64,000 bases of DNA, taken from NCBI GenBank assembly GCA_049294075.1, contig JBAQCK010000111.1, forward strand, positions 2,946 to 66,945, read 5' to 3'. Under the pieces are notes generated by a model. It searched no databases, was not told the DNA's origin, and saw nothing but the letters and a program-made list of their open reading frames with translations. Origin of the DNA: Bacteroidales bacterium (GTDB lineage: Bacteria > Bacteroidota > Bacteroidia > Bacteroidales > VadinHA17). The position numbers and the translations under genes were made by a program. Positions 1 through 64,000 of this stretch are shown in pieces (positions within the stretch are counted from its first letter, which is position 1; every line of letters starts with the position of its first letter).

Positions 1-1337
1 CCTTTCATGTGATGCTGAAGCCTGCCGGTTCGTCATGCAACCTGAACTGCACTTACTGTTATTATCTTGAAAAGAGCAAGCTGTACGGTGCTGATTTTAA
101 AATGAGAATGACGGATGAACTGCTTGAGAATTTCACGAGGCAGTTCATAGAGGCTAATCAGGTGCCTGTTGTGACATTTACCTGGCAGGGAGGAGAACCG
201 ACCCTGATGGGACTCGATTTCTTCCGCAGGGCTTTAGACCTGCAAAAGAAATACGCCGGGGACAAGAAGATTGAAAATGCTTTTCAGACCAACGGAACGA
301 GGCTTGATGAAGACTGGTGCAGGTTTTTTAAAGACAATAATTTCCTTGTAGGGATATCAATTGACGGAGATGAGCATAACCACGACCACTTCAGGCGGAC
401 AAGATCGGGCCGTCCCACATTCAGGAAAGTGATGAGCGGAATAGAACTTCTCCATAAACACAGTGTCGAGTTCAATACTCTGAGCGTGGTCAACAGCTAT
501 AATGTTAATTATGCCGCGGAAACCTACAGGTTCCTTAAAAAAACCGGCAGCGGATTCATGCAATTTCTGCCAGTGGTTGAATTTGAAAACGAACAGCGGA
601 TGCCTGATGATCTTCGTCTTATTGCTCCCATTCATCAGAACTATCCGCATGTGACCCCTTTCAGTGTGCCGCCTGTGGATTTTGGGAAATTTCTTATAAC
701 GATTTTTGATGAGTGGGTAAGGAATGATGTTGCCAGGTATTATGTCCAGATATTTGATGCCAGCCTGGCGAATTATGTCGGGGAGAACCCCGGATTATGT
801 GTTTTCAACGACACATGCGGTGATGCTCTTGTAATGGAGCATAACGGGGATCTTTATTCATGCGATCACTTTGTATATCCCGAATATTTCCTGGGCAACA
901 TCGCGGATACTCCACTGATTGAGCTGGCCAAATCGCAGACGCAGTTTGACTTCGGCGTTAACAAGAGAAATAAGCTACCGAGGTATTGCCTGAAGTGTGA
1001 TGTGAGATACATGTGTCACGGAGAATGCCCCAAGCACAGGTTCCTGACTACACCTGACGGTGAACCGGGACTGAATTATCTTTGCGAAGGATATAAGATC
1101 TTCTATAAGCATGCAGAGCCCTATATGAAATTCATGGCAGAAGAGCTTCAGAACAAGCGCCCTCCTGCCAATGTAATGAACTGGATAAGGAACAGGGAGA
1201 ACCAGGTTGTCAGACCTGTTGTCCCGGGCCGGAACGATCCCTGCCCCTGTGGTTCGGGAAAGAAATTCAAGAACTGCTGCATGGGAAAGCCCGGAAATCC
1301 TTTCGTGCCAGGGTTAAGTAACAGAGAGAAAATATAG
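1..1337 (+). CDS. Anaerobic sulfatase-maturating enzyme (radical SAM with SPASM-type Cys-rich C-terminus); N-terminus cut by the window edge
   Basis: Track ORF 9..1337. The frame stays open to base 3, so the gene starts left of the window. CNLNCTYCYY is the CxxxCxxC AdoMet-radical motif, followed by GGEPTL. Cys-rich auxiliary-cluster region: CDHF...CLKCDVRYMCHGECPKHR. Lies next to five sulfatase genes. Extra tail CPCGSGKKFKNCC is SEC-C-like. Confidence 0.9.
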   Translation, partial: FHVMLKPAGSSCNLNCTYCYYLEKSKLYGADFKMRMTDELLENFTRQFIEANQVPVVTFTWQGGEPTLMGLDFFRRALDLQKKYAGDKKIENAFQTNGTRLDEDWCRFFKDNNFLVGISIDGDEHNHDHFRRTRSGRPTFRKVMSGIELLHKHSVEFNTLSVVNSYNVNYAAETYRFLKKTGSGFMQFLPVVEFENEQRMPDDLRLIAPIHQNYPHVTPFSVPPVDFGKFLITIFDEWVRNDVARYYVQIFDASLANYVGENPGLCVFNDTCGDALVMEHNGDLYSCDHFVYPEYFLGNIADTPLIELAKSQTQFDFGVNKRNKLPRYCLKCDVRYMCHGECPKHRFLTTPDGEPGLNYLCEGYKIFYKHAEPYMKFMAEELQNKRPPANVMNWIRNRENQVVRPVVPGRNDPCPCGSGKKFKNCCMGKPGNPFVPGLSNREKI

Positions 1338-1526
1338 TTGAAATAAAGAAATTGCACTTACGATCCGTCAGCTGGAACTTGCCTACCAGCCTGGAATTCC
1401 AACAATGAGGCTTAACACCGGCAGATGGAACGACACAGAATCCTTTGACGATCTGATGGCCAACAAGGGAATTGAACCAAATCTTCCCGGATACACGGAT
1501 GATAAGGGTTTTGAATGGGTAATCGA

Positions 1527-3089
1527 TCAGTTGGGGAGAAAGCCGCGTGCCAGTTCTTCGCTGTCGCCGTATTTAACCATAAGCTTTGCAAGGCGCTTGT
1601 GAAGATTCTTCCTTACCTGTGCATATGACGGATCGTTATATACATTCTTCATTTCGAGCGGATCTGCCACTCTGTCGTATAGCTCCCATTCGTCAATGTC
1701 GTAATAGTAATGCATCAGTTTATAGCGCCGGGTGCTCATTCCGTAATGGCGCTTGACCATGTGCGATCCGGGATATTCGTAATAATGATAATAGTGCTCC
1801 TTTCTCCAGTTACCGGGTGTATGGCCCTTGAGTATATTTAGCATGCTTCTGCCCTGCATATCGGAAGGCACTTCGACGCCGGCAATTTCAAGGAATGTCT
1901 CGGGAAGATCTATATTTGATACCATATCGCCGTTTACGGTTCCGGGCTTTGTAACCCCGGGCCAGCTTATAAGAAGCGGTGTCCGGTACGATTCCTCGAA
2001 CATAAGTCTCTTATCGAACCATCCATGCTCACCAAGATAAAATCCCTGGTCGGAGGCGTAAATCACCACGGTATTTTTGTCAAGGCCTGTCTCCTTCAGA
2101 TAATCCAGCACCTCCCCTACGCTTTTGTCCACGGCCGCAATACAGGCAAGATAATCCTGAAGGTACCGCTGGTACTTGAACCTTACAAGCTCATCACCCG
2201 AAAGGTTTGAAGAATAGAACTCCTGTATAATCGGATTATATACCGAATCCCATTGTGCCATTTGTACAGGATCGAGTCTTGCAAGTCCGGTTGACTTCAT
2301 CTTCGACCTGTCCTTGTACAGTTTCAGGTCCTCCTCCAGCCTCATTGTCTTTGAGATGGTCATGTCCTGTGTTTTTTCTGCTGTGCCCCTGTTTGAATAA
2401 TTGTCAAAAAGCGTGGGAGGCTCAGGAAAGGTAACGTCCTTGTACAGAGTCAGTTCTTCAGGTCCAGGCTGCCATTCCCTGTGAGGGGCCTTGTGGTGCA
2501 TCATAAGCATGAAGGGCTTGCCGGAATCTTTGGCATCTTCAAGCCATTCGATGCATTTATCGGTTATAAGCTCCGTTACATATCCCTTTTCGGTATGCTT
2601 TCCCTCGCTTGTTATGAACTCTGGATTGTAGTAGCTTCCCTGCCCTGGCAGTATTTCCCAGTGATCAAACCCTGTGGGATCCGAACCAAGATGCCATTTC
2701 CCGATCATTGCCGTTGAGTAGCCGGCCTTCTGCAGGAGTTTGGGGAAGGTCTGCTGGGAGCCGTCGAAGGGTTTCTGCCCTTCGTTAGCCACAAAACCAT
2801 TGAGATGGCTGTATTTGCCGGTGAGTATCACCGCCCGGCATGGACCTGAAATTGAATTAGTTACAAGGCATCTGTCAAATCTGATGCCTTCCGTGGCTAT
2901 CCGGTCGATATTTGGTGTTGCCGCCAGTTCCTTCAGCGCGCCTCCATAGGCGCTTATAGCCTGGTAAGCGTGGTCGTCGGACATGATATAGATAATATTG
3001 GGACGCTGCTGCCCATTCTGTGCTGTTGCCTGATGACAGCACAGAGCAGCCATTCCGATCATTGCTGTAAGTTTAAGGTCGGGTTGCAT
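1527..3089 (-). CDS. Sulfatase (S1 family, Ser-type formylglycine site), secreted
   Basis: 520 aa with an N-terminal signal-like segment. [10 protein letters not shown] metal-site N-terminus. [13 protein letters not shown] matches the [C/S]xPxR FGly motif with Ser. GKWHLG present. Confidence 0.9.
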
Positions 3090-3091
3090 AT

Positions 3092-4783
3092 TTATTTTGT
3101 CTGTTTGATTTCAAATGATCCTTTCAGTTCTTCGCTGTCCATGTATCCGTAACGGACCGCCTTTACACGTATATTGTAGTTGCCGGGTTTAAGGTGCATT
3201 TGTCCTGAATACAACAGCCAGTGCGGATTTTCCTTATCTTCAAAGGTATAAACTATCGAGGCTCCGTGAGTCGGGCAGTAAAATGACAGTGTCATTGGCG
3301 ATGACCAAGTACCGCCTGTTCTAAGATTTTTTGATGCCCTGTCCTCAGGTGAGTTGACAATGAAATAAGGAGTGTCCGTCACCGGTTGTTTCATGTCGGG
3401 CCACATCTGCCTTATCATCTCAGGTTCATTCATGTGGCCCAGATCTCCTGTTGTCAGCGTCCATTGTTCATGCTTTTCCCTGAGTTCATCAAGTACTTTC
3501 AGATACTTTGGATCATCTGCAAGGTTGTTGATCTGGTAAGGGTCCTTCCTTACGTCATAAAGCTCCTCGGGAGGCCTGGTGGAAGCCATCCATGATTTCT
3601 GAGGTCCTGTTAAGCTGCCTTCCGCATCGAGCCGGAGCATTTCTTTGTAGATGGGCATGTTGTTAAGGTAAGGAACCCAGATCTGAAATGACTCGTTGGG
3701 ATAGTAATTGCGAATGTACAGAAAGTCTTTTGTCCTTACCGAACGTATCATGTCGTACGATTCATCTACCCGGTCGCGGGCAGCATAAACGGCATCCCTT
3801 TCAGGCTTTGTCTGGTTACCGAGAAATGGTCTTCCCTGCATATGGGCGGGAACCGGTATTCCTGCGAGCGAAAGAACCGAGGGTCCAAAGTCGATGGAGC
3901 TGATCAGCCTGTCGTCAACAGTTCCGGCGTTCATTCCATCGGGGAATTTAATTATAAGTGGAATTCTGAGACCTGAGTCATAAAGCCATCTTTTTCCCCT
4001 GGGAAGGCCGTCGCCATGGTCGCCCCAGAAGAAGATTATAGTATTATCCAGCTCTCCTTCCCTCTCAAGTTCATTAAGCATTACACCTACAACTGAATCA
4101 AGCCTGGCAATGTTGTCGTAAAACCTGGCTATATTTTTTCTTACAATTTCATTGTCGGGATAATACGGCGGAACGGGTACAGATTCAGGGTCGGTTTTAA
4201 CCTTGCTGATATCCCAGTTCTGGCTTTCGTGGGTTCCTACCCAGTTGAAAACGGCAAAGAACGGCTGGTTTTTGTCGGAGCGGTTCTTATAATGGGCGTT
4301 TCTGCTGCATTCATCCCAGATACTTGCCGGTACCGGGTCCTTTGCAAACTGATAGTCGGTTTTGTTGTTATTGGTGCAGTAGTATCCGGCGGTCCGCATA
4401 TATTCGGTGAATGTCTTGACATAGTGAGGCGGGACTGCGGTGAATTCAACCGGATTCTCAGCGCTTCTCCGGAAGGAGGTCGTCCTCATGTGCATGCACC
4501 CGATGGATGTCTGATACATCCCGGTGATTATTCCGGCACGGCACGGCGCACTTATGGCAGCAGTTGTGAATACGTTGGTATATCTGACACCCTGCGAGGC
4601 AAGCCGGTCGATATTGGGAGTCTTAATGGTGTTATCTCCGTAACAGCCAAGGCGCGGGCTCATATCCTCAGTGGATATCCAGAGAATGTTTGGCTGACGG
4701 GGCGTTTGCTGGCTGTAGGCTGCTGTCTGCATGGCAGCCAGTGAAACAAGCCCGAGATTCAGTGTTGACCGGAGGGTTATCAT
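3092..4783 (-). CDS. Sulfatase (S1 family, Ser-type) with an extra C-terminal ~90-aa beta-sandwich-like domain
   Basis: 563 aa with a signal peptide. [10 protein letters not shown], then [21 protein letters not shown] is also present. The C-terminal extension ([15 protein letters not shown]...[11 protein letters not shown]) is absent from the neighbouring paralogs. Confidence 0.9.
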
Positions 4784-4841
4784 AGCAAGAGTTTAAAATT
4801 TTTTTGCGTCAGACCGGTTTTATTTTCCGGGATACATTTAT

Positions 4842-6368
4842 TCATGGCATATCTTTCCATTCAGGATTCGGGATCATCATGAGTGCACCGGTCTCCTGTC
4901 TCCATGCTTTGAGAAGGTCGTACAACTCCCTTGTCTTTTGGGGATTGACTGCTGAAATATCGTTGGTCTCCGACAAGTCGTTTTCCAGATCATACAACTC
5001 CTGCCTGTCTTTTTCGAAATTATCGACCAGTTTGTATTTTCCGAGGCGCACGGCGCTTCCCGGCCAGGCGCCCTGGTTTGAATAGTGGGGATAATGCCAG
5101 AAAAGAGGACGTGATTTCATCCTGTCCTTTTTCAGAAGAGATACTATGCTGGTACCGTCGATACTATTTGCCGGCTGAACAGAACCCGTAAGCTCAATAA
5201 TCGTCGGGAAGAAATCGATGGTTGAAACGGGTGTCTCCCTTACTGTTCCTGGTTTAGCCTTTTTCGGGTATTTTATAATAAGCGGGACCCGGATACCTCC
5301 TTCATAAAGCCAGCCTTTGCCGGCTTTCAAAGGGTAATTGCAGGTTGGCGAGCCTTCAGATGTTGAAAGGCCCCCGTTGTCGGAGGTGAAAACAATGATT
5401 GTGTTTTCATCGAGATCCAGTTCTTCGAGTCTTTTTACAAGTCTTCCTATATTTTCATCAACGCTGTAAATCATGGCTGCATAGACGGGATTACTCTGTA
5501 TAATACGTTCCCTGAAGTTCTCATTCATTGATTCCCTGATCCATTCCCTTTTGCGGGTGAAGGCTTCAGTATCTGAAAGTCCCATTGAATCAGCCTTAAG
5601 TGAAAACTTCCTGATATGCTCTTCCTTTGCCTGCATGGGATTATGAACAGCATAATATGACAGATAGACAAAGAACGGATTGTCACCGGAGCTTTCAATG
5701 AACTTAATGGCTTCGTCTGTCTGGCGGTCGGTCAGATATTCTCCTGCCGGACCGTCTTCGAGCCGGGGATTCCCGTAAGGTGAGAAGTATCCGTCGGAGG
5801 TCTTGCTTCTGTTTGGCTGTCCGGCACCATGTCCTCCCCTGTTGATATCGAATCCCTGGTGCTCCGGCCAGAATTCCTCTCCTGCTCCAAGATGCCATTT
5901 ACCGCTTATCAGCGTTGAATACCCGTTAGTTTTCAGCACTTCAGCAATAGTGATTTCATTTTTTTCAAGATTAAGCGTGAAGGGCAATGATACAAGCCTG
6001 TCGGTCGGAGCGCCGCTTTTAGAAGCCTGACGGCCCGGTATCCAGTCGGTGATCCCTGTATTGACAGTGCATTTTCCCGTCATTAAAGCAGCCCTTGTTG
6101 GTGAAGAAACCGGGCTGGCCGCATAGGCATTGGTGAATCTGATCCCTTCCCTGGCAAGTCTGTCTATATTGGGTGTTTCATAAAACCTGCTGCCATAGCA
6201 GGCCAGGTCAGTATAGCCGAAATCATCCATGAGGATGAATATAACATTGGGCTTTTGATCCGGCTGCCGTGAAGTTCCTGCAACTCCCGAAAGTGGTGCC
6301 AGGGCAAGCAGGCCGGCTGAAATTACAGAGGTTAAATCGCTGCGTCTTTCTTTTTTTTGTTCTTTCAT
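4842..6368 (-). CDS. Sulfatase (arylsulfatase A-like, Ser-type)
   Basis: 508 aa. NVIFILMDDFGYTD, S-S-P-T-R-AALMTGK, SGKWHLG, FTSDNGG. Overlaps the next sulfatase gene by 4 nt. Confidence 0.9.
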   Translation of the reverse strand: MKEQKKERRSDLTSVISAGLLALAPLSGVAGTSRQPDQKPNVIFILMDDFGYTDLACYGSRFYETPNIDRLAREGIRFTNAYAASPVSSPTRAALMTGKCTVNTGITDWIPGRQASKSGAPTDRLVSLPFTLNLEKNEITIAEVLKTNGYSTLISGKWHLGAGEEFWPEHQGFDINRGGHGAGQPNRSKTSDGYFSPYGNPRLEDGPAGEYLTDRQTDEAIKFIESSGDNPFFVYLSYYAVHNPMQAKEEHIRKFSLKADSMGLSDTEAFTRKREWIRESMNENFRERIIQSNPVYAAMIYSVDENIGRLVKRLEELDLDENTIIVFTSDNGGLSTSEGSPTCNYPLKAGKGWLYEGGIRVPLIIKYPKKAKPGTVRETPVSTIDFFPTIIELTGSVQPANSIDGTSIVSLLKKDRMKSRPLFWHYPHYSNQGAWPGSAVRLGKYKLVDNFEKDRQELYDLENDLSETNDISAVNPQKTRELYDLLKAWRQETGALMMIPNPEWKDMP

Positions 6369-7882
6369 CTGGCTTTTATCGAGTTCAGAAGATCTGTCAA
6401 TTCCTTAACAATGGCCGGCTCGCTGCCTGCCGCATTATTCTTCTCCCCGGGGTCAGTCTTGAGGTTAAATAGCTGGTAATCGGGATCATTTCCTGTTTCG
6501 GTATTTGTATTAACCTGGATCTTCGGTCCCTGGCCAGGTTCAATCAGTTTCCAGCCGTTTCTGACAATTGAAAGCCTGGTCCGGGATGGTTGTTCCACTA
6601 TCCACTCACGGCCTTTGTCCGATATTCCGGTCAGTACATCCATGTTGTTTCTGCTGTCCGGAGCCCCGCCTTCGGGTATTGATGCTCCTGCCAGACCTGC
6701 AAGCGAAGCCATCAGGTCGATCTGGCTGAATAATGCATCGGAAACGCCTTTCTTTATCGTTCCTTTCCATGAAGATATGAATACCACTCTTGTCCCTCCC
6801 TCAAAAGCGCTGTATTTTCCACCGCGGAGCAGACCGGCAGGCTTATGTGAACCGATCAGCTCAACTGCCTGGTCCCTGTAGCCGTCATCTACAACGGGAC
6901 CATTATCGCTGGTAACAATGATGAGGGTGTTTTTCTGAAGCTTCATTCTTTTTACCGCTTTGACAATCTCTCCCACCGACCAGTCGAATTCAAGGATTGC
7001 ATCTCCCCTGGGACCCATCCCGCTTTTGCCTGCAAAGCGGCCGTGAGGAAGCCTCGGAACATGGATATCGTGGGTTGCGAAGTAGAGAAAGAATGGTTTT
7101 TCGTGATTATCTTCGATGAACTTAACTGCCTTGGAGGTAATTACATCAGCCATATCCTCATCGACCCACAATGCTGTCCTTCCGCCTGTCATGTACCCGA
7201 TACGGCTGATCCCGTTTACAATGGTCATATCGTGCCCGTGGCTGGGATGCATTTTCAGGAGCTCGGGGTTCTCCTTTCCGGTCGGCCAGTCACCGACTTT
7301 TTTACTGTAATCGACTGAAATCGGATCGGAAGGATCAAGTCCGACAACTCTTCTGTTTTCAACATAAACACATGGTACACGATCGCCTGTGGCGGGAATC
7401 AAAAAGCTGTAATCGAATCCTATATCCAGCGGTCCGGGTCTTATTTCCCCGTTCCAGTCAGGGCCTCCTGCGGGACCAAGTCCGAGGTGCCATTTACCCA
7501 CAACACCTGTTGTATATCCCGCGCTCTTTATTACTGAAGGAAGAGTGATCCTGCCGGGCGTTATGAGAGCAGAAGCATCCCCCGGCAAAACACTGGTGCC
7601 TTCACGCCTCCAGGCATATTGTCCGGTGAGCAGGGAATACCGCGAAGGGGTGCTCGTTGCTGATGTGCAATAGCCATTCGTAAAGCGAAGTCCCTGATTT
7701 GCAAGCCTGTCAATATTCGGCGTTTTCAGACGGGTTGCACCGTAGCAACTGACATCGCCATAGCCCAGATCGTCGGCAAGAATGATTATTATGTTCGGTT
7801 TTTCCGAAGGCTGGGAAAAACTCATCTGGGTCAGTGATGCCGAAATAATTCCGGCCGATCCTGTAACGAGTTTTAAGTTCAT
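6365..7882 (-). CDS. Sulfatase (arylsulfatase A-like, Ser-type)
   Basis: 505 aa. NIIIILADDLGYGD, S-T-P-S-R-YSLLTGQY, GKWHLGLG, VTSDNGP. Confidence 0.9.
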   Translation of the reverse strand: MNLKLVTGSAGIISASLTQMSFSQPSEKPNIIIILADDLGYGDVSCYGATRLKTPNIDRLANQGLRFTNGYCTSATSTPSRYSLLTGQYAWRREGTSVLPGDASALITPGRITLPSVIKSAGYTTGVVGKWHLGLGPAGGPDWNGEIRPGPLDIGFDYSFLIPATGDRVPCVYVENRRVVGLDPSDPISVDYSKKVGDWPTGKENPELLKMHPSHGHDMTIVNGISRIGYMTGGRTALWVDEDMADVITSKAVKFIEDNHEKPFFLYFATHDIHVPRLPHGRFAGKSGMGPRGDAILEFDWSVGEIVKAVKRMKLQKNTLIIVTSDNGPVVDDGYRDQAVELIGSHKPAGLLRGGKYSAFEGGTRVVFISSWKGTIKKGVSDALFSQIDLMASLAGLAGASIPEGGAPDSRNNMDVLTGISDKGREWIVEQPSRTRLSIVRNGWKLIEPGQGPKIQVNTNTETGNDPDYQLFNLKTDPGEKNNAAGSEPAIVKELTDLLNSIKAR

Positions 7883-7883
7883 T

Positions 7884-9314
7884 TTACTTACTTACTTCAA
7901 AGGAGAATGGAAAAATATCTGAAGGAACATGTGCATCATTCATCACTTGTTCCAGTTTCTTTACCAGGTCAGGATTTGATGGCGCCAGGTCAGTGGTTTC
8001 ACCTTCATCCGCCGACAGGTCATAAAGCTCGACAGTGCTTTCAGTACCTTTGCCGGCATTCAGCTTAACCGCTTTCCAGTCTCCCATCCTTACTGCCATC
8101 TTGCCTCCCTGCTCGTGGAATTCCCAGTAGAGGTATTCGTGTTTTTTCTGCTTCTTACCCAGCAATTCAGGAAGGAAAGAAATCCCGTCAATCCCGGAAG
8201 GGACATCAATTCCGGCTATTTCTGCAAGTGTCGGCATTACATCCCAGAATGCAGAAACGTGATCAGAAACGGATCCCGGTTTCACCCGGTCGGGCCATCT
8301 TACTATCATCGGTGTTCTGATTCCGCCCTCATACATATCCCTCTTGTTTCCCCTGAGGGGTCCGTTGCTTTCGAAATAGTCGGGATCGGCGCCGCCTTCA
8401 AGATGGGGGCCGTTGTCGGATGCAAAGATCACAATCGTATTTTCTTCAAGGCCAAGCTCGGCAAGTTTTTCCATTATTTCACCCACATAGTCATCAAGCT
8501 GAGTCACCATAGCTGCAAAGGCTGCATGTGATTCAGGCTGTGAACTATAGGGACCCTGTCGGAATTCAGGACCCTCATCAACGCCTTCAAATACCTTTTC
8601 AGGATCAAATTTACCCCTGAATTTTTGCATGTACTCTTCCTTTGCCACCAGTTCCGCATGGGGAATAGTTGTGGGGTAGAACATGAAAAACGGATTGTTC
8701 CTGTTCTTTTCGATGAAACTCAGGGCCTCGGCATGGATAAGGTCAGGGCTGTATGCGCCTGCGCGGCTGCTGTCATTGGCGTGCAGCAGAATCATTTCCC
8801 TGTTATGCCACAGGTGGCCGGGAAAGTAGTTATGGGCAAGCCGCTGACAGTTGTAGCCATAAAATTCGTCGAAGCCCTGGGAGTTGGGATCACCTTCGGT
8901 GTTGATATAGCCAAGTCCCCATTTCCCGTAGGCTCCTGTTGCGTAACCCTTTGTTTTCAGCATTTCAGCCACTGTAACAGATGCCGCGGGCAGAGGCCAT
9001 TGGCCTGCCGGCTTCCATTCCTTGTTTCCCCTTATGGGAGTATGACCGGTATGAAGTCCTGTCATCAGGCACGACCGCGACGGAGCGCTTACGGTGCAAC
9101 CGGTATAATGCTGCCTGAAGAGCATTCCCCGGATGGCAAGCCTGTCGATGTTAGGGGTTGCAAATTTCTTTTGCCCGTAACAGCTAAGGTCGCCATAGCC
9201 GAGATCATCGGCAAGGATGTAAACAATATTGGGAAGAGGCTTTTCCTTTCCTGCCTGGGAGCAGGATACAACTGCAAGCGAGGTGCAGATAGTCAGGGGG
9301 ATGGTTGGTTTCAT
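7884..9314 (-). CDS. Sulfatase (arylsulfatase A-like, Ser-type)
   Basis: 476 aa. NIVYILADDLGYGD, S-A-P-S-R-SCLMTGLHTGH, GKWGLG, FASDNGP. Confidence 0.9.
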   Translation of the reverse strand: MKPTIPLTICTSLAVVSCSQAGKEKPLPNIVYILADDLGYGDLSCYGQKKFATPNIDRLAIRGMLFRQHYTGCTVSAPSRSCLMTGLHTGHTPIRGNKEWKPAGQWPLPAASVTVAEMLKTKGYATGAYGKWGLGYINTEGDPNSQGFDEFYGYNCQRLAHNYFPGHLWHNREMILLHANDSSRAGAYSPDLIHAEALSFIEKNRNNPFFMFYPTTIPHAELVAKEEYMQKFRGKFDPEKVFEGVDEGPEFRQGPYSSQPESHAAFAAMVTQLDDYVGEIMEKLAELGLEENTIVIFASDNGPHLEGGADPDYFESNGPLRGNKRDMYEGGIRTPMIVRWPDRVKPGSVSDHVSAFWDVMPTLAEIAGIDVPSGIDGISFLPELLGKKQKKHEYLYWEFHEQGGKMAVRMGDWKAVKLNAGKGTESTVELYDLSADEGETTDLAPSNPDLVKKLEQVMNDAHVPSDIFPFSFEVSK

Positions 9315-9376
9315 CGGGTTACAGGTAGTTTAAAGTCCTGCTTGCTGCGCGGAAGCAGGGTTATGATATGCTGGTA

Positions 9377-10435
9377 TTACAATTTTCTTATCCCGATCGT
9401 AAAAGCCTTGCCCGGGTTTTTTACCAGTATCTGGTCGATATCATCGTCGGTAAAACCCTTGGTTCTGAGGGCCGGCAAAAGGGCATTAAAGATGTCATTA
9501 TAACCGTTGAAGTTTCCTCCTCGCGGCTTTGCGGGATCATACCATCCGGAATCGTGAGAGATCAGTACTTTGTCAAGGAGACCTTCATCCTTAAGCCGGG
9601 TAATCCTGTCAGCATACCATTCCACACTGTTAGGGGAGCCGGGTTCGATATTCCTTATCCGGATGTTATCGAGAGAGATCCAGGTTCCTTCTCTTGCAGC
9701 CCTTATATTTCCTTCAATGGTTCCTCCCTGGGCATGAACCCAGATGAAGGCAGAAGGATCGGCGCCGCATTGCTTAAGGATTTCAATTTGTTCAAATGCC
9801 GGACCGTCAGGTCCAGTGTGTGATGCGATCACCAGTCCGGTTTCAAGATGGGTAAGTGAAGCTGCTTTGATGATTTTCTGGTGTTCAGGGGAAAGATGAT
9901 CGTCGGGATTCACCGCGATCTTTATAAATCCAGGTTTGATTCCTGTTCCCTCGATCCCGTTTTTGTATTCATCGATCCACAGAGCAGCAATTTCCCCGGG
10001 ATCCAATTCATAAAAACTCTGTGGGATGAATTTGTTGCTCTGGGCTCCGTAGTAGCCGGTGTTGGTAATGAAGTTCACCCCTGAAACCCTTGACAGGGAT
10101 TTCAGCAATAAGGGATCTCTTCCCAACCATTGAGGGGTGGCCTCGACTATAGTCTTTACTCCGTTTTGCTTTGCCTCCATTACAATGGGAAGAGCCCTTG
10201 CAATGACCGAATCCCTGTTCCACCTGAAATACCCTGTACTGTCGGCACCGATGAAATCCACCAGGATATGCTCGTGTTCAAGGGTAATGCCCATCCTGCC
10301 GGGCGATTCAGGTCCGTTAACGGTCATGACCATTTCATCCGGCACTCGCTTGCAGGTAATGATCACTATACCGAAAAGAAGGAAGAGTATAAGCCATAAA
10401 ATGATCTTAAAATCATCAAAATCATCCATTTCCAT
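9377..10435 (-). CDS. Phosphotriesterase-family (PTE/amidohydrolase-fold) protein with an N-terminal membrane anchor
   Basis: 352 aa. Metal-ligand pattern of the PTE family: GITLEHEHILVDF (HxH), GFIKIAV (Lys), IASHTG, IWVHAQGG, LISHDSGW. N-terminal hydrophobic helix FKIILWLILFLLFGIVIITC. First gene of the minus-strand sulfatase operon. Confidence 0.75.
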   Translation of the reverse strand: MEMDDFDDFKIILWLILFLLFGIVIITCKRVPDEMVMTVNGPESPGRMGITLEHEHILVDFIGADSTGYFRWNRDSVIARALPIVMEAKQNGVKTIVEATPQWLGRDPLLLKSLSRVSGVNFITNTGYYGAQSNKFIPQSFYELDPGEIAALWIDEYKNGIEGTGIKPGFIKIAVNPDDHLSPEHQKIIKAASLTHLETGLVIASHTGPDGPAFEQIEILKQCGADPSAFIWVHAQGGTIEGNIRAAREGTWISLDNIRIRNIEPGSPNSVEWYADRITRLKDEGLLDKVLISHDSGWYDPAKPRGGNFNGYNDIFNALLPALRTKGFTDDDIDQILVKNPGKAFTIGIRKL

Positions 10436-10628
10436 AAGCTTTGTTTTTTCTGGGTTACACCGGCAATAAAAATAAGATAATTTATCGAAATACAGGTAAC
10501 CCTTAACAATATCATTATGGCTCCGTCATTTTCGTTTTTAATCTCTGTTTTTCTTTTTCATTTCAGGATTTTCCTTGGTGACGGGTAATTTAGCATAATA
10601 TGACCAACAGTTTTGTTATTTTTGCACG

Positions 10629-11435
10629 ATGGAAAATATTTCTGGGCTGATTGCCGGCAAGCATATTATATTCTGCAACTGCGGAGGCGAAAGAATTGAT
10701 AACGGATTACTGAAGGATGTTGAAGGACATCTTGGGAAAGTACCCTCAAGGGTCACCAGGTTGTCGGACCTGTGCGGCTTAGCCGCAAGAGAGAAAGATA
10801 AACTGACTGATTTGTTTTTAGCTGGTGAAGATTGTCTTGTCATTGGCTGTCATAGAAGGAGCATGGATATTTTGTTCGGGCAGGCCAGGGATTTGAACGC
10901 CCCCTCTCCTCTTTTCAGTCACCTCAATCTTATTGATTCATCTTTCTCAGAAGCTGCCAGGCAGATTGACGAATTCTGCGGGAACCAGAACGGAACGCCA
11001 CTGGTAACCGATATTAAAGAAGAATCAGGATGGCCCTCGTGGTATCCGGTTATCGATTATTCGAGATGCACCTCCTGCGGCCAGTGCGCTGATTTCTGCC
11101 TCTTCGGGGTTTACAGCAAGGAAGAAGGCCGCGTATTGGTTGCCAATCCTGAGGGTTGCAAGAACAATTGTCCTGCTTGCGCAAGGATTTGTCCTGCCAC
11201 TGCCATCATCTTCCCAAAATACAGGCACGGAGGTGCAATAGGCGGTTCGGATGAGATAGACGAACAGTCGGAGCAACAGAGGCAGGCACATGATATTGAA
11301 GAATTTTTGGGTAACGACATATACCAGGCCCTGCAGGTAAGGAAACTGAAAAGGCAGTCGATTATCAGAAAAGAGGCTATGAAAAAGGCGCTTTCGGAGA
11401 GGGACAGGGCTCGCGATGAATCATCTTTAATTTGA
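10629..11435 (+). CDS. 4Fe-4S dicluster ferredoxin-domain protein with a Cys-containing N-terminal domain
   Basis: 268 aa. CTSCGQCADFC ... CKNNCPACARICP form two ferredoxin-type Cys motifs. The N-terminal domain carries FCNCGG and IGCH. A charged C-terminal tail follows. Lies 9 nt upstream of the radical SAM gene. Confidence 0.7.
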   Translation: MENISGLIAGKHIIFCNCGGERIDNGLLKDVEGHLGKVPSRVTRLSDLCGLAAREKDKLTDLFLAGEDCLVIGCHRRSMDILFGQARDLNAPSPLFSHLNLIDSSFSEAARQIDEFCGNQNGTPLVTDIKEESGWPSWYPVIDYSRCTSCGQCADFCLFGVYSKEEGRVLVANPEGCKNNCPACARICPATAIIFPKYRHGGAIGGSDEIDEQSEQQRQAHDIEEFLGNDIYQALQVRKLKRQSIIRKEAMKKALSERDRARDESSLI

Positions 11436-11444
11436 ACATAAGCA

Positions 11445-12623
11445 ATGTCGATATATAAAAATTTTATCAATGCTGACAGAAAATGCCGGAGAAAATTTCT
11501 GGTAAACATGGGATGGAAAGGCTTTCTTGGTTTCAGCAAATTCCGAAGGAGAGTCCGGAAAGGTTTGCCTTTCCCTGCTTTTCAATTCATTTCATTAACA
11601 AACGACTGTAACCTTCGGTGTCAGGGATGCTGGGTCACGGCTGCCGGCAAGCCTGATTACATGCCTCTTGAAAAGATTAATTCAGTTATTGAAGACGGGA
11701 AAAGGCACGGATCGTATTTCAACGGGATACTAGGAGGAGAACCTCTTATGCATCCGGATCTGATGGAAATCTTCAGGAAGCACCAGGATTGCTATTTCCA
11801 GCTATTCACAAACGGCACCATGCTCACCAGGTCAGTTGCCTCGGAACTACGGAAAAACGGCAACGTTACACCTTTGATAAGTCTTGAAGGAGATGAACTG
11901 GTTGCCGACGTCCGCCGTGGAGGAAACAACATATACAACAGGACTATTGAAGCTATTCGTATTGCCGTGTCGGAGAAACTGATAACCGGTGTGGCTATCA
12001 GCGTCTGCAAATCTAATATTGAGATGGCCCTTTCTGATGAATTTGTAAATAAACTTCATGATCTGGGTGTCATTTATCTCTGGTACTACATCTACCGTCC
12101 GGCCGGGAGCAAGCCCAACTATGATCTTGCTCTTGATGCTGATGAGATACTGCGGCTCAGAAAATTTCTTGTTGACGGACGGACCAGGTTTCCGATGGTC
12201 TTGATTGATTCCTACTGGAGCGCGAAAGGTGAGCCATTTTGCCCGGCAGCCGACGGACTGAGTCATCATATAAATGCTGCCGGCTACATTGAGCCTTGTC
12301 CTGTTCTGCAGATTGCTGCCAACAGAATTAAACCGGGCGATTTGAAATCACCTTATGATGGTTCTGAGTTTCTGAGGGATTTCCGGGAGCAGATACACCT
12401 TAAAACGAAGGGCTGTGTACTGATGGAAGATCCTGTCTGGGTGAAAGCTTTCAGTGAAAAGCATCATGCTCTTAATACCTCGAACAGGCCTGAATACCTG
12501 GATGCTCTTGAGAGGGCACCGCGACTGCCAAGTCATGGATCGATTCCTGCGATCCCTGAGAGGAACTTCATTTACAGGTTTGCTAAACGAACTGCATTTT
12601 TTGGAATGGGAGCTTATGGATAA
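11445..12623 (+). CDS. Radical SAM protein (MoaA/NifB/PqqE-like core)
   Basis: 392 aa. TNDCNLRCQGCW is the CxxxCxxC motif, followed by GGEPLMHPD. Further Cys residues occur in the C-terminal part (FCPAADG...EPCPV...GCV). The stop overlaps the next gene's start by 8 nt. Confidence 0.8.
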   Translation: MSIYKNFINADRKCRRKFLVNMGWKGFLGFSKFRRRVRKGLPFPAFQFISLTNDCNLRCQGCWVTAAGKPDYMPLEKINSVIEDGKRHGSYFNGILGGEPLMHPDLMEIFRKHQDCYFQLFTNGTMLTRSVASELRKNGNVTPLISLEGDELVADVRRGGNNIYNRTIEAIRIAVSEKLITGVAISVCKSNIEMALSDEFVNKLHDLGVIYLWYYIYRPAGSKPNYDLALDADEILRLRKFLVDGRTRFPMVLIDSYWSAKGEPFCPAADGLSHHINAAGYIEPCPVLQIAANRIKPGDLKSPYDGSEFLRDFREQIHLKTKGCVLMEDPVWVKAFSEKHHALNTSNRPEYLDALERAPRLPSHGSIPAIPERNFIYRFAKRTAFFGMGAYG

Positions 12624-14232
12624 CATAAATCAGAATATTAAGGAAGTTGAATTGGAAGCTGTTTTGCCTCTGGTTGTTCCATTGGTAAATGAGCAGCGTG
12701 ATGAGATCAGGAGGAAAGTGAAGAAATTCTTCTCTGAAAGGAAGATAATGCCGCCTGTATCATACGATCAGCTGGCAGTTTATGCCGGTATCCTCATATC
12801 GGAAAACAACTGGGACGAAAGTCATAAGGCATTTGTAATGGTATGCGGGGGAAATGAAATATGGAGGCCTATAGTTGGTTCCATACCATTCGACCGCCGT
12901 ATGCTTCTGCTCCCGATGTGCCTAAGAAACAGTAAACTATGCACGGGAGTGGAAGATGAGCTTGGCCTTTTGTGCAGTGAATGCGGAAACTGCAATATCT
13001 GCTGTTTCCTGAAAGAAGCCGAGGACCTTGGATACATCACGATTGTGGCAGAAGGTACGACAATTGCAACCCGCCTTGTCGAAAGCGGCAAGGTTGATGC
13101 TGTCGTAGGTGTGGGTTGCATGGAAGTGCTTAGAAAAATGTTCAGTTCGGTAACAAAATATTCGATTCCGGCTATTGGGATTCCACTTGTTACCTGCGGA
13201 TGCAAGGATACACAGGCCGATGCTCTCTGGGTGAGTGAGGAAATCAATTACATAGACAGAAATTCAGATTTTAAATTATTGAACATCAATAATCTGAAAG
13301 AAAAGACCTCTGCCCTCTTCACGGAGGCACGAATTGACAGCATGCTTGGACTTGCCGGTTCCTTAACGGGAAAGATGGTCAGGGAGATGCTTATGGCCGG
13401 AGGCAAAAGGATCCGTCCATTGCTCACCGTTCTTGCCTATGAGGCATTCGACAGTGATCCGGATCAGGATCTCCTTGCTCATCTGGCAATGTCGGTGGAG
13501 TGTTTCCACAAAGCCTCCCTGGTTCACGATGACATTGAAGACAATGATTCATTCAGGTATGGAAAGGAGACTATTCATACCCGCTACGGGATACCTGTTG
13601 CCATTAATCTGGGTGATCTTCTTATCGGTGAGGGCTACAGGCTGCTGGCTGAAAGCGGTCTGTCTCAGGATCGCACGGGTGAGTGCTTTAAAGCAGTTGC
13701 ACAGGGTCACAGGGCAATGTCGATTGGACAGGGAGATGAACTTATGGCCCGGCACGACGGAAGGATACTCACCATGGATGAAATTATTGAGGTTTTCAGG
13801 AACAAAACCTCTGCCGCCTTCAAGGTGTCACTGCAGGTTGGGGCTATCGCGGCAGGCGCTGATAAGAAAACGCTGGACCTGCTTGAACAATTCAGCGACC
13901 TGATCGGAATCGCTTATCAGATGAAGGATGACCTTGAGGATTTCACAGTCGCAAACGGGTTTTCATCATTTGATGATCAGTCGATTCTGATTTCACTTCT
14001 GGCCGGGCAGGCCGGGCCCGCTGACCTCAGTGTTGTCACCGGAGCATTGAAAAACAAGAGTATGAAGGAACTGCATCCCATCGCGGAAAAATATCACATC
14101 AGGGAACAGATAACAACGATGCTTGCAGAGTATCTGGAGAAGACATACCAGTGCGTGGAAAATTTCGCCAACCTGAGGCTGAAACTTGCCCTGAATGAGA
14201 TAGTGGGAAAAACTTTCGGAGATCATGTTTAG
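12616..14232 (+). CDS. Fusion protein: DUF116-like Cys-rich domain + trans-polyprenyl diphosphate synthase
   Basis: The track ORF starts at 12454, but the in-frame ATG at 12616 (MDNINQ) overlaps the upstream stop, so I call the start there. N-terminal half: LLLPMCLRNSKLC...CSECGNCNICCF...VGVGCMEV...GIPLVTCGC, matching my recollection of DUF116. C-terminal half: FARM LVHDDIED and SARM YQMKDDLED. Confidence 0.8.
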   Translation: MDNINQNIKEVELEAVLPLVVPLVNEQRDEIRRKVKKFFSERKIMPPVSYDQLAVYAGILISENNWDESHKAFVMVCGGNEIWRPIVGSIPFDRRMLLLPMCLRNSKLCTGVEDELGLLCSECGNCNICCFLKEAEDLGYITIVAEGTTIATRLVESGKVDAVVGVGCMEVLRKMFSSVTKYSIPAIGIPLVTCGCKDTQADALWVSEEINYIDRNSDFKLLNINNLKEKTSALFTEARIDSMLGLAGSLTGKMVREMLMAGGKRIRPLLTVLAYEAFDSDPDQDLLAHLAMSVECFHKASLVHDDIEDNDSFRYGKETIHTRYGIPVAINLGDLLIGEGYRLLAESGLSQDRTGECFKAVAQGHRAMSIGQGDELMARHDGRILTMDEIIEVFRNKTSAAFKVSLQVGAIAAGADKKTLDLLEQFSDLIGIAYQMKDDLEDFTVANGFSSFDDQSILISLLAGQAGPADLSVVTGALKNKSMKELHPIAEKYHIREQITTMLAEYLEKTYQCVENFANLRLKLALNEIVGKTFGDHV

Positions 14233-15067
14233 GCTTCTTGCAACTCCTTATATAAAGAAGTTTGAAGGGAAAAGCCCTGAAAAGATCCTGAAGCTTTCCC
14301 TGAACCTTCTCGACCCGGGATTTACCGCGAACCTTAGGGATTATGTCAGAACTTCGCAGACACAATCGGGCGGGTTTAAGGACAGGGCAGGAAATCCTGA
14401 TCTTTATTATACTCTTTTTGGCTGGTTTGTTGCGGATGCTCTTGGAATGAAACAGGAGTGCTCACTTGTCTGGCCTTATGTCAGAACGGAGATAAGACTG
14501 AAGGAGCCGGAGGGAGTATATCTCCATTGTGCTGCAGTCTTGTCGGCTGTAAACGGGCAGGCAAAGTTTTTCAGGAAATCATTCGGCGCAAAACTGAGGC
14601 AGTCTGCAGGAATGAAGGATCAAAAACTTTACGGATCTTTCCTGAGCCTTTTGAGTTTTTATTACCTGATGGATTTCAGAGGTTTGTTCCGGATCAGGCA
14701 AAATCTAAGGTCGGTTACAGGAATTGACACCCTCCCCTGCCCGGTTACTTCAGCATCACTTGTTCTCAGCAAGAGTTTCAGGGAGCCTGTGGACGGACTT
14801 ATTAATGTTCTTATGACATTTTATGACGGAAAGGGAGGTTTCAGGGCAACACATTCCACCACAATGGCTGATCTGCTTTCCACTGCCGTTGCCTTATATG
14901 CCCTCCGGTTTGCCGGATATGACCTCAGGGAAATAAAACCGGACTCGCTCGATTTTGCAGATTCACTATTCAGGGATGGAGGTTTTTCCGGTCATCCGCT
15001 TGATCCGGATCCCGATATTGAATACACTTTTTATGGCCTGCTTGCACTGGGCTCACTGAATGATTAA
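14225..15067 (+). CDS. Prenyltransferase/squalene-oxidase repeat protein (single alpha/alpha-barrel size)
   Basis: 280 aa. Repeated GGF motifs typical of the terpenoid cyclase/prenyltransferase alpha-alpha toroid: SGGFKDRAGNPDLYYT, KGGFRATHS..ADLLSTAVALYAL, DGGFSGHP...EYTFYGLLAL. Overlaps both neighbours by 8 nt. Confidence 0.65.
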   Translation: MFRLLATPYIKKFEGKSPEKILKLSLNLLDPGFTANLRDYVRTSQTQSGGFKDRAGNPDLYYTLFGWFVADALGMKQECSLVWPYVRTEIRLKEPEGVYLHCAAVLSAVNGQAKFFRKSFGAKLRQSAGMKDQKLYGSFLSLLSFYYLMDFRGLFRIRQNLRSVTGIDTLPCPVTSASLVLSKSFREPVDGLINVLMTFYDGKGGFRATHSTTMADLLSTAVALYALRFAGYDLREIKPDSLDFADSLFRDGGFSGHPLDPDPDIEYTFYGLLALGSLND

Positions 15068-16871
15068 TACCGACATGGACAGAATTACTCAAAGATACAA
15101 CGAACTTGTTGCTCAGCTTATCGATAAACGCAATTCTGAAGGATTCTGGACAGGCAGACTTTCGACCAGCGCCCTGTCGACCTCAGTGGCAATTGTCGCC
15201 CTGAAACTTTCAGGGAATACCGAAGACCATAGCAGAGTTGAAGCTGGTTTTACATGGCTCTGTCGCAACATAAATTCAGACGGAGGCTATGGTGACACAC
15301 CGGAGTCGGTAAGCAACCTGAGCACCACTCTTCTTTGCTACTCCGCAATTCACTTCTGCCAGAAAGGAGATTCGGGGAAACATGTTATTGCTGCAATGGA
15401 TAAATGGCTTGCCGGTTACGGCATCAACATTAATTCCTCGGATGTTGTGCGTTCTATTCTGGATGTTTACGGAAACGATTACACGTTTTCGGTTCCGATA
15501 CTGTCGATGCTTACACTTTGCGGTGTCTTGCCCGCGTCTTCGCTGGATAGTATACCCCGCCTGCCCTTTGAACTTACCCTGCTGCCTGCTTCCTTATACA
15601 GGTTCCTGAATCTGAAGGTTGTAAGCTACGCACTCCCTGCACTAATCGGCGTTGGAATATACCATCACAGCAAAAGAAGCAAAGGCATACCTGGAATCAG
15701 GCAGATAAGGGAGAAACTCATAGGGCCAGCCATCAAAAAACTTGACGGACTTCTGCCCGAAAGCGGAGGCTTTCTTGAAGCCATTCCACTGACGGGCTTT
15801 GTTGCCATGTGTCTGATAGATTGCGGAAAGACCGAAAATGATACCGTTTGTAAGGGACTTGATTTCCTGCGCAAACAGCAACGGGAAGAGGGTGGATGGC
15901 CCATCGACACGGATTTGTCGACCTGGGTGACTACCCTGTCAGTCAAGACTCTGGGAGAAGATATAAACATGGTACTGAAACAAAAGGAAATCGATGCCCT
16001 CAGAGCTCACCTCCTTAAACTTCAATATAAAACCATCCATCCTTTCAATGGAGCAAATCCCGGCGGATGGGGCTGGACAAGCTATTCAGGCTCCGTTCCC
16101 GATGCTGACGACACTCCCGGGGCTATCCTTGCACTCCTGCTTCTCTTTACAGGAAAAGAGGCCGAGATTGCCGCTGTTGAAAATGGCTGCAAATGGCTTA
16201 CAGGCCTGCAGAATAACGACGGAGGATTTCCAACCTTCTGCAGGGGCTGGGGTAAACTGCCCTTTGACCGGAGCTGCGCCGATCTTACCGGACATGCGCT
16301 TCTTGCCATGCTGAAATCGGTTGAAATCCTTCATGATAAAATGAACAAAAAGCTGCTTGCTGATATCGACAGGACTATCTCAAAGGCAACCGCTTACCTG
16401 GAAAAGCACCAATCGGATGAGGGATCCTGGCTGCCTCTGTGGTTTGGCAACCAGCTGACTGCTGACAAAACCAATCCGGTGTACGGCACGGCGAAGGTGT
16501 GCATTTACCTTAGCGATTCACTAAGCTTTAAACGTCCGGGAAAAGATTTCATCACCAGGATAGATATTATGGTAAGGAAGGCGCAGGGATTTCTTCTGAA
16601 ACAGCAAAACATCGACGGAAGCTGGGGAGGGAAGTCAGGGATTGAAGGCTCGATTGAAGAGACCTCGCTGGCAGTAAGCGCCCTTGCAGAAGTATACACT
16701 GATGAGTGTCAAAGAGGTATCAACTGGCTTCTCAGCCGCGGAAATATTACTGCCGCGCCGATTGGCCTCTATTTCGCCATGCTGTGGTACGATGAAGAGC
16801 TTTACCCACTAATTTACCATGTTGAAGCCCTGCGGAAATACATAAAATATCATGGAGGTGGGGAAAAATAA
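15060..16871 (+). CDS. Class II terpene cyclase (squalene-hopene cyclase superfamily)
   Basis: 603 aa. DxDD proton-donor motif VPDADDTPGAIL. Several QW-type repeats: FLRKQQREEGGW, YLEKHQSDEGSW, FLLKQQNIDGSWGG, WLTGLQNNDGGF. Confidence 0.8.
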   Translation: MINTDMDRITQRYNELVAQLIDKRNSEGFWTGRLSTSALSTSVAIVALKLSGNTEDHSRVEAGFTWLCRNINSDGGYGDTPESVSNLSTTLLCYSAIHFCQKGDSGKHVIAAMDKWLAGYGININSSDVVRSILDVYGNDYTFSVPILSMLTLCGVLPASSLDSIPRLPFELTLLPASLYRFLNLKVVSYALPALIGVGIYHHSKRSKGIPGIRQIREKLIGPAIKKLDGLLPESGGFLEAIPLTGFVAMCLIDCGKTENDTVCKGLDFLRKQQREEGGWPIDTDLSTWVTTLSVKTLGEDINMVLKQKEIDALRAHLLKLQYKTIHPFNGANPGGWGWTSYSGSVPDADDTPGAILALLLLFTGKEAEIAAVENGCKWLTGLQNNDGGFPTFCRGWGKLPFDRSCADLTGHALLAMLKSVEILHDKMNKKLLADIDRTISKATAYLEKHQSDEGSWLPLWFGNQLTADKTNPVYGTAKVCIYLSDSLSFKRPGKDFITRIDIMVRKAQGFLLKQQNIDGSWGGKSGIEGSIEETSLAVSALAEVYTDECQRGINWLLSRGNITAAPIGLYFAMLWYDEELYPLIYHVEALRKYIKYHGGGEK

Positions 16872-17037
16872 ACCGGATTTATCCTAATGATAAATTACTC
16901 TATTCGTGATCAGAAATCATTTTTTCTTTTTGACGCTTATATGGCGAACAAAAATGAAAACATGGGTGAAATTTGTAAATTAAGGTTATAGTAAGAATTT
17001 AATAATCATATCAACTAACAAAAAAGCTTTAAGAAGG

Positions 17038-18330
17038 ATGAAAACAGGAAAATTATTGACAGCAGTGCTGGTTGCAATGCTCAGCATTTCGAATTTAATG
17101 GCTCAGGACTGGCCTCAGTTCCTCGGACCTGACAGGAACAGCAAGTCGGCAGAAAAAGGTATTCTCCGCACATGGCCTGCCAATGGTCCGGAAGTGCTGT
17201 GGACAGCAAATGTAGGACCAGGTTTTGGCGGACCTGCAATCAAAGCAGGAAAAGTATATCTTCTCGACAGGGATGACAAAGTGGGTGAAACTCTCAGGTG
17301 TTTTGACCTCAATACAGGCAAGGAACTCTGGAAGTACAGTTACAGCGCTCCCGGATCTGTTCAGTTTCCGGGTTCACGGTATGTTCCGACCGTTGACGGG
17401 AATTATGTGTATTCAGTGGGTCATAACGGGGATATATACTGCATCGATATAAATACTCACAAGCCGGTCTGGAATAAAAACATCTGGACTGATTACGGAG
17501 GAGAAAAGCTTCCTACATGGGCAATTACGCAATGTCCGCTCGTTTATGGCGATATTGTCCTTGTGGCCTCACAGGCTCCTCAGGCCGGTGTTGTGGCATA
17601 TAACAAACTTACCGGCGCCGTTAAGTGGAAGACTCCTTCACTCGGCGCTGTGGGCTATGTAAGTCCTGCGATTGTAAAAATATCTGGTGAGGACCATGTT
17701 GTAATGGTAACAGCATCGAAAAGAGGCGGAGGAATGGGGAAAATTGTAGGCATTAAACCTCAGGACGGAAAGATACTCTGGGAGTATGCTGACTGGAACT
17801 GCAATATTCCCGTTGCAAGCGCAGTTGATGCAGGCCAGAACAGGATTCTTGTCGCCGGAGGATATGAGCTTGGAACAGTAATGATTAAAGTGGATAAAAA
17901 GGCTGACGGATCGTTCACTGTAAGCGAGCTCTTCAAGCATAACAATTTTGGTGAGCACACAAAACCTCCTATCCTGCATAACGGTTATTTCTATGGCCAA
18001 TTTTCGACCAACAGCAAGCGCGACGGACTGGTCTGCATGGATATGAACGGAGAAATAAAATGGAAAACAATGAGATCACCCAACTTTGACAAAGGCAGCA
18101 TGATCCTTGTCGACGGCCTGATCATTGCAACTGACGGAGCAAACTCCCTCTACCTTATTGATCCGAGCCCCGAAGGCTACAAGCAGCTTGCCACGGCAAA
18201 AATGCTTAATGCTGCTGAAGGCGCGGACGCCAGGTTTGCAACACAGAACTGGGCTCCGATTGCACTTTCAGGCGGAAAACTTCTGATAAGGGACCAGGGC
18301 CAGATGAAATGTGTCAAGGTGACCCGATAA
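17038..18330 (+). CDS. PQQ-like (BamB/YVTN-type) beta-propeller repeat protein, signal peptide (paralog 1)
   Basis: 430 aa. Signal peptide ...ISNLMAQ, then DWPQFLGPDRNS...VLW. Repeated ...G.VY......G.L.C.D..TG...W blades. Confidence 0.75.
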   Translation: MKTGKLLTAVLVAMLSISNLMAQDWPQFLGPDRNSKSAEKGILRTWPANGPEVLWTANVGPGFGGPAIKAGKVYLLDRDDKVGETLRCFDLNTGKELWKYSYSAPGSVQFPGSRYVPTVDGNYVYSVGHNGDIYCIDINTHKPVWNKNIWTDYGGEKLPTWAITQCPLVYGDIVLVASQAPQAGVVAYNKLTGAVKWKTPSLGAVGYVSPAIVKISGEDHVVMVTASKRGGGMGKIVGIKPQDGKILWEYADWNCNIPVASAVDAGQNRILVAGGYELGTVMIKVDKKADGSFTVSELFKHNNFGEHTKPPILHNGYFYGQFSTNSKRDGLVCMDMNGEIKWKTMRSPNFDKGSMILVDGLIIATDGANSLYLIDPSPEGYKQLATAKMLNAAEGADARFATQNWAPIALSGGKLLIRDQGQMKCVKVTR

Positions 18331-18375
18331 TGATTCCGGTGACGGAAAACAACCTTCAAAGCATCGACAACTCCA

Positions 18376-18666
18376 ATGAGAACCCTGTTTAAAAAGATTG
18401 AAGAAAAAGATATGCCTGAGAAGTTCACTCCTATCAGGCTTCTTTTCTTTAGTCTGTTATGCTCGGTGTTCTTCATCTATCCCAACATCACATTCTTTTC
18501 CATGGAACGCGAGCACCTTGGGGAGTCAAAAAACACGATGCATCTTATGTTCTTTATTTTCAGATATCTTTATTTCGCAGGCCTGACATGGTTTCTTATT
18601 AGCGTCAATCTGAGGAAGCTGAAGACTCCTTTTTTTAGTAAACGTTTGCTGTATTTCTTCCTTTAA
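18376..18666 (+). CDS. Small hydrophobic protein; possibly the N-terminal remnant of a LytS-type sensor kinase
   Basis: 96 aa with 2-3 hydrophobic segments. It ends 10 nt before a LytTR response regulator, where Bacteroidota normally encode a ~350-aa sensor kinase. No kinase domain is present. Confidence 0.3.
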   Translation: MRTLFKKIEEKDMPEKFTPIRLLFFSLLCSVFFIYPNITFFSMEREHLGESKNTMHLMFFIFRYLYFAGLTWFLISVNLRKLKTPFFSKRLLYFFL

Positions 18667-18676
18667 ATGATCTGAC

Positions 18677-19279
18677 ATGAGAATTCTGATTGTGGAAGAC
18701 GAAACTGCAGCCTGCGAAAATCTGGCAGTGATCCTGAAGGAAATTGAACCAGAAATTCAGATTGCAGGCTGTACAGAAAGCATTACCCAGACAGTCAGAT
18801 GGTTGAAAAACAATGAGCTGCCTGATCTGATCCTGATGGATATCCATTTGTCGGACGGTTCGGCTTTCTCTGTTTTTGATAAACTTACAATAGAAACACC
18901 GGTTATTTTCACTACGGCTTTTGATCAGTATGCCATAGAAGCATTTAGGGTCAACAGCATCGATTATCTGCTTCAGCCTGTAGGTATTGAAGAGGTTTCA
19001 TGCTTCTATACAACCGACAAGAACACCAGAGTCTGCCTGAAGAACGGCAGCTGGTATTCCTATCCAGGAACTCTTGATCAGATTGAATCCACATTGAATC
19101 CCGCGGAATTCATCCGGGCGAACAAACAATTCATCGTTGCCCGGAACAGTGTCAGGAATCTGACAATATGGTTCGACAGCCGTTTGCTTGTGACTCTTGA
19201 TGTAGAAACCCCGGAACGTATTTATGTCAGCAAAAACAGGGCAGCGGGATTCAAGGCATGGATAGTGAGGAATACATGA
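18677..19279 (+). CDS. LytTR-family response regulator, apparently shortened by an in-frame internal deletion
   Basis: 200 aa. Receiver domain MRILIVEDE...LILMDIHLSDG...IFTTAFDQYA...IDYLLQP runs directly into the mid-LytTR domain (FIRANKQFIV...). The roughly 40-aa linker and first LytTR strands expected in this family are missing. Confidence 0.7.
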   Translation: MRILIVEDETAACENLAVILKEIEPEIQIAGCTESITQTVRWLKNNELPDLILMDIHLSDGSAFSVFDKLTIETPVIFTTAFDQYAIEAFRVNSIDYLLQPVGIEEVSCFYTTDKNTRVCLKNGSWYSYPGTLDQIESTLNPAEFIRANKQFIVARNSVRNLTIWFDSRLLVTLDVETPERIYVSKNRAAGFKAWIVRNT

Positions 19280-19511
19280 CCCTGATGCCCCGGAACCGGA
19301 ATTGAAGACTGGAACATAAAAAGATGTTAAAAAACATTAAATTTTAGTTTGCGGAAGATGTTGACAAGCATGATTTTATAGTTGATTGAAGTAGTTTTTA
19401 TATCTTGCGGCCACAACACTCAAATCTGTTTAAACTCAGGCTAAAATAATTATTGATAGTATTATGAAGTACTGTAAATCAACTATTAAAATCAAAAAAA
19501 TCCCAATATGA

Positions 19512-19569
19512 AACCCACATGTATCAAATACACAAACACGTATGTATATAAATTTCAAACATGTGGGTT
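19512..19569. repeat. 11-bp perfect inverted repeat (AACCCACATGT / ACATGTGGGTT) with a 36-nt spacer
   Basis: Arms at 19512-19522 and 19559-19569, read directly. The right arm ends 34 nt upstream of the ATG at 19603. Confidence 0.8.
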
Positions 19570-19602
19570 CCATCAGACCTTAAAAATCAAAATTATATAC
19601 TT

Positions 19603-20934
19603 ATGAAACGAATTCTGACAATATTGCTTTCCCTTATAATTATTGGCGCCATAGGATATGGAGTCTTCTATCTGATTTCCCAGGATCCTGAAGTATCCGC
19701 CAATCCATCTGAAAATTCCTCGGTTACGATTGAAGACAATGAAGTAACCGGATGGAGGGAAGACGACCGGTCGGGGATATCCTCAGAAAAAGGATTGCTT
19801 AAATCGTGGCCTGATGGCGGACCCGGACTTATCTGGTCAACCAATGAATTGCCCAAGGGACACTCCTCTCCCACTTTCGGGAACAACACTATTTATATCA
19901 CAGGTCTGGAAGAACCAAATGATGTGCTTGTTGCCCTTGATCCTTCAGGAAAGATCAAATGGAAAACTCCTTACGGAAGATACTGGGAGAAGTCAAATCC
20001 GGAAAGCAGATGTACACCAACGGTGGATGGTGAAAAAGTTTACGTATCCAGCGGATTCGGTGACCTGGCATGCATAAACGGCATTTCCGGTGAAATTATA
20101 TGGTCGCAGAAGGCAAGCGAAGAGAATGGAGGAACATACGGTCCCTGGGGTATAGCCGAATCTCCAATGATTGATGGTGAAAAACTGTATTTTACAACCG
20201 GAGGTCCTCAGACAACAACAATAGCACTCAACAAGAATTCAGGTGAGCTTATCTGGAAATCGGAGAGCGTCAATGATCCTGCTTCTTATCTTTCTCCGAC
20301 TCTGGTAGAGAAAGCAGGGACAAAAATTCTGGTAAACCTAACACCACGATACATTTTTGGCATTGATGTTTCGGATGGAACCATGCTTTGGAAAATAAAC
20401 CACAGGGAGGCTCTGGGCAAATCCGATATCAACGATACCGGCCAGATTTTATGTGTCACTCCGGTATCTTCAGGTAATATGATTTATATGACCGGAGGAT
20501 ATGATCACGGAGGTGTGATGATTGACATGGGCGATGACGGTAAAAACGCTACTTTTGCATGGAAAAACGAGATTCTGGATGTTCACCATGGCGGGGTTGT
20601 CGTTGTTGATGGCTATATTTACGGAGCGAACTGGATAAACAACGGAAACGGCAACTGGTGTTGCATCGACTGGAAAACAGGCAAGCTCATGTGGGAGGAA
20701 CACTGGAACAACAAGGGATCAATTATAGCCGCTGACGGCATGCTTTATATCTATGATGAACGGAAGGGTTCAGTTGGTTTGCTCAGACCCGATCCGTCAA
20801 AGTTTGATCTGGTGAGCAGTTTTAATTTTAAAGGCGGATCAGGCCCATACTGGGCACATCCCGTTATCCACAACGGTGTGCTTTATGTAAGGCATGGTGA
20901 AGCTCTCAATGCATATGATATCAAGGAAAAATAA
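19603..20934 (+). CDS. PQQ-like beta-propeller repeat protein, N-terminal membrane anchor (paralog 2)
   Basis: The track ORF starts at 19561. I prefer the ATG at 19603 (MKRILTILLSLIIIGAIGYGVFYLI is the anchor). GWREDDRSG...LIWS is followed by propeller blades. Confidence 0.75.
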   Translation: MKRILTILLSLIIIGAIGYGVFYLISQDPEVSANPSENSSVTIEDNEVTGWREDDRSGISSEKGLLKSWPDGGPGLIWSTNELPKGHSSPTFGNNTIYITGLEEPNDVLVALDPSGKIKWKTPYGRYWEKSNPESRCTPTVDGEKVYVSSGFGDLACINGISGEIIWSQKASEENGGTYGPWGIAESPMIDGEKLYFTTGGPQTTTIALNKNSGELIWKSESVNDPASYLSPTLVEKAGTKILVNLTPRYIFGIDVSDGTMLWKINHREALGKSDINDTGQILCVTPVSSGNMIYMTGGYDHGGVMIDMGDDGKNATFAWKNEILDVHHGGVVVVDGYIYGANWINNGNGNWCCIDWKTGKLMWEEHWNNKGSIIAADGMLYIYDERKGSVGLLRPDPSKFDLVSSFNFKGGSGPYWAHPVIHNGVLYVRHGEALNAYDIKEK

Positions 20935-22375
20935 CAGGCTTTTAACAGGAGTGTCGGCATTGGTATTTGCCGCGGTACTTGCCTGGTGGCTTGCTGATGA
21001 TCACTATCCGGCCGAAATGAACATGAGGGTCCCGGGTATGGATAACAGACCGAAAATTGAACCGCGGTCGGAGGAAATCATTGTCGGTGAATTCTTCGAC
21101 TCGCTGGGTACGTTTGACGGAATGGTTCCGGGCGAATGGCCAAGGTTCAGGGGTGTCAACTTCGATAATATAGTTAAGGACACCTTTGCAATGGCTGAGT
21201 CATGGGACACTACAGGTCCTCCGGTTATGTGGAAGGTAACTCTCGGCGAGGGCTATGCCGGACCGGCTGTTAAGAACGGAAGGGTCTACGTACTCGATTA
21301 CGACGAAAGAAGAAAAGCGGACGTGCTTCGCTGTTTCTCACTCAAATCTGGTACGGAGCAGTGGCGGAGATGGTATTATGTCGACATGAAGCGTAATCAC
21401 GGCTATTCCCGCACCATACCGGCGGTTACCGATAAATACGTGGTTACAGTAGGACCCAGGTCGCACGTGATGTGCGTCGATCCCGTTTCAGGAGAACTTT
21501 TCTGGACCATCGACATGGAAAAGGAGTTTGGCGTTCCCGGAAGTTCAAAGGGAAAAATCACACCTGATTTCTACTCCGGCCAGTGTCCTCTTATTGATAA
21601 CGATGTTGCAGTGCTTGCTCCCGGCGGAAAAGCCCTGATGATCGGCGTGAATTGTTCTGACGGGGAGATACTGTGGCGCACACCGAACCCCGACTCGCTG
21701 ATGATGTCCCATGGATCTATAATCCCCATGGTGATCCACGGAAGGAAAATGTACGTTTACAATGCTGTTGGAGGCGTTGTAGGCATTGCTGCTGACGGGA
21801 ATGATGTCGGAAGAGTCCTTTGGAAGACAAAGGAATGGAACCCGGCGACAACTGCCGCCTCTCCCCTGTACCTTGGGAATGGCGAAATAGCAGTGTTCGG
21901 AAGCTATGGGGCCGGCGGAGGAAAAATCAGGATTGACTTTGACGGATCAGGATACTCGGTTGCCGTGATAGAAACTCACAAGGCTATGGAAGGTATTTCC
22001 AGCGACCAGCAGACGCCAATTATCACTGGAGATTATGTATGGTCGGTGATGCCTGAGAACGCTGGACCCCTGAAGAAACAGCTTGTTACATACCATAAGT
22101 CCGATCTGAGAACACTCGTATGGAGCAGCGGCAAGGACATGAGATTCGGACGGGGACTCGGACCATTTATAGTAAAGGATGATAAACTGATACTGCTCGA
22201 TGATGATGCAAACCTTTTCATCTTCAGAATCGACGGCTCACAGGCAACCCTGCTTTCACAATTTGACATACTCGACGGAATCGAGGCCTGGGGACCGATG
22301 GCCATAGCAGGAAACTTCCTCATCCTTAGGGATGCAAGAAATATGGTTTGTCTTAATATCGGGAAAGATAGTTAA
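20915..22375 (+). CDS. PQQ-like beta-propeller repeat protein, N-terminal membrane anchor (paralog 3)
   Basis: Track ORF 20894..22375. Possible starts are 20894, 20909 and 20915, and all overlap the upstream gene's end. Anchor LLTGVSALVFAAVLAWWL; EWPRFRGVNFDN...VMWK. Confidence 0.7.
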   Translation: MISRKNNRLLTGVSALVFAAVLAWWLADDHYPAEMNMRVPGMDNRPKIEPRSEEIIVGEFFDSLGTFDGMVPGEWPRFRGVNFDNIVKDTFAMAESWDTTGPPVMWKVTLGEGYAGPAVKNGRVYVLDYDERRKADVLRCFSLKSGTEQWRRWYYVDMKRNHGYSRTIPAVTDKYVVTVGPRSHVMCVDPVSGELFWTIDMEKEFGVPGSSKGKITPDFYSGQCPLIDNDVAVLAPGGKALMIGVNCSDGEILWRTPNPDSLMMSHGSIIPMVIHGRKMYVYNAVGGVVGIAADGNDVGRVLWKTKEWNPATTAASPLYLGNGEIAVFGSYGAGGGKIRIDFDGSGYSVAVIETHKAMEGISSDQQTPIITGDYVWSVMPENAGPLKKQLVTYHKSDLRTLVWSSGKDMRFGRGLGPFIVKDDKLILLDDDANLFIFRIDGSQATLLSQFDILDGIEAWGPMAIAGNFLILRDARNMVCLNIGKDS

Positions 22376-22376
22376 T

Positions 22377-23291
22377 ATGGGAAAGAAACCTGCAGCAATA
22401 TTTTCACTGATCATAATACTTGCCTTCATGGCATACATGATCTATGACGCGACAAGAGGTTCAGGAGGAACTGAGAAGCCGGCAGCAACAACTACCGAGG
22501 AATATGAGGCAGACTGGATTATTGAAAAGATTTACAGCCTGCCGGCAGGATCCCTGACCTCGGTAGCCGTTTCTGAGAACGGAGGGATATTTCTTGGCGG
22601 AGATGCGTTTGTTACCGCCCTGGATCAGAATCTTGACGTACAATGGTCTCTTGAAACTGAAGGAAAGATAACAGCCCTTTCAGTGACGGGTGATACGGTA
22701 TTCGCTGCAACCACAGAGACTATTCTCCTCGTTTCCGCTTTAGGTAAACTGATTACCGAGTGGGGACCTTACGAGGGGAACAGCATTATAACATCAGTGT
22801 CTTCCGGCCCGGAGCTTGTTGCAATTGCTGATGCCGGAAACAAGAGGGTATTTGTTCTCGACAAGGCAGGCGAAGTTCTCAGAATGATGGGTCAGGGAGA
22901 TGAGAAATTTGTCATTCCGAGCGGTTACTTTGATGCTGCCGTGTCGGGCAATCTGGTTTTTGCTGCCAATACAGGCAATAGGAGAATTGAGACCTGGACA
23001 ACTGACGGCAGGAAGACAACTGAATTCGGAGAACCGGGAACAGCCCCCGGTGCGTTCTGCGGATGCTGCAACCCGGCACATTTTGCAGTGATCCCCCAGG
23101 GATTCGTCACTGCTGAAAAGGGAATCAACAGAATCAAAATACTTGACCGTGACGGTAAATTTGTTGAATTCGTTTCAGTGAACAATGAATTCAATCAGTC
23201 GGTCCCGCTTGATGTGGCTTCGGCCGACGGAGTCACTATATATGCTGCAAACAGCTTTGATAATAAACTTTATGTGTTCAAAAGAAAATGA
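22377..23291 (+). CDS. NHL-repeat six-bladed beta-propeller protein, N-terminal membrane anchor
   Basis: ATG at 22377 (MGKKPAAIFSLIIILAFMAYMIY) lies 1 nt after the upstream stop. NHL-like blades: NKRVFVLDKAGEV, NRRIETWTTDGRK, NRIKILDRDGKFV, NKLYVFKRK. Unusual GAFCGCCNPAHFAV motif. Confidence 0.6.
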   Translation: MGKKPAAIFSLIIILAFMAYMIYDATRGSGGTEKPAATTTEEYEADWIIEKIYSLPAGSLTSVAVSENGGIFLGGDAFVTALDQNLDVQWSLETEGKITALSVTGDTVFAATTETILLVSALGKLITEWGPYEGNSIITSVSSGPELVAIADAGNKRVFVLDKAGEVLRMMGQGDEKFVIPSGYFDAAVSGNLVFAANTGNRRIETWTTDGRKTTEFGEPGTAPGAFCGCCNPAHFAVIPQGFVTAEKGINRIKILDRDGKFVEFVSVNNEFNQSVPLDVASADGVTIYAANSFDNKLYVFKRK

Positions 23292-23467
23292 ATAAGTTAA
23301 CCAGACCGGAGTTTTTAAGGAAGCTTGCAAGAAGTCTCTTGCTTGCCTTTCTTGCTTTTCTTGCACTTGCTCTCGGATCACGGACTGTAAGCGGAAAGGA
23401 TTGTTCAACCTGTCCGGGAAAAGGACTCTGTGCCGGAGACAACGACTGCAGTAAATACTCAAAATGA
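23288..23467 (+). CDS. Untracked 59-aa ORF: Tat-like/anchor N-terminus + four-Cys tail
   Basis: My own translation: MNKLTRPEFLRKLARSLLLAFLAFLALALGSRTVSGKDCSTCPGKGLCAGDNDCSKYSK. ATGA overlaps occur at both ends (23288-23291 and 23464-23467). It falls below the 60-aa cut-off of the track. Confidence 0.4.
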   Translation: MNKLTRPEFLRKLARSLLLAFLAFLALALGSRTVSGKDCSTCPGKGLCAGDNDCSKYSK

Positions 23468-24030
23468 TGAATAAAGACAGGAACTTATACCAATCACGAA
23501 GGGATTTTGTCCGGAAAGCCGGCAAATTTCTTGTTGCTGTCCCGGTAATCGGTTTGCCTGTCGTTCTGTCGACCAGGATTACTACCGCGGGAACGGTCTG
23601 GCAGATCGATCCTTACAAATGCAACCAGTGCGGACAGTGCAAGACTCACTGTGTCCTCACTCCTTCGGCCGTCAAATGCATACATAATTTTCAGATGTGC
23701 GGCTATTGCGACCTCTGCGGAGGCTACCTGCGGCAGGGGACAAAAACTATCAACACCGGAGCTGAGAACCAGCTCTGCCCAACTGCTGCAATAACCAGAA
23801 CATTTGTGGAGGAACCTTATTTCCAATACACAATTGATGAAGTTCTTTGCGACGGATGCGGAAAATGTGTAAAAGGATGCAAGGATTTTGGGAATGGTTC
23901 CCTTTACCTGCAGATCGATCAGGATCTGTGCGTGAATTGCAACGAATGTGCTATAGCAAGGAGTTGTCCGTCGGATGCGATTTCCAGGATTTCAGACAAA
24001 GTGCAGTATATTCCAAAAGAAAAGATTTAA
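23464..24030 (+). CDS. Tat-exported multi-cluster ferredoxin (NapG-like)
   Basis: 188 aa. Twin-arginine motif QSRRDFVRKAG plus a hydrophobic stretch. Four Cys groups: CNQCGQCKTHC, CGYCDLCGG...CP, CDGCGKCVKGC, CVNCNECAIARSCP. Confidence 0.75.
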   Translation: MMNKDRNLYQSRRDFVRKAGKFLVAVPVIGLPVVLSTRITTAGTVWQIDPYKCNQCGQCKTHCVLTPSAVKCIHNFQMCGYCDLCGGYLRQGTKTINTGAENQLCPTAAITRTFVEEPYFQYTIDEVLCDGCGKCVKGCKDFGNGSLYLQIDQDLCVNCNECAIARSCPSDAISRISDKVQYIPKEKI

Positions 24031-24036
24031 CTGAAG

Positions 24037-25320
24037 GTGAAAAAGAAATTGCCATATATCCTGTTATTCCTTATGCTTGCATGGCATGCGGTGCTTTTTG
24101 CACAGGAAAGATTTCCAAGGCCGGAGTTTGAATCCGGATATGTTTATCCCGTGCATCAGATGCCCGCTGACAGGGCTCCCATATGGGAATATATCGATCT
24201 CGCAGTGCTTATCGGGGCTCTTTCTGTGGCAGCGTGGCTGGCGCTCAAAAAACGCTCGCGTAATGGACTTTTATGGCTATCAGTATTTTCCCTGGCCTAT
24301 TTCGGATTTTTCAGGGAAGGATGTATATGCTCAGTCGGCTCGGTTCAGAATGTTGCCCTTGCACTTTTCAACGACGGATATTCGATTCCCCTGACTGCTC
24401 TCCTGTTCTTCATGATACCTCTGATCTTTGCACTTTTATTCGGCAGGGTATTCTGTGCGGGGGTCTGCCCTCTTGGCGCCATTCAGGAGCTTGTTGGTTT
24501 CAGAACCGTCAAACTTCCCAGGGTTGTTGAGTCGGTAATGATATCAGTGCCTTTCATTTATCTGGGAATTTCAGTTCTTTCGGCTGCAACTGAAAGCCAG
24601 TTCCTGATATGCCGTTACGATCCCTTTGTAGGCATCTTCAGGCTCGATGCACCGTATACAATGGTGATATTCGGAGGATTGCTGCTTGTCGCGGGGATTT
24701 TCATCAACAGGCCTTATTGCAGGTATTTATGTCCCTATGGTGTTCTACTGAATATATTCTCAAGGTTTTCAAACAAGCATCTTACAATTACACCGGCAGA
24801 ATGCATTAATTGCAGACTGTGCGAGGATGTTTGTCCGTACGATGCCATTCTTCCCTCCGACATAGCCCGTCCCGCGGCGGACCCGGATAAGGAGAGAAAG
24901 CGATTTCTTACATATATATTGCTTGTGCCGTTTTTCGCAGCAGCGGGTGCGATAATTTTCGGAACCCTTTCCCCTGTTTTCACCGGTCTGAACAGTGATG
25001 TCAGGCTGGCCAGGGAAATCAGAGCTGAAGCAGAGAGTGGAATCCCGGCTGTTTCGCTGGCTGCCCAGGGTTTTAAGGAAGCAGGCACAACAGAAGCCGA
25101 ACTGTTTGAAAAGGAAATTAAAATCCATGAGCGGTTCCGGAAGGGCTCCATATGGATGGGATTATTTCTCGGAATATCGTTCGGTCTCAGCCTTGTTTCG
25201 CTGTCAACACGAACCAGAAGAACAGAGTATGTTCCACATAAGGGCAAATGCTACAGTTGTGGAAAATGCTTTCAGTATTGCCCTGTACATTTAAATAAGA
25301 TCAAGAATGATAAAGCTTGA
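24037..25320 (+). CDS. Integral-membrane polyferredoxin (NapH/MauN/NosH-like)
   Basis: 427 aa with multiple TM helices. Paired CxxxCP motifs FCAGVCPLGAIQE and YCRYLCPYGVLL. Ferredoxin motifs CINCRLCEDVCPYDAI and the C-terminal CYSCGKCFQYCP. Confidence 0.75.
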   Translation: MKKKLPYILLFLMLAWHAVLFAQERFPRPEFESGYVYPVHQMPADRAPIWEYIDLAVLIGALSVAAWLALKKRSRNGLLWLSVFSLAYFGFFREGCICSVGSVQNVALALFNDGYSIPLTALLFFMIPLIFALLFGRVFCAGVCPLGAIQELVGFRTVKLPRVVESVMISVPFIYLGISVLSAATESQFLICRYDPFVGIFRLDAPYTMVIFGGLLLVAGIFINRPYCRYLCPYGVLLNIFSRFSNKHLTITPAECINCRLCEDVCPYDAILPSDIARPAADPDKERKRFLTYILLVPFFAAAGAIIFGTLSPVFTGLNSDVRLAREIRAEAESGIPAVSLAAQGFKEAGTTEAELFEKEIKIHERFRKGSIWMGLFLGISFGLSLVSLSTRTRRTEYVPHKGKCYSCGKCFQYCPVHLNKIKNDKA

Positions 25321-27031
25321 AGAAAAGGATCTGAAGATTCTCAGAGGGATAAGCACCGCTGCAGGAATTTTTACCCTCATCGTGGCGCTGACGATGCTTT
25401 TGAGCATTGTCCAGCTGAAGGCTCTCGATCCTCTTGACAATCCCGCAATTGTATCGGTGAAGGAAGAATTTGACAAGGATCATGAAAATGCGGTTAAGGC
25501 GGAACAGGTAAGGGCGCTCGATCTGATGGCCAGGAAGGCCTATTTCTCATCGCGCCGGCAGGTTGAAACGGGTTCCTGGCTGCTGATTGCAGGAGCAGTT
25601 ATATTTGTTCTGTGTCAAAGGCTCATAGCAGGGAGTGAGAAAAATATTCCTTCGGTTCCGGGAGAAAAAACCGATCAGGTCTCGGATAAGGCCCGTTATG
25701 CAAAATACCTTACAGGTACTGTGGCAGTCCTGACTGTGGCTGCAATAATCTCTTCATTCATTCTAAGAAAAGATCTGCCTGACCTGTCAGGAAAACGGAC
25801 TGCAAAGGCAGAAAAGAGCGAGAAGAGGAAAAAGGACAAAGACGCTGCATCAGCTTCAGAGACGGCTGCAGCTTTTTCCCCAGATCCTGTCAACTTTCCC
25901 CATTTCCGCGGTCAGGACGGAAGGGGAATTGCCGGCGGCACTGGTTATCCGGTTGAATGGAATGCCGAAAACGGAACAAATATTAAATGGAAGGCGAGTG
26001 TGCCAAAAAGTGGAAAGAGCTCCCCTGTAATATGGGGCGACAGACTCTTTGTTACCGGCGCTGAAGGCAATGATTGTGAGGTATACTGTCTTGACAAGAA
26101 CACCGGCGATTTGTTATGGACTGCTGCTGCGTCAGGACTTCCCGGTCAGCCCGCCACTTCCCCCGAAACCGACCAAGAAACAGGCATAGCTGCTCCCACA
26201 GCCGCTACCGACGGCAATTCCGTTTGCGCGATCTTTGCAAACGGAAACCTTGTCTGCCTCGATTTTGACGGTAAGCTTAAATGGGGCAAGAATATCGGAA
26301 CTCCGGCTAACGTTTACGGGTATTCATGCTCTGTAATACTTCACGATGGCCTTCTCATAGTCCAGTTCGATTCGGATGAGAAAGTATCGATGATGGGATT
26401 CGACACAGCTACAGGAGATCTTAAATGGGAAACTATCAGGAGAGGCAGATCAACATGGGCTTCGCCTTCGGTGGCGACCTTCAACGGAATAACTCAGATA
26501 CTTATAAACGGCAACCCGGAAGTGGTGGCATTCGATCCGGCCACTGGCAAGGAGCTTTGGGCAATCGAAGTCCTTTCCGGTGATGTAGCCCCTTCGCTTG
26601 CGATAAACAGCACATTTATTTACGCAGTCACTGATTATGCACGACTGGCAGCAGTGAAACCCGGGCCTGGCCCTTCGATAGCCTGGGAAGACAACATGTT
26701 TACATCGGACGTTTCAAGCCCGGTTGCCAGCGAGCAGTATCTTTTTATATCTACCGGTGTAGGCGATGTGGCTTGCTATGATGCTATCAGGGGAGACACT
26801 CTGTGGACTCATTACTTCATGGATCAGTTCTATGCTTCACCGATCATTGCCGATGAGAAGGTATTCCTTCTCGATCGCAGCGGTTTGATGCATATTGTTG
26901 ATGCCGGACCTGAATACAATCTGATTGCCGAATCCCCGATCGGCGAACCTTCAGACTGCACACCGGCATTTTCCGACAAGAATATTTATATCCGTGGTAG
27001 AAACAATATTTTTTGCATTTCACAAAATTGA
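25307..27031 (+). CDS. PQQ-like beta-propeller repeat protein with two N-terminal TM segments and a Lys/Ala-rich linker (paralog 4)
   Basis: 574 aa. TM segments AAGIFTLIVALTMLLSIV and WLLIAGAVIFVL plus VAVLTVAAIISSFIL. Linker KAEKSEKRKKDKDAASASE. NFPHFRGQDGRG...IKWK, then blades. Confidence 0.7.
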   Translation: MIKLEEKDLKILRGISTAAGIFTLIVALTMLLSIVQLKALDPLDNPAIVSVKEEFDKDHENAVKAEQVRALDLMARKAYFSSRRQVETGSWLLIAGAVIFVLCQRLIAGSEKNIPSVPGEKTDQVSDKARYAKYLTGTVAVLTVAAIISSFILRKDLPDLSGKRTAKAEKSEKRKKDKDAASASETAAAFSPDPVNFPHFRGQDGRGIAGGTGYPVEWNAENGTNIKWKASVPKSGKSSPVIWGDRLFVTGAEGNDCEVYCLDKNTGDLLWTAAASGLPGQPATSPETDQETGIAAPTAATDGNSVCAIFANGNLVCLDFDGKLKWGKNIGTPANVYGYSCSVILHDGLLIVQFDSDEKVSMMGFDTATGDLKWETIRRGRSTWASPSVATFNGITQILINGNPEVVAFDPATGKELWAIEVLSGDVAPSLAINSTFIYAVTDYARLAAVKPGPGPSIAWEDNMFTSDVSSPVASEQYLFISTGVGDVACYDAIRGDTLWTHYFMDQFYASPIIADEKVFLLDRSGLMHIVDAGPEYNLIAESPIGEPSDCTPAFSDKNIYIRGRNNIFCISQN

Positions 27032-29448
27032 AAGAGGAAACTAAACATACCAGAACCTGCAACTGCAACTCCGGTGCACTTTCTGTTGAAGAAATTACCT
27101 CGGTGGTTGATGCCGTTGTAAGCGAAACAGGTACCGGAAAGGAAAAAGTGATACTGGTGCTCCAGGAAGTCCAGAAAAGACTTAATTATCTTCCTTCTGA
27201 AGCTCTTAAGCACATCTGCAGGGTGACTGAAATCACGCCCGGACAGATTTCAGGAGTTTCAACATTCTATTCCCAGTTCAGACACATACCGTCAGGGAAA
27301 CACACGATAAAAATCTGCTCCGGGACCGCGTGCCACGTAAAAGGATCGGAGCTGATTTCAGAAGCATTCAAAAGAGATCTCAAGATCACGGAAGAGAGGA
27401 ACAGCTCCCCTGACAATCTCTTTTCGATTGAGGAAGTTGCCTGCCTGGGTTGCTGCACGCTTGCGCCTGTTGTCCAGATAGATGAAAAGACTTACGGGCA
27501 TGTGAAACCTACTGAAGTGATTGAGATTGTCACGGATTTTCTCCACACCGTCGGAAAGCAGAGTGCTCAGAAAAAGGATTCAGTAAAAGAGGAATATGAT
27601 GCCGAAGTCAGGATTGGACTGGGATCTTGTTGTGTTGCTGGCGGAAGCAGGGACGTGCTGGGCAAGCTGCTCGACATAAGAGAATACTATGATCTTAACA
27701 TTAAGGTCAAACCTGTGGGTTGTGTTGGCGTTTGCAACCAGACTCCACTGCTCGAAATTGTATCCGACGGTAAAGGAAGTTCCCGGTACACAAATGTGAA
27801 AAAAGACCAGGTCGAGGAAATTATTCTGAAACATGTCAAGCCAAGGTCATTTGACAAGAAACTGAGATTCAGAATCAATAATTTTGCTGATTCCTTCCTT
27901 TCAGACGATATGGTTTACAGTCCGGTAAATATCCCGGCTGATACCAGGGAAAATACCCTTGATAATTTCCTTAGTACACAGTACCATATTGCCACCATTA
28001 ACGGTGGTGTTATGAGACCTGATTCATACGACGAATATGAGCTTCTCGAAGGATTCAGGGCCATTAAGGCAGTGTTGATGGCCAATAATCCACAGGAGGT
28101 GATTCAGGTTATTACCGAAAGCGGATTAAGAGGCCGGGGAGGAGCAGGATTTCTGACCGGAAAGAAATGGGAAATATCGTCAGGAATGAAGGAGAAGCCC
28201 AAATATGTTGTCTGCAACGGTGACGAAGGTGACCCGGGAGCTTTTATGGACAGGATGATCCTTGAGTCTTTTTCCTTCAGGATTATTGAAGGAATGCTCA
28301 TTGCCGGATTTGCAACCGGAGCCGACCATGGAATCTTCTATATAAGGGCGGAATATCCTCTGGCTGTTTCAAGAGTGAGGAATGCACTGAAAATATGCAA
28401 GGAAAAAGGAATAGTCGGAAAGAACATACTTGGGTCGGATTTTTCATTTGATATAGAGGTGTTTGAAGGTGCAGGGGCTTTTGTGTGCGGTGAGGAAACC
28501 GCACTTATAGCGTCTCTTGAGGGAAAGAGGGGAACTCCCCATCTGAGACCTCCCTATCCTGCAGTGAAGGGCTACAATGGCCGTCCAACGCTTGTCAACA
28601 ATGTGGAGACGCTTTCACTTGTGCCCTGGATAATCAATAACGGCTCCGGTAAATTCAGCGATATCGGAACAGAAAAAAGCAAGGGAACCAAAGTGTTTGC
28701 ACTCGCCGGCAAAGTTGCCAGGGGCGGACTCATTGAGGTTCCGATGGGTACAACAATCCGGGATATTGTAGAAAAGATCGGACACGGAGTTTTGGAGGGA
28801 AGGACTTTCAAGGCTGTTCAGATCGGAGGACCTTCAGGCGGATGCATCCCGGAAAGTCTTGCCGACACTCCTGTCGATTATGAGGAACTTACGCGACTTG
28901 GGGCCATGATGGGTTCAGGCGGAATGGTTGTTCTGGACGATACCGACTGCATGGTAGACATGGCAAGATACTTCCTTGAATTCACCCATAAGCAGTCGTG
29001 CGGGAAATGCACTTACTGCCGTGTGGGAACAAAGCAGATGCTTGAGATACTTACAAGGCTTACTCAGGGCAAAGCCACTATTGCAGAACTGGATGAACTG
29101 GAAAAACTATGCCATGATGTCAGTAAGGGAAGCCTTTGCGGACTCGGGAAAACAGCTCCGAACCCCGTAATAACCGGACTGAGATACTTCAGGGAAGAAT
29201 ATGAAGCCCACACCCGGGGAATATGCCCCTCAAAGAGATGCAGGGATCTTGTTAAATATGAAATTACCGACAAGTGCACGGGATGCACGAAATGTGCACA
29301 GGACTGTCCGGTTGACGCTATTCCCTTCAAACCATACGAAAAACACCAGATTGATCAACTGCTCTGTACCAAATGCGACAACTGCAGGATTGTTTGTCCG
29401 GAAAACGCCATTGAACTAGTTTATGTAAAAGATGAAGATCATAATTGA
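27013..29448 (+). CDS. Fused NuoE-like [2Fe-2S] + thioredoxin-like FeS + NuoF-like (FMN/NADH, 4Fe-4S) + 2x[4Fe-4S] ferredoxin protein
   Basis: 811 aa. CSGTACHVKG...CLGCCTLAPV (NuoE type). LGSCCVAGG...VGCVGVCNQTP (second thioredoxin-like domain). GRGGAGFLTGKKWE, CNGDEGDPGAF and GAGAFVCGEETALI (NuoF type). SCGKCTYCRVG...CGLG. C-terminal CTGCTKCAQDCP and CTKCDNCRIVCP. The start is uncertain: TTG at 27013, or TTG at 27028 overlapping the upstream TGA. Confidence 0.85.
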   Translation: MHFTKLKEETKHTRTCNCNSGALSVEEITSVVDAVVSETGTGKEKVILVLQEVQKRLNYLPSEALKHICRVTEITPGQISGVSTFYSQFRHIPSGKHTIKICSGTACHVKGSELISEAFKRDLKITEERNSSPDNLFSIEEVACLGCCTLAPVVQIDEKTYGHVKPTEVIEIVTDFLHTVGKQSAQKKDSVKEEYDAEVRIGLGSCCVAGGSRDVLGKLLDIREYYDLNIKVKPVGCVGVCNQTPLLEIVSDGKGSSRYTNVKKDQVEEIILKHVKPRSFDKKLRFRINNFADSFLSDDMVYSPVNIPADTRENTLDNFLSTQYHIATINGGVMRPDSYDEYELLEGFRAIKAVLMANNPQEVIQVITESGLRGRGGAGFLTGKKWEISSGMKEKPKYVVCNGDEGDPGAFMDRMILESFSFRIIEGMLIAGFATGADHGIFYIRAEYPLAVSRVRNALKICKEKGIVGKNILGSDFSFDIEVFEGAGAFVCGEETALIASLEGKRGTPHLRPPYPAVKGYNGRPTLVNNVETLSLVPWIINNGSGKFSDIGTEKSKGTKVFALAGKVARGGLIEVPMGTTIRDIVEKIGHGVLEGRTFKAVQIGGPSGGCIPESLADTPVDYEELTRLGAMMGSGGMVVLDDTDCMVDMARYFLEFTHKQSCGKCTYCRVGTKQMLEILTRLTQGKATIAELDELEKLCHDVSKGSLCGLGKTAPNPVITGLRYFREEYEAHTRGICPSKRCRDLVKYEITDKCTGCTKCAQDCPVDAIPFKPYEKHQIDQLLCTKCDNCRIVCPENAIELVYVKDEDHN

Positions 29449-30499
29449 CAATACAGAAGTCGAGGTAAAAGAGGGCCAGACCATCCTTGAAGCGGCACAC
29501 ATTGCAGGAAAAGATATACCTACTCTGTGCCACAGGGACGGTGTGGAACACTATTCTTCATGCATGGTTTGCATGGTGAGGGACAGGAAGAAGAACAATT
29601 TCATACCCTCATGCTCGGCTCTTGTACAGGAAGGAATGGACATAGACGCTTCTGGCGAAGAGGTTGTCAGCCTGAGAAAAAAGGCTGTCACCCTACTGCT
29701 TTCCGAACACAGGGCTGAATGCGAGGCACAATGCCGGATTGTTTGCCCCATGGGATACAACATACCTCTGATGAACAGGCTCCTCATTGCAGGGGAACAC
29801 GAAGAGGCTGCTGAACTTATAAGGTCCGAAATGAATGGTGGCGAACTGAATTGTTTTACCTGCAAAGCTTTTTGTGAGAATGCCTGCAGAAGAAAGAAGA
29901 TTGACACTCCGGTCTCTATCCGGAACATCAGGATTTTTATTAGCAGGAATCTGCCACAGACAGCAAAATATAAGGTTTCTCCTTTCTATTCAAACAGTGA
30001 CATCAAAAAAAGGTTCTCTTCAAGAATAGGTTCACTAAACGAAAAGGAGCAGCTTGAATGGGTGAAGGAATGCCCTGATGATATCAGGCGTAACAGGGGA
30101 ATTGCCGATTATGCGTCTGCTTCTGAAGAAGCAGTAAGTTGTATGCATTGCGACTGCAGGGCTGCCAGCGAATGCAGGTTAAGGGACCTGGCTGAGAAGT
30201 TTTCACTTAAGGACCCGAAGGGGAAATTCGTCAACGCCCCGGTGGCAAAAAAGATAAACAAAAAAACCGGCCTGATTTTTGAAAATGCCAAGTGTATAAA
30301 GTGCGGACTTTGTGTAAGGGTAGTGGAAGATTCAACTGACGCGCCGGCGTTCTGCTTCATCAACAGGGGATTCGTTTCGGTCATTTCGGAGCCTCTCACT
30401 GTTGAATACGCTGATATACCGGCTTCCGTAGCAAAAAAATGCGCTGAGGTTTGCCCTACAGGAGCGCTGGCATTTATGAACAATGACAACGGAACATGA
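29432..30499 (+). CDS. All-iron-sulfur protein: NuoG/HydA-type N-terminal [2Fe-2S] + GltD-type FeS domain + C-terminal 4Fe-4S motifs; no catalytic domain
   Basis: 355 aa. MKIIIDNTEVEV...TLCH..SSCMVCMV...PSC (2Fe-2S). SEHRAECEAQCRIVCP. GEHEEAAELIRSEMNGGELNCFTCKAFCENACRR resembles the GltD/NfnB N-terminal FeS domain. CMHCDC, CIKCGLCVRV and CAEVCPTGAL follow. Confidence 0.75.
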   Translation: MKIIIDNTEVEVKEGQTILEAAHIAGKDIPTLCHRDGVEHYSSCMVCMVRDRKKNNFIPSCSALVQEGMDIDASGEEVVSLRKKAVTLLLSEHRAECEAQCRIVCPMGYNIPLMNRLLIAGEHEEAAELIRSEMNGGELNCFTCKAFCENACRRKKIDTPVSIRNIRIFISRNLPQTAKYKVSPFYSNSDIKKRFSSRIGSLNEKEQLEWVKECPDDIRRNRGIADYASASEEAVSCMHCDCRAASECRLRDLAEKFSLKDPKGKFVNAPVAKKINKKTGLIFENAKCIKCGLCVRVVEDSTDAPAFCFINRGFVSVISEPLTVEYADIPASVAKKCAEVCPTGALAFMNNDNGT

Positions 30500-31614
30500 A
30501 ATATATATTTTCCATATCACTTTTTATTCTTTCATTCACTCTGGAAGGATTTGCGCAGACTTCTGACCAGGAGTGGACAATATTCAGAGGAAAACCAGAC
30601 CTGACAGGAAATACAACAATTGACGTTTCAGCCAAACCATCGCTGATCTGGAGCCTGCCTGCTACAGGCAGGACAAAATCGTCGCCCGTGGTCAGCAGCG
30701 GATTGATATTCTTTGGCAACGATAAGGGTACGGTGATGGCAGTGGGGACAGACGGCAGGATAAAATGGAGTTATGAAGGTGGCTCGCCTGCCGAAGCGCC
30801 TCCGATGGTGTACGACGACAAGGTGATTATAGGATTAAATGACGGATCCCTTCATGCCATAAATAAGTCCAGCGGAAAATTAGCCTGGAAATACAAGACT
30901 GATGGGCAGATAGCAGGTTCGGCAAATGCCTGGTCGACAGGAAAAAGATCCGGAATTGTAATTGGCAGTTATGATTATTACCTGCATTCCGTTGACCCTT
31001 CGAACGGATTGCTTCAATGGAAGCTCGAAACAATGAATTATGTCAACGGCACCCCGGCCGTCACTAACAATAATATCGTTTTCGGTGGTTGCGACGGATT
31101 CATCAGAATTGTTGACGCCTATTCAGGAAGAGAAAAAGATACAATTGAGATAGGTACCTATATTGCTTCCTCTCCTGCCCTTTCAGGCGGGAAAGCATGC
31201 TTCGGCGACTATGACGGCAATTTTTTCTGTGTTGATCTGCTCAGCGGAAAACTGGCCTGGGAAGTTCCCGCAGGTGAAACATCCGGATCGGTTGTGGCAA
31301 TACCTGCAATAGGAAGGAATTCAGTTATCATTGGCAACGAGGATAAATACCTTTACAGCTATGACATTATTACCGGGAAGCTTAACTGGAAATTCCGTAC
31401 CAACGGAAGAATTACCGGTTCAGCTGTAATCACGCCCTCCAAAGTACTTTTCGGAAGTGTCGATGGCAATGTTTATTTGCTCGGCTTGAATGACGGCAAA
31501 AAGATATGGAGCTTCAACGCGGGTTCTCCCGTCAGCAGCACACCGGCAGTAACAGGCGACATGTTTTACATCCTGACGGAGGACGGACGTTTGCTTGCTT
31601 TTGGAACCAGATAA
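30496..31614 (+). CDS. PQQ-like beta-propeller repeat protein, signal peptide (paralog 5)
   Basis: 372 aa. ATGA overlap with the upstream gene. Signal peptide ...LEGFAQ. EWTIFRGKPDLTG...LIWS. Regular G.V...D.G.L.A.....G...W blades. Confidence 0.75.
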   Translation: MKYIFSISLFILSFTLEGFAQTSDQEWTIFRGKPDLTGNTTIDVSAKPSLIWSLPATGRTKSSPVVSSGLIFFGNDKGTVMAVGTDGRIKWSYEGGSPAEAPPMVYDDKVIIGLNDGSLHAINKSSGKLAWKYKTDGQIAGSANAWSTGKRSGIVIGSYDYYLHSVDPSNGLLQWKLETMNYVNGTPAVTNNNIVFGGCDGFIRIVDAYSGREKDTIEIGTYIASSPALSGGKACFGDYDGNFFCVDLLSGKLAWEVPAGETSGSVVAIPAIGRNSVIIGNEDKYLYSYDIITGKLNWKFRTNGRITGSAVITPSKVLFGSVDGNVYLLGLNDGKKIWSFNAGSPVSSTPAVTGDMFYILTEDGRLLAFGTR

Positions 31615-31709
31615 CAGGACCTGATCGAACATATTTCATTCTGTTCAGTTATATATTGAACAAGTTCCGGTACACCGGATCTTTTTGAACGGAAGCAAAA
31701 TTTTATTAC

Positions 31710-33005
31710 ATGAAGATAGTCTATTTGATAACCGGATCGGGCGGATCCTTTTATTGCGGAAATTGTTACCGCGACATGCTCTATGTCCGTGCCATCAGGA
31801 AGGTTCCGGGAATAAAGGCAAGCGCCATACCCCTTTACCTTCCGCCAGACAAGACAACGGGCAGTGAAAGCGGATTTGACAAAAATGTTTTCTTCGGAGC
31901 AATTTCAATGTTTCTGAGGGAAAAAGTCCCTTTCCTCAGAAATATGCCTGCTTTTTTTGATAAATTCCTTGATTCAAAACTGTTTCTCCGCTTTGCAGCA
32001 AAACAGGCAGGAACAACAAGTACCGAAGGTTACGAGGAGCTTACCATAAGCATGATCGAGGGCGACAATGCATTTCGGAAGGCCGAAGTTGACAGGCTGG
32101 TCAGATACCTCACCAAAGACGGGAAACCAGATATAATCCATCTTTCAAATGCCCTCATCCTTGGAATTGCCCGTCAGCTGAAAAAGAGAATTGATGTAAA
32201 GGTTGTGTGCTCCCTTCTGAACGAGGATGACTGGATTGATGACATGGAGGAGCCTTTCCGTTCAAGAGCCTGGAAGATGATTGCCAAAGAGGCAGGATAT
32301 GTCGATTTGTTTGTTACTCCAAGCAGTTATTACCGCGAACTGTTTAAAAGCAAGACAGGTCTTAAGGGTGAAAACGTACACGTGGTTCCCCTTGGCTTTG
32401 ATCCTGAAAAAGACGAAATGTCAAGGACTGACAGAGAACCTTCTTCAATAGGTTTTTTCAGCCGCATAAGCAATTATAACGGCATTGACAAACTTGTTGA
32501 TGCTTTCATTGAAATGAAAAAGCAGGATCAGGTTCCGGGACTGTCGCTGAAGATATGCGGGGGCTACACAGGGGTTGACAAGGAGTTCATTTCAGCCCAG
32601 ATTAAAAAAATCAGGGAAAACAAACTGGAGAAGTCAGTGAAGATTTACCCTGAATTTGAAGGCGATAAAAAGCTTGAATTCTTCAGGGATGTTGATGTTA
32701 TTAGCGTACCTGTCAGAAAATATGATGGTTACGGATTGTATCTTCTTGAGGCGAATGCCTCGGGAATCCCAGTTGTCCAGCCGGCAACGGGAGCTTTCCC
32801 TGAGATAATTGAAAGAACAGGCGGAGGAATAATCTACTCCCCAGATACGGTCAGCGAACTGGCTGACAACCTTACGAAGTTGCTGAAGGACAAGAAAAAG
32901 CTTGCAAGCCTTGGAGAAAAGGGCAGCCGCATGGTAAGAGAGGAGTTATCGCTCGCCAAAATGTCGGCCGGACTCGGGGAAATTTATAATAAAGCCATGT
33001 TATAA
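31710..33005 (+). CDS. Glycosyltransferase, GT4 (GT-B fold) family
   Basis: 431 aa. The C-terminal half has the GT4 pattern (...SVPVRKYDGYGLYLLEANASGIPVVQPATGAFPEII). The N-terminus carries CGNCYRD. The stop overlaps the next gene's start (TAATG). Confidence 0.8.
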   Translation: MKIVYLITGSGGSFYCGNCYRDMLYVRAIRKVPGIKASAIPLYLPPDKTTGSESGFDKNVFFGAISMFLREKVPFLRNMPAFFDKFLDSKLFLRFAAKQAGTTSTEGYEELTISMIEGDNAFRKAEVDRLVRYLTKDGKPDIIHLSNALILGIARQLKKRIDVKVVCSLLNEDDWIDDMEEPFRSRAWKMIAKEAGYVDLFVTPSSYYRELFKSKTGLKGENVHVVPLGFDPEKDEMSRTDREPSSIGFFSRISNYNGIDKLVDAFIEMKKQDQVPGLSLKICGGYTGVDKEFISAQIKKIRENKLEKSVKIYPEFEGDKKLEFFRDVDVISVPVRKYDGYGLYLLEANASGIPVVQPATGAFPEIIERTGGGIIYSPDTVSELADNLTKLLKDKKKLASLGEKGSRMVREELSLAKMSAGLGEIYNKAML

Positions 33006-33679
33006 TGCTTACACTGAATAATATCTCAAAATCGTTCCGCCAGCGCGGTGTTGTATTAAAGGACCTGGATCTTACCGTAAACGAGGGCGACACGGTTTCC
33101 GTTTCGGGTCCTTCGGGTTCCGGAAAGACAACCTTGCTTAACATCATCGGATTGCTCGACAGGCCCGACAGCGGAGAAGTATTTTTCAGGGGTCAGAATG
33201 TGCTCGGGTACAATCAGGACGAATCAGCTTTATACCGGAACAAAAATATAGGCTTCGTTTTTCAGGATCACTTGCTTCTGCCCTATCTGACCGTTCTGGA
33301 AAACATCCTGCTCCCGCTCCTTGCTTCAAAAACCTCTGACCAGGATTACAGGCAGAAAGCTGATGAGGCCCGAAGAATGATGGAAAAAACAGGAATAACC
33401 GGAATCGGATCCAAATTCCCGTATCAGATATCCGGAGGTGAAGCTCAGAGGGCTACACTTGTCAGGGCCCTTGTTAACCAGCCCTCTGTTCTGCTGGCAG
33501 ATGAACCAACCGGTTCACTCGACAGGCGGAATGCAGAGAACCTTGGAGACCTTCTTACAGGCATGAACGGGGAATACGGCACCACTTTGATCCTGGCCAC
33601 ACACTCACAGGAACTGGCCGACAGAATGAAGGTTCATTATAGTCTTTCAGAAGGTAAACTGACCGATGGGAAACACTGA
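33005..33679 (+). CDS. ABC transporter ATP-binding protein (MacB/LolD type)
   Basis: 224 aa. Walker A GPSGSGKTT, signature ISGGEAQR, Walker B VLLADEPTGSLD, H-loop ATHS. Confidence 0.9.
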   Translation: MLTLNNISKSFRQRGVVLKDLDLTVNEGDTVSVSGPSGSGKTTLLNIIGLLDRPDSGEVFFRGQNVLGYNQDESALYRNKNIGFVFQDHLLLPYLTVLENILLPLLASKTSDQDYRQKADEARRMMEKTGITGIGSKFPYQISGGEAQRATLVRALVNQPSVLLADEPTGSLDRRNAENLGDLLTGMNGEYGTTLILATHSQELADRMKVHYSLSEGKLTDGKH

Positions 33680-33689
33680 TAATTGAAAA

Positions 33690-36600
33690 ATGAAGCTAAG
33701 CCTCTTTCAGATTGTCTTACGATCCATCACCCATAATTTCAGGGGGTATCTCTACCAGGTAATCATCATAATCCTGCTCACGGGTGTTGTAACCAGTTCA
33801 CTGATGACTGGCAAATCCGTTCGCAACAGCCTGAAGCAAACTTCTTTTGAAAAGCTTGGCAACACCGGGACTCTGCTGAGTTCAGGCATCCGGTATTTCG
33901 ATCCGTCCCTCTCCGGGAGAATGGCAGCCGAAACAGGCGTCATATCGGCCGGAGTACTTGAGCTTGACGGATACTGCCAGAATTTTTCAACCCAGCAATT
34001 TGCTCCCCAGGTAAAAATTTTCGCGGTTGACAATAATTTCTTCCCGTTTCACGCCATTGAAGGCATCACTGTTTCCCGCGGCGAAGTTGCGATAAACAGG
34101 AAACTCGCTGATTATCTGGATGTAAAACCTGGTGATGAGCTGATTATCAGGTTCAATTCAATCACCGACATACCGGCCGATGCACCATTTTCGCCGGGCA
34201 AGGTGTCGAATCCATCAATTGTCATGAGGGTTGGCAATATACTGGGACCGGCTGATGCAGGCAATTTCTCGCTGGGCATAAGCCAGCTTATTCCGATGAA
34301 CATTTTCATAAACCGTTCGGAACTGATTAATGCTGAAGGCGAAATTCCCGACATTAACAGGCTCCTGTTCGACAGCCGGAGCGGGATAACCCCCGATCTG
34401 GTTGAAACCGCATTCAGGAAAATAATAAGACCTGAAGATGCCGGATTATCTCTCAGGCCTGTTCCTGCCACCGGTGGATACGAGCTTGTAACCGACCGGA
34501 TTTTCATCGATCAGGTTCAGGTTGATGAGATAAGAAGCAAGGTCGGTTCAGCTTTCCCTGCCATCACCTACCTCGCCAACAGCATCAGCAAGGGTGAGAA
34601 ATCAACTCCATATTCATTCATTTCTGCTCTCGATCCTTCGTTGTATGAGGGTATACCCACAGGTAACACTATAGTTATCAATGATTGGCTCGCGGAAGAT
34701 ATTGGAGCTAAAACAGGAGATACAATCCAGGTTACCTGGTTTTCGCCCGATCCGATGAACAGGCTTACTGAAGAAAGCCTGGATTTCGTTGTCGGAAAGA
34801 TTGTTCCAATGAATGATATCTGGTCCGATTCCCTCCTCATGCCTGAATTTCCCGGAATTGCAGGAAGCGAATCGTGCACCGACTGGGATGCCGGCGTAGA
34901 GATTGACATGGATCTTATAAGGGACAAGGATGAGGATTACTGGAACCGTTACGGGGGCACTCCCAAAGCCTTTATTGGCTATGAGAAAGGCAGGGACCTT
35001 TGGGCCGGAAACTTTGGACCGGCCACATCCATACGATTCAAAACTGATGTTTCCGGGAATGAATTAAGGGAGAAGCTTACTGGTTCACTCGATCCTTCCC
35101 TGTCGGGATTTTCGGTATCCGATCTGAGGCAGGAATCCGCGATGGCTGCAAGTAAAAGCGTTGATTTCAGCACTCTTTTCCTCGGACTTGGATTCTTTAT
35201 AATTCTATCGGCGCTTATCCTTCTCATACTTATGGTAACAACACATTATGAATCAAAGAAGGACGAAGTTGCGACACTGTATTCCCTGGGTTTCACAAAG
35301 AGGCGGATCGAGAAACAGTTATTCCTTGAGACGGGCCTTACGGCTTTGGCGGGAGCATTAACAGGCGCCCTGGCGGGAGGATTCTTCAATGTGATTATTA
35401 TTAAAGCCCTGAACTCGGTATGGCAGGGTGCTGTTCAGACAAATACACTGGTTTCCAGCTTTGATACGTGGTCGTTCTTAACCGGTTTCGCTTCCACAAT
35501 GGCTGTAATTCTTATTATCCTTAAAATCAGATCCTCCAGGTTTCTTAAGCATCTCAGGGAGGCTGAAACCGGGGAAACCGTGAAACCTTCATCAAGGCTT
35601 AACTTAATTGCGCTTTTAATTACTGTTTCTGTCACAATAGTTGCAATAGTCCTGTCATTCATTCTGACTGATCACGCGACATTGCTTTCGTATATGGGAG
35701 GAGTTCTCATTTTCGCTTCATTCATCCTCCTCCTGCGGCAGTATTATTTAAGGCCCGGAAAAACCGGAGATAAAATTCTCAGAAGCAGCGGTCAGGTTTC
35801 GGATGCTTACTATTCGTTTCATCCTTCACAGGCCATAGCGCCTGTCCTTTTTCTGGCTGCTGGACTTTTTGCAGTAATAATCACCGGAGCCAACAAAATG
35901 AGCATAAGCGACAACATGCTAAAACCTTCAGGCGGGACGGGAGGATATTTACTTTGGGGAGAGTCGTCTGTTCCTCTCAAGGGTACACTGACGAGTGACG
36001 CCGGACGGAAGGAATTCGGTCTCGACGATCCCGATATGGAGGGACTATCGATATTACAGGGACGAAAGACAGCCGGCAATGATGCCAGCTGCCTGAATCT
36101 GAATCATATTGCCTCACCCCCGCTGCTTGGGATCGATCCCTCTGATTTCATCAGGAAAGGATCTTTTTCATTTGCAGTGACCATGAAAGGCATAAACAAA
36201 TCAAACCCGTGGGAAACTCTGAATAAACCTCATGTTGACGGGACAATTTATGGTATAGCCGACCAGACAGTGATGCAATACGGACTGAGGGTTAAGGCAG
36301 GCGATACCCTGAAAATCAGGACTGAGAGCGGACAGGTGCTGAACGTAGTTCTGTCAGCCGGATTAAAATCTTCGGTATTTCAGGGATTTGTGCTTATCGG
36401 GATTGAAAACTTCAACAGGTATTTTCCATCTGTAGCGGGAAGCCAGATATTTCTGGCAAATGGAAACCGGGAGATGACGGATGATTATATAAACACTCTT
36501 GGCGACCGGCTGGCAGAGTATGGTGTCCATTTCGAACCTGCGGCTGACCGGCTTGCTTCGTTTTTTGTGGTTACAAATACCTACCTGTCGGTGTTTACAA

Positions 36601-36956
36601 TACTTGGCGGGATCGGAATGATACTGGGAGTTGCAGGGATCGGCCTTATTCTTGTACGAAATTTCAATAACCGCAGAAGAGATTTCGGACTTATGCTGGC
36701 CGAAGGTTTTTCACTGAGAAGCATTAGAAAAATGATTTTCAGCGAACACTTAATAATTCTTATTGCAGGCATTGTAACCGGTCTTGTTTCTGCCCTTGTT
36801 GCAACCAGACCGTCGCTTGTAAATGATGCCGGCCTGCCCTGGCTTACAATAATAATTATGATCCTGCTGATTTTAGCTACTGGAATAACGGCGCTTCTCT
36901 TCTCTGTAAGGTCAGTAAAGACTGACGCCCTTATAAGCAGGATCAGGAGGGAATAA
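33690..36956 (+). CDS. ABC transporter permease with two FtsX-type modules and large extracytoplasmic domains
   Basis: 1088 aa. There are two TM clusters (around residues 500-690 and 990-1080), each preceded by a long soluble region, as in duplicated MacB/FtsX permeases. It follows the ABC ATPase gene by 10 nt. Confidence 0.85.
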   Translation: MKLSLFQIVLRSITHNFRGYLYQVIIIILLTGVVTSSLMTGKSVRNSLKQTSFEKLGNTGTLLSSGIRYFDPSLSGRMAAETGVISAGVLELDGYCQNFSTQQFAPQVKIFAVDNNFFPFHAIEGITVSRGEVAINRKLADYLDVKPGDELIIRFNSITDIPADAPFSPGKVSNPSIVMRVGNILGPADAGNFSLGISQLIPMNIFINRSELINAEGEIPDINRLLFDSRSGITPDLVETAFRKIIRPEDAGLSLRPVPATGGYELVTDRIFIDQVQVDEIRSKVGSAFPAITYLANSISKGEKSTPYSFISALDPSLYEGIPTGNTIVINDWLAEDIGAKTGDTIQVTWFSPDPMNRLTEESLDFVVGKIVPMNDIWSDSLLMPEFPGIAGSESCTDWDAGVEIDMDLIRDKDEDYWNRYGGTPKAFIGYEKGRDLWAGNFGPATSIRFKTDVSGNELREKLTGSLDPSLSGFSVSDLRQESAMAASKSVDFSTLFLGLGFFIILSALILLILMVTTHYESKKDEVATLYSLGFTKRRIEKQLFLETGLTALAGALTGALAGGFFNVIIIKALNSVWQGAVQTNTLVSSFDTWSFLTGFASTMAVILIILKIRSSRFLKHLREAETGETVKPSSRLNLIALLITVSVTIVAIVLSFILTDHATLLSYMGGVLIFASFILLLRQYYLRPGKTGDKILRSSGQVSDAYYSFHPSQAIAPVLFLAAGLFAVIITGANKMSISDNMLKPSGGTGGYLLWGESSVPLKGTLTSDAGRKEFGLDDPDMEGLSILQGRKTAGNDASCLNLNHIASPPLLGIDPSDFIRKGSFSFAVTMKGINKSNPWETLNKPHVDGTIYGIADQTVMQYGLRVKAGDTLKIRTESGQVLNVVLSAGLKSSVFQGFVLIGIENFNRYFPSVAGSQIFLANGNREMTDDYINTLGDRLAEYGVHFEPAADRLASFFVVTNTYLSVFTILGGIGMILGVAGIGLILVRNFNNRRRDFGLMLAEGFSLRSIRKMIFSEHLIILIAGIVTGLVSALVATRPSLVNDAGLPWLTIIIMILLILATGITALLFSVRSVKTDALISRIRRE

Positions 36957-37072
36957 ACTTCTATTTTTCACCCGCTGCAATCAGTAGTTGCCGGGTTCTG
37001 AAACAGATCGCTCCGCCTGCCACGGATAACACGATTAGCCTGGGGCTGTATAACGTTAGTCTCCCCTTTTCC

Positions 37073-37741
37073 TTAAAGCTTAATGCTGTAGTTGATCGAA
37101 ATGATATTCATATCAGTCTGGTCCGGAAAGAAGTCCCGCTGAAACATGTATTCCAGTTCCAGGGAATGCTTTTTCGAGATATTGTATTCAAAACCTCCAG
37201 TAAACCTCTGTTTGTCGACGGTTCTGCTCACCTGGCCGAAGATTGGCATGAAGAGTTCTGTAGTCACAAACGGGTTCAACGGGAATTTGGGTATATCGTA
37301 TGCTGCCTTGCCCCTTAGCCGGAGGAGCTCTTTTGATTCCTTGTCATTTTCGTCCTCAAAGTAGGTTTTATAGCGTTGCTGGAACCTGATCCTCCCGGAA
37401 ATATCAAAGTCGCCCAACGCTGTCTTTGCCCTGAAGTCAGCGAACCATTTGTGACGGGGATGATATAGTTCATCATCTTCCCTCATTTGAGTGTATCTGT
37501 AAGAGATTCCAGCCGAAAAATGCTTGTTGAATTTGTATCCCAGTCCAAGGTCTGCAAAGCCTTCTTCAATTTCTTTTGCATCGTGATAAGTCCTGAGGTT
37601 GACATCTATCTCCAAATCGAGATCCTTCAGTATCTCCTTTTCGGCTGCAATTGAATACCATAAGCCAAAATCCTTGTCCTGAGCAAGGCTGAAGGCAGCT
37701 GTGTTTATGACAACAAGCATCACAAGGAGTATCTTTTTCAT
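37073..37741 (-). CDS. Outer-membrane beta-barrel-like protein (DUF2490-like)
   Basis: 222 aa. Signal peptide ...AAFSLAQ, then DKDFGLWYS. Alternating-hydrophobicity strands and a C-terminal aromatic-rich end (INYSIKL). Confidence 0.55.
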   Translation of the reverse strand: MKKILLVMLVVINTAAFSLAQDKDFGLWYSIAAEKEILKDLDLEIDVNLRTYHDAKEIEEGFADLGLGYKFNKHFSAGISYRYTQMREDDELYHPRHKWFADFRAKTALGDFDISGRIRFQQRYKTYFEDENDKESKELLRLRGKAAYDIPKFPLNPFVTTELFMPIFGQVSRTVDKQRFTGGFEYNISKKHSLELEYMFQRDFFPDQTDMNIISINYSIKL

Positions 37742-37763
37742 AGTGATGTTTCAACAATGCATT

Positions 37764-39131
37764 CTATGCCAGGTATTCGGTCAGCCCGAGATTCAGTTCC
37801 GGTTCCTTTTCGTTCAGTGATTTATATATAACCAAAGCGGCTCCCAGCGCTGTGGAATTGCTGATCATGGATGTGTAAACCTTCCTGGACGAAAACACTT
37901 TGGCAAGAAGTTTCAGGAAAATCCTGTTTTTTGCAAAACCGCCGGTTATGTAAAAATTGCCGATATCATCCTTTTCCGGAAGAATCAGTTTGATTGCTTC
38001 CTGTGCAAGATCAGCGAGTTCGCTCATCAGCTGGTGGTAGGCTTCATCAAACGACTTGAAATCGAACAGATCGATTTTCTCCCTGAATGCCCTCGGATCC
38101 GGGCCGCTCTGGAAAAACGCCCTCCTGTCGCCATGATACCTGTTCCCAAGCATGCGTATCAGATCGGGATCATATTTGACGTTCTTGTAAAAACTCTCGG
38201 TTGTCCTGAAGTGTTCATTAAGCATTCTGACGCCCATATCGTGCATATTGCCGAGGAAGAGCCTCGACGACTTAACCGGTTGCCGGGTGATACTCATATA
38301 GCAAAGGCAGTCGTTATCGAGCTGTTCTACCGTCAGCTTCTCGTTGTTGAAGGGATTCATGCTGATGCACCATGTTCCTGTAGAAACAAGAAGGAATTTT
38401 CCCCTGTCGCCTGAAAAATAGGGTGCAAGAGATGATGAACTGTCATGAATGCCGATGCCGACATTAATCTTTTTCCCGTCAATAGTCACCTCAGTGAAGG
38501 TTCCTACAGGAACAGGTTCCGGAAGATACAGGCCATTATCAGCAACCCATGGATGGTATTTCATGTTGTCGAAATCCCATAAACCGGTATGGCAGCCTAT
38601 TGAAGTATGTTCCGAGCAGATCTTTCCGGTTACCAGATATGACAGATACTGCGGAAAGTGAAGAACATACCTCACTTTTGCAAAGATGTCGGGTTTGGTG
38701 GTTTTAAGCCAGAGAATCTGAATTCCCGAATTGAGCATTCCCAGGGCAGGAGATGCAGTCCTCCTGCAGAATTCATCCTGTCCTCCGTATCTCCTGTACA
38801 GTCGTTCCGGAATTTTATCATCAATCGGCTTGAGGTAGTTATATACCGGACCAACCCTCTTGCCGCTTTCATCCAGATAGACGATTGTAGCGCCGTAGGT
38901 GGCAAAATTAAGGGCAGTCAGGTCATATTTATCGGAATGTACAAGCTTTTGTATCGACTCCTGTATCCACTTCTCAACAAGTTCAATATCGTCGCACTCA
39001 AATCCGTCATCATCGAGCCTTTCAGCAACCCTTATCTCCTGCTCCTGAACGAGCTTGAGGTTATAATCAAACAGAAGCAGTTTTTTATTGGTTTTGCCTA
39101 CATCAAAAATCGCTATTACTTTCTCCTTCAT
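37764..39131 (-). CDS. FGGY-family sugar kinase, probable rhamnulokinase
   Basis: 455 aa. N-terminal AIFDVGKTNKKLLLFD (actin-like ATPase phosphate-1) and C-terminal ITGGFAKN. Operon partner of rhaA, rhaM and rhaT. Confidence 0.65.
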   Translation of the reverse strand: MKEKVIAIFDVGKTNKKLLLFDYNLKLVQEQEIRVAERLDDDGFECDDIELVEKWIQESIQKLVHSDKYDLTALNFATYGATIVYLDESGKRVGPVYNYLKPIDDKIPERLYRRYGGQDEFCRRTASPALGMLNSGIQILWLKTTKPDIFAKVRYVLHFPQYLSYLVTGKICSEHTSIGCHTGLWDFDNMKYHPWVADNGLYLPEPVPVGTFTEVTIDGKKINVGIGIHDSSSSLAPYFSGDRGKFLLVSTGTWCISMNPFNNEKLTVEQLDNDCLCYMSITRQPVKSSRLFLGNMHDMGVRMLNEHFRTTESFYKNVKYDPDLIRMLGNRYHGDRRAFFQSGPDPRAFREKIDLFDFKSFDEAYHQLMSELADLAQEAIKLILPEKDDIGNFYITGGFAKNRIFLKLLAKVFSSRKVYTSMISNSTALGAALVIYKSLNEKEPELNLGLTEYLA

Positions 39132-39174
39132 ATTTGCTGTTTCCTGATTTTCTCAAACAAGTCCCTGGAATGTC

Positions 39175-40440
39175 TTATCTCCTGGTAAGTACTTCGGTTT
39201 CGTATTTTACAATCTCTTCAATGTAATCCTGGCCTACAGGGACATTTTCCTTCATGCAGTAGTAATCCCATACGGCTCCGAATGGTTTTGTTTTCATCAG
39301 TTCCATAAATGACAGCCTTTCGAATGTGCTGCCGTTTTCCTCGAATTTCAGGAGCGTCTGGTAAGGCTCAAGCATTGCAAACATAAAGGCCATCTGTGCC
39401 GAGCGGGTTCCGATAACATATGCTCCTATCCTGTTAAGGCTTGCATCAAAGAAATCAAGACCGATGTTAACCCTGTTGAGGAATTTGCCCCTGATGATTT
39501 CCTGTGCGATAAGCAGCAGGTCGTCATTGAAGGTAACAACATGATCGCTGTCCCACCTTACACCCCTTGTCAGGTGAAGAAGTATCTCGTCAATGTAAAG
39601 AAGAATTGAAGATATCTTGTCTCCGACCTGCTCCGTCGGATGAAAATGTCCGTTGTCGAGAGTAATAAGAGTGTTGTTTTTTACTGCATAACCCATATAG
39701 AAATCATGCGATCCGACAACCATCGCTTCCGAACCAATCCCAAACAGTTTACTTTCAACAGAATCCTTGAGGTATTTCTTCGGATATTTCACTGAAAAAA
39801 TTTCATCAAGTGATTTCTTGAGGAGTTTACGAATACCGGCACGGTCGACAGGTGTATCCTTCGAACCATCGGGAATCCATATATTGTGAACTGAAGGTGT
39901 CCCCAGCTGTTTCCCCATTTCAGCGGCTATTGCACGGCACCTCTTGTTGTGCTCAATCCAGAACTTCCTGATCTTCGGATTCTTGCTCGAAAGCGTATAT
40001 CCATCATCTGAAAGAGGATGCGAGAAACAGGTGGAATTGAAATCGAGTCCGATCTTTCTTTTCTTTGCCCAGTCGATCCATCCCTGGTAGTGTTTCACTT
40101 CTATCTGGTCGCGATCGACAAGCTTTCCTCCGAATTCGCCGTAAATGGCATGAAGGCTCAGTCTTTGCCTTCCTGGCAGAAGCGACATTACCTTATCGAG
40201 GTCATCTCGCATCTGGGTTATAGTTTTTGCTTTCCCGGGGTAATTCCCGGTGGCCTGGATACCGCCGCCTCCCAGCTCTGCACCTTCCTTTTCAAAACCT
40301 CCAACGTCATCGGTCTGCCAGCAGTGAAGGCTTATTACAACATCGTTCATCTGCTCAATCACCTTGTCTGTATCAACTCCCAGATCAGCATACTGCGCTT
40401 TCGCAATCTGATATGATTTCTTTATTATTTCCTTATCCAT
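39175..40440 (-). CDS. rhaA: L-rhamnose isomerase
   Basis: 421 aa. N-terminus ...AKAQYADLGVDTDKVIEQMNDVVISLHCWQTDDVGGFE, and both overall length and sequence are typical of RhaA. Lies in a rhamnose gene context. Confidence 0.9.
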   Translation of the reverse strand: MDKEIIKKSYQIAKAQYADLGVDTDKVIEQMNDVVISLHCWQTDDVGGFEKEGAELGGGGIQATGNYPGKAKTITQMRDDLDKVMSLLPGRQRLSLHAIYGEFGGKLVDRDQIEVKHYQGWIDWAKKRKIGLDFNSTCFSHPLSDDGYTLSSKNPKIRKFWIEHNKRCRAIAAEMGKQLGTPSVHNIWIPDGSKDTPVDRAGIRKLLKKSLDEIFSVKYPKKYLKDSVESKLFGIGSEAMVVGSHDFYMGYAVKNNTLITLDNGHFHPTEQVGDKISSILLYIDEILLHLTRGVRWDSDHVVTFNDDLLLIAQEIIRGKFLNRVNIGLDFFDASLNRIGAYVIGTRSAQMAFMFAMLEPYQTLLKFEENGSTFERLSFMELMKTKPFGAVWDYYCMKENVPVGQDYIEEIVKYETEVLTRR

Positions 40441-40481
40441 GATTTATAGTTGTTTTCTTAATAAACTGAAATATGACAGAA

Positions 40482-40796
40482 TTATTCCATGAAAAACACC
40501 TGTTCGAGTGGTATGCTTACAGGTGAATTGTCGGGATTTGTCTCCATGATATCGGCCATATACTTCCACCATTTCTTTACTATTTCCCCGGCACCGAGAT
40601 CCTGTGAGGAACTTTCACCCGATTGTTCCTGGTATGCAAAAAGTATGTTAGTCTCCTCATCATAAAAGATCGAATAATTGCCAACGCCCTGACTTTTAAG
40701 CAACCTGACAAGCTCAGGCCATATTTCACTGTGCCTCTTTCTGTACTCTTCCCTGAAACCGGGATAAAGCTTCATTTTGAACGCAAATCTCTTCAT
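40482..40796 (-). CDS. rhaM: L-rhamnose mutarotase
   Basis: 104 aa. MKRFAFKMKLYPGFREEYRKRHSEIWPEL...NYSIF is typical of RhaM. Confidence 0.85.
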   Translation of the reverse strand: MKRFAFKMKLYPGFREEYRKRHSEIWPELVRLLKSQGVGNYSIFYDEETNILFAYQEQSGESSSQDLGAGEIVKKWWKYMADIMETNPDNSPVSIPLEQVFFME

Positions 40797-40805
40797 TGTT
40801 TTCAG

Positions 40806-41834
40806 TTAACTTAATTTGACAACAAATGCCGACAATATCAATACGATAATCCCAATAACAAGAATCACTATTGTTCTGGTATTAACTCCCTTCCATTCTT
40901 TCAGAATTATACCCCAGATATTGCTTATGGCGATGTTAAGGGCCATCAGAATGCTCCATCCGAAGACAGCCATTCCTGCCGGCAGTTTGCTCGATCCCAT
41001 GCCGAAGAAGTGGAATTGAAGGAACCAGAGGAAGCCCGCCAGAAATGTGAAGAAAAGATTGTTCATCAGAACGCTTCCGGATGATGTATAATAGTCATTG
41101 TATGTTTTGTTTCGTATGTTAAGGTATCCACAGTAAACCAGATTCGTGATAAAACCGCCGAAAAGTATGAATATAAGTGTCGGATTCTTCTGAAAAAGGG
41201 GATTTGTACCATGTGCAAGAGCAACGTCCTCGATTGGTTTTCCGGCTTCAAAGCCAAAATTGAAACATGCGCTCATTATACCTGCAAAAATGGCAATCAG
41301 AATTCCTTTTTTAAGTGCGAACTCCTTCACCGCCGCGCGCTTCTGCTCTTCTGTCATTTCCCTGCTTTTGAGGGCTCCGGCGTAACCAATGATTGCTATA
41401 CCCGCAACTGTGACAGCCACACCAACCATGGTAAGTATCCCTGCCCTTGATCCGAAAAGGTTCTGGCCGGCCACAACTGCCGGGATGATGGTTCCGAATG
41501 CCGCGCATAACCCGAGCGCGATACTCTGCCCCAGAGCAACTCCAAGGTAACGCATGCTGAGTCCGAAAGTAAGCCCCCCAAAACCCCATAGTACACCAAA
41601 CACCATCGACATCAGCTTGGCCGACGAGGGAGATTCGTTAATAATTGGTATTAGTTCACCGTTTGGAACAAAGATCAGGGCAAATACCCAGGGGGCTATG
41701 AGCCATGCAGCCACTCCCTGTACAATCCAGTAGGATTCCCACGACCATTCCTTCACTTTCTTGAGGGGAACATAAAAACTGGCGGCTCCTATACTGCCAA
41801 GTGCTATCAATAGTATTCCGGCAACAGGGTTCAT
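40806..41834 (-). CDS. rhaT: L-rhamnose/proton symporter
   Basis: 342 aa with about 10 TM helices. The N-terminus GILLIALGSIGAASFYVPLKKVKEWSWESYW is typical of RhaT. Confidence 0.85.
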   Translation of the reverse strand: MNPVAGILLIALGSIGAASFYVPLKKVKEWSWESYWIVQGVAAWLIAPWVFALIFVPNGELIPIINESPSSAKLMSMVFGVLWGFGGLTFGLSMRYLGVALGQSIALGLCAAFGTIIPAVVAGQNLFGSRAGILTMVGVAVTVAGIAIIGYAGALKSREMTEEQKRAAVKEFALKKGILIAIFAGIMSACFNFGFEAGKPIEDVALAHGTNPLFQKNPTLIFILFGGFITNLVYCGYLNIRNKTYNDYYTSSGSVLMNNLFFTFLAGFLWFLQFHFFGMGSSKLPAGMAVFGWSILMALNIAISNIWGIILKEWKGVNTRTIVILVIGIIVLILSAFVVKLS

Positions 41835-41960
41835 GAATTTCTAAAGTTGGTTAAGGGCTGAAAATATAAAGAGTATAAAAATAATGATTTTACCTTTCTC
41901 ATTTCAGATAAAAATAGATAAATTTCAAATCTTGAATCTGAAAACCTAAATACGCTAAAT

Positions 41961-44690
41961 ATGAAATCATTAAGACTCTTTCTGTTGCTGTTATTCATTC
42001 CCTCCCTTGCCTTTTCGCAGGACCTTTCGGTTTATGACCTTACCTCTGAGCATAAAAAAAATCCTGTAGGGCTGGATGTTCCTAACCCGCGCCTGTCATG
42101 GAAACTAAAGGCAGACGGTTACAATATAATGCAGTCGGCCTACTCGGTCAGGGTGGCTTCAAGTCCCCGGTTTTCATCTTCTTCCATGGTCTGGCAATCA
42201 GGAAAAATAATATCTGACGAATCGGTTCTGATCAGGTATTCGGGCAAGGATCTTAAGCCTGGTCAGAGATATTACTGGCAGGTCAGGGTTTGGGATAACA
42301 GGGGAAAAGTCTCGAAGTGGAGCGAAACGGCGTTCTGGGAAACCGGACTCCTTTCGCAGGAAAACTGGAAGGCTCAATGGATAGAGATGGATCGTGACAC
42401 CAACAGATACTCACCTTCACCTCATTTCAGGAAAGAATTCACTGTTGGCAAAGAAATTGCAAAGGCAACGGTTTACGTGACATCCCATGGTTTGTATGAG
42501 CTTCATATTAATGGGAAAAAAGTTGGAGACCAGGTTCTTACACCAGGATGGACTAGCTACGGAAAGAGGCTGCAATACCAGGTATACGATGTAACCGGTC
42601 AGGTCACAAGGGGAAATAATGCTGTCGGAGCAGTCCTGGGGGACGGCTGGTACCGCGGAACACTGGCCTGGGGCAACAACTGGGCAATCTATGGGAAAAG
42701 ACTTGGGCTGCTTATGCAACTCAGGATAATCTATACCGACGGAACCGAATCGCTTATAATCACCGATTCGTCGTGGAAAAGCCACAATGACGGTGCCATA
42801 AGGATGAGTGATATATATAACGGTGAGATTTATGATGCAACACGGAAACTTACCGGATGGAACCTGCCGGGATATGATGACTCAGAATGGCTTCCGGTAA
42901 AGACCGGCGATTACAACAACAATATCATTGCTTCTGAAGGCGCCGCGATCAGGAAGATACAGGAAATTAAACCTGTAAAGGTTTTCAGATCACCCAAGGG
43001 AAGCCTTCTGGCAGATATGGGACAAAACATGGTCGGATGGATCCGGCTAAAGGTTAACGGTCCTAAAGGAACCGTCATCACAATACGTCATGCTGAAGTT
43101 CTTGACAAATTCGGTGAATTTTATACAGAGAACCTGAGATCGGCCAAATGTCAGATCGATTATACGGTCGGCGGAACTGGTGATGAGGTATATGAACCAC
43201 GATTCACATTCATGGGATTCCGTTACCTCGAAATCAAAGGCTTCCCCGGAACCCTTACGCCAGATAACATTACAGGGGTTGTGGTTCATTCCGACATGCC
43301 CGTGACTGGTGATTACGAGAGTTCAAACGCACTGCTTAACCAGCTCCAGCATAATATTCAGTGGGGACAGAGGGGCAATTTTGTGGATGTGCCCACTGAC
43401 TGTCCTCAAAGAGACGAGAGACTCGGATGGACGGGCGACGCCCAGGCTTTCAGCCGGACTGCCGCTTACAATTTCAATGTTGCAGCGTTCTTTACAAAAT
43501 GGCTGAAGGATATTTCTCTCGACCAGAAGCAGGACGGAGCCGTTCCGGATGTTATTCCGGATGTCCTGAACAGGCAGGACGCCCTGACAGCCGCTCCTTC
43601 GGCCGGATGGGGTGATGTTGCAATAATTGCCCCATGGACCATGTACCAGGTGTATGGTGACAGGGAATTTCTTGAGAATCAGTATCCCAGCATGAAAGCA
43701 TGGGTTGAATACATCAGGAAGAAGGCCGGCGACTCGTATATCTGGAAAGGCGGAAGCAAATACGGCGACTGGCTTTTCTACCATCCCCCGGTAAACAATC
43801 ACAGCGAACCTGACGGATTTACCGAGCACGATTTCATTGCTACGGCATTCTTCGCCTACTCTGCCGACCTTCTGGCGAAGACTGCAAAAATCCTTGGAAA
43901 TACCGCAGATGAAAAAACCTATTCAGACCTGTTTGAAAAAATCAAATCAGTGTTTGTCAGGGAATATGTCACTCCGGCAGGCAGGATCGGAACCAACTCC
44001 CAAACTTCTTATGTGCTTGCTCTGATGTTCAATCTTCTTCCTGAAGAACAGAGACCTGCAGCAGCTAAATTTCTTGTTGATGATATCAGGGGAAGGAGAA
44101 ACCATCTCTCAACCGGTTTTCTTGGAACGCCGTTCCTGTGCCATGTACTTACCCGAAACGGTTACACTGATGTAGCTTACGACCTCCTGCTTCAGGAAAC
44201 CTATCCGTCGTGGCTTTATCCCGTTAAAATGGGAGCCACAACCATCTGGGAACGCTGGGATGGACAGAAACCCGACAGCACATTCCAGGATGCAGGCATG
44301 AATTCATTCAACCACTATGCATACGGGGCAATAGGCGACTGGATGTACAGGGTATCAGCAGGCATTGAGACACTGACGCCCGGATACAGGAATCTCCTGA
44401 TTTATCCCCGTGTGACACCCAGGATGGATTTGTCCAAAGCATCATTTGAAAGTTCCTATGGAAAGATTGTATCGGGATGGGAAAGAAAAGAAGGCAGGCT
44501 GTACTTCACTGTGGTGATACCCCCGAATGCAACGGCTAAAATTGTGCTCCCCGCAAATTCAGCCGATAAGGTAACACTTGGAGGCTTACCCCTTTCCGGA
44601 AACAGGATTCCGAATAAGGTAAGCACTGAAGAAGGCAAGCTTGTTGTGGAAGCAGGATCAGGGAATTACTTGTTCGGTATGGACGAATAA
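41961..44690 (+). CDS. alpha-L-rhamnosidase (GH78)
   Basis: 909 aa with a signal peptide. LTSEHKKNPVGLDVPNPRLSWKL N-terminal domain, DCPQRDERLGWTGDAQ catalytic-domain motif, WERWDG motif. Confidence 0.9.
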   Translation: MKSLRLFLLLLFIPSLAFSQDLSVYDLTSEHKKNPVGLDVPNPRLSWKLKADGYNIMQSAYSVRVASSPRFSSSSMVWQSGKIISDESVLIRYSGKDLKPGQRYYWQVRVWDNRGKVSKWSETAFWETGLLSQENWKAQWIEMDRDTNRYSPSPHFRKEFTVGKEIAKATVYVTSHGLYELHINGKKVGDQVLTPGWTSYGKRLQYQVYDVTGQVTRGNNAVGAVLGDGWYRGTLAWGNNWAIYGKRLGLLMQLRIIYTDGTESLIITDSSWKSHNDGAIRMSDIYNGEIYDATRKLTGWNLPGYDDSEWLPVKTGDYNNNIIASEGAAIRKIQEIKPVKVFRSPKGSLLADMGQNMVGWIRLKVNGPKGTVITIRHAEVLDKFGEFYTENLRSAKCQIDYTVGGTGDEVYEPRFTFMGFRYLEIKGFPGTLTPDNITGVVVHSDMPVTGDYESSNALLNQLQHNIQWGQRGNFVDVPTDCPQRDERLGWTGDAQAFSRTAAYNFNVAAFFTKWLKDISLDQKQDGAVPDVIPDVLNRQDALTAAPSAGWGDVAIIAPWTMYQVYGDREFLENQYPSMKAWVEYIRKKAGDSYIWKGGSKYGDWLFYHPPVNNHSEPDGFTEHDFIATAFFAYSADLLAKTAKILGNTADEKTYSDLFEKIKSVFVREYVTPAGRIGTNSQTSYVLALMFNLLPEEQRPAAAKFLVDDIRGRRNHLSTGFLGTPFLCHVLTRNGYTDVAYDLLLQETYPSWLYPVKMGATTIWERWDGQKPDSTFQDAGMNSFNHYAYGAIGDWMYRVSAGIETLTPGYRNLLIYPRVTPRMDLSKASFESSYGKIVSGWERKEGRLYFTVVIPPNATAKIVLPANSADKVTLGGLPLSGNRIPNKVSTEEGKLVVEAGSGNYLFGMDE

Positions 44691-44776
44691 TTTACCCGGA
44701 CACCAAACTGTATATTTATATAGTATTACAGGCTGAACCTGTTGATCCGAAATTGCCATTCTAAAATTATCGTTTT

Positions 44777-45085
44777 GTGACACCTGAGGAATTAAAGGAA
44801 AGGATACCTGAAAGTGAATTTGTTTTCATTGCTTCACGAAGCGGCGGACCCGGCGGACAGAATGTAAACAAAGTCAATACAAAGTCGGAAAGAACACAAT
44901 TGGGCAACAAAAAGAAAGCGGTTGAAAGACTGCTGAATATCCTTGCTTCAGGATTGGAGGAAAAGCCTGAACGAAAGCCGACCCATCCGTCAGAAAGTTC
45001 GGGAAAGGAACGGCTTGACGGAAAAAAGCTCAGGGGGAGAATAAAGAAATTAAGGTCGAATGGCATAGATCCATCAGCAGATTGA
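44777..45085 (+). pseudogene. ArfB/YaeJ-like peptidyl-tRNA hydrolase (GGQ domain) with an apparent in-frame internal deletion
   Basis: 102 aa from a GTG start. SGGPGGQNVNKVNTK (GGQ motif) joins directly to ...RTQLGNKKKAVERLL and a basic tail. About 40 aa of the core domain seen in the 135-140-aa ArfB proteins are missing. Confidence 0.5.
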
Positions 45086-45129
45086 TCAAATTTCTGACTT
45101 TCTTCAATTGATTTTCGAAGCTGATTTTG

Positions 45130-45137
45130 TATATTTG
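45130..45137 (+). promoter_or_regulatory. Candidate Bacteroidota -7 promoter box TATATTTG (TAnnTTTG)
   Basis: Exact match to the TAnnTTTG consensus, 86 nt upstream of the ATG at 45223. No clear -33 TTTG was seen. Confidence 0.3.
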
Positions 45138-45222
45138 ATTCCCTGTAAAAAAAAATTGAGAGGGATTGCAGGTTTTTTTGCCTGTTCAGGCGGTTGCCTG
45201 CAGAAAGAGTTAATTGCTTTCC

Positions 45223-46839
45223 ATGAAAAGAACTGTCGTTTTGATGTTTCTTTTGCAGATTGCCGTGGCACAACATGGTCAGATCATTATCGACCATAAT
45301 TGCACACGACTGGCTGACATCCCGGCAACATACATAACCCAGGCAAAATCTTCCCTTCATATCGCATATGAACACACTTCGCACGGAAGTCAGATAATCG
45401 ACGGGATGACCGGTCTGTTCAACTGGAAGGGTTCCGGTTACGCATGGAACAACGGAGGACTGAACGGGGCTCTCGATATTCACGACAATGGGATCACAGG
45501 AGGGACAGACCTTGGATCACCGGATTTTACAGCCTGGGCTGCAGCAACCAGAACCTACCTCAGGAATACCGCCAACAGCAATGTGAATGTAATAATGTGG
45601 GCCTGGTGCGGACAGCTGAGCACTGCCTCCGAGAGTGACGTTAACACCTACATGAGCCTTATGAATTCCCTGGAAACTGATTATCCAGGGGTCAAATTCG
45701 TGTATATGACCGGCCATCTCGACGGAACCGGGACAAGCGGCAACCTGCACAGGAGAAACGAACAGATTCGGAATTACTGCAGGAATAACCGGAAAATACT
45801 TTATGATTTTGCCGATATCGAATCATATGACCCCGACAATAACTATTATCTGAACAGGGCTGCAAACGACAACTGCGATTACGACAGCAACGATGACGGT
45901 TCTCTCGACCGCAACTGGGCCAGAGCATGGCAGGAAAGCCACACCGTGAACGTTGACTGGTATAATTGCACCGCAGCCCACTCCCTGCCTCTTAACGCAA
46001 ACAGAAAGGCTTATGCTGCCTGGTGGCTGTGGGCCAGACTTGCCGGCTGGAACGAGTCCCCTCCTGCCATCCCGGTTTCTTCCATTTCAGTAAGTGGTGC
46101 CGGAGTATCTACAGTCATCTCGGTTAACAAAGGGACACTTCAGCTAAGTGCCCAGGTAATGCCTGAGAATGCATCAAATAAATCGGTGATATGGTCAATT
46201 GCAGGCGGCACCGGACAGGCGACAATCAGCCAGTCGGGCCTTGTCACTGCTATGACCGACGGAAAGGTAACTGCTGTGGCTTCTTCCACCGACGGATCGG
46301 CTGTAAGCGGCATAATTGAGATAACAATAACTAACCAGATGATTCCCGTTTCAGGCATTATGATCGTTGCCGAAGAAGGGACAACTGTAATATCCGCTGC
46401 AAAGGGAACACTGCAGCTTTCAACGGAAGTATTGCCCGAATACGCAACAGATAAAAGTGTAGACTGGTCGGTAGAGAATGTTACAGGAAAAGCTGTAGTG
46501 AACGAATCGGGCCTGGTGACCGGTATTGAGGACGGGGTGGTTAAAGTCATTGCATCGGCAAAAGATGGTTCAGGTGTAAGCAGTTCACTCGAAATAAAAA
46601 TAAATAAGAATAAACCCCTGGTTGCGGTTGTGCAGGACGGCCTGCTCCGAGTCCCTCTCGAAGGGGATTACACCGGGTACCGGTTAAGCCTTATCGATAT
46701 ACGCGGAAGGCTGATAAAAGAACTATTCGTGAATGGCAACCTTTGTGAGTTCAACGTTTCAGCTCTGCCATCAGGTATTTATATAGTATCCCTTGCGCGG
46801 TCAGGCATAGTAAACGTGACTAAGGTTCTCATTCCCTGA
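45223..46839 (+). CDS. Secreted T9SS cargo: unknown ~270-aa N-terminal domain + two Big_2-like Ig domains + T9SS C-terminal sorting domain
   Basis: The track ORF starts at TTG 45214; I use the ATG at 45223 (MKRTVVLMFLLQIAVAQ). Two repeats: GTLQLSAQVMPENASNKSVIWSI... and GTLQLSTEVLPEYATDKSVDWSV... The C-terminal ...RLSLIDIRGRLIKELFVNGNLCEFNVSALPSGIYIVSLA...KVLIP fits a T9SS CTD. Confidence 0.7.
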   Translation: MKRTVVLMFLLQIAVAQHGQIIIDHNCTRLADIPATYITQAKSSLHIAYEHTSHGSQIIDGMTGLFNWKGSGYAWNNGGLNGALDIHDNGITGGTDLGSPDFTAWAAATRTYLRNTANSNVNVIMWAWCGQLSTASESDVNTYMSLMNSLETDYPGVKFVYMTGHLDGTGTSGNLHRRNEQIRNYCRNNRKILYDFADIESYDPDNNYYLNRAANDNCDYDSNDDGSLDRNWARAWQESHTVNVDWYNCTAAHSLPLNANRKAYAAWWLWARLAGWNESPPAIPVSSISVSGAGVSTVISVNKGTLQLSAQVMPENASNKSVIWSIAGGTGQATISQSGLVTAMTDGKVTAVASSTDGSAVSGIIEITITNQMIPVSGIMIVAEEGTTVISAAKGTLQLSTEVLPEYATDKSVDWSVENVTGKAVVNESGLVTGIEDGVVKVIASAKDGSGVSSSLEIKINKNKPLVAVVQDGLLRVPLEGDYTGYRLSLIDIRGRLIKELFVNGNLCEFNVSALPSGIYIVSLARSGIVNVTKVLIP

Positions 46840-47277
46840 TGATTCAGGAGTGACTTAATAAGAGGGTTTCATCTGATTCCCAAAAGATTTCCACACAATT
46901 TTACCGGCAGAAGTAATTAATGCAATAATAATGCGTTATAGTGCATATTTTTTTGTTTCCGAATGGCTGAAAACAGGGTTGAAGTGAGTAAAAAAATTCT
47001 GGCATAATAATTGAATAATTGCATTCTTAAAACAAAAAAAGCTTAAGTCTTCACTGAAAAGATATGACTGGAGAAAGATATGAAAAGCAAAGTTGAAAAA
47101 ATCGCTTCTGAAAGATACCAGGGTATTAAAATCCCGGAATGCAAAATTGATTGTAATCGACAGATTATGTGTGATTTAATATTTCAATCCCATATTCACT
47201 TCAGTGATGTGTTGAAAAGTGATTTTTACTGTTAATATTATTTTTTTACAGACGGTACAATGTATTTATGGAATGTA

Positions 47278-47285
47278 TATTTTTG
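47278..47285 (+). promoter_or_regulatory. Candidate -7 promoter box TATTTTTG (TAnnTTTG)
   Basis: Exact consensus match in the 520-bp AT-rich spacer, 78 nt upstream of the ATG at 47363. Confidence 0.35.
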
Positions 47286-47362
47286 GCGCAATTTATTTTA
47301 AACTAAAAACCAATAAACTCTAGAAAACTTAAAGCATTTGATGAGATTCTTCATCGACAAAA

Positions 47363-48604
47363 ATGAACGCTAACAAAAATGAGGTTGCAACTCTCCGCTG
47401 TGAGAGTCGCCTCGTGGGTTGCTCTTCTGATGAAGAGCCTGGTGCGAAAACCATGATTTTTTCGCGAAACGAAATCCCAAACCTGTCAGTTAGCAACCGG
47501 AGTTCGGAATTTATGCACCGTTACTTCCCCCTGACAACTATTGAATCCTGGAACGACTGGAAATGGCAGCTTCGCAATTCCTTTAACAGCATTGATGATC
47601 TGAAGAGGATTATGAAGCTTACGGACAAGGAGATAATGGCTATCAATAATCTGAAAGGCCGGCTTCCCCTTAGGATAACCCCCTATTTCGCGTCTCTCAT
47701 CTACGACACAAAGTCATCTCATCCGCTTCGCCGGAATGTGGTGCCTGTTGTTGAAGAATTGATTTCCACCAGGAGTGAACAATCAGATCCCCTTCATGAA
47801 AAGGCCTTCTCACCTGTAAAAGGAATTGTACACCGCTATCCCGACAGAGTTCTCTTCACTGTCACACAGGTGTGCTCCAATTATTGCAGGTACTGTACCC
47901 GCTCTCATTCTGTGGGAAGGCTCGACAAATTGGGACGGCAGGATTATGAAAAAGCTTTCAGTTACATAGCAAACCATAAGGAAGTTAGGGACGTCCTCAT
48001 CAGTGGCGGCGATCCCCTTACTCTCAATGATGAAACACTCGATTATATACTGTCGAATATCCGCGGGATCGGGCATGTTGAAATAATAAGGATAGGAACC
48101 AGAACACCTGTGGTTCTCCCGCAGAGAATTACAGACGGATTAATCAATGTTCTGAGAAAATACCATCCTCTTTTTCTCAGCCTGCATTTTTCGCATCCTT
48201 CCGAGATTACTGAAGAGTGTGCAGCTGCCTGCAACAAGCTTGCCGATGGCGGCTTCCCCCTCGGAAGTCAGACTGTCCTTCTCAAAGGCATCAACGACAA
48301 TGTGCCCGTAATGAAGGAGCTGATGCATAAATTGCTCAAAATAAGGGTAAGGCCATATTATCTTTATCAGTGCGACCTGATTCCCGGATCCGGTCATTTC
48401 AGGACAACAGTGGCCAAAGGACTGGAGATCATTAAAGGTCTGCGAGGATATACAAGCGGTTATGCTGTTCCCACTTTTGTCATTGACGCCCCCGGCGGCG
48501 GCGGTAAAATACCCCTGCTTCCGGATTATGTTGTGGAACATAATGAAGAACACATAGTTCTGCGCAATTACAAGGGAGATATCTGTGAGTATCCGGAAAG
48601 ATAG
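47363..48604 (+). CDS. KamA-family radical SAM aminomutase (lysine 2,3-aminomutase-like)
   Basis: 413 aa. CSNYCRYCTRS (CxxxCxxC of the KamA family), VLISGGDPL, W.DWKWQLRN N-terminal motif. The true start may be an internal Met (MIFSR or MHRYFP). Confidence 0.85.
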   Translation: MNANKNEVATLRCESRLVGCSSDEEPGAKTMIFSRNEIPNLSVSNRSSEFMHRYFPLTTIESWNDWKWQLRNSFNSIDDLKRIMKLTDKEIMAINNLKGRLPLRITPYFASLIYDTKSSHPLRRNVVPVVEELISTRSEQSDPLHEKAFSPVKGIVHRYPDRVLFTVTQVCSNYCRYCTRSHSVGRLDKLGRQDYEKAFSYIANHKEVRDVLISGGDPLTLNDETLDYILSNIRGIGHVEIIRIGTRTPVVLPQRITDGLINVLRKYHPLFLSLHFSHPSEITEECAAACNKLADGGFPLGSQTVLLKGINDNVPVMKELMHKLLKIRVRPYYLYQCDLIPGSGHFRTTVAKGLEIIKGLRGYTSGYAVPTFVIDAPGGGGKIPLLPDYVVEHNEEHIVLRNYKGDICEYPER

Positions 48605-48616
48605 TAATATCAGTTT

Positions 48617-49591
48617 ATGAAGATCGGATTAACTTACGACCTGAGGTCGTGGTATCTCGACCGTGGTTATTCCATGGAAGATACCGCTGAGTTTGACAAG
48701 CAGGATACGGTTGATGCCCTCGGGGTTGCAATCAGGAATATGGGATTTGAGACGGAGCTGATTGGAAATTGTTTTCAGCTTATCGAGGCCCTTTCGGCCG
48801 GAAAGAAATGGGACCTCGTGTTCAATATTGCCGAAGGGCTCTATGGAGACGGAAGAGAATCAGTTGTTCCGGCTATACTCGATCAGTATAGAATTCCCTA
48901 TGTTTTCAGCGGACCGGTTATCATGGGAATCTCGCTTAACAAGCATCTTACAAGGCTCATTGTTGCCGCTGCTGATGTTCCGGTAAGTCCCGGCATGCTG
49001 ATATCGGATACCGGGGACACCGACAAGTGCAACCTGATCTATCCGTTGTTCATAAAACCTGTTTCAGAAGGGACTGGTAAGGGCATTACGGAAAAGAATC
49101 TGGTTCATTCAGAAAATGAACTCCGTGAAATGGCCGCTTATCTGCTCTCAAGATATAACCAGCCGGCTATTGTTGAAGAATACCTTCCCGGCAGAGAGTT
49201 TACTGTTGGAATAACAGGCTCCGGGGACGAAGCCATTGCCATCGGAGGAATGGAAATTGAATGCAGGGACAATCTTCCCTATTCGGTGGAATTCAAGGAA
49301 AACTATCAGGAGTTCTGCAAATACAGACCACTTGAAGGCGAATTCGCTGAAGAATGCAAAAATGTGGCCCTGAAAGCATGGAGAGCGCTCGGAGGAGTGG
49401 ATGCCGGAAGAGTTGACGTCAAGGCTGACAGGAATGACCGCATATGCTTTATTGAGGTAAATCCTCTGGCGGGGCTTCATCCGGTGCATTCCGATCTTCC
49501 GATACTGGCTAATATGGCTGGAATTAAGTATCAGGAACTTATCGAAAGGATCGTGGAATCGGCGCTAAAACGCTACCAAATAACCAGATGA
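48617..49591 (+). CDS. ATP-grasp ligase, D-alanine--D-alanine ligase-like (1)
   Basis: 324 aa. ...PLFIKPVSEGTGKGI..., EEYLPGREFTVG, AGRVDVKADRNDRICFIEVNPLAG. Confidence 0.8.
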   Translation: MKIGLTYDLRSWYLDRGYSMEDTAEFDKQDTVDALGVAIRNMGFETELIGNCFQLIEALSAGKKWDLVFNIAEGLYGDGRESVVPAILDQYRIPYVFSGPVIMGISLNKHLTRLIVAAADVPVSPGMLISDTGDTDKCNLIYPLFIKPVSEGTGKGITEKNLVHSENELREMAAYLLSRYNQPAIVEEYLPGREFTVGITGSGDEAIAIGGMEIECRDNLPYSVEFKENYQEFCKYRPLEGEFAEECKNVALKAWRALGGVDAGRVDVKADRNDRICFIEVNPLAGLHPVHSDLPILANMAGIKYQELIERIVESALKRYQITR

Positions 49592-50556
49592 CAATGAAAA
49601 AATGCTGCATCCTCTTCAATCAGCCCATCGAGGGAGCTCTTGCCGACGAACTGGATGTACTTGAACAGGTGGAATACATTGGTGATAACCTCGAAAAACT
49701 AGGTATCGTGGTGTATACCAGGGGAATTACAACCAATTTCATGAATGAAGTCGCAGAGATTGCTGCCGATAAGCCTGACTTCGTTTTCAACCTTGTGGAA
49801 TCGATAAACAATAAGGGTGAGTTGTGTTATTTCGTTCCTGCACTGCTCAACATGTATTCAATTCCTTATTCGGGCAATCCGCTCGAAGCATTATTCATAA
49901 CTACCAGTAAAACTCTATCAGCCAAAATACTGCGCGAGCATAATCTTAGCACTCCGCTGACTTACGCACCTTCGCAGCTTAACCTTCTTAAGCCCGGTCA
50001 CAAATACATTGTAAAACCTGTCTGGGAAGACGGTTCACTAGGTATCACTGCTGACTCCGTTTTTTCATTCTCCACTGATCAGGCAGAAAATCTTAAGGGG
50101 CTTGATGACTCTCATTGGATCATACAGGATTTTATCGACGGCCGTGAATTCAACATAAGTGTCATTGCAAGCAGCTCCGGTCCGGAAGTAATGCCGGCTG
50201 CTGAGATGGTTTTCCATAATTTTGCCCCGGATATGCCCAGAATTGTGGATTTCAAAGCAAAATGGATTGAAGACAGCTTTGAATTTGAAAACACTGTCAG
50301 GGATTTCCCTGGTGACAAACTAAACCCTTTACTAAGTAAGAGGATTAACGAACTTGCCCTTAATTGCTGGGATGTATTCAGACTGAAAGGCTATGCAAGA
50401 GTTGATATGCGGATTGACGCTTATGAGAATCCATACGTCATTGAGGTAAATGCCAATCCCTGCCTTTCTCCCGACAGTGGACTGATGGCAGCGACAAGAA
50501 AAGCCGGGATTCCTGTCACTGAAATTCTTACAAGAATAATTGAAGATCTCAACTAA
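49588..50556 (+). CDS. ATP-grasp ligase, D-alanine--D-alanine ligase-like (2)
   Basis: 322 aa. ATGA overlap with the upstream gene. KYIVKPVWEDGSLGI, QDFIDGREFNISV, GYARVDMRIDAYENPYVIEVNANP. Confidence 0.75.
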   Translation: MTMKKCCILFNQPIEGALADELDVLEQVEYIGDNLEKLGIVVYTRGITTNFMNEVAEIAADKPDFVFNLVESINNKGELCYFVPALLNMYSIPYSGNPLEALFITTSKTLSAKILREHNLSTPLTYAPSQLNLLKPGHKYIVKPVWEDGSLGITADSVFSFSTDQAENLKGLDDSHWIIQDFIDGREFNISVIASSSGPEVMPAAEMVFHNFAPDMPRIVDFKAKWIEDSFEFENTVRDFPGDKLNPLLSKRINELALNCWDVFRLKGYARVDMRIDAYENPYVIEVNANPCLSPDSGLMAATRKAGIPVTEILTRIIEDLN

Positions 50557-50565
50557 TAGCATTAT

Positions 50566-51045
50566 ATGGCACTGATTTCCAAAGGCATCGGGCCGGATGA
50601 CAAAAAACGGATTGAAGAGATCCTGAGGTCTACATCGTTCTTCTATGATTTCGAGGTAGACACAGCTCTTGAAATTGCAGATGAAACCCTTAATAAAGGA
50701 TCTGAAGGGAGCGGTTATTACTGGCTTAAGGCTTCTGATGATAATGGTGTGATTGCCTTTGCCAATTACGGAAAAAATTCTTTCTCCACCCATTCATGGG
50801 ATCTCTACTGGATTGCCGTTCATCAGAACTCCCGGAACAAAAAACTGGGCTCCAGGATGCTTCTGGAGATCGAAAACGATGTCCGGAACCACGGGGGGAA
50901 GATACTCTGGATTGAAACATCGGGCAGGCCTCTTTATGCACCCACCGAAGCATTTTATCAGAGGAACGGTTATACCCTGCAAGCGAGCCTTAAGGATTTT
51001 TATGGCCCAGAAGATCCGAAACAGATCTATTCCAAAGTACTCTGA
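50566..51045 (+). CDS. GNAT-family N-acetyltransferase
   Basis: 159 aa. WIAVHQNSRNKKLGSRMLLEIE (acetyl-CoA-binding R/Q-x-x-G-x-G/A-like segment) and ...FYQRNGY. Confidence 0.75.
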   Translation: MALISKGIGPDDKKRIEEILRSTSFFYDFEVDTALEIADETLNKGSEGSGYYWLKASDDNGVIAFANYGKNSFSTHSWDLYWIAVHQNSRNKKLGSRMLLEIENDVRNHGGKILWIETSGRPLYAPTEAFYQRNGYTLQASLKDFYGPEDPKQIYSKVL

Positions 51046-51128
51046 AAAGGCATTTTCCTGCAAAAGTGCATTAATATCTGACGTTTCTTGTTGCTGCCGT
51101 TTACTTTGCTTTCAGGAAACAGGCTAAA

Positions 51129-51575
51129 TCAGATCAGGTTGGCACTATAATAGCGATCTATTCCGGTAACCTCCTCTCCAAGCCACCCGGGCTTTACAAA
51201 ATACTGATCCTCACTTTCCAGTTCCAGTTCAGCGATTACAAGCCCTTCATTTTTCCCGTGAAAGACATCAACCTCGAACAGATGATCATGTTCGGGCACA
51301 ATGTATCTCGTCTTCCTGATAACTTCAGGCAGACAGGCATTCATAATCCCGGCGGCTTCATCGGCAGGTATTTCATATTCCCACTCATGCCTTGAGAATT
51401 CCGTTCCGGTTAAGGGGGCTTTCACCGAAAGAACAGCTCTGTCGTCTGTAATCCTCACCCTTACTATCCGGTCGGGATCAACAGACAGGTAACCCTGACT
51501 TATTTCGGTCTTCTTTATCGCCAGATGCATGAACTCTCCTTTTACCAGAAACTTTCGTTCTATTTCGAGTGCCAT
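51129..51575 (-). CDS. CYTH-domain protein (triphosphate tunnel metalloenzyme)
   Basis: 148 aa. MALEIERKFLV (ExExK signature) and ...VIAELELE... Confidence 0.8.
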   Translation of the reverse strand: MALEIERKFLVKGEFMHLAIKKTEISQGYLSVDPDRIVRVRITDDRAVLSVKAPLTGTEFSRHEWEYEIPADEAAGIMNACLPEVIRKTRYIVPEHDHLFEVDVFHGKNEGLVIAELELESEDQYFVKPGWLGEEVTGIDRYYSANLI

Positions 51576-51588
51576 TTCTATTTTTTTG

Positions 51589-51596
51589 CAAAGATA
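51589..51596 (-). promoter_or_regulatory. Candidate -7 promoter box (TATCTTTG on the minus strand)
   Basis: The plus strand reads CAAAGATA, the reverse complement of TAnnTTTG. It lies 14 nt upstream of the CYTH start at 51575. Confidence 0.35.
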
Positions 51597-51769
51597 CCAT
51601 TTTCTGACTCAAATTTTAATGTAATGGGATGCTCCCTGACTCCCTTTCCCTCCCGTTAGCTATCGGGATCCCCCAGGGGGAAAGGCCTTCATGCTCCTTC
51701 CCCCTTGGGGGACTACTCTTTGTACACTTCTTTTTGCAAGTTAGAATCATTGTACGGTTCCCCTTTTTG

Positions 51770-51809
51770 TTTACCCCCCATCCCGAAAGCTTTCGGGATG
51801 GGGGGTAAA
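51770..51809. repeat. Perfect 40-bp palindrome TTTACCCCCCATCCCGAAAG|CTTTCGGGATGGGGGGTAAA
   Basis: Checked base by base: 20-bp arms, no spacer, centre between 51789 and 51790. It lies in a divergent intergenic region. Confidence 0.95.
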
Positions 51810-51868
51810 ACGTAAAATGGAAATTAAGTGATCCAATTTTATTGAAAGATGTGTATCAAGGTTAGCCT

Positions 51869-51922
51869 GGGGGAAGGTTGGGAAGTGGGTAAATAATACA
51901 GGGGAAGGTTGTGAAGGTGTAA
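51869..51922. repeat. Imperfect G-rich direct repeat GGGGAAGGTTG(G/T)GAAG(T/G)G(G)GTAA x2
   Basis: Copies at 51869-51892 and 51901-51922, read directly. They lie upstream of ung. Confidence 0.8.
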
Positions 51923-51987
51923 CAATATTTGAAACTGAAATTTTATTTATCCTTGCCAATAGTCTTTTTTTTGAGTAATTTTCAGGT

Positions 51988-52653
51988 ATGGATGTAAAAA
52001 TTGAACCAGGCTGGAAATCGAAGCTTAAGCCGGAATTTGACAAGGAGTATTTTGTAAAGCTGACTGATTTTGTGAGGGCAGAATACAGGAAAGGAGCTGT
52101 TTACCCTCCCGGATCACTCATATTCAATGCCTTTGATGTCTGTCCTTTTGACATGGTTAAGGCTGTCATTATCGGACAAGACCCCTATCACGGTCCGGGC
52201 CAGGCTCACGGCCTCTGCTTTTCTGTGAAAGACGGGATCGATTATCCCCCAAGCCTGGTAAATATATTCAGGGAAATAGAATCTGATCTTGGCATCAGAA
52301 TCAGGGCTTCCGGAGACTTGTCAAGATGGGCCCGCCAGGGAGTTCTGCTTCTCAATGCAACACTGACCGTCAGAGCTCACCAGGCCGGTTCTCACCAGCG
52401 TAAAGGATGGGAGGAATTCACTGATTATGTAATCAAAGTGCTGAATGAAGAAAAACAGAATCTGGTCTTCTTCCTTTGGGGTGCATATGCACAGAAAAAA
52501 GGGGAATCAATAGACCGCTCAAGGCATCTCGTCCTCGAATCAGTACATCCATCTCCCCTCTCGGCTTCAAGAGGATTTTTCGGAAACAGACATTTCAGCC
52601 GGTGCAACGACTTTCTTACAAAAAACGGAATATCGCCAATCGACTGGAGTTGA
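51988..52653 (+). CDS. ung: Uracil-DNA glycosylase (family 1)
   Basis: 221 aa. GQDPYHGPGQAHGLCFSV active-site motif and HPSPLSA near the C-terminus. Confidence 0.95.
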   Translation: MDVKIEPGWKSKLKPEFDKEYFVKLTDFVRAEYRKGAVYPPGSLIFNAFDVCPFDMVKAVIIGQDPYHGPGQAHGLCFSVKDGIDYPPSLVNIFREIESDLGIRIRASGDLSRWARQGVLLLNATLTVRAHQAGSHQRKGWEEFTDYVIKVLNEEKQNLVFFLWGAYAQKKGESIDRSRHLVLESVHPSPLSASRGFFGNRHFSRCNDFLTKNGISPIDWS

Positions 52654-52665
52654 ATGATTTAAAAA

Positions 52666-53841
52666 TCACTTCACCTCGTCGAGCGCTCCGGAGATTATCC
52701 TTTCAAGATTATTCCAGTCTTCAAAACCAGGTGACATGCGGATGATCCCGGGATCGGGGTACTTTGCTCCCCATACCGATTCAACAGGCATTATAATTGT
52801 ACGAGGATCGCCCAGGGATGGTATTATTTTAATACTGTCGGAGACAGCCTTGATGAATTTGTCGCGTCTGTCCTTCTTTTCATTGTCCGACGGACCCCGG
52901 AAACCGAAAGTCACCATGGCGCCAAATCCCCTGTCTCCGAAAAGCCTGAGGGCCGTCTGATGGCTCGGATGTCCCGGCAGGCCTGGATACCATACTTTTT
53001 CAACCGCGGGATGATGAACAAGCAATTCCGTGATCCCTGTTGCATTACAGCTTTGAGCTGCAAACCTGAGCCCGAAAGTCTGGATCTGCGTTTGCAGACG
53101 GTAGGCATCATCGGGCGATATCATGTGCCCCACATATTTCCTGTATTCAATTGCCTGCTTCATAAGCGAGGTATCGTTCCCGCAAAGCACTCCTGCTGTT
53201 ATGTTCCCATGACCTGAAAAGTACTTGGTAGCACTGTGAATTACCATATCGGCCCCCAGGGCAAGAGGCTTGCAAAGAACCGGTGTTGCAAAAGTATTGT
53301 CGACTATTACGGCCGCTCCTTCCGAATGGGCCATTTCAATCACCTTTTGAAGGTCGGTGACTATAAGCATCGGGTTGGAGATTGCTTCTATATAGACCAG
53401 CCCGGGCCTGAGTTCCCGGAGAACACATGCAAAAGCTTCCAGATTGTATACTTCATTCACCGGATTGAAATAACTTACCTGCACTCCTCTCCTGTTCTTA
53501 AGGATTGATTCAGTATAAGAAATCGTCCCGCCATATATCTCACTGAAAAACAACCATGGACGCGTATTTCCGGTATGCTGAAAGACTGAGACTGCCGTGT
53601 CGATAGCCGACATGCCCGACTGTGTAAGAAGAGCCCATACCGACTCCTCAAGTTTCATCACTTCAGCTTCGGCCGATGCTACGGTGGGATTCCTGTACCG
53701 GGAGTAAATATACAATCCGGGAACTCTTTCATTTCCGGTTTCCTTTGCAAAAGCATCCTTTGTGGTTTCAGCATCGTAAAGTTCAAATCCTGCATCCCTG
53801 TATAAAGGCATGCGGGAACTGTTGACGGTTTTCTTCTTCAT
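52666..53841 (-). CDS. Cys/Met-metabolism PLP-dependent enzyme (cystathionine gamma-synthase / methionine gamma-lyase family)
   Basis: The track ORF runs to 53871; the more likely start is MKKKTVNS at 53841. YSRYRNPT; HSATKYFSGHG contains the PLP lysine. Confidence 0.8.
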   Translation of the reverse strand: MKKKTVNSSRMPLYRDAGFELYDAETTKDAFAKETGNERVPGLYIYSRYRNPTVASAEAEVMKLEESVWALLTQSGMSAIDTAVSVFQHTGNTRPWLFFSEIYGGTISYTESILKNRRGVQVSYFNPVNEVYNLEAFACVLRELRPGLVYIEAISNPMLIVTDLQKVIEMAHSEGAAVIVDNTFATPVLCKPLALGADMVIHSATKYFSGHGNITAGVLCGNDTSLMKQAIEYRKYVGHMISPDDAYRLQTQIQTFGLRFAAQSCNATGITELLVHHPAVEKVWYPGLPGHPSHQTALRLFGDRGFGAMVTFGFRGPSDNEKKDRRDKFIKAVSDSIKIIPSLGDPRTIIMPVESVWGAKYPDPGIIRMSPGFEDWNNLERIISGALDEVK

Positions 53842-53926
53842 GTCAGTGACCGGTTTTTTACAGGGCACCAAAATAATGATTTTGAATCAATGAAGTTACA
53901 CCTGAATTGAAAAATGCTCTTGGATT

Positions 53927-54697
53927 TCAGATTATTGTGAGGCTGCCTGATGGCACCCAGCCTTTGTTACCGTCCGACAGTTTTATCTCAAACCATTCCC
54001 CTACCTTGTCCTCGATGCTGACTTTAGTACCCTCATGAAGGACAAACAGGTCGGTGCCGCTTGCATCTGGTGAACTCTTGCCGTTCACCGAAGGGGAAAA
54101 TATCACTGCACTCCGGCTGTCGTAAACCAGAGTCCGGTTACGAAGCGTGAAAGCCAGAGAAGAAGCCGAAATGAATAAAAACAATAGAGCCGCCCAGAAG
54201 GATATTACCTTTAACTTATATCGCGACGAATAGATGTAAACCGACAGCAGAACAAGGAACACAAGGAAAGCTATTATGCTTAAAACAGCCCATGTATTTG
54301 TATGGAGCATTAGCGAAAGAAAATCAAACCACCTTGCAAAAAACAGCTCCGGTATCTCCTCAAATTTGTCAACAACAAGCGTTTTGGCTATCTGAAGGTT
54401 GTAGTTGATGTTATTGTCACCGGGTTTCAGAAGGCGGGCTCTCTCGTAAAAAAGAATTGCACCCGGCACGTTGTTCAGCTTGAACCAGGCATTACCGATA
54501 TTGTAAGCCAGCTCAGCCGACCTGTAGCCTGTATCATAAATTTCAAGCCATTCACGAAGGGCTCCTTCATAGTCTGATGCAGTGTAGAATTCAACTCCTT
54601 TGCTGAATTTTGCAGAACGGTCATCCTGTCCTGAAACCTGACCTGACGCCAGTATCAGCAGCAACAACAGCAATATGTTTCTCAGTCGGGATCTCAT
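53927..54697 (-). CDS. batE: BatE-like TPR + SH3 domain membrane protein
   Basis: 256 aa. Signal peptide, TPR-like helices (YEGALREWLEIY, AYNIGNAWFKLN), TM segments and a C-terminal SH3-like GTKVSIEDKVGEWFEIKLSDGNKGWVPSG. Last gene of the operon. Confidence 0.7.
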   Translation of the reverse strand: MRSRLRNILLLLLLILASGQVSGQDDRSAKFSKGVEFYTASDYEGALREWLEIYDTGYRSAELAYNIGNAWFKLNNVPGAILFYERARLLKPGDNNINYNLQIAKTLVVDKFEEIPELFFARWFDFLSLMLHTNTWAVLSIIAFLVFLVLLSVYIYSSRYKLKVISFWAALLFLFISASSLAFTLRNRTLVYDSRSAVIFSPSVNGKSSPDASGTDLFVLHEGTKVSIEDKVGEWFEIKLSDGNKGWVPSGSLTII

Positions 54698-54698
54698 T

Positions 54699-56513
54699 TC
54701 AGCCTATTGTATTTTCTAACAACCTGATGAACCTGGCAGCTTCATCATATATCTTTTCATCCTCTTCCCTTGATGATGAGGGCGCATACCGCGCAAACTC
54801 GCATTTATCGATTACAGCAGAAAGGCTCTCGATATCCTGATCGGCGATTCCCTTATTTCCAAGGGCTTCGACAGCCCTGCTCCTGTTAAGTTCAGAGACC
54901 GGAATGTTCAGCTTGTCACTGAGGTAACCCCACAGAGCCTTGAGTATCTCCTCGTAAAATCTGTCCGACTTCTTCTCCTTCAGGCACTGGGCGGCCATCT
55001 TGAGCCGCTGGCCTGCCACTTTCCCGGCTTTTCTGTTTCTCACGGCTGAAAGATCTGCATTACGGCGTATGTGCTCTCTCCTGATGAAAAGGATTATAAA
55101 GAACAAAACCGATGCAAAAGCATAAGCTGACCAGAACCATTTCTTTGATGATGATATCCTGTCTGTCTTCCGGAGAAGTCCCGGCCTGGAACTTATGAAT
55201 CTTATATCCTTGCCAAGGTATTTCACATCCTCCTTTGCAACACCTCCGTAAACCGTTATTCCTGAAGTCTGATCACCTGTCTTGCGGGCATAAAATCTGA
55301 GCTCGGGGGTTGTAACCGTTTCGTATCGACGGGTATCCGCATTAAAGAAGGAATAAGCGACCGGAGGTATCGAGAAGTCACCGTGATGCCTCGGTATCAG
55401 GAGGTATTCAAATATCTTCTGTCCTGTTGTTCCGCTTATGCTGTTCTTCAGGTTATCCGTGATCTTCGGATCATAAACCTCAATATCGGCAGGAAGATTC
55501 AGTTCCGGCGGGTTAGCCAGCTTCAGGTTTCCTCTTCCCGAAAGGACAAGCTTCAGGTTTATTGCATCATTTACATTTACCGAATCCGCGCTGAGCGAAG
55601 CATCGAGTGTGATTTTTCCCACTATGCCGGAATAACCTGCAGGTTTATCGCCGGGAAGCGGGTTCACCTTTATCCTGACTGGTTTGCTGATTATAGCTTT
55701 GGGAACAGTAGTATAGGTTGCAAAGAAATCACCGAAGAAAGGATCGGACTGGCCTGATTTCTGACGTATCAGCACCGAAAGCTGAACCGGATCAATAGTG
55801 ATATCTCCCGGGAACTGCGGATATAACAAAAACTGCTGTACCACGCCTGTACCGTAAATGGTCCCGTTGATGCTCTCCCTCTGAAGCGAGGTAAGAGGCG
55901 GGGTCTCAAGATCAGTTCTCAGGAAACCTTCAAAACCGGGATACTTGATCTCATTTATACCCGATATCTCAACCCTGGTGTAGAGCTTAATTGTAACGCT
56001 TATTGGTTCTCCGATAAAGACATTCCTTCTGTCGACAGTAAGATTCACGAAGACATCATCGCCTGTCTCTTCAATTTCTTCATTAGTTGCATCGGTTCCC
56101 GGAACTGCATTACCCTGACCTGCGGATCCGCCGCCTGTTACCGTAATCCTCAGGGAATCCGAGGAATAAGTCTTGTTCTTTATTGTTACCGATGCCGGCG
56201 GGATAACATACTTTCCTTCTTTAACAGCCTGAAGGTAATATGTATACGTATATTTTGCCTCTCTGTTTATTTTCCCGTTTATAATCTGTGTGCTGGAACT
56301 GTAAGATGTCTGAGGTCCCATAAGCTTGTAGAAGCCGGTGAAGGGCGGCTCTGTGAAATCGCCGTCACCCGAATTGATAGTCCATGTGACCTTGAATTGT
56401 TCTCCGGCCTGCACTGCTCTGGGATATTCAGCCATAACGGTTATTTCCTGTCCTTCCGCGGTGCGAAACAACAGGAGTGCAAAAAGTGTCAATATCAAAT
56501 ATCTTGGTTGCAT
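54699..56513 (-). CDS. batD: BatD-like protein (oxygen-tolerance family)
   Basis: 604 aa with a signal peptide and a late TM segment WFWSAYAFASVLFFIILFI. Its position between the BatC- and BatE-like genes matches the B. fragilis bat operon. Confidence 0.7.
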   Translation of the reverse strand: MQPRYLILTLFALLLFRTAEGQEITVMAEYPRAVQAGEQFKVTWTINSGDGDFTEPPFTGFYKLMGPQTSYSSSTQIINGKINREAKYTYTYYLQAVKEGKYVIPPASVTIKNKTYSSDSLRITVTGGGSAGQGNAVPGTDATNEEIEETGDDVFVNLTVDRRNVFIGEPISVTIKLYTRVEISGINEIKYPGFEGFLRTDLETPPLTSLQRESINGTIYGTGVVQQFLLYPQFPGDITIDPVQLSVLIRQKSGQSDPFFGDFFATYTTVPKAIISKPVRIKVNPLPGDKPAGYSGIVGKITLDASLSADSVNVNDAINLKLVLSGRGNLKLANPPELNLPADIEVYDPKITDNLKNSISGTTGQKIFEYLLIPRHHGDFSIPPVAYSFFNADTRRYETVTTPELRFYARKTGDQTSGITVYGGVAKEDVKYLGKDIRFISSRPGLLRKTDRISSSKKWFWSAYAFASVLFFIILFIRREHIRRNADLSAVRNRKAGKVAGQRLKMAAQCLKEKKSDRFYEEILKALWGYLSDKLNIPVSELNRSRAVEALGNKGIADQDIESLSAVIDKCEFARYAPSSSREEDEKIYDEAARFIRLLENTIG

Positions 56514-56522
56514 TCTGCCAAA

Positions 56523-57272
56523 TTACCAGTTTTTTAGGGTTTTTACTCTCTGTTTTGCCGCCTTTGCTTCCTTTACTTTCTCCTGGACCTCTTTTTCATC
56601 ATTGGCAATCGCATTCAGAAGCCTTTCAGCATCTTCCCTCGACATCGACTGTTGCTGATCATTTGGTTGCTGTTGGTCCTGATTCTCATTTTCCTTCTGA
56701 TCATCTTTTTTATCCTGATCCTGATCCTGATTCTGCTCCTTGTTCTGGTCCTGATTCTGATCCTGATTTTGCTGGTTCTGCTGCTGCTGCTGTTGCTGCT
56801 GTTGCTCCTGTTCCTTCAGACGATCCTGTGCATAGGCCAGATTGTATTTGGCTTCTATATTTCCCGGATCAAGCCTGAGGGAGTTTTTATAAGCTTCGAT
56901 GCTTTCTTTCAGTTTGCCCGACTTCAGGAAAGAATTGCCAAGGTTGTACATGCTGCTTGCCTTCTTTTCCCTGTCCTCGTTCATCCTGTGGCTTTCAGTA
57001 AACTGTTTGCCGGCATCCTCATATTTCTCCTGCCTGTAAAGAGCATCCCCCGTATTGAAAACAGCATCAGCCGAACTCTTGTTCTTGTCAATAGCCCTCC
57101 GGTATGAAATCTCCGATTCAGAATACTTTTCCTTCTGAAATTCCTTGTTGCCCTGCCTTATGAACTTCCTCTCCCCCTGGGCAAAAAGCGATCCGCCGAA
57201 CCAGAGCAATGCCAGCAGAAGAGCAGCCACCGACTTATACCGCGATTCAATATTTCCGATCAGCTTCTGCAT
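56523..57272 (-). CDS. batC: BatC-like TPR protein with a Gln/Asn/Asp-rich low-complexity tail
   Basis: The track ORF runs to 57311. A start at 57272 (MQKLIGN) avoids overlap with batB. TPR helices YSESEISYRRAI, YEDAGKQFTES, YNLGNSFLKSGK. Tail: EQEQQQQQQQQNQQNQDQNQDQNKEQNQDQDQD. Confidence 0.7.
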   Translation of the reverse strand: MQKLIGNIESRYKSVAALLLALLWFGGSLFAQGERKFIRQGNKEFQKEKYSESEISYRRAIDKNKSSADAVFNTGDALYRQEKYEDAGKQFTESHRMNEDREKKASSMYNLGNSFLKSGKLKESIEAYKNSLRLDPGNIEAKYNLAYAQDRLKEQEQQQQQQQQQNQQNQDQNQDQNKEQNQDQDQDKKDDQKENENQDQQQPNDQQQSMSREDAERLLNAIANDEKEVQEKVKEAKAAKQRVKTLKNW

Positions 57273-57282
57273 AGTCCACCTG

Positions 57283-58323
57283 TTATATTTTAAACCTGAA
57301 CAATCTGACATTCTGAAGTTTTCTGTTCTTTCTTTCCATAATAATGATCTCGATCACGAGCAATATCAGGGCTATGGCGGCAAAAATCTGAAACTGGTCA
57401 TTGTATTCCGTGTAAACAGAACTTTCAAGCTCACTCTGATCCATCTTTCTTATATCACTGAATATCTCGTCAAGCCCAATGCTGGAACTGCTTGCCCTTA
57501 TGTAATTACCTCCTCCGGTGACAGCGATTTTTTTAAGTATCTCCTCGTCGAGCCTGGTGATCACTGTAGTTCCGTCCTGGTCCTTAAGATAGTCTTTTCT
57601 TCCTCCGGTTGAAACCGGGATAGGAACTCCCTCACTTGATCCGATTCCTATTGTATGGATCACTATACCTGCTTTTGCTGCTTCTTCAGCTTCCGCAAGT
57701 GGTTCATCCTCATGATTTTCACCGTCCGTAATAATTATAATCGCCCTGCTTTTTCCCTCGCCGGGGGTGAATGATCTGGCAGCCAGCCTTATCGCTGCAC
57801 CTATTGCTGTTCCCTGTTTTGGTACCATGTCGGGACCAATTGTAGAGAGAAACATTTTGGCAGAAATATAATCAGTGGTGATGGGTATCTGAGTATAGGC
57901 ATCGCCGGCAAAAACTATCAGGCCAATCTTGTCGTTACTCAGGTTGTCAACAAGCCTCGAAATGGCCTGCTTGGCCCTTGTGAGCCTGTCGGGCTGAATA
58001 TCTTCCGCGAGCATTGAATTGCTTACATCGAGTGCAATTATCACTTCTACACCCTGCTTTCTGACTTCCTCAAGCTTAGAACCGTATTGCGGCCGTGCAA
58101 GTACGATAATAACTGCTGAAATGCCCGCCAGCAGTAAAATGAACTTTAAAACGGGCCGGGTTCCCGATAATTCAGGCATAAGCCTTGATATCAGTGCATT
58201 ATCGCCAAGTTTTCTTATTGCATTTCTGCTTCGCACCCGGCTGACAATAAACAATCCGGCCAGAACCGGCAGGATAAGCAGGAGGTAAAGGAATTCCGGA
58301 TTAGCGAATCTGAACAGCTGCAT
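57283..58323 (-). CDS. batB: BatB-like von Willebrand factor A domain membrane protein
   Basis: 346 aa. N-terminal TM, MIDAS IALDVSNSM, IIITDGENHED, C-terminal TM. Confidence 0.8.
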   Translation of the reverse strand: MQLFRFANPEFLYLLLILPVLAGLFIVSRVRSRNAIRKLGDNALISRLMPELSGTRPVLKFILLLAGISAVIIVLARPQYGSKLEEVRKQGVEVIIALDVSNSMLAEDIQPDRLTRAKQAISRLVDNLSNDKIGLIVFAGDAYTQIPITTDYISAKMFLSTIGPDMVPKQGTAIGAAIRLAARSFTPGEGKSRAIIIITDGENHEDEPLAEAEEAAKAGIVIHTIGIGSSEGVPIPVSTGGRKDYLKDQDGTTVITRLDEEILKKIAVTGGGNYIRASSSSIGLDEIFSDIRKMDQSELESSVYTEYNDQFQIFAAIALILLVIEIIIMERKNRKLQNVRLFRFKI

Positions 58324-58334
58324 TACATCTCAGT

Positions 58335-59327
58335 TTATATCAGTTTCCTTAATATGGTGAATCTCAAAAGCAATTCTATAGCAAGGAGACTGAAGGCTAT
58401 AATTGCAAGGGGAAGATACTCTTCCTCCTTCTTCGTGAATTGCCTGACATCAATCTTCGATTTCTCAAGCTTGTCAATTTCCGAATAAACCTCGACCAGC
58501 TTGTTATTATCGGTAGCTCTGAAATACCTTCCTCCGGTATTCGCGGCAATATCCTTCAGAATATCCTCATCTATCTCAACGGGCATATTCTGATACTGTG
58601 TGCCGAAGGGTGTCTGCACCGGATATGGGGCCATTCCCCTGCTTCCTACACCTATTGTGTAAACCCTGATGCCGAAGGTTTTCGCGATCCCCGCCGCTGT
58701 TGCAGGTGCAACCTCTCCCCTGTTGTTTATCCCATCGGTGAGCAGGATTATCACCTTGCTCTTTGCTTCCGAATCCTTGATCCTTGTAACGGCGTTGGCC
58801 AGACCCATTCCGATTGCGGTTCCGTCTTCTATCATGCCGCTCTCTATCTCTCTCAGCAGGTTGATCAGGACAGCATGATCGGTCGTGAGCGGGCACTGTG
58901 TGAATGTTTCACCGCTGAACACCACCAGTCCTATCCTGTCGTAGGGCCTCCCCGAAATAAACTCTGTCGCCACATTTTTTGAAGCTTCCAGCCTGTTCGG
59001 ACGGAAATCACGCGCAAGCATGCTTCCTGAAATATCGAGAGCAAGGATGATGTCAATCCCTTCTGTGGAGACATCCCGGAACCTGTCGGTCGACTGAGGC
59101 CTTGCAAGTACAATTATGAGAAGTGAAATGGCAATCATCCTGAGTGCAAAAAGTATATGCCGCAGATAATTCCTGAAAGTTTTAACCGGCGCCTGAAGCG
59201 GTTCGAGTCCGGGCATCCTTATTGAAGCAAAGGCCTTTTGCTGTTTCAGAATATAAAACGCGACTATAGCCGGAACCAGAAGCAGAAGATAAAGAAAACC
59301 GGGATCAGCAAAGTTTATCCTGCTCAT
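58335..59327 (-). CDS. batA: BatA-like von Willebrand factor A domain membrane protein
   Basis: 330 aa. N-terminal TMs, MIDAS LALDISGSM, ILLTDGINN, C-terminal TM. Confidence 0.8.
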   Translation of the reverse strand: MSRINFADPGFLYLLLLVPAIVAFYILKQQKAFASIRMPGLEPLQAPVKTFRNYLRHILFALRMIAISLLIIVLARPQSTDRFRDVSTEGIDIILALDISGSMLARDFRPNRLEASKNVATEFISGRPYDRIGLVVFSGETFTQCPLTTDHAVLINLLREIESGMIEDGTAIGMGLANAVTRIKDSEAKSKVIILLTDGINNRGEVAPATAAGIAKTFGIRVYTIGVGSRGMAPYPVQTPFGTQYQNMPVEIDEDILKDIAANTGGRYFRATDNNKLVEVYSEIDKLEKSKIDVRQFTKKEEEYLPLAIIAFSLLAIELLLRFTILRKLI

Positions 59328-60313
59328 GATTCTTTCCCCCCCTGATTTTGGCTGGAATCTGTCCTGGCTTCCTCCTGCACCATGAGTCTGGTAGCTTCAA
59401 CAAATTCCCATGATTCGCTAAAAACCGTGTCGTTTTCAACCGGATCCGGTTTGTATTTGGCAAATTTCACAAGATCGGCCTGATTAAGCACCGACCTGAG
59501 CCTGTTATATGATTCATTCTTTTTGAAACCTGTCTTCACAAGAGCATCAAGTGTCTCTGATGTCGTCATTTCCAGCGAGTTGACACTATATCTGTTTTCA
59601 AGATACTGACGTATGATCTCAGTCAGCCGTATGTAATACTTCTTTGTATCCCCCTTCTGCCAGAGCTGCTCATCTCTGAGCAAAGAGAGCTCCCTGAATG
59701 CAATGACGTGAGCAGGTTCAGTAACAACGGGCTTCGTTTCCTCCTTCTTCTCCTTTTTGAGACGCCTGATGAGCTTTAATATAAGCCATGCCAACAAAAT
59801 AACAATAAGGCCAAGCAATGCCCACGGCAAGACTTCTCCTGCAGTCAGGGGAGCCCTGTAGGGACCGGCAATATCAAATATTTCCGCTGAGTCGGGCGGA
59901 GTGATCCGTGCCCTTGCCACCTCAAGAACGGAATAATCGGAGAAAAATCGTTTTATGCCATCGGGACCTGCTATTTCGGCGTAGACCGGATCGACCCGGT
60001 GATATCCCGAATCAAAGGATGTGACAAGATATTTCTCAACGATCCTTATCCTGTCGCTGCCAAGTGCTAATGTATCACTTTGCGGTCCGGCAAGAATCTC
60101 AATCTTTCCGGATAAGGTATCCTTTAAAACCGGAAGGGCCAGCCTGATACCGGAAGGCTGATCGATATTTACGGTGAAATTTACCTGGTCACCGATAAGA
60201 ATCCTTGTCGAATCAAAGGCTGCAGTAACGGATACATCCTGTCCTTTCATCTCTGACTGAAAAATCAGAACGAAGCAAAATGCCAGTAATGCCGTTGCCT
60301 TTGTTAGTTTCAT
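59324..60313 (-). CDS. Hypothetical membrane protein of the Bat operon
   Basis: 329 aa. Signal peptide, a central TM WALLGLIVILLAWLILKLI followed by RRLKKEKKEE. 4-nt overlaps with both neighbours. Confidence 0.5.
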   Translation of the reverse strand: MKLTKATALLAFCFVLIFQSEMKGQDVSVTAAFDSTRILIGDQVNFTVNIDQPSGIRLALPVLKDTLSGKIEILAGPQSDTLALGSDRIRIVEKYLVTSFDSGYHRVDPVYAEIAGPDGIKRFFSDYSVLEVARARITPPDSAEIFDIAGPYRAPLTAGEVLPWALLGLIVILLAWLILKLIRRLKKEKKEETKPVVTEPAHVIAFRELSLLRDEQLWQKGDTKKYYIRLTEIIRQYLENRYSVNSLEMTTSETLDALVKTGFKKNESYNRLRSVLNQADLVKFAKYKPDPVENDTVFSESWEFVEATRLMVQEEARTDSSQNQGGKES

Positions 60314-61173
60314 CTGCTTTTAAAAAGTTTGATGAGCGGTTTCACATAGTCTTCGCCAGTACTGAGTTCAGTAAAATCAACAGCGCATTTTTTCATCATG
60401 TTGCTCAAAGCGTCAGCATGACGCGAATGCCAGTCGGAATAAACCTTTCTCAAATATTTCGAAGATGTGTCGATCCACTTTTCTGCTCCTGTTTCAGAAT
60501 CAAGAACTTTCATGAGTCCTACATCGGGAATCGCCTTTTCGAGCGGATCTGTTACCCTGAGGGCAACTATGTCGTGCTTGCTTGATGCAATCCTGAGAGC
60601 CTCTTCAAAGTCAGGAGCCAGGAAATCGGATATAACAAAGGCAGTGCATCTTTTCCTTATCGCATTTGTGAGAAATCTGAGAGGTTCACTGAGACTTGTC
60701 CTGTGGCTTTGAGGACTAAAATCGAGCAGTTCCCTTATTATCCTCAGAATATGTTTCCTTCCCTTCAGCGGAGGAATGAATTTTTCAACCTTGTCGGTGA
60801 AAAAGATCACCCCGATCTTGTCGTTATTGTAAATGGCCGAAAATGAGAGTACCGCCGCGACCTCAGTCATTATATCACGCTTGAAGCTTACTTTCGATCC
60901 AAAGTCACCCGATCCGCTTACATCGATGAGTAGCATAACGGTAAGCTCCCTTTCCTCTTCATATACCTTTATCCATGGATGGTTGAACCTGGCAGTCACG
61001 TTCCAGTCAATGCTGCGGATGTCATCGCCGTACTGGTATTCCCTGACCTCACTGAAGGCAATACCCCTTCCCTTGAAAGCACTGTGGTACTCACCCGCAA
61101 AAATATGCCTGGTAAGACCACGTGTCTTTATTTCAATCCTTCGTACTTTCTTTAAAAGCTCAACTGCTTCCAT
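60310..61173 (-). CDS. DUF58-family protein (MoxR-associated)
   Basis: 287 aa. GEYHSAFKGRGIAFSEVREYQYGDDIRSIDWNVTAR...LLIDVSGS is typical of DUF58. Lies downstream of MoxR. Confidence 0.85.
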   Translation of the reverse strand: MEAVELLKKVRRIEIKTRGLTRHIFAGEYHSAFKGRGIAFSEVREYQYGDDIRSIDWNVTARFNHPWIKVYEEERELTVMLLIDVSGSGDFGSKVSFKRDIMTEVAAVLSFSAIYNNDKIGVIFFTDKVEKFIPPLKGRKHILRIIRELLDFSPQSHRTSLSEPLRFLTNAIRKRCTAFVISDFLAPDFEEALRIASSKHDIVALRVTDPLEKAIPDVGLMKVLDSETGAEKWIDTSSKYLRKVYSDWHSRHADALSNMMKKCAVDFTELSTGEDYVKPLIKLFKSR

Positions 61174-61186
61174 CTATTGTGTCTGG

Positions 61187-61328
61187 TTCCTTGTTCCTTG
61201 TTCCTTGTTCCTGGTTTGCGGTGCGCGGCGTGCGGTTCGCGGAGAGTAGACTTTCTCGCTTTACTGCCAACCGCCAACCGCCAAATTGTACCCTTCTTTC
61301 TTCTGTCTTCTGTCTTCCGTCTTCGGTC
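61187..61328. repeat. Four consecutive blocks of heptanucleotide tandem repeats inside the moxR-DUF58 spacer
   Basis: Read directly. Block 1: TTCCTTG x3 + TTCCTGG (61187-61214). Block 2: TGCGGTG CGCGGCG TGCGGTT CGCGGAG (61217-61244). Block 3: GCCAACC x2 + GCCAAAT (61266-61286). Block 4: TTCTTTC TTCTGTC TTCTGTC TTCCGTC TTCGGTC (61294-61328). Confidence 0.9.
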
Positions 61329-61330
61329 TA

Positions 61331-62326
61331 CTATGGTACCTCCACTACATTCAGTATCTCTGCAATTATCTTGTCCTGCGTAACATTCTCGGCTTCCGCC
61401 TCATATGTAAGACCAATCCGGTGTCTCATCACATCGGCGCACACTGTTCTGACATCCTCCGGTATGACATAACCCCTTCTGCGGATGAAGGCGAAAGCCT
61501 TGGAGGCCAGCGACAGATATATTGATGCACGGGGAGATGCGCCATAGGATATCATGTTTTTGAAAGCCGGAAGCCCGAATTTCTCAGGGTTACGGCTGGC
61601 AAAAACGATGCTGAGTATATAGTTTTCTATCTTTTCATCCATGTAGACTTCCCTGACAACGTTTCTTGCCCTGAGAATGTCGTCGGTCTTCAGAACGGAA
61701 TTTGCCTTCGGGAACTCTTTAGCCAGATTTTCCCTCACAATCAGCTTTTCTTCCTCCATGGTGGGATAGTCAATGAGCACTTTAAGCATGAACCTGTCGA
61801 CCTGTGCTTCCGGAAGTGGATATGTACCCTCCTGTTCTATAGGGTTTTGTGTTGCAAGAACCAGGAAAGGCTCTTCGAGCTTATATGTCGATTCGCCTAT
61901 TGTAACCTGCCTTTCCTGCATTGCTTCAAGAAGAGCGCTCTGAACCTTTGCAGGCGAGCGGTTGATTTCATCGGCAAGAATGAAATTCGCGAAGATCGGA
62001 CCCTTCTTGACAAGGAATTCTTCTTTTTTCTGACTGTAGATCATCGTTCCGGTAAGGTCGGCAGGAAGAAGATCGGGCGTGAACTGGATCCTTGCAAATC
62101 TGGCATCAATTATTGATGCCAGCGATTTTATGGCAAGGGTCTTTGCCAGCCCCGGCACACCTTCAAGAAGGATGTGCCCATTTGCCAGAAGCCCTATCAT
62201 AAGAGAATCGGTGAGATGCTTCTGGCCCACAATAACCTTGTTCATCTCCATTCTTATGATATCAACAAAAGAGCTTTCTTTCTCTATTTTTTCATTCAGG
62301 ATCCTGATATCGGCTGTTTGCTCCAT
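61331..62326 (-). CDS. MoxR-family AAA+ ATPase
   Basis: The track ORF runs to 62347. I prefer the start at 62326 (MEQTADIR) because a TAnnTTTG box overlaps the longer start. Walker A GVPGLAKT, Walker B ILADEINR. Confidence 0.9.
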   Translation of the reverse strand: MEQTADIRILNEKIEKESSFVDIIRMEMNKVIVGQKHLTDSLMIGLLANGHILLEGVPGLAKTLAIKSLASIIDARFARIQFTPDLLPADLTGTMIYSQKKEEFLVKKGPIFANFILADEINRSPAKVQSALLEAMQERQVTIGESTYKLEEPFLVLATQNPIEQEGTYPLPEAQVDRFMLKVLIDYPTMEEEKLIVRENLAKEFPKANSVLKTDDILRARNVVREVYMDEKIENYILSIVFASRNPEKFGLPAFKNMISYGASPRASIYLSLASKAFAFIRRRGYVIPEDVRTVCADVMRHRIGLTYEAEAENVTQDKIIAEILNVVEVP

Positions 62327-62344
62327 TTTCTTTATTTTAAGTCG

Positions 62345-62352
62345 CAAATTTA
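62345..62352 (-). promoter_or_regulatory. Candidate -7 promoter box (TAAATTTG on the minus strand) for the moxR-bat operon
   Basis: The plus strand reads CAAATTTA, the reverse complement of TAnnTTTG. It lies 19 nt upstream of the ATG at 62326. Confidence 0.4.
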
Positions 62353-62445
62353 ATTAAATAAGAATGACGCAGAACCTCGAAAAAACGGCCTGCTTTTCCT
62401 GACGCAAAGGAAGACTTCAGAATGATAACAAGGCGTTAAAGAGTG

Positions 62446-63633
62446 TTAAAGTTGTGTTAAATAAGGTATTGTAAGGGGGTTCCAGGAAAACTCCGAACGG
62501 ACGGCGCTTCTCACTATCAGAATCCCGATCAGCGGCACGAATGAATTGTTTATATCCTGGGGAAGAAAAACCAGGAAGACCAGAAATCCAACCGAAAGAA
62601 AAAATACTATCCTGAACCATATCCTCCAGTCTTTTTTAAGCACAAGGCTCAACAGGCAGAGAATGACAAACGGACTCAACCAGATGATGTTGAGATTGTT
62701 TTTCAGCTGCTGATGATCGGTGAAAAGGTTGAAGAAGATCATCAGAACCGAGAGAATCGAAAATATCGAGAATATTACTATGTCGATTATGTTGTTTGCC
62801 TTCTTTCCCCTGAAATATCCGGTCAGCCCGATACATATAATGAGCAGCAGACCAAAGATGAAAAAGGGACCAGTCATCATGTTTGTTTTAACTACCGGAG
62901 GTTCAAAATCAAGCACAAGAGCAGGATTTGCAAGAAGAGGGATCATCTTGCCTTCCCTTCTGATGTTGGTTTGCGACAACCCGTCCTTCATTTCAACAGG
63001 CAGGAACATCCTGTCGCGGAATGAAGCTTTCTTATCTCCCCCGGTCCCTATCAGCAGGTCAATGCCTGCTCTTCTCCAGACATATCCCTTTTCATATTTG
63101 CTTATCAGGTCGCGGAAGGTAGAAAGCTCATTTGTAATCAGATCGGGCGGATAGTCAAGGTCGTCCCCCACTGATTTCTCGATCAGATCCCTTATCCTGG
63201 TGGAGCAGTCGTCATAGAAGAAATCATACCTGTAGCTGATATTCTCCGGCTTCAGATTTTCTTCCAGAAGCATAAAAAGCTTCGCGGTTTGGGCAGAATC
63301 GAGGTTAAACTTCTGGGAAACAACCCACCTTTTTTCCAGGTAGTAATCACTCAGAAAGCTGTCATAGGAACTGACACCAAGATAGTAATCGAGGCTTCCC
63401 CTTACAAAACGCCATGCAAAATTCGGTGTGCTGAAATCGAAAATTCCCCAGTTGTATACAGTGTCACTGTTCTTTTCGGGTATGACTACCCTCAGGGCGC
63501 TGTGACCGTATACAGAATAAATTTCCGTACCGGGCCCGCATGTCAGAAGGTACACTTCAGCCTTTGCAACTTCCTGTGAATTTGCAGCCACCGGAAGAAA
63601 CGCTAAGAGTATTGACAGGTAAAGGAGTTTCAT
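62446..63633 (-). CDS. DUF4105-like (Lnb N-terminal domain) protein with a polytopic membrane C-terminus
   Basis: 395 aa. Signal peptide, then VYLLTCGPGTEIYSVYGHSALRV as in DUF4105. The C-terminal half has about 5 TM helices. Confidence 0.65.
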   Translation of the reverse strand: MKLLYLSILLAFLPVAANSQEVAKAEVYLLTCGPGTEIYSVYGHSALRVVIPEKNSDTVYNWGIFDFSTPNFAWRFVRGSLDYYLGVSSYDSFLSDYYLEKRWVVSQKFNLDSAQTAKLFMLLEENLKPENISYRYDFFYDDCSTRIRDLIEKSVGDDLDYPPDLITNELSTFRDLISKYEKGYVWRRAGIDLLIGTGGDKKASFRDRMFLPVEMKDGLSQTNIRREGKMIPLLANPALVLDFEPPVVKTNMMTGPFFIFGLLLIICIGLTGYFRGKKANNIIDIVIFSIFSILSVLMIFFNLFTDHQQLKNNLNIIWLSPFVILCLLSLVLKKDWRIWFRIVFFLSVGFLVFLVFLPQDINNSFVPLIGILIVRSAVRSEFSWNPLTIPYLTQL

Positions 63634-63818
63634 CGGAATAATAAATTATGATGTAAACCTAAGAGTTTTTTTCGAGAAACGGAAAAACAGTATGGATGAC
63701 AGGACCTGAGGATACCTTTGGAATATTCTTAACAGGAATTAAGGCAAATTCTGAAGTTTTCATTAGTTTTATGCCGGCTTTATTCTACAACTGAAATTAT
63801 ACTACAAACCCTTTAATC

Positions 63819-64000
63819 ATGAAGAAACTTAAGCTCACAGTCTTTGCTTTGATTGCCATCCTGTTAACTTCCTGCAACAACAAACCGGAAATGAAAATCA
63901 CCGATCTGCATGTTCACCTGAAAGGGAACCTGACAATCGATGATGCAGTTGCAAAATCCGCGGCTGAAAACATAGATTACGGAATTGCAGTAAACTGCGG
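63819..64000 (+). CDS. Partial lipoprotein gene (3' end beyond the window), possible metal-dependent hydrolase
   Basis: ATG at 63819. MKKLKLTVFALIAILLTSC is a lipobox-type signal. ITDLHVHLKG is an HxH-like motif. The frame is open to the window end. Confidence 0.4.
   Translation, partial: MKKLKLTVFALIAILLTSCNNKPEMKITDLHVHLKGNLTIDDAVAKSAAENIDYGIAVNC

Follow-up and report, generated by a model that had tools for sequence, protein, structure and literature searches.

A conserved candidate operon for a squalene-independent cyclic terpenoid in Bacteroidota and other phyla

The window, which is the whole 64,000-nt stretch of Bacteroidales DNA that was analysed, contains five plus-strand genes, g1 to g5, between a divergent intergenic region and a downstream redox and beta-propeller cluster (Table 1). 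The ORF coordinates (10629-16871) bore out the tight packing described in an earlier note on this DNA, with junctions of +9, -8, -8 and -8 nt in gene order. The three overlaps between g2 and g5 are ATGGATAA, ATGTTTAG and ATGATTAA, in which the start codon overlaps the stop codon in the pattern ATGnnTAA/TAG, and which suggest that translation of these genes is coupled. The length of g3 is counted from the ATG at 12616, which is backed by the gene call in locus L004 and by the alignment of 70 orthologues; the ORF lister begins at a GTG at 12454. The long start of g2 is supported by conservation from D11 onward, and an alternative start at Met6 of g5 would give a protein of 598 aa, the length of protein P0001. 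The intergenic region upstream of g1, presumed from its sequence to be the promoter region of the operon, carries TATTTTTG a few bases before the g1 ATG (sequence inspection). We take this element to match the Bacteroidota -7 consensus TAnnTTTG. A sigma-70 scan gave sites not in excess of those in shuffled sequence.

Table 1. Positions in the window and predicted nature of the features discussed
Feature	Position	Strand	Description
g1	10629-11435	+	268-aa iron-sulfur protein; C-terminal 2x[4Fe-4S] ferredoxin domain, then a charged tail
g2	11445-12623	+	392-aa radical SAM enzyme; one 'twitch'-like auxiliary-cluster signature
g3	12616-14232	+	538-aa fusion of DUF116 and a trans-polyprenyl diphosphate synthase
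g4	14225-15067	+	280-aa protein, one alpha/alpha toroid with prenyltransferase-type repeats
g5	15060-16871	+	603-aa two-domain class II terpenoid cyclase
Divergent intergenic region, presumed promoter region	10436-10628	.	Between a phosphotriesterase-family gene (- strand) and g1
Possibly associated redox/beta-propeller cluster	17038-31614	+	Families by profile search

The relatives of the cyclase are encoded by at least 549 species-level genomes, and the best 80 of these were taken for locus comparison. The synteny search proposed in the earlier note found g1 to g5 collinear, in the same order, at 57 of these 80 loci, with carriers in Bacteroidota, Fibrobacteres, Verrucomicrobiota and Bryobacterales, including the cultured Bacteroidota Draconibacterium, Sunxiuqinia, Tangfeifania and Maribellus. 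All five families are also present in Schlesneria paludicola (Planctomycetaceae; L080), in rearranged order. The genes flanking the operon differ between loci even at 61% cyclase identity, and at five loci (L028, L034, L070, L073 and L075) none of the other four genes lies within 8 kb of the cyclase. The collinearity over several phyla argues that the five genes did not come together by chance. The motif residues show at least 95% conservation across orthologues. Judged by sequence, the five genes are a conserved terpenoid operon that extends from Bacteroidota to Planctomycetes. Most of the best 80 genomes belong to Bacteroidota, and anaerobic digesters are the source of many. The statement in the earlier note that clusters with a class II cyclase are no common feature of anaerobic Bacteroidota was thus wrong for the clade of g5, since the operon is common in this phylum; it applies only to canonical squalene-hopene cyclases (SHC), which are absent or extremely rare in Bacteroidota according to a 2026 preprint (bioRxiv 10.1101/2025.07.29.667474).

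The family profile search identified the SQHop_cyclase_N (69 bits) and SQHop_cyclase_C (102 bits) domains in g5. Both the DxDD motif and the QW repeats noticed earlier are present, the former as DADD at residues 348-351 (nt 16101-16112), the latter as QxxxGxW at 274, 451 and 516, together with QxxxGxF at 384. The DxDD motif is kept in 148 of the 150 cyclase family representatives, and the orthologue alignment showed at least 95% conservation of D348, D350, D351, H412, Y475, G476 and T477. The VPDADDT sequence of g5 aligns to PDVDDT (374-379), and NPVYGT to YLYGT (493-497), of the Alicyclobacillus acidocaldarius SHC. By these alignments g5 keeps the predicted protonation machinery, that is DxDD with the His and Tyr aligned to SHC catalytic residues. 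The assignment of g5 as a canonical SHC or OSC was rejected, because it scored more than 200 bits under the curated SHC, SHC/OSC and OSC cut-offs (77.6 bits against 431 for the SHC model TIGR01507).

The locus could nevertheless belong to a divergent hopanoid-type pathway, in which g5 would cyclise squalene made elsewhere in the genome, g3 would only supply FPP, and g2 would take the part of HpnH as its functional analogue and attach a 5'-deoxyadenosyl radical to the olefin formed by cyclisation. The two-domain SHC architecture of g5 with its DxDD and QW motifs agrees with this reading, as does the fact that the A. acidocaldarius SHC is its best solved relative, albeit at only 50.6 bits. Relatives of g5 are labelled 'squalene--hopene cyclase' by JGI and NCBI, and a cluster of DUF116, IspH, SHC, 'adenosyl-hopene transferase' and polyprenyl synthetase is described in Bipolaricaulota (bioRxiv 10.1101/2025.11.21.689855). 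On the other hand, 51 diverse cyclase relatives are, like g5, far under the curated SHC and OSC cut-offs, the profile search found no squalene/phytoene synthase (SQS_PSY) or hpn family among the window ORFs scanned, and the rarity of canonical SHC in Bacteroidota cited above also argues against it. Hence, we consider a hopanoid-type pathway distinctly unlikely, and the earlier view that this is not a standard hopanoid locus was upheld by the failure of both g5 and g2 on the respective models.

The iron-sulfur motifs previously assigned to the radical SAM enzyme and to the protein encoded before it were both recovered. In g1, Fer4 family matches lie at residues 138-199, where the cluster motifs are CTSCGQCADFC at 147 and CKNNCPACARIC at 177; across 60 orthologues, conservation of C147/150/153/157 and C177/181/184/188 is at least 95%. 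The same level of conservation was observed for C16, C18, C49 and C74 of the N-terminal domain, which are replaced in the Schlesneria orthologue; this domain of about 130 aa had no Pfam match even at E<=1. The Radical_SAM match of g2 (PF04055, 67 bits) covers residues 49-180 with CNLRCQGC at 55, in which C55, C59 and C62 are conserved. Four further cysteines, C188, C266, C285 and C324, are also conserved, and the spacing C266-x13-G280-x4-C285 fits CX9-15GX4C, a pattern by which g2 is predicted to carry one auxiliary-cluster ('twitch') signature. The profile search gave no family match for the C-terminal half of g2, and g2 reached no NCBIfam cut-off. Its identification as HpnH was rejected, as its score of 41.4 bits compares with a cut-off of 225 and is below those of many unrelated twitch/SPASM families, which weighs further against the hopanoid-type pathway.

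The best NCBIfam matches of g2, all sub-threshold, are twitch/SPASM maturases, which would also suit a non-terpenoid system, in which the toroids bind something else, the radical SAM enzyme and ferredoxin mature a peptide or other substrate, and the synthase-like domain is vestigial. Alpha/alpha toroids occur as well in LanC, complement TED domains and glycoside hydrolases. Such a system is highly improbable, given the strong purifying selection across phyla on the DxDD, His and Tyr residues and on both synthase Asp-rich motifs, the presence of three prenyl-related domains in one operon, and the failure to find a conserved precursor-peptide ORF.

The g3 protein joins a Cys-rich DUF116 domain (PF01976, 96 bits, about nt 12814-13239) to a polyprenyl_synt domain (PF00348, 148 bits, about nt 13372-13947 and onward), and this fusion is common to 120 of 120 g3 homologues among the matches listed. 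Seven cysteines are conserved in DUF116 (C102, 109, 120, 123, 126, 168 and 196). The two DDxxD motifs expected in the synthase were found as DDIED at 305 and DDLED at 438, with FHKASL(I/V)HDDI(E/Q)D and D439 invariant across orthologues, and the domain also has GGKRxRP, KT and GQ. The small residues pointed out before the first DDxxD held at position -5 (A300 in 69 of 70 orthologues) and at -4 (S301 in all 70), which suggests a chain that probably exceeds C20. The rule that relates these residues to chain length is not absolute, as type III GGPP synthases break it. In the alignments the closest solved GGPP and FPP synthases have Y or F where g3 has A at -5, and this residue speaks against the FPP synthase of the hopanoid-type pathway. 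Only heptaprenyl diphosphate synthase component 2 (9kp1_B) aligned through the C-terminal part of g3, and the ASLVHDD context is presumably HepT-like; g3 reached no NCBIfam chain-length equivalog (best 128 bits against 450). The replacement of RRG by R-Y in 68 of 70 orthologues, together with the lack of any conserved Lys downstream of the second DDxxD, sets the synthase domain apart from the canonical family and suggests that its role might be to bind or ionise a prenyl diphosphate and not to elongate one.

The g4 protein matched Prenyltrans (PF00432, 33 bits) in the profile search, and the DxDD motif is not present in it. Its AlphaFold model (pLDDT 90, pTM 0.89) was matched by Foldseek to class II terpene cyclase domains, RabGGTase beta and MstE, with TM scores of 0.46-0.64 and all E-values >1e-3. 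The cyclase carries a fused g4-like domain at its N-terminus in P0131, P0165 and P0257 (BLASTP), and in P0187 (sequence inspection). Orthologue conservation revealed no Zn-type or Asp-rich catalytic constellation outside the structural repeats. The single toroid and the natural fusions in some lineages suggest that g4 is probably a partner subunit of g5.

The fold-level resemblance of g4 to protein prenyltransferase beta subunits and to the meroterpenoid cyclase MstE could alternatively point to a meroterpenoid or cofactor pathway, in which a prenyl chain is joined to a non-terpenoid acceptor (a quinone-like or other head group) and g5 folds the prenyl tail of the conjugate. The synthase-like domain of g3, or g4, would then be the prenyl-transferring or prenyl-binding part, and the radical SAM enzyme would build or couple the acceptor. 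The lack in g3 of the second Arg of RRG and of the post-SARM lysines is consistent with this, and the reported sister of the 'SHC-like' cyclase clade includes the meroterpenoid cyclase Lon15 (PMC12414744). Against it stand the Foldseek E-values and the missing catalytic constellation of g4, as well as the fact that no UbiA/ABBA-type prenyltransferase or acceptor-biosynthesis gene is conserved in the five-gene block.

The product of such a pathway could serve the neighbouring NapH-like/NuoEF-like electron-transfer cluster. This cluster encodes anchored PQQ_2-type beta-propellers, a 319-aa protein, a small ferredoxin, a NapH/MauN-like polyferredoxin, a NuoE-NuoF fusion and a HoxU/NuoG-N-like protein, and is broken up by a decayed two-component system at 18376-19279. 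Its orthologues, including the polyferredoxin, adjoin the cyclase operon in L022-L025, L028, L035 and L052, and in P0181 the cyclase is read through into an orthologue of 20894-22375 (40% identical). The cluster is possibly associated with the operon, but it is absent from many cyclase loci, e.g. L001, and overall the meroterpenoid or cofactor pathway appears rather unlikely.

We favour, as the probable explanation, one operon with coupled translation that makes a cyclic terpenoid independently of squalene, with radical tailoring; this terpenoid would most likely be a membrane lipid. We infer the substrate, chain length, order of steps, roles of radical SAM and DUF116, and lipid nature of the product as follows. 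The C-terminal domain of g3 would elongate an all-trans, head-to-tail polyprenyl diphosphate beyond C20, plausibly to C30-C40. The cyclase g5, probably acting in complex with g4, would protonate the terminal double bond via the central Asp of DxDD and cyclise part of the chain. The twitch-type enzyme g2, reduced by the dedicated multi-cluster ferredoxin g1, would then radically tailor the chain or the cyclised product, and the DUF116 domain of g3, rich in Cys, may add another metal or redox centre.

The g5 protein fits the 'SHC-like' or unknown clade, in which it is placed by taxonomy, length, divergence and context rather than by a tree with the published references; none of its features conflicts with membership. 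This clade is flagged in the 2020 and 2025 phylogenies as lacking a known substrate or product (Santana-Molina et al. 2020, PMC7306690; 'The Evolutionary History and Modern Diversity of Triterpenoid Cyclases', Mol Biol Evol 2025, PMC12414744). According to the latter study it spans PVC, FCB, Spirochaetota and Acidobacteriota, and its sister group is the epoxy-polyprenyl cyclases, whose substrates are chains joined head-to-tail throughout. Like g5, its members diverged from SHC and OSC with the catalytic residues kept and are 550-700 aa long; they occur in PVC, in FCB (with Bacteroidota) and in Acidobacteriota, and for planctomycete members the genomic context is reported to point to a non-squalene precursor. 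The five-gene module, the g4-g5 fusions and the linked redox cluster are not described in these main texts.

The hpn system resembles the locus in the two-domain alpha/alpha-toroid cyclase (HpnF) with a DxDD acid, His/Tyr support and QW motifs, and in the radical SAM enzyme encoded alongside it. It differs in that g5 is far below the HpnF cut-off (77.6 against 431 bits), squalene synthase genes (HpnCDE) are not nearby, the radical SAM enzyme is not HpnH, and a DUF116-fused polyprenyl synthase and an extra toroid protein are added. Protonation-initiated cyclisation of a prenyl diphosphate from an adjacent synthase is shared with PtmT2 (ent-CPP synthase) and SsDMS (drimenyl diphosphate synthase), but bacterial class II di- and sesquiterpene cyclases are only marginally similar to g5 (E about 1e-4) and shorter (about 500 aa), and the gamma domain of the 'SHC-like' clade groups with the triterpenoid type (PMC12414744). 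In the pathway to sporulenol, a C35 sesquarterpene of Bacillus (HepS/HepT, YtpB, SqhC), a medium-chain synthase likewise feeds a non-hopene class II cyclase; radical SAM, ferredoxin and DUF116 are all missing from that pathway, whereas our locus lacks HepS and a YtpB-type class I synthase. SqhC is placed as sister to SHC and restricted to Bacillota (PMC12414744, PMC7306690). The actinomycete cyclases Lon15 and AtoE, of the reported sister clade, act on polyprenyl chains joined head-to-tail throughout and not on squalene (PMC12414744), as proposed for g5, but their substrate is an O2-derived epoxide, while g5 has the DxDD motif of the alkene-protonating type, and its operon carries iron-sulfur and radical SAM genes in place of a monooxygenase.

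The five plus-strand genes that the earlier note had read as a terpenoid cluster with short junctions were all recovered as open reading frames (see the table), the motifs named for the ferredoxin-type protein, the radical SAM protein, the synthase, and the cyclase were found by motif search, and every domain was confirmed by Pfam. The first protein contains two four-cysteine ferredoxin motifs, and the motif of the radical SAM protein is CNLRCQGC. The junctions between the genes measure +9, −8, −8, and −8 nt, and the three overlaps read ATGGATAA, ATGTTTAG, and ATGATTAA, with the next start codon overlapping the preceding stop in each. As judged from the sequence, these start/stop overlaps among the last four genes form a layout typical of translational coupling. 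For the DUF116–polyprenyl synthase fusion the ORF lister picked an upstream GTG at 12454; the ATG at 12616 was preferred because of the 538-aa gene call in the 87%-identical locus L004 and the alignment of 70 orthologs. A scan of 10300–17200 for sigma-70 promoters and intrinsic terminators returned sites no more numerous than in shuffled sequences, using a model that is uninformative for Bacteroidota promoters, and none of the five proteins reached the cut-off of any NCBIfam model.

Coordinates of the five-gene operon and of the cluster that follows it
Feature	Positions	Strand	Basis or position
Ferredoxin-type Fe-S protein	10629-11435	+	2x[4Fe-4S] region (Pfam)
Radical SAM protein	11445-12623	+	Radical_SAM (Pfam)
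DUF116-polyprenyl synthase fusion	12616-14232	+	DUF116 plus polyprenyl_synt (Pfam)
Toroid protein (280 aa)	14225-15067	+	Prenyltrans repeats (Pfam)
Class II cyclase (603 aa)	15060-16871	+	SQHop_cyclase_N and _C (Pfam)
Redox/beta-propeller cluster	17038-31614	+	downstream of operon

Relatives of the cyclase were collected with one genome per species, at least 549 genomes encoding one, and the best 80 loci (L001–L080) were compared by tblastn with the proteins of the window. The data showed that all five genes are present, collinear, and on one strand in 57 of these 80 loci; the remaining 23 comprise 10 on contigs too short to judge, five with the cyclase alone, and eight that are partial or rearranged, all of the latter from Planctomycetota. 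The 57 loci include those of the cultured Draconibacterium orientale DSM 25947, D. mangrovi, Sunxiuqinia elliptica, Tangfeifania diversioriginum, and Maribellus, as well as metagenome-assembled genomes labeled Fibrobacteres, Verrucomicrobiota, and Bryobacterales, and the best 80 cyclase loci together span Bacteroidota, Fibrobacteres, Verrucomicrobiota, Planctomycetota, Acidobacteriota, and Sumerlaeota. In Schlesneria paludicola (L080) all five families are present by Pfam in a different arrangement, with the radical SAM gene on the opposite strand, followed by genes for a CobW-like GTPase, a DegT aminotransferase, a GcvH-like protein, the ferredoxin, the cyclase, the DUF116-synthase, and the toroid protein. 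A Prolixibacteraceae genome whose cyclase is 61% identical retains the intact block amid entirely different flanking genes, which argues that the five genes are a selected unit rather than an inherited neighborhood. Chance juxtaposition of the genes is ruled out by their synteny across phyla. These results supply the same five-gene synteny that the earlier note had proposed to look for in other genomes, and they contradict its statement that class II cyclase clusters are uncommon in anaerobic Bacteroidota, in view of the number of species-level genomes that encode a relative. Its interpretation was largely right, with the exception of this claim of rarity.

The cyclase consists of two alpha/alpha-toroid domains (PF13249 at 69 bits and PF13243 at 102 bits), and carries DADD at residues 348–351 together with three QxxxGxW repeats and one QxxxGxF repeat. 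Conservation among orthologs reaches at least 95% at residues D348, D350, D351, H412, and Y475. In a profile alignment with squalene-hopene cyclase (SHC), VPDADDT aligned on PDVDDT (374–379) and NPVYGT on YLYGT (493–497). We take the aspartate, histidine, and tyrosine of the cyclase to be the counterparts of D376, H451, and Y495 of SHC, with H412 matched to H451 by motif resemblance only (DLTGH versus DVTAH), rather than through the printed alignment. The predicted protonation machinery, made up of the DxDD motif and the supporting histidine and tyrosine, is intact.

Set against cut-offs of 431.1, 322.7, and 851 bits, the cyclase scored just 77.6 bits against the SHC model TIGR01507, 95.9 bits against the SHC/oxidosqualene cyclase (OSC) subfamily model TIGR01787, and 73.2 bits against the OSC model, respectively. 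The best E-values among 52 diverse relatives were 2e-33 for SHC, 5e-44 for SHC/OSC, and 4e-35 for OSC, still far short of what the SHC and SHC/OSC cut-offs imply. A search of 1.8 billion representative proteins gave 476 clusters (50% identity) that match the cyclase at E ≤ 1e-30. Each of the best 150 family representatives scored 358 bits or more, and DxDD, usually in the form VPDADDT, is retained in 148 of these. The best solved relative is the Alicyclobacillus squalene-hopene cyclase, at 50.6 bits, or 81.7 bits with the family profile. The JGI label carried by relatives, "squalene-hopene/tetraprenyl-beta-curcumene cyclase," is a generic orthology name. No SQS_PSY, amine-oxidase, or hpn family was found in the five operon genes and the 27 other ORFs of the window that were scanned, and the annotated flanks of loci L001–L004 likewise show neither an SQS_PSY nor an amine-oxidase family. 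The curated cut-offs applied to the cyclase and 51 relatives, together with the HpnH cut-off applied to the radical SAM protein, rule out a canonical SHC or hopanoid locus, and the view that this is not a standard hopanoid locus, first taken from the sequence alone, is upheld by the missed SHC, OSC, and HpnH cut-offs and by the lack of hpn families among the window ORFs scanned. A divergent hopanoid pathway, fed by squalene made elsewhere in the genome, appears improbable.

Cyclases termed "SHC-like" were defined by Santana-Molina et al. 2020 (PMC7306690), who described planctomycete members that keep the catalytic residues and have a gene context suggestive of a non-squalene precursor. A 2025 study in Mol Biol Evol gives both function and structure of the clade as undetermined, and finds the SHC-type dimer surface to be enriched in substitutions along the stem of the clade (PMC12414744). 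The same study states that the substrate of the clade, if known, would constrain how alkene- and epoxide-initiated cyclization evolved relative to the rise of oxygen (PMC12414744). These two phylogenetic studies single the clade out as the major branch of the terpenoid cyclase tree lacking a known substrate, product, and structure (PMC7306690, PMC12414744). The family described here matches the published clade in its range over PVC, FCB, and Acidobacteriota, its length of 550–700 aa, its divergence from SHC and OSC, and its kept catalytic residues. By taxonomic range, length, and divergence, the cyclase thus fits the "SHC-like/unknown" clade, to which it can be provisionally assigned; canonical SHC itself is reported to be absent or extremely rare in Bacteroidota (2026 preprint, 10.1101/2025.07.29.667474). 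The existence of the clade and its functionally orphan status are already known. New here are the conserved five-component module, the proposal of a partner subunit for the cyclase, the twitch-type assignment of the radical SAM protein, the conserved chain-length residues of the synthase, and the linked redox cluster. No description of the five-gene module was found in the main texts of PMC7306690 and PMC12414744, no mention of this system was found in a 2026 review of lipid-modifying radical SAM enzymes, and literature searches returned nothing joining SHC, polyprenyl synthetase, radical SAM, and ferredoxin, and nothing on SHC in Prolixibacteraceae.

The toroid protein had no match at E ≤ 1 in a PDB sequence search. 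Its AlphaFold model (pLDDT 90, pTM 0.89) is a single alpha/alpha toroid, which resembles class II cyclase domains, the RabGGTase beta subunit, and MstE with TM scores of 0.46–0.64, but at E > 1e-3. It has no DxDD, and conservation falls on the residues of its structural repeats. A similar domain is fused to the cyclase N terminus in the family representatives P0131, P0165, and P0257, as detected by BLASTP, and in P0187, as recognized by sequence inspection. We infer that the toroid protein is a partner subunit of the cyclase, a role that would also agree with the changed dimer surface described for the clade. In the Draconibacterium MAG locus L062, an ABC transporter pair (a 314-aa membrane protein and a 227-aa ATPase, at 6359–7973 of that locus) is inserted between the toroid and cyclase genes, and a gap of equal size in the Maribellus maritimus locus L063 is probably the same insertion; this pair may export the product of the pathway.

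The fusion of DUF116 to a polyprenyl synthase domain is present in all 120 listed homologs of the third protein, and was noted once before, in Pirellula staleyi Psta_0175 (PMC5898192). The synthase domain matches PF00348 at 148 bits, against a gathering threshold of 27, and its DDxxD motifs are DDIED at residue 305 and DDLED at 438. Among 70 orthologs, D305, D306, D309, and D439 and the segment FHKASL(I/V)HDDI(E/Q)D are invariant. The small residues at positions −5 and −4 before the first DDxxD, which had been pointed out earlier, proved to be conserved, with A300 in 69 of 70 and S301 in all 70 orthologs. In the alignments with the closest GGPP and FPP synthases of solved structure, −5 is occupied by Y or F. 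Under the established chain-length rule, small residues at these positions allow prenyl products beyond C20, and synthases of heptaprenyl and octaprenyl chains share the A-S pair. Heptaprenyl diphosphate synthase component 2 is the only solved match that aligns through the C-terminal part of the protein. No NCBIfam chain-length equivalog model was reached.

In FPP synthase structures, the RRG after the first DDxxD and a conserved lysine after the second bind diphosphate and IPP. At the RRG site of the fusion protein (window 13534–13563, residues 307–316), R314 is invariant and position 315 is Y in 68 of 70 orthologs, and no conserved lysine follows the second motif in residues 443–469 of the same 70 (window 13927–14020 covers residues 438–469). 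The PF00348 match ends at profile position 192 of 251, and a Pfam search of the C-terminal tail at E ≤ 1 gave nothing meaningful. The R-Y in place of RRG and the missing conserved lysine appear unusual for an elongating trans-prenyltransferase, and because of them canonical elongation activity is likely rather than certain. The DUF116 domain matches PF01976 at 96 bits, against a gathering threshold of 25, and seven of its cysteines are at least 95% conserved. In its AlphaFold model (pLDDT 80) a helical bundle leads into an alpha/beta core, and a PDB fold search with this model gave no match above TM 0.28; methionine synthase cobalamin modules were the top fold matches and were dismissed as not significant. 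An earlier HHpred analysis pointed to a flavodoxin-like fold for DUF116, and an electron-transfer role was suggested (PMC5898192).

The CxxxCxxC cysteines of the radical SAM protein (C55, C59, and C62) are conserved. A C266-x13-G280-x4-C285 segment, which fits CX9-15GX4C, together with C188 and C324, is at least 95% conserved in 67 orthologs. The protein is predicted to be of the twitch type, as four extra cysteines suffice for one auxiliary cluster, versus seven for a full SPASM domain. Its C-terminal 192 aa had no Pfam match at E ≤ 1, and among solved enzymes BlsE and SkfB come closest, with 34–39 bits. The HpnH model TIGR03470 ranked about 16th, among generic twitch/SPASM families, and its score of 41.4 bits against a cut-off of 225.05 rules out that the protein is HpnH. 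The ferredoxin-type protein has two conserved [4Fe-4S] motifs, and its simplest role would be that of a dedicated reductant for the radical SAM protein. In its N-terminal domain of about 130 aa (window 10629–11033), which had no meaningful Pfam match at E ≤ 1, C16, C18, C49, and C74 are conserved in mainly Bacteroidota orthologs and replaced by other residues in the Schlesneria ortholog. These cysteines may form an extra, lineage-specific metal or cluster site.

The cluster downstream of the operon encodes five N-terminally anchored PQQ_2-type beta-propellers, a 319-aa protein, a 188-aa ferredoxin, a NapH/MauN-like polyferredoxin, a NuoE-NuoF fusion, and a HoxU/NuoG-N-like protein, and no named family fits it. 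Orthologs of its core adjoin the cyclase operon in loci L022–L025, L035, and L052, where cyclase identity is only 51–55%, and L028 keeps the redox cluster next to a cyclase that has none of the four other operon genes as neighbors. In P0181, a protein 44% identical to the cyclase, the cyclase reads through into a 40%-identical ortholog of the propeller at 20894–22375. The cluster is absent from other loci, e.g., L001. The association of redox cluster and cyclase may be functional. The adjoining NapH-like cluster, the prenyltransferase-like fold of the toroid protein, and the atypical features of the synthase domain would all suit a meroterpenoid or cofactor pathway, which we nevertheless regard as unlikely.

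One further neighbor recurs in other carriers. The gene for a CobW/HypB/UreG-type GTPase, a member of a metallochaperone family, immediately follows the cyclase gene in six Bacteroidota loci, L010, L015, L017, L023, L024, and L038 (about 9860–9940), and is placed differently in L068, L072, L076, L079, and L080, and in L078; in Planctomycetaceae and Bryobacterales its neighbors are the radical SAM or ferredoxin genes, and in the latter it lies upstream of the operon. The Planctomycetaceae loci also encode a DegT aminotransferase and a GcvH-like protein, and none of these three families was found in the window. Upstream of the operon and divergent from it, sulfatase genes and a phosphotriesterase-family gene occupy 4842–10435 (minus strand); tblastn verified two of the sulfatases and the phosphotriesterase in the window, and a third sulfatase was inferred from the annotation of L003 and L004. 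This flank is common only to the close relatives L003–L009, and not to more distant carriers. A decayed two-component system lies at 18376–19279, where the LytS-type histidine kinase (18376–18651) retains only the first 92 of the 346 residues of its L003 counterpart and the LytTR response regulator (18677–19279) lacks about 51 internal residues in comparison with L003. A lysine-2,3-aminomutase-like radical SAM gene followed by two D-Ala-D-Ala-ligase/ATP-grasp genes (47363–50556) appears unrelated to the terpenoid operon. The rhamnose utilization genes RhaA, RhaT, and FGGY kinase (37764–41834, minus strand) and the BatA-BatD/MoxR/DUF58 "aerotolerance" operon (54699–62347, minus strand) are ordinary Bacteroidota content.

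The best-supported reading, and in our judgment a probable one, is that the operon makes a long chain, cyclizes it, and tailors it by radical or redox chemistry. The synthase would build a head-to-tail polyprenyl diphosphate longer than C20, the cyclase together with the toroid protein would cyclize it starting at the terminal alkene, and the radical SAM protein, the ferredoxin, and DUF116 would perform a radical or redox tailoring step that does not depend on oxygen. A function of the five genes outside terpenoid metabolism seems very improbable. The five-gene context provides a testable hypothesis for the clade, in which a dedicated head-to-tail polyprenyl chain rather than squalene is the substrate, a separate toroid subunit works with the cyclase, and Fe-S/radical SAM chemistry is integral. 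The operon is present in the cultured, tractable D. orientale DSM 25947, S. elliptica, T. diversioriginum, and S. paludicola, and therefore the product can be sought directly.

Cyclized regular polyprenoids, such as tricyclohexaprenol-type or longer polycyclic polyprenols, are long-standing hypothetical membrane lipids of bacteria. They are also the postulated precursors of the tricyclic terpanes (cheilanthanes) and polycyclic polyprenoids found widely in sediments and petroleum. To our knowledge, a biological source of these compounds has never been identified. Tricyclohexaprenol is still named as the presumed parent in the geochemical literature (e.g., PMC12980184). We tentatively suggest, as a rather speculative extension, that the operon could be an anaerobic route to cyclized regular (all head-to-tail) polyprenoids, of the tricyclohexaprenol type or longer polycyclic polyprenols. 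If this were true, the missing cyclase would be found in the SHC-like clade, the spread of this clade in sediment, digester, and soil bacteria of the Bacteroidota, Planctomycetota, Verrucomicrobiota, and Acidobacteriota would explain the commonness of the fossils, and the radical SAM protein, the ferredoxin, and DUF116 would add a new oxygen-independent tailoring step. With such a product, a plentiful group of orphan molecular fossils would gain a source.

A known system to be compared is the sporulenol pathway, whose cyclase SqhC is restricted to Bacillota, is sister to SHC, and is partnered with YtpB and HepS/HepT. The operon described here differs in that neither it nor its flanks contain a YtpB or HepS family, and the hosts of its cyclase family are Gracilicutes.

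Follow-up and report, generated by a model that had tools for sequence, protein, structure and literature searches.

We know of no established route by which NapH-type proteins move electrons across the membrane, and PQQ_2 propellers, BamB among them, are often pure scaffolds. The NapGH pair consists of a Sec-inserted membrane Fe-S protein and a Tat-exported four-cluster ferredoxin (PMC5449189), and NapH-like modules combine modularly with periplasmic oxidoreductases (PMC8238504). The cytoplasmic counterpart considered here is the Bfu family, as defined previously (PMC9304861).

A conserved cluster and its exported proteins

In the window, i.e., the whole 64,000-nt stretch of the Bacteroidales contig JBAQCK010000111.1 that was analyzed, an ORF listing contained all ten plus-strand ORFs (g1 to g10) described in the first-pass annotation. 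Longer alternative starts exist for g1, g2, and g3 (19561, 20894, and 22332), and the start sites of that annotation were favored because the g2 homologues are 486-488 aa long. The recomputed junctions from g1 to g10 were, in order, -20, +1, -4, -4, +6, -14, -19, -17, and -4 nt, with ATGA overlaps at g3/g4, g4/g5, and g9/g10, in agreement with the proposal of one operon. The genes encoding the predicted exported proteins, together with the upstream paralogue u6, are as follows.

u6, 17038..18330, +, Sec-exported PQQ_2 propeller (Pfam PQQ_2, 3.2e-23; signal peptide)
g1, 19603..20934, +, membrane-anchored PQQ_2 propeller (Pfam PQQ_2, 1.7e-27)
g2, 20915..22375, +, membrane-anchored eight-bladed PQQ_2 propeller (Pfam PQQ_2, 4e-17)
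g3, 22377..23291, +, membrane-anchored NHL six-bladed propeller (profile search against PDB)
g4, 23288..23467, +, 59-aa Tat-type signal-anchored mini-protein (conservation, four conserved Cys)
g5, 23464..24030, +, Tat-exported four-cluster polyferredoxin (SRRDFV motif, 16 Cys)
g7, 25307..27031, +, three-TM anchor plus periplasmic PQQ_2 propeller (Pfam PQQ_2, 1.6e-33)
g10, 30496..31614, +, Sec-exported PQQ_2/ACSF4-type propeller (Pfam Beta-prop_ACSF4)

The order g2-g3-g4-g5-g6-g7(-g8-g9) was found in more than 200 loci. Since 80 Bacteroidales loci and 133 loci from other phyla (Planctomycetota, Verrucomicrobiota, Armatimonadota, Omnitrophota, Poribacteria, KSB1, Aegiribacteria, Lentisphaerota, and others) share the gene order, its recurrence is far beyond chance, and the cluster is spread over more than 10 bacterial phyla including Bacteroidota. 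The annotation had named conserved synteny as one point on which its proposal could fail, and the gene order proved to be shared across phyla. The ten genes are the core of a larger, uncharacterized gene cluster, for which a literature search found no published description, in line with the earlier statement that no system of such composition had been characterized.

All domain calls of the annotation were reproduced with Pfam and NCBIfam, and its three-compartment layout was upheld by the TM and signal analysis. In agreement with the annotation, neither the domain calls nor a motif scan disclosed a conventional catalytic subunit, and CxxCH was absent from all 20 proteins scanned (u-, g-, and d-genes).

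By homology, g2, g3, and g7, together with the accessory g1, u6, and g10, are predicted to be tethered or soluble periplasmic propellers. Pfam and NCBIfam assigned g1, g2, g7, and g10 to PQQ_2, g10 also exceeding the cutoff of Beta-prop_ACSF4 at 200 bits. Export features comprised an N-terminal anchor in g1 (TM residues 4-22), g2, and g3, three TM segments in g7, and a Sec signal peptide recognized in the sequence of g10. The propellers showed no recognizable cofactor site, and most of their conserved Cys residues occupy a structural strand position. Of these proteins, g1 is a variable accessory member present in 1-4 tandem copies in relatives, with tandem paralogues in the Prolixibacteraceae/Mariniphaga loci, and u6, a paralogue of g1 and g2 (BLASTP 1.5e-37 and 5.8e-42, respectively), replaces or joins g1 in related loci. 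With 35-51% identity between phyla, g2 is the best-conserved periplasmic subunit without Fe-S clusters, with the conserved motifs HG..RT.P and M.H.S; it had no sequence match in PDB, and its AF2 model (pLDDT 81) gave tetrathionate hydrolase and BamB as tied top Foldseek matches (TM about 0.55). The profile of g3 matched NHL domains, including TRIM NHL, at E about 1e-20 (6e-21). Present in 58/62 and 42/43 loci of two locus sets, g3 carries an invariant F-G-C-C-N-P motif (G229, C230, C231, N232, and P233, as judged from 41 sequences that cover several phyla), and its three Cys residues all lie within CGCC.

The 59-aa ORF g4, kept in 70+ Bacteroidales loci with the pattern CxxCx5Cx6C, encodes a conserved Tat-type membrane-anchored four-Cys protein; in other phyla, its counterparts combine a TM segment and the pattern Cx5CxxCx5-6C-LPQA with a true twin-arginine motif, such as SRREFLR. 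In g5, which retains about 50-65% identity between phyla, 16 Cys residues were invariant in 77 and in 52 homologues (two alignments), a number that suffices for four [4Fe-4S] clusters.

The membrane protein and the cytoplasmic module

The remaining core genes encode a predicted membrane protein and two predicted cytoplasmic proteins.

g6, 24037..25320, +, polytopic NapH-like Fe-S membrane protein (Pfam Fer4_5, 1.6e-16)
g8, 27013..29448, +, fused BfuC-BfuB, cytoplasmic (Pfam domains; PDB matches)
g9, 29432..30499, +, all-FeS cytoplasmic protein, truncated BfuA (PDB and Pfam)

The label NapG/NapH given to g5 and g6 holds for the architecture and not for family membership: g5 matched Escherichia coli NapG at the motif level only and scored far below the cutoff of the curated NapG models in NCBIfam, and g6 reached 49-53 bits against NapH models with cutoffs of 213-234, its identity to E. 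coli NapH being 24% over 165 aa. There was no match of g6 to a NapH-type structure in PDB. Seven TM segments and a signal-like N-terminus were predicted for g6. Its sequence contains two CX3CP motifs as well as [4Fe-4S] motifs on the cytoplasmic side, and insertion of a TM hairpin has displaced one of the latter. A GCxC...CxxD set predicted to lie on the periplasmic side (C96, C98, C192, and D195) was kept in 148/150 cluster representatives and is lacking in E. coli NapH; this Cys3-Asp set is specific to the g6 family. Because g6 and g7 are fused in some lineages, as proteins of about 1000 aa (P0146, P0166, and P0254) and as a single ORF in locus L081, g7 is physically coupled to g6.

The module g8/g9, in which the TM/signal analysis detected neither a signal peptide nor a TM segment, had been described as NuoE/F-type. 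NuoE and NuoF domains are indeed present in g8, along with a 2Fe-2S domain and 2x[4Fe-4S] (Pfam/NCBIfam), but its identification as complex-I NuoEF was rejected in favor of the BfuBC core of the bifurcating HydABC/Nfn/Stn family: the best PDB match was StnB (8oh5_B, 677 bits), followed by NfnB (9n5u_B) and HydB, and the alignment with StnB spanned the entire protein, its C-terminal ferredoxin domain (2x[4Fe-4S]) included. Besides this C-terminal 2x[4Fe-4S], the sites recognized in g8 were two [2Fe-2S] (one NuoE-like, the other Trx-like), a site for FMN and NAD(H), and a [4Fe-4S] of N3 type. With PDB matches to 8oh5_C (6.6e-38), 9n5u_A, and 8a6t_A, and only FeS motifs in Pfam (Fer2_4, Fer4_20, and Fer4_Nqo3), the 355-aa g9 resembles the N-terminal cassette of BfuA (StnC/NfnA/HydA type); it has no Rossmann domain, whereas its orthologues in other phyla (540-550 aa) have one, with a Pyr_redox_2 segment. 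By homology, g8 and g9 form a Bfu-type NAD(H)/ferredoxin-reactive flavo-FeS module similar to HydABC/Nfn/Stn but devoid of any catalytic 'third-substrate' domain.

This module adjoins the cluster at 51/61 of the Bacteroidales loci and 23/37 of the others, and is missing beside it in 10/61 (about 16%) and 14/37 (about 38%), respectively; it is likewise missing in the cultured Novipirellula herctigrandis. The NADH module is accessory and optional. The core therefore works without g8/g9 and NADH cannot be the sole donor.

Co-travelling exporter and terpenoid blocks

The view that the ten genes make up the whole unit was not sustained, as g10 with the following glycosyltransferase, ABC, and FtsX genes, and the terpenoid block u1-u5, travel with them.

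u1, 10629..11435, +, cytoplasmic 2x[4Fe-4S] ferredoxin-domain protein (Pfam Fer4 families)
u2, 11445..12623, +, radical SAM enzyme (Pfam Radical_SAM, 2.9e-18)
u3, 12616..14232, +, DUF116 and trans-polyprenyl diphosphate synthase fusion (polyprenyl_synt 3.6e-43, DUF116 1.5e-27); start uncertain, ORF opening at 12454
u4, 14225..15067, +, small alpha/alpha-toroid (prenyltransferase-like) protein (Pfam Prenyltrans, 5.4e-08, below the gathering cutoff)
u5, 15060..16871, +, class II terpene cyclase-like, squalene-hopene-cyclase fold (Pfam SQHop_cyclase_C and _N)
d1, 31710..33005, +, cytoplasmic GT4 glycosyltransferase (Pfam Glycos_transf_1, 1e-21)
d2, 33005..33679, +, ABC ATPase of LolD/MacB/DevA type (Pfam ABC_tran)
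d3, 33690..36956, +, duplicated FtsX/MacB-type permease, 1088 aa (Pfam FtsX x2)

Both the GT4 and MacB-type ABC exporter block (31710-36956) and the terpenoid block (10629-16871) co-localize with the redox cluster across phyla. The order g10-d1-d2-d3 is conserved, and in Phycisphaerae and Pirellulales the four genes have relocated together; d1 is syntenic in nearly all Bacteroidales and many other-phylum loci, and in three loci (L223, L224, and L229) the u-block is inserted between g10 and d1. The d2 gene overlaps d1 by 1 nt, and its product matched NCBIfam LolD at 3.7e-62, below the cutoff. In d3, ten TM segments were found along with two periplasmic domains (about 460 and 240 aa) that had no Pfam match; its only PDB match, YbbP, was weak.

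The u1-u5 block is fixed in 38 loci. It opens with u1, which has a Cys-containing N-terminal domain and adjoins the redox cluster in the Planctomycetota loci L154, L166, L178, L182, L187, and L194. NCBIfam matches were far below cutoff for all u2 subfamilies and for the cyclase models of u5, and below cutoff for the GGPP/FPP/heptaprenyl synthase models of u3. Identity of u2 among u-block loci was 60-94%, and u4 always lies between u3 and u5. The DxDDT motif of u5 (VPDADDT) was kept in 47 homologues, and u5 is probably a member of the 'SHC-like' clade, which occurs in PVC, FCB, and Spirochaetota and is described as uncharacterized (PMC12414744, PMC7306690).

Proposed mechanism and alternatives

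We lean, by a little, towards regarding 19603-31614 as encoding the central part of a single multi-subunit redox complex of the envelope with only Fe-S and flavin cofactors, a candidate Fe-S-only conduit for electrons from cytoplasm to periplasm that would feed the propellers. By homology, g4 and g5 are Tat-type exported proteins and g6 is a NapH-like polytopic Fe-S protein. In this complex, g8 would oxidize NADH, possibly together with reduced ferredoxin, and g9 would relay the electrons to the cytoplasmic clusters of g6; in loci lacking g8/g9, g6/g5 would probably be fed by menaquinol, as in NapGH. The membrane would be crossed via the CX3CP sites and the periplasm-side Cys3-Asp site of g6, from which electrons may arrive at g5 and g4 and then at a substrate held by the propeller assembly, the likeliest reaction sites being the NHL protein g3, with its invariant vicinal Cys (GCCNP), and g2.

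Several steps of this scheme could be read otherwise. The g8/g9 pair, whose genes adjoin the cluster in most loci, could be a soluble enzyme merely co-regulated with g6. It would be unusual for a Sec-inserted protein to carry an Fe-S site on its periplasmic face, and the Cys3-Asp set of g6 could serve as a thiol/disulfide relay instead. The propellers, which the annotation regarded as the sole candidates for catalysis or substrate binding, may be scaffolds, given the absence of a recognizable cofactor site and the fold match of g2 to BamB. As for the substrate, the genetic linkage to the GT4-ABC exporter and terpenoid blocks makes a functional tie of the redox complex to both probable, and on the same ground a cyclic terpenoid glycolipid of the envelope may act as substrate, serve as anchor, or be formed as product; the main alternative is a sulfur or disulfide species, whether inorganic or organic.

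Between the u-block and g1 lies one further gene, found in this position in about 15 loci, all from Bacteroidales, and a candidate local regulator.

u7, 18677..19279, +, LytTR-type response regulator (Pfam Response_reg and LytTR)

Gene content, operon structure and predicted compartments

The first-pass annotation had described ten plus-strand ORFs with near-zero or overlapping junctions as a single operon, and all ten (g1 to g10, listed below) were present in the ORF listing of the window. Computed from the starts of that annotation, the consecutive junctions were -20, +1, -4, -4, +6, -14, -19, -17, and -4 nt, with ATGA overlaps at three of them, in good agreement with the earlier description; for g2, the start at 20915 was favoured by the lengths of its homologues. 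The propeller, ferredoxin, NapH-like, and NuoE/F-like domains proposed from the sequence were all confirmed by Pfam and NCBIfam. A hydropathy scan, from which the compartments and transmembrane (TM) segments were assigned, bore out the proposed cytoplasmic, membrane, and exported layers, since g8 and g9 lacked an export signal and the propellers were anchored or carried a Sec signal. The same scan predicted a Sec signal on u6, an exported PQQ_2 propeller encoded upstream of g1.

Genes of the ten-gene operon (window positions)
g1, 19603-20934, plus strand: PQQ_2 propeller (Pfam/NCBIfam), single N-terminal anchor
g2, 20915-22375, plus strand: PQQ_2 propeller (Pfam/NCBIfam), single N-terminal anchor
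g3, 22377-23291, plus strand: NHL propeller, single N-terminal anchor
g4, 23288-23467, plus strand: 59-aa four-Cys protein, single N-terminal anchor
g5, 23464-24030, plus strand: Tat ferredoxin with SRRDFV and 16 invariant Cys
g6, 24037-25320, plus strand: Fer4_5/NapH-like membrane protein, seven TM segments and a signal-like N-terminus
g7, 25307-27031, plus strand: PQQ_2 propeller preceded by three TM segments
g8, 27013-29448, plus strand: fusion of NuoE, [2Fe-2S], NuoF, and 2x[4Fe-4S], without export signal
g9, 29432-30499, plus strand: all-FeS protein, without export signal
g10, 30496-31614, plus strand: PQQ_2 propeller, Sec signal

As stated earlier, no CxxCH motif was found in any cluster protein by the motif scan, and a haem-based chain was rejected on this ground. 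Proteins of the molybdopterin, haem c, NosZ, and MauA/B types were found neither in the window cluster nor in the related loci, and searches of the cluster detected no FMN_bind or ApbE domain (Pfam/NCBIfam) and no thioredoxin-fold protein (domain search). A scan for sigma-70 promoters, unsuited to Bacteroidota, and for terminators stayed at background level. A short GC-rich hairpin with a T-run (31666-31679), possibly a partial terminator or processing site, was seen in the 95-nt gap between g10 and the downstream glycosyltransferase gene d1. A LytTR response regulator gene (18677-19279) lies between u6 and g1, a position kept in about 15 Bacteroidales loci, and no sensor kinase was found near it.

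Iron-sulfur proteins and propellers

Annotated earlier as a NuoE/F-type NADH module, g8 does possess NuoE and NuoF domains but is not simply a NuoEF protein, as its nearest solved relatives were StnB (8oh5_B, 677 bits), NfnB (9n5u_B), and HydB of the electron-bifurcating HydABC/Nfn/Stn (Bfu) family. The alignment with StnB (residues 198-275 and 319-800) took in the N-terminal [2Fe-2S] and the C-terminal 2x[4Fe-4S], the very elements that set the Bfu family apart from complex I (PMC9304861). In Pfam, g8 matched Complex1_51K, NADH_4Fe-4S, a second 2Fe-2S_thioredx stretch, and Fer4_21, in line with an FMN/NAD(H) site and an N3-type [4Fe-4S] as in BfuB, and could be followed end to end as the subunit BfuB with BfuC fused in front of it (residues 34-175 against 2Fe-2S_thioredx/NuoE, 1.3e-46). 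The N-terminal FeS cassette of the third subunit, BfuA (A1 [2Fe-2S] and A2 clusters), was recognized in g9, of which residues 2-172 matched StnC (8oh5_C, 6.6e-38), NfnA, and HydA over the first 170 residues of these BfuA subunits; Cys33/44/47/61 and H93/C97/C101/C105 were invariant. Judged by sequence, g8 and g9 are thus members of the Bfu family, with a putative bifurcation activity.

Unlike the known members, the BfuA-type protein here has no H-cluster, pterin, or NADPH/FAD catalytic domain, and the g8/g9 module itself lacks a catalytic domain for a third substrate. The g9 proteins of other phyla measure 510-550 aa and include a single Rossmann (Pyr_redox_2) segment, as in the Planctomycetota and other non-Bacteroidales loci L130:15182-16834, L081:15502-17127, and L187:15310-16851, whereas the 355-aa Bacteroidales g9 has a short linker in its place, a clean domain loss within a conserved operon. 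The apparent third-substrate partner is instead the NapH-like membrane protein, an arrangement different from the Mbh-Bfu and Nuo-Bfu membrane types discussed for the family, in which 17 BfuB clades have no assigned function (PMC9304861).

The NapG/NapH-like assignments held at the level of architecture and motifs, but the scores stayed far below the curated NapH and NapG cutoffs. As in NapGH, NosGH, and MauMN, g6 is a polytopic protein inserted by Sec that carries two CX3CP motifs on the cytoplasmic side together with [4Fe-4S] motifs, and the gene beside it encodes a Tat ferredoxin with four [4Fe-4S] motifs (g5). In g6, FCAGVCP, YCRYLCP, C256-C266, and C405-C415 were all invariant, Fer4_5 was matched at 1.6e-16, and 24% identity to E. 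coli NapH was found over 165 aa with both CX3CP motifs kept; the curated models nevertheless gave 52.6 bits against 213 (TIGR02163) and 49.1 against 234 (NF007013), and no NapH-type chain matching g6 was found in the PDB. Differences from NapH include three extra TM helices and a split ferredoxin domain, one motif being shifted to the C-terminus by insertion of a TM hairpin. Moreover, g6 has a GCxC...CxxD set (C96, C98, C192, and D195) in loops predicted to face the periplasm, conserved in 148 of the 150 family representatives and lacking in E. coli NapH. The usual partners NapA/NapB, NosZ, and MauA/B are not encoded alongside, their place being taken by cofactor-less propellers and the Bfu module.

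The twin-arginine motif SRRDFV and four [4Fe-4S] motifs (16 invariant Cys) of g5 are those of NapG/MauM, although the likeness to E. coli NapG was confined to these motifs (16.1 bits against 178.85, TIGR00397). For g4, the first-pass annotation had given only a start; the plus-strand ORF proved real and encodes a conserved 59-aa protein with an N-terminal T-R-x-x-F-L-K-K motif, one TM helix, and CxxCx5Cx6C, while the counterparts in other phyla carry a true twin-arginine motif and Cx5CxxCx5-6C-LPQA. These features mark g4 as a signal-anchored four-Cys protein of the Tat type, which from its sequence could most simply be a one-cluster carrier. A quinone-bearing small subunit as in MADH/QHNDH was rejected, since g4 lacks a conserved Trp and is TM-anchored; with no MauG/QhpA-like protein and no haem motifs in the cluster, membership of the methylamine dehydrogenase type likewise failed. 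NapH-like flavinylated systems also use a PF12801 membrane protein as a modular conduit to periplasmic oxidoreductases, among them the beta-propeller enzymes NirS and ExaA, most partners being of unknown function (Meheust et al., 2021, PMC8238504). Those systems are, however, defined by an ApbE-flavinylated FMN-binding domain, in place of which a Tat polyferredoxin and a four-Cys mini-protein are encoded here.

A confident match of the propellers to a known enzyme or scaffold family had been named as evidence against the proposed redox role. The PQQ_2 family was indeed matched, but membership of both the quinoproteins and BamB failed. PQQ enzymes were rejected on scores below threshold, with PF01011 at 24-30 bits against a cutoff of 26.7 and no stretch passing alone, and TIGR03075 at 32-74 bits against 480. 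True BamB was rejected because the propellers scored 26-137 bits (TIGR03300 cutoff 285; BamB equivalog cutoffs 285-423) and are not lipoproteins, having TM anchors or a plain Sec signal without a lipobox Cys. The best-conserved propeller, g2, keeps HG..RT.P and M.H.S motifs and was modelled by AF2 as an 8-bladed propeller (pLDDT 81). This model resembled tetrathionate hydrolase and BamB, both PQQ_2-type 8-bladed propellers without PQQ, about equally (E ~1e-15 to 2e-16, TM ~0.55), at only 13-17% identity. A NosZ-like copper propeller was rejected because the His-rich ligand set is absent, with only 2-3 conserved His in g2. Conserved Cys residues of the propeller strands were likewise rejected as redox sites, as they occupy a recurring 'x-C-x-D...G..W' position common to all paralogues; most of the conserved Cys of the PQQ_2 propellers lie there and are most likely structural. 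For g3, a profile of 41 homologues matched the NHL propellers of Thin, TRIM2, TRIM3, and TRIM71 in the PDB (E 6e-21 to 5e-19); the match was weak from the single sequence, for which the AF2 model reached pLDDT 43. The only Cys residues of g3 are those of an invariant CGCC/GCCNP motif.

Distribution and linkage to terpenoid and export genes

The scan with g6 yielded 80 loci from Bacteroidales MAGs, in which tblastn with the window proteins found the order g1 to g10 unchanged down to ~60% identity and d1, d2, and d3 always downstream of g10. At 1e-30 or better, 398 g6-family clusters were obtained from 1.8 billion cluster representatives (50% identity), and the family has more than 7000 homologues in a set of 5.8 billion proteins; databases label these no more specifically than '4Fe-4S binding protein', 'NosR/NirI family', or 'BamB'. 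About 10 of the top 150 representatives were ~1000 aa long, and Pfam showed P0146, P0166, and P0254 to be fusions of g6 and g7, with the NapH-like part preceding the PQQ_2 propeller. When one of these fusions and a profile built from distant members served as queries, 133 extra loci were retrieved; the distant representative P0211 as query found no genomic relatives. Conserved synteny, on which the first-pass annotation had staked its proposal, was thereby found in the 80 Bacteroidales loci and in the 133 further ones.

These 133 loci belong to Planctomycetota (Pirellulales, Phycisphaerae, Sedimentisphaerales, and Thermoguttaceae), Verrucomicrobiota, Lentisphaerota, Armatimonadota, Omnitrophota, Poribacteria, KSB1, Aegiribacteria, Prolixibacteraceae, Mariniphaga, and Lentimicrobiaceae, together with a few MAGs of Desulfobacteraceae, Spirochaetaceae, and Anaerolineales. 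Many loci are from MAGs, and some taxon labels, such as 'Bifidobacteriaceae', are probably mis-binned; two cultured carriers were found, Planctomycetales bacterium ZRK34 and Novipirellula herctigrandis CA13. The cluster was frequent in anaerobic digesters, sediments, fens, and groundwater. Across these loci the order g2-g3-(g4)-g5-g6-g7-g8-g9 was nearly invariant.

Where enough downstream sequence was available, g8 was adjacent in 51 of 61 Bacteroidales and 23 of 37 other loci, and g3 was present in 58/62 and 42/43, respectively. The core g2-g7 occurred without g8/g9 in 24 of the 98 loci with enough flank, and the NADH module is accessory to the core. The Novipirellula cluster consists of g2-g3-(g4)-g5-g6-g7 only, among unrelated flanking genes, and the minimal unit therefore comprises two or three propellers with g4, g5, and g6. 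No consistent alternative donor was found among the neighbours of the g8/g9-less loci (GFO/IDH/MocA, URO-D-like, and WD40 kinase genes); GFO/IDH/MocA-family oxidoreductase genes lay beside the core in L088:3653-6071 and L102:13270-14580 and also in L084 and L112, and URO-D-like genes in L088 and L110.

Additional exported repeat proteins were encoded upstream of g2 in several lineages. Between the terpenoid genes and g2, three to four tandem g1 paralogues were seen in Prolixibacteraceae, Mariniphaga, and Lentimicrobiaceae (L156, L161, L167, L184, L192, L199, L234, and L237-L250), while the window by contrast has one g1 and u6. ZRK34 (L130:788-6498) encodes two more NHL-repeat proteins, a LamG-type lectin-fold protein, a DUF1559 pseudopilin-like protein, and a BNR/Asp-box propeller.

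The ten genes had been taken as the whole unit, a view that did not stand, as an upstream terpenoid block (u1-u5) and a downstream export block (d1-d3) co-localise with the operon across phyla.

Genes of the flanking blocks (window positions)
u1, 10629-11435: ferredoxin-domain protein
u2, 11445-12623: radical SAM enzyme
u3, ~12616-14232: DUF116 fused to polyprenyl synthase
u4, 14225-15067: small alpha/alpha toroid
u5, 15060-16871: SHC-fold cyclase
d1, 31710-33005: GT4 glycosyltransferase
d2, 33005-33679: ABC ATPase
d3, 33690-36956: 1088-aa duplicated FtsX permease

The block u1-u5 was fixed down to 45-55% identity and adjoined the redox genes in ~28 of the 38 Bacteroidota loci retrieved with u5, lying between g10 and d1 in L223, L224, and L229; u5, u3, or u1 was also adjacent to redox genes in loci of Armatimonadota, Planctomycetota, and Victivallales. 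The unit g10-d1-d2-d3 was linked to the core and relocates as a whole; in many Phycisphaerae and Pirellulales it lies ahead of g2. Given the linkage of both blocks, the functional neighbourhood therefore extends over ~10629-36956; as flanks were restricted to 10 kb, the linkage frequencies are lower bounds.

In Pfam, u5 matched SQHop_cyclase_N and _C, and its VPD.DDT motif was kept at 90% or more in 47 homologues. An 'SHC-like' cyclase clade with unknown product and a non-squalene context is reported from PVC, FCB, Spirochaetota, and Acidobacteriota (PMC12414744, PMC7306690). As far as described there, u5 fits the account of this clade in its SHC fold, DxDD motif, taxonomic range, and non-squalene context, its neighbour being a polyprenyl synthase rather than a squalene synthase; the consulted parts of PMC7306690 and PMC12414744 make no mention of a link between the clade and a NapH-like/Bfu/propeller cluster. 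In the Sedimentisphaerales locus L187 (18967-20499), the gene flanked by the u1-like and u3-like genes encodes another radical SAM enzyme, 510 aa long with a CGKGCKFC motif, in place of the 392-aa u2 type, and the tailoring step of the terpenoid block may differ between phyla. The d2 ATPase is LolD/DevA-like, and d3, a duplicated FtsX protein with large periplasmic domains, resembles the permeases of MacB/LolCDE/DevBCA exporters, here encoded together with the glycosyltransferase d1. Unlike in those exporters, d2 and d3 fell below every curated model cutoff; no membrane-fusion or TolC-like partner was seen, and the periplasmic domains of d3 (33795-35180, ~460 aa; 35889-36599, ~240 aa) matched no Pfam family and only weakly YbbP in the PDB.

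Candidate electron path and alternative readings

Direct support exists for the compartments, for the cofactor-binding motifs, for homology to Bfu and NapH-like proteins, for the fusion of g6 with g7, and for the synteny. On the scheme we propose, g8 would oxidize NADH, its C-terminal clusters perhaps reacting with ferredoxin as well, and g9 would pass the electrons to the cytoplasmic clusters of g6. The latter would move them across the membrane by way of its CX3CP and periplasm-side Cys3-Asp sites, after which g5 and g4 would distribute them to the propeller assembly, and g3 and/or g2 may bind the substrate. By analogy, such a scheme would match the modular use of NapH-like proteins alongside periplasmic oxidoreductases including propeller enzymes (PMC8238504). 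As to the substrate, two clues diverge: the abundance of Cys in the periplasmic parts and a fold like that of tetrathionate hydrolase speak for sulfur or disulfide chemistry, the linkage to terpenoid, GT4, and MacB-type genes for a terpenoid glycolipid of the envelope. We see the system as an electron conduit of the NapH type that takes its input from a Bfu module and has a periplasmic end without precedent, and the supercluster as a whole has a considerable likelihood of being new in kind. Tentatively, 10629-36956 may encode one machine, in which a membrane-docked Bfu module feeds NapH-like trans-membrane clusters and a periplasmic multi-propeller assembly whose substrate or organising element would be a polycyclic terpenoid glycolipid made by the SHC-like clade, along an electron path that would be Fe-S-only, haem-free, and flavinylation-free.

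Slightly more doubtful in our estimation is a reading of the whole 26-kb supercluster as an envelope lipid machine making a cyclic terpenoid glycolipid, with the Fe-S chain merely reducing one periplasmic tailoring step. On this route, the u3 synthase would supply the prenyl chain, u4/u5 would cyclise it, u2/u1 would tailor it by radical-SAM chemistry, d1 would glycosylate it, and the MacB-type pump d2/d3 would extract the lipid, with the propellers as BamB/Lol-like periplasmic scaffolds or chaperones for lipid transport or insertion. The adjacency of the u-genes in Bacteroidota and in three further lineages, their insertion between g10 and d1, the joint travel of g10, GT4, and ABC genes with the core, the resemblance of d2 to exporter ATPases, and the BamB-like modelled fold of g2 all accord with it. 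Yet a Bfu flavo-FeS module and a four-cluster Tat ferredoxin typify high-flux energy metabolism, not lipid tailoring, the propellers are TM-anchored non-lipoproteins scoring far under the BamB models, and in Novipirellula the core stands alone, with u- and d-genes absent within 10 kb. We also know of no periplasmic Fe-S-dependent lipid-modifying reaction. The Novipirellula core and the other g8/g9-less loci, on the other hand, are what a quinol-driven reductase would lead one to expect, NapGH being an accepted quinol dehydrogenase (PMC5449189), and by this analogy menaquinol would most plausibly be the donor in such loci. As an account of the cluster at large, it is unlikely that g6 and g5 act as NapGH from menaquinol to a periplasmic acceptor while g8/g9, undocked from g6, form a separate soluble co-transcribed cytoplasmic enzyme of the NADH:ferredoxin type, for example one poising redox pools. 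The Rossmann FAD/NAD-type domain of g9 in other phyla would allow such an enzyme its own soluble substrate, but the FeS-only Bacteroidales g9 leaves no third substrate unless the electrons go to another protein, and the cytoplasmic clusters of g6 are suited to accepting them. Furthermore, g8-g9, where present, always follow g7 directly, in the same order and with overlapping junctions, in more than eight phyla.

The invariant GCxC and C192 on the periplasmic side of g6, the four conserved Cys of g4, the invariant CGCC/GCCNP of g3, and the modelled likeness of g2 to tetrathionate hydrolase, a cofactor-less sulfur-compound enzyme, would also suit a thiol-disulfide relay. There, in a reaction like that of ferredoxin:thioredoxin reductase or Hdr, electrons from the cytoplasmic clusters of g6 would reduce a CxC/Cys disulfide on its periplasmic side, and the thiols would act through g4 and g3 on envelope disulfides, polysulfide/persulfide, or oxidised Cys/Met. 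Such a relay is quite improbable, as it has no need for g5 as a low-potential four-cluster Tat ferredoxin, the Tat signal on g4 favours a cytoplasmically inserted cofactor over free thiols, g2 is no closer to tetrathionate hydrolase than to BamB, and the cluster has no thioredoxin-fold protein. The flow could also run the other way, because Bfu enzymes are reversible (PMC9304861) and NapH-like modules accompany both reductases and oxidases, ExaA among the latter (PMC8238504). The propellers might accordingly oxidise a periplasmic donor, with electrons running inward via g5 and g6 to a Bfu bifurcation that reduces NAD+ and ferredoxin. This reversal appears the least probable of the readings, since no candidate for a low-potential periplasmic donor or catalytic cofactor is encoded, and the hosts, with the sulfatase and rhamnose genes of the window, look like fermentative polysaccharide degraders needing electron sinks, not donors.

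The lineages carrying the cluster dominate polysaccharide turnover, and if NADH or ferredoxin electrons reach the periplasm by the outward path, an unrecognised electron sink or respiratory branch would exist in supposedly fermentative Bacteroidales, Planctomycetota, and Verrucomicrobiota. The Bfu family would then gain a membrane-docked member, and the periplasm-side Cys3-Asp set of g6 offers a handle on trans-membrane electron transfer by NapH-type proteins. Should the one-machine reading be true, the cluster would represent a new envelope redox class in FCB/PVC and allied phyla and the first functional context for the 'SHC-like' cyclase clade. The link makes the acknowledged open question of the product and purpose of these cyclases directly testable and bears on orphan terpane biomarkers. 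The literature search found no published description of this gene combination.

Upstream of the supercluster, five tandem sulfatase genes (Sulfatase and SGSH_C; 1527-9314, minus strand) are followed by a phosphotriesterase-family gene (9377-10435, minus strand), and the whole looks like a sulfated-glycan degradation island. Sulfatase maturation, an idea raised by these neighbours, was rejected as a role of the cluster because u2 gave no anSME match and the cluster is also found in loci that lack sulfatase genes nearby. On the other side of the supercluster lie a gene for a DUF2490 outer-membrane beta-barrel (37073-37741) and rhamnose utilisation genes (37764-44690) encoding an FGGY kinase, the L-rhamnose isomerase RhaA, and a 909-aa GH78 alpha-L-rhamnosidase.

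Follow-up and report, generated by a model that had tools for sequence, protein, structure and literature searches.

Two adjacent genes in the Bacteroidales DNA analysed here, one for an 811-aa NuoE-NuoF fusion and one for a 355-aa iron-sulfur protein, probably encode the redox head, on the cytoplasmic side, of an iron-sulfur electron chain that spans the membrane, a reading to which we assign a probability of about 0.6. Taken together, the wire formed by the smaller protein, a membrane Fe-S protein, an exported ferredoxin and a series of propellers suggest an undescribed transmembrane electron passage, and no published description of this gene cluster was found in the literature. Within the window (the whole stretch of 64,000 nucleotides that was analysed), overlaps between cluster genes measure 4–19 nt. 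The features referred to below are as follows.

10629..16871, + strand: accessory set for a 4Fe-4S protein, a radical SAM protein, a DUF116-polyprenyl synthetase fusion, a prenyltransferase-like and a squalene-hopene-cyclase-like protein (Pfam)
19561..23291, + strand: three TM-anchored extracytoplasmic propellers, PQQ457, PQQ493 and NHL319
23464..24030, + strand: Tat-signal ferredoxin of NapG-like design (188 aa), with the motif SRRDFVRK and 16–17 invariant Cys for four predicted 4Fe-4S clusters
24037..25320, + strand: NapH-like, polytopic membrane protein with Fe-S motifs, proposed as partner of the wire (Pfam Fer4_5, alignment, hydropathy)
25307..27031, + strand: membrane-anchored (3 TM) PQQ_2 beta-propeller, overlapping the NapH-like gene by 14 nt and the NuoEF fusion gene by 19 nt
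27013..29448, + strand: 811-aa BfuC-BfuB fusion, TTG start (Pfam, NCBIfam, PDB sequence search)
29432..30499, + strand: 355-aa relative of BfuA with FeS clusters only (five predicted), a 'mini StnA/NfnA'
30496..31614, + strand: signal-peptide PQQ_2/Beta-prop_ACSF4 propeller, overlapping the 355-aa gene by 4 nt, with invariant G197 G198 C199 D200 G201
31710..36956, + strand: conserved cluster tail of a GT4 glycosyltransferase (invariant C16, C19 and C167), an ABC ATPase and a 1088-aa FtsX-type permease

The NuoEF fusion

Both ORFs lie where a preliminary description made from the DNA letters had placed them (27013–29448 and 29432–30499, + strand), and the motif strings that it quoted are present in the translations. 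The domain string that it proposed for the larger ORF, consisting of NuoE, a second thioredoxin-like domain, the NuoF core and two ferredoxin motifs, was recovered with Pfam and NCBIfam. By its domain matches, the 811-aa protein is a NuoE/HydC-NuoF/HydB fusion whose C-terminal two-cluster ferredoxin domain defines the BfuBC core of bifurcating enzymes. Its parts are:

about aa 34–175: NuoE/HydC domain
about aa 198–808: BfuB part, which opens with a 2Fe-2S domain of thioredoxin-like type and continues through the FMN/NADH core and the 4Fe-4S region known from NuoF to a 2x[4Fe-4S] ferredoxin domain at the C-terminus

The Bfu family is defined by sets of BfuB and BfuC domains and by a BfuA with at least one 2Fe-2S and one 4Fe-4S ferredoxin-type domain (PMC9304861). 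The defining BfuC domain, the NuoE-like 2Fe-2S_thioredx (PF01257/IPR002023), was matched at aa 34–175 with 158.4 bits. From the BfuB set, Pfam placed the Nuo51 FMN-binding domain Complex1_51K (PF01512/IPR011538) at aa 367–538 (145.5 bits, cut-off 31.2), the NuoF 4Fe-4S region NADH_4Fe-4S (PF10589/IPR019575) at aa 649–733 (111.4 bits) and the C-terminal 4Fe-4S dicluster (IPR017896) at aa 750–802, the last through Fer4, Fer4_7 and Fer4_21. The SLBB match (PF10531/IPR019554, aa 562–609) reached 25.5 bits (E 1.2e-5), below the cut-off of 27, and the region is alignable throughout with solved BfuB chains. The second thioredoxin-like 2Fe-2S domain was located at aa 206–278 by NCBIfam. In the PDB sequence search, the check for the nearest characterised homologues that had been proposed earlier returned StnABC and NfnABC as top matches: StnB (8oh5_B) scored 677 bits and Csac NfnB (9bov_B) 654 bits, residues 7–600 of the 602 of NfnB 9n5u_B matched query residues 199–808, and HydB chains followed at 541–589 bits. 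As a module of the bifurcating (Bfu) kind, the pair probably uses reduced ferredoxin as a substrate in addition to NADH; we infer its bifurcating behaviour from domain content alone.

The five-cluster wire protein

By alignment and cluster ligands, the 355-aa protein is a BfuA relative that keeps the five-cluster electron path alone, and its nearest solved relatives are StnA and NfnA. The predicted ligands are:

C33, C44, C47, C61: 2Fe-2S cluster
C97, C101, C105, C141, C144, C148, C152: two GltD-type 4Fe-4S clusters
C237, C240, C242, C248: 4Fe-4S cluster of the NuoG N5 kind
C288, C291, C294, C341: 4Fe-4S cluster of the NuoG N4 kind

These cysteine sets are invariant, or nearly so, in an alignment of 28 relatives with 32–80% identity. 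Pfam detected the two domain types by which a BfuA is recognised, Fer2_4 for the 2Fe-2S cluster (aa 3–72, 55 bits) and the GltD/DPD-type two-cluster domain Fer4_20 for the 4Fe-4S clusters (aa 96–172, 29.1 bits, cut-off 25.8); Fer4_Nqo3 (aa 285–346) gave 26.4 bits against a cut-off of 27, and no further Pfam domain was matched. For both proteins of the pair, the first matches are the same solved complexes, namely StnABC (8oh5), Csac NfnABC (9bov) and T. sibiricus NfnABC (9n5u), and the fold search agrees. When aligned with StnA, query residues 3–172 correspond to 6–175 and residues 230–346 to 555–671, so that the flavin part of StnA (176–554) is skipped. The combination of NuoG-type and GltD-type domains noted in the preliminary description is borne out by Fer2_4 and Fer4_20, but it is not a new mosaic: it is the StnA/NfnA architecture minus the flavin part.

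The AlphaFold2 model (pLDDT 89.7, pTM 0.84) is covered by StnA and NfnA, with Foldseek TM-scores of 0.68–0.72 normalised to the query; this comparison left no unexplained folded domain, and the linker at 173–236 is modelled as short helices only. The claim that the protein has no catalytic domain held up when a cryptic one was sought by HMM scans, in the model and by Foldseek: Pfam, NCBIfam, the AlphaFold2 model and Foldseek revealed no FAD, NAD(P)H, H-cluster (Fe_hyd_lg_C) or molybdopterin domain, and neither Pyr_redox nor NAD_binding was matched in Pfam or NCBIfam. The Fdh/NuoG-like C-terminal domain with clusters A4 and A5 is absent from the translation and from the Pfam matches, the protein stopping 14 residues past C341.

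Most relatives of the wire protein still contain the FAD domain, and their linkers measure 212–303 aa versus 82 aa in the 355-aa protein; one relative in the representative library (P0246) has a URO-D-like domain instead. Using the A7 ligand set of Nfn/Stn as reference (Csac C108, C147, C151 and K170), the 355-aa protein keeps C105, C144 and C148, has Arg instead of Lys and carries the additional C141. The lysine is found in 46 of 50 FAD-bearing relatives and in both Nfn-type outgroups, and the same position in 95 flavin-less forms is occupied by R (34), Q (25), K (13) and others. Position 141 is Cys in 92/95 flavin-less forms and Gly in 48/50 FAD-bearing forms and both outgroups. The loss of Lys together with the new Cys shows that the terminus of the wire was remodelled along with the loss of the flavin. 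The A subunit has been trimmed stepwise from a full transhydrogenase subunit, via an FAD-only form, down to a wire of just five clusters whose last one is remodelled, a series that offers a natural minimal model of BfuA electron hand-off. In relatives with an FAD domain beside the terminal cluster, electrons may leave through the flavin, and a protein other than the NapH-like one could be the partner.

Membrane and extracytoplasmic neighbours

The NapH-like neighbour reported in the preliminary description is real, with a Fer4_5 match of 60.4 bits. A hydropathy scan indicates a signal-like N-terminus and about 7 TM segments. Two CX3CP and two CxxCxxCxxxCP motifs show no variation across 28 orthologues, the latter pair being assigned to the cytoplasm, and invariant C96, C98 and C192 lie in loops that are periplasmic by our topology reading. 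The NCBIfam NapH models scored well under their cut-offs (TIGR02163, 52.6 versus 213.05; NF007013, 49.1 versus 234). In the 188-aa Tat ferredoxin, R12, R13, F15 and all Cys are conserved in 85 orthologues, and no NapG or MauM model of NCBIfam matched it at E <= 0.001.

Among the propellers, PQQ493 is the most conserved; it carries invariant His/Cys/Met motifs, and its nearest solved fold is tetrathionate hydrolase. The NHL319 propeller has an invariant C245-C246 pair, and no PQQ-dehydrogenase signature above cut-offs was detected in the propellers with Pfam or NCBIfam. At one metagenome locus (L180), the NapH-like protein carries the 3-TM domain of the anchored propeller as a C-terminal fusion. 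The accessory gene set adjoins the cluster in two further loci (L190 and L142), and the cyclase-like protein occurs in 14 of the 251 genomes of the order sample, with a NapH-type gene in 14/14.

Conservation and modularity of the gene pair

The orphan state of the pair is not accidental. Where enough flank was available, the gene immediately upstream of the wire gene is the NuoEF fusion in 68/68 Bacteroidales loci and 37/38 metagenome loci. Genes for the NapH-like protein, the NapG-like protein and the anchored propeller were each found upstream in all 56 genome loci, and in 25, 24 and 24 of 27 metagenome loci, respectively. Wire orthologues almost always follow the NuoEF fusion and precede a propeller gene, with the NapG-like and NapH-like genes further upstream. 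An even sample of the order contained a cluster-type BfuA in 42 of 45 NapH-type-positive genomes and in 0 of 206 NapH-type-negative genomes, and all 42 carriers have a NapH-type protein; the BfuA relative was not found in the NapH-type-positive G382, G401 and G430, all of them fragmented assemblies.

Three species of the same genus (G001, G008 and G023) possess the cluster except for precisely these two genes, which makes the pair a detachable module; these species offer a ready-made comparison. Since the cluster functions there in the absence of the pair, their NapH-like protein must have another electron source, possibly menaquinol. In G039, the pair is flanked by a transposase and a restriction-modification system on a short contig, with the NapH-type gene on another contig, and locus L169 contains the fusion and the BfuA relative with no NapH-like gene within 10 kb upstream.

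Other possible partners in the genome

That no hydrogenase or formate dehydrogenase partners the pair, as claimed earlier, agrees with its orthologues, which are not beside either enzyme. The genome encodes three [FeFe]-hydrogenases, each with its own HydB and HydC, and the H-cluster domain is present in all three HydA paralogues. It also encodes Rnf, and the organism is of the fermenter type. The sole molybdopterin ORF of the genome is at the end of another contig (C110) and not beside a NuoEF gene, and no other partner for the pair was found in this genome. Pfam detected no molybdopterin protein among the scanned window genes, which thus lack the NapAB that accompanies NapGH, and no FMN-binding domain or flavinylation gene among the scanned cluster genes; nor is there a nitrate, nitrite or N2O reductase at the cluster. 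Two VitK2_biosynth matches (futalosine pathway) and two UbiA-family matches were obtained in the genome, which leave room for a route through quinone. MenA and MenB were not found in the genome, and the futalosine route probably replaces them.

Proposed electron chain and alternatives

In the chain that we propose, the BfuC-BfuB core of the 811-aa protein would bind FMN and exchange hydride with NAD(H), and its C-terminal two-cluster domain would probably exchange electrons with ferredoxin. The solved Nfn path runs FAD-A7-A6-A3-A2-A1-[B1-FMN-C1]-B3-B4 (PMC11829005), and the 355-aa wire would represent its A1-A2-A3-A6-A7 portion in NfnA/StnA, with the FAD and NADPH domains that end the path gone. 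Homology to the solved BfuABC complexes suggests that the two proteins form a complex. The exposed terminal cluster of the wire may pass electrons to, or receive them from, the two cytoplasmic 4Fe-4S clusters of the NapH-like protein, through which electrons would cross the membrane to the Tat-exported four-cluster ferredoxin and then the extracytoplasmic propellers. To our knowledge, the mechanism by which electrons cross a NapH-type protein is known for no member of the family. NapH-like proteins have been proposed to act as modules that serve periplasmic enzymes, NirS, ExaA, NosZ and PceA among them, by carrying electrons across the membrane (PMC8238504). The likeliest direction would be outward, NADH and reduced ferredoxin supplying low-potential electrons to a periplasmic reductase; the label 'NADH input' used in the preliminary description presumes a direction that can here be called no more than likely.

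A wider reading, conceivable if on the unlikely side, makes the pair the input head of a new class of respiratory-type machine with an all-iron-sulfur path to propeller enzymes. A confurcating flavoenzyme of the Bfu type would draw jointly on NADH and reduced ferredoxin and push electrons at about -400 mV along the five-cluster wire, the NapH-like protein and the four-cluster Tat ferredoxin, with no haem and no obligatory quinone, and the end point would be cofactor-poor beta-propeller enzymes outside the inner membrane. Some lineages would tie this system to a dedicated polyprenyl/cyclase gene set. The invariant motifs of PQQ493 and its nearest solved fold, tetrathionate hydrolase, would fit a reductase of S-S (or similar) bonds, acting as an electron sink of fermenters.

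The proposed chain could also run in reverse, with the propellers oxidising a periplasmic substrate and electrons passing inwards via the NapG-like protein, the NapH-like protein and the wire to BfuBC, which would bifurcate them to NAD+ and ferredoxin. No sequence feature fixes the direction, Bfu enzymes are reversible and often use their third substrate as donor in characterised members (PMC9304861; PMC11829005), and NapH-like modules adjoin not only reductases but also periplasmic oxidases such as ExaA (PMC8238504). We nevertheless consider inward flow improbable: by our own reasoning, NAD+ and ferredoxin would require a donor with a midpoint potential near -400 mV, for which few periplasmic substrates qualify, the propellers show no PQQ-dehydrogenase signature above cut-offs, and an organism of the fermenter type, which has Rnf and three [FeFe]-hydrogenases, needs sinks more than additional reductant.

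The NapH proteins of E. coli and Wolinella are considered menaquinol dehydrogenases. It is quite unlikely, in our estimate, that the pair is the soluble arm of an NADH (and ferredoxin):menaquinone reductase with its quinone site in the NapH-like protein, the NapG-like and NapH-like proteins separately acting as a quinol dehydrogenase as in NapGH, with no direct wire. NapH equivalog scores of 49–53 bits against cut-offs of 213–234 identify the NapH-like protein as a distant relative, it has invariant Cys on both faces, and the missing MenA and MenB also count against a quinone link, with the reservation that the futalosine route probably substitutes for them. The NapH-like protein nevertheless retains the CX3CP motifs, NapH has been called a putative quinone-binding subunit (PMC8238504), Schut et al. 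predicted a quinone-reducing Nuo-Bfu (PMC9304861), the genome has the VitK2_biosynth and UbiA matches, and the trimmed clusters without the pair need a donor from the membrane pool. A soluble Bfu-type enzyme that has as third substrate a diffusible redox protein or small molecule without relation to the neighbouring genes, and whose gene position reflects co-regulation or history only, would be consistent with the separate contig in G039, with locus L169 and with the URO-D-like domain of P0246; near-perfect synteny and co-occurrence, the overlaps of start and stop codons within the window and the fact that the two genes were lost together while the remaining cluster stayed intact make it very improbable.

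Relation to known systems

The best sequence and fold matches to both proteins are StnABC/NfnABC (Nfn-Bfu; 8oh5, 9bov, 9n5u/9n5v), whose BC core carries the same cofactor domains, and the 355-aa protein shares with StnA/NfnA the order of 2Fe-2S domain, GltD-type two-cluster domain and two NuoG-type clusters. Unlike in these complexes, BfuC and BfuB are fused, the 355-aa protein is without the FAD, NADPH and Fdh-like domains (the last with two dead-end clusters), its terminal cluster no longer has the lysine ligand and C141 is new, and the genes adjoin those of membrane and periplasmic proteins, whereas the StnABC/NfnABC genes stand alone. As in HydABC and other Bfu enzymes, the defining BfuB and BfuC domains are present, SLBB as a match below its cut-off, and the BfuA relative has the 2Fe-2S and 4Fe-4S domains that are the minimum for this subunit (PMC9304861); unlike HydABC, the pair has no H-cluster, and it resembles those Bfu types in which catalysis resides in further subunits (PMC11829005). 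Bfu enzymes have so far been known as soluble three-substrate machines or predicted heads of Mbh-/Nuo-type proton pumps, and the third 'substrate' here seems to be a NapH-type membrane protein. In the main text of Schut et al. 2022, Mbh-Bfu and Nuo-Bfu are the only membrane-bound forms named, and 'NapH' does not appear (PMC9304861).

The cluster also resembles NapGH, NosGH, MauMN and the 'NapH-like systems' of Meheust et al. 2021, which combine a CX3CP membrane protein with an exported redox protein and periplasmic beta-propellers and share the proposed role in transmembrane electron transfer (PMC8238504). The membrane subunit has two CX3CP and two 4Fe-4S motifs, and the soluble subunit a Tat signal and four 4Fe-4S motifs, as in NapGH; unlike NapGH-type pairs, the scanned cluster genes contain no FMN-binding domain, flavinylation gene or nitrate, nitrite or N2O reductase, and the NapH cut-offs are not reached. 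Where that survey deals with cytoplasmic NuoF-type input, it reports it only for MsrQ-like systems (PMC8238504). The cluster would make it possible to test whether iron-sulfur clusters can by themselves carry electrons across a membrane, and it is a candidate electron sink for uncultured fermenting Bacteroidales.

With NuoEFG of complex I, the pair shares the fold and cluster motifs of NuoE, NuoF and the N-terminal part of NuoG. It differs in its additional Bfu-type domains, in having no adjacent nuo genes and in the GltD-type cluster domain that NuoG lacks, and the 811-aa protein scored 451.3 bits against the cut-off of 558.65 of the NCBIfam model for NuoF of complex I (TIGR01959). The titles of related genome records name digesters, sediments and peat as habitats.

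Domain structure of the gene pair

The source genome (3.87 Mb in 200 contigs, 97% complete by marker genes) holds the window as part of contig C111; its close public relatives are uncultured Bacteroidales MAGs, some of them labelled Rikenellaceae. The two genes analysed here, defined by ORF calling, sit inside a plus-strand gene run (19561-36956) in which neighbours overlap or lie a few bases apart.

27013-29448, + strand, BfuC-BfuB fusion of 811 aa, TTG start
29432-30499, + strand, FeS-only BfuA relative of 355 aa

The pair overlaps by 17 nt. Upstream, the gene for the NapH-like membrane protein overlaps that for the anchored propeller by 14 nt, and the latter overlaps the fusion gene by 19 nt; the 355-aa gene overlaps the next propeller gene by 4 nt. 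A scan of the window for promoters and terminators was uninformative, with 33 promoter-like sites where 26.4 were expected and 24 terminator-like sites where 17.5 were expected.

The preliminary description had read the larger ORF as NuoE, NuoF and ferredoxin domains strung together, and Pfam and NCBIfam matches confirm all of them in one 811-aa protein.

Domain matches in the 811-aa protein
Residues 34-175, NuoE-type thioredoxin-like 2Fe-2S domain (Pfam)
Residues 206-278, second 2Fe-2S ferredoxin-like domain (NCBIfam)
Residues 367-538, Nuo51 FMN-binding domain (Pfam)
Residues 562-609, SLBB, weak match of 25.5 bits against a cut-off of 27 (Pfam)
Residues 649-733, NuoF 4Fe-4S region (Pfam)
Residues 750-802, two-cluster ferredoxin domain (Pfam)

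When the 811-aa protein was searched against PDB sequences, the top score went to StnB from Sporomusa ovata (8oh5_B, 677 bits). Next came the NfnB chains from Thermococcus sibiricus (9n5u_B, 669 bits; query residues 199-808 aligned with 7-600 of its 602) and Caldicellulosiruptor saccharolyticus (9bov_B, 654 bits), against 541-589 bits for HydB chains and about 340 bits or less for complex I NuoF. The domain matches and the alignment to solved BfuB chains together identify residues 1-197 as a predicted BfuC and residues 198-808 as a predicted complete BfuB. The definition of the BfuBC core given by Schut et al. (PMC9304861) uses this same domain set, and apart from a borderline SLBB score the pair agrees with the domain definition of the Bfu family. 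In nearly all related loci with a complete copy, the fusion falls into a length class of 776-827 aa.

Domain matches in the 355-aa protein (Pfam)
Residues 3-72, Fer2_4
Residues 96-172, Fer4_20
Residues 285-346, Fer4_Nqo3, 26.4 bits against a cut-off of 27

Pfam detected nothing beyond these three, and the mixture of NuoG-type and GltD-type FeS domains noticed earlier is borne out, with Fer4_Nqo3 just under its cut-off. The top NCBIfam model, PRK12814 ('putative NADPH-dependent glutamate synthase small subunit'), matched over the first 174 of its 657 positions only. The closest solved relatives are StnA (8oh5_C, 1172 aa), C. saccharolyticus NfnA (9bov_A, 1178 aa) and T. sibiricus NfnA (9n5u_A, 963 aa), each of which aligns in two stretches (for StnA, query 3-172 with residues 6-175 and query 230-346 with residues 555-671). 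This two-stretch alignment identifies the 355-aa protein, as far as sequence can, as StnA/NfnA lacking both its flavin part (residues ~176-554) and its Fdh-like C-terminal half. An AlphaFold2 model built with 28 relatives (pLDDT 89.7, pTM 0.84) left no unexplained domain over, and Foldseek placed the same three Stn/Nfn complexes first (E 2e-15 to 1e-12, query-normalised TM-score 0.68-0.72), with HydA, NuoG and FdsA chains at about 0.5. A cryptic catalytic domain is ruled out by Pfam, NCBIfam, the predicted model and the fold search, in agreement with the earlier reading that the protein has none. The search for nearest characterised homologues, proposed at that time as a check, returned the StnABC/NfnABC complexes first for both proteins of the pair.

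In C. saccharolyticus NfnABC, electrons are described as following the path FAD-A7-A6-A3-A2-A1-[B1-FMN-C1]-B3-B4; A1 is a 2Fe-2S cluster, A7 is bound by C108, C147, C151 and K170, and the clusters A4 and A5, which lie in the Fdh-like domain, are a dead-end branch (PMC11829005). Aligning 28 flavin-less relatives (32-80% identity to the 355-aa protein) showed four groups of invariant or nearly invariant cysteines: C33, C44, C47 and C61; C97, C101, C105, C144, C148 and C152; C237, C240, C242 and C248; and C288, C291, C294 and C341. These would suffice for five clusters, the count of A1, A2, A3, A6 and A7 in the Nfn path; the matching of individual motifs to A2 and A3 we infer from the NuoG pattern.

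Gene neighbourhood and distribution

Window proteins were compared with all locus ORFs by phmmer, counting loci with enough flank among the best 80 of 208 relatives in genomes and the best 80 of 498 in metagenomes, the latter search having been made with a 7-row alignment.

Genes neighbouring relatives of the 355-aa protein (loci with the gene/loci counted)
NuoEF fusion, directly upstream: genome loci 68/68, metagenome loci 37/38
NapH-like, upstream: genome loci 56/56, metagenome loci 25/27
NapG-like, upstream: genome loci 56/56, metagenome loci 24/27
Anchored propeller, upstream: genome loci 56/56, metagenome loci 24/27
Propeller, downstream: genome loci 63/65, metagenome loci 28/36
GT4 gene, downstream: genome loci 63/65, metagenome loci 23/36

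Among the exceptions, L143 has the NapG/H-like genes inverted and on the opposite flank, no such gene lies within 10 kb in L169, L126 lacks a NapG-like match and L180 lacks a separate anchored propeller; no propeller or GT4 gene lies within 3.5 kb downstream in L142, L149, L177, L187, L194, L143 and L180. According to tblastn, six congeneric genomes and one genome from another family share this gene order. The GT4 glycosyltransferase of the window (31710-33005) carries three invariant cysteines (C16, C19 and C167), which is unusual for its family.

At E <= 1e-40, the NapH-like protein was found in none of 300 other genomes of an even phylum sample and in 45 of 251 genomes (this one included; 37 of 183 genera) of an even order sample. 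The 355-aa protein matched 44 genomes of the order sample at E <= 1e-30; two of the matches are Nfn-type proteins of 1219 and 1240 aa, and the other 42 genomes all belong to the 45 with the NapH-type gene, counts that are non-independent since the genomes are related. In the remaining three (G382, G401 and G430, assemblies of 320-800 contigs) a BfuA relative was not found.

The window also carries a terpene-like gene set, assigned by Pfam.

10629-16871, + strand, five genes: 4Fe-4S protein, radical SAM protein, DUF116-polyprenyl synthetase fusion, prenyltransferase-like protein and squalene-hopene-cyclase-like protein without signal peptide

Of the 251 genomes of the order sample, 14 encode the cyclase-like protein; all 14 have the NapH-type gene, and none of the 206 NapH-type-negative genomes encodes it. 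Its gene lies ~6-8 kb from the NapH-type gene in four genomes (G511, G342, G479 and G568) and adjoins the cluster in L190 and L142.

The pair as a detachable module

Of 24 other genomes of the genus, 19 encode an intact full-length homologue of the 355-aa protein. No homologue was found in G001, G008 and G023 (97-100% complete), which retain the NapH-type and PQQ493-type genes. Their loci (L200, L202 and L201) read PQQ457-PQQ493-(NHL)-NapG-NapH-anchored propeller-PQQ372-GT4-ABC-FtsX, and in L200 the gap between anchored propeller and PQQ372 is ~60 nt, so that exactly the NuoEF fusion and the 355-aa gene are missing from otherwise intact clusters. In the last two congeners, G004 and G024, the copies are interrupted by stop codons. 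The entire G004 cluster (L203, G004:C4:574000-593999) is split into many reading-frame pieces; as that genome comes in five contigs, long-read indel errors are as likely an explanation as decay. The copy in G024 has five stops, and NapH-type and PQQ493-type genes were not found in that genome.

Loss of the flavin domain

A search of 1.84 billion representative proteins with the 355-aa protein gave 7320 matches at E <= 0.001, 522 of them at E <= 1e-30, and the best 150 of the 7320 fall into two size classes (~350 aa and ~485-540 aa). The longer class has one Rossmann domain (NAD_binding_8, partial Pyr_redox_2). Alignment with two Nfn-type proteins from related genomes identifies it as the FAD-binding domain (GxGxxG and subsequent motifs) and shows that the inserted NADPH-binding domain is absent. 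Scoring 160 loci by the CRR-to-CxxCxC distance separated the forms cleanly: the spacing was 78-125 aa in 88 loci and 212-303 aa in 34, with 23 unscorable and 15 lacking a strong match.

Residues at the terminal cluster were counted in 145 complete proteins (50 long, 95 short), with two Nfn-type outgroups tallied separately. Position 167, corresponding to the A7 lysine ligand, is Lys in 46/50 long forms and both outgroups; the 95 short forms have R (34), Q (25), K (13) and others. Position 141 is Cys in 92/95 short forms and Gly in 48/50 long forms and both outgroups, and position 164 is Cys in 47/50 long forms and Arg in 79/95 short forms. These changes suggest that the terminal cluster was rebuilt alongside flavin loss and is probably all-cysteine.

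For a tree (IQ-TREE quick mode, LG+G4), 147 complete proteins were reduced to 108 rows by removing those >80% identical, and linker columns were dropped. Rooted on the two Nfn-type proteins, long forms are basal. The free tree needs four changes of form, at least two of them forced by well-supported branches; a single origin of short forms stays unrejected by the AU test (p-AU 0.32), so repeated independent loss was dropped as a firm claim and we speak of one or more losses of the FAD domain. The BfuA relative on one contig labelled Chloroflexota (L085, JBLNAO010000360.1) nests in the Bacteroidales clade beside L077 with branch lengths of 0.09, probably through a binning error and not transfer.

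Candidate membrane and extracytoplasmic partners

The NapH-like protein has a signal-like N-terminus and ~7 hydrophobic segments in a hydropathy scan, and does not reach the cut-offs of the NCBIfam NapH models. Across 28 orthologues, two CX3CP motifs (C140/C144 and C228/C232) and two CxxCxxCxxxCP motifs (C256-C266 and C405-C415) are invariant, as are C96, C98 and C192. Our topology reading puts both CxxCxxCxxxCP motifs in the cytoplasm and the last three cysteines in periplasmic loops. The 188-aa Tat ferredoxin has a twin-arginine motif and 16-17 invariant cysteines. In L180 (L180:5535-7589), the NapH-like C-terminus is fused to a three-helix membrane domain like that of the anchored propeller, but lacking the propeller itself, which argues that the NapH-like protein and the anchored propeller sit together, the propeller facing outward. 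One representative-library protein (P0149, 867 aa) joins a long-form BfuA, a hydrophobic segment and a PQQ372-like propeller, and could be either a genuine fusion or an artefact of gene calling.

Of the propellers in the cluster, PQQ493 (20894-22375) shows the strongest conservation. Among its invariant motifs are N168-H169-G170, V192 and C194, Q230-C231, and M271 and H273; H191 and M193 are nearly invariant, and all five cysteines are kept at 94% or more, which suggests a candidate metal or redox-active site. Its model (pLDDT 87.1) matched tetrathionate hydrolase (E 2e-16, TMq 0.52-0.56) about as well as BamB, and an Atlas look-up returned only BamB-like/PQQ_2 clusters. The tetrathionate hydrolase match was rejected as a guide to function, as it is no better than that to BamB and reflects a generic eight-bladed propeller. 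The NHL-type propeller (22332-23291) has an invariant vicinal cysteine pair (G244 C245 C246 x P248).

Proposed electron path and alternatives

By homology with solved BfuABC complexes, the 811-aa and 355-aa proteins would form one complex with A1 facing B1. Since the far end has no flavin or other catalytic site, the terminal cluster would have to exchange electrons, given or taken, with another protein. Only two conserved candidates have redox centres in the cytoplasm, namely the NapH-like protein and, in some lineages, the small 4Fe-4S protein from the terpene-like set. We propose, with a probability of about 0.6, a chain that links NAD(H)/ferredoxin through BfuBC and the five-cluster protein to the NapH-like protein, the Tat ferredoxin and the propellers, whatever its direction. 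Outward flow is the likelier direction; inward flow through the same chain seems improbable. A quinone-linked arrangement, which we consider just as doubtful, draws support from the trimmed clusters that lack the pair and from futalosine-pathway and UbiA matches, on which the idea of an organism without quinones was rejected; MenA and MenB were not found in the genome. That the pair is an unrelated soluble enzyme is the least probable arrangement, and very unlikely.

The genome has five Complex1_51K loci, namely RnfC, three [FeFe]-hydrogenase sets and the fusion, which shares 46%, 40% and 40% identity with the three HydB/NuoF paralogues. Each hydrogenase set has its own HydB and HydC. The sole other Fer4_20 protein is GltD, adjoining GltB, and the sole Molybdopterin ORF follows an aldo-keto-reductase-like gene at the end of contig C110. 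On these data, a partner hydrogenase or FDH elsewhere in the genome without its own BC core was rejected. The earlier view that the pair has no hydrogenase or FDH partner holds in genome and metagenome loci, where relatives of the 355-aa protein adjoin NuoEF fusion, NapG/H-like and propeller genes.

The pair, judged by its domains, is neither a hydrogenase nor complex I, and lacks three of the defining features of Nfn/Stn transhydrogenases. Mbh-Bfu and Nuo-Bfu are the only membrane-bound forms named in passages of Schut et al., where 17 BfuB clades carry no assignment (PMC9304861); in passages of Meheust et al., NapH-like modules have flavinylated partners, and NuoF-like inputs are reported for MsrQ-like systems only (PMC8238504). 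Searches of freely accessible full texts found no description of the cluster; such clusters may be listed in the supplementary tables of PMC9304861 and PMC8238504. The analysis adds a precise placement of the 355-aa protein on the Nfn electron path, a series running from Nfn-type through FAD-only to flavin-less forms, the apparent ligand switch at the terminal cluster and three congeners that cleanly lack the pair.

Other observations

Directly after one HydCBA set of this genome (L115, G000:C21:6971-8932), a 653-aa protein combines an [FeFe]-hydrogenase-like domain with a histidine kinase (HisKA, HATPase_c), an arrangement that resembles a sensory hydrogenase. Another representative-library protein, P0246, joins a long-form BfuA to a C-terminal URO-D-like domain. 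At the start of the window, a radical SAM/SPASM protein with a SEC-C motif (9-1337) resembles an anaerobic sulfatase-maturating enzyme; it is followed at 1527-9314 by five tandem sulfatase genes, opposite to it in strand, and then a phosphotriesterase-family gene.
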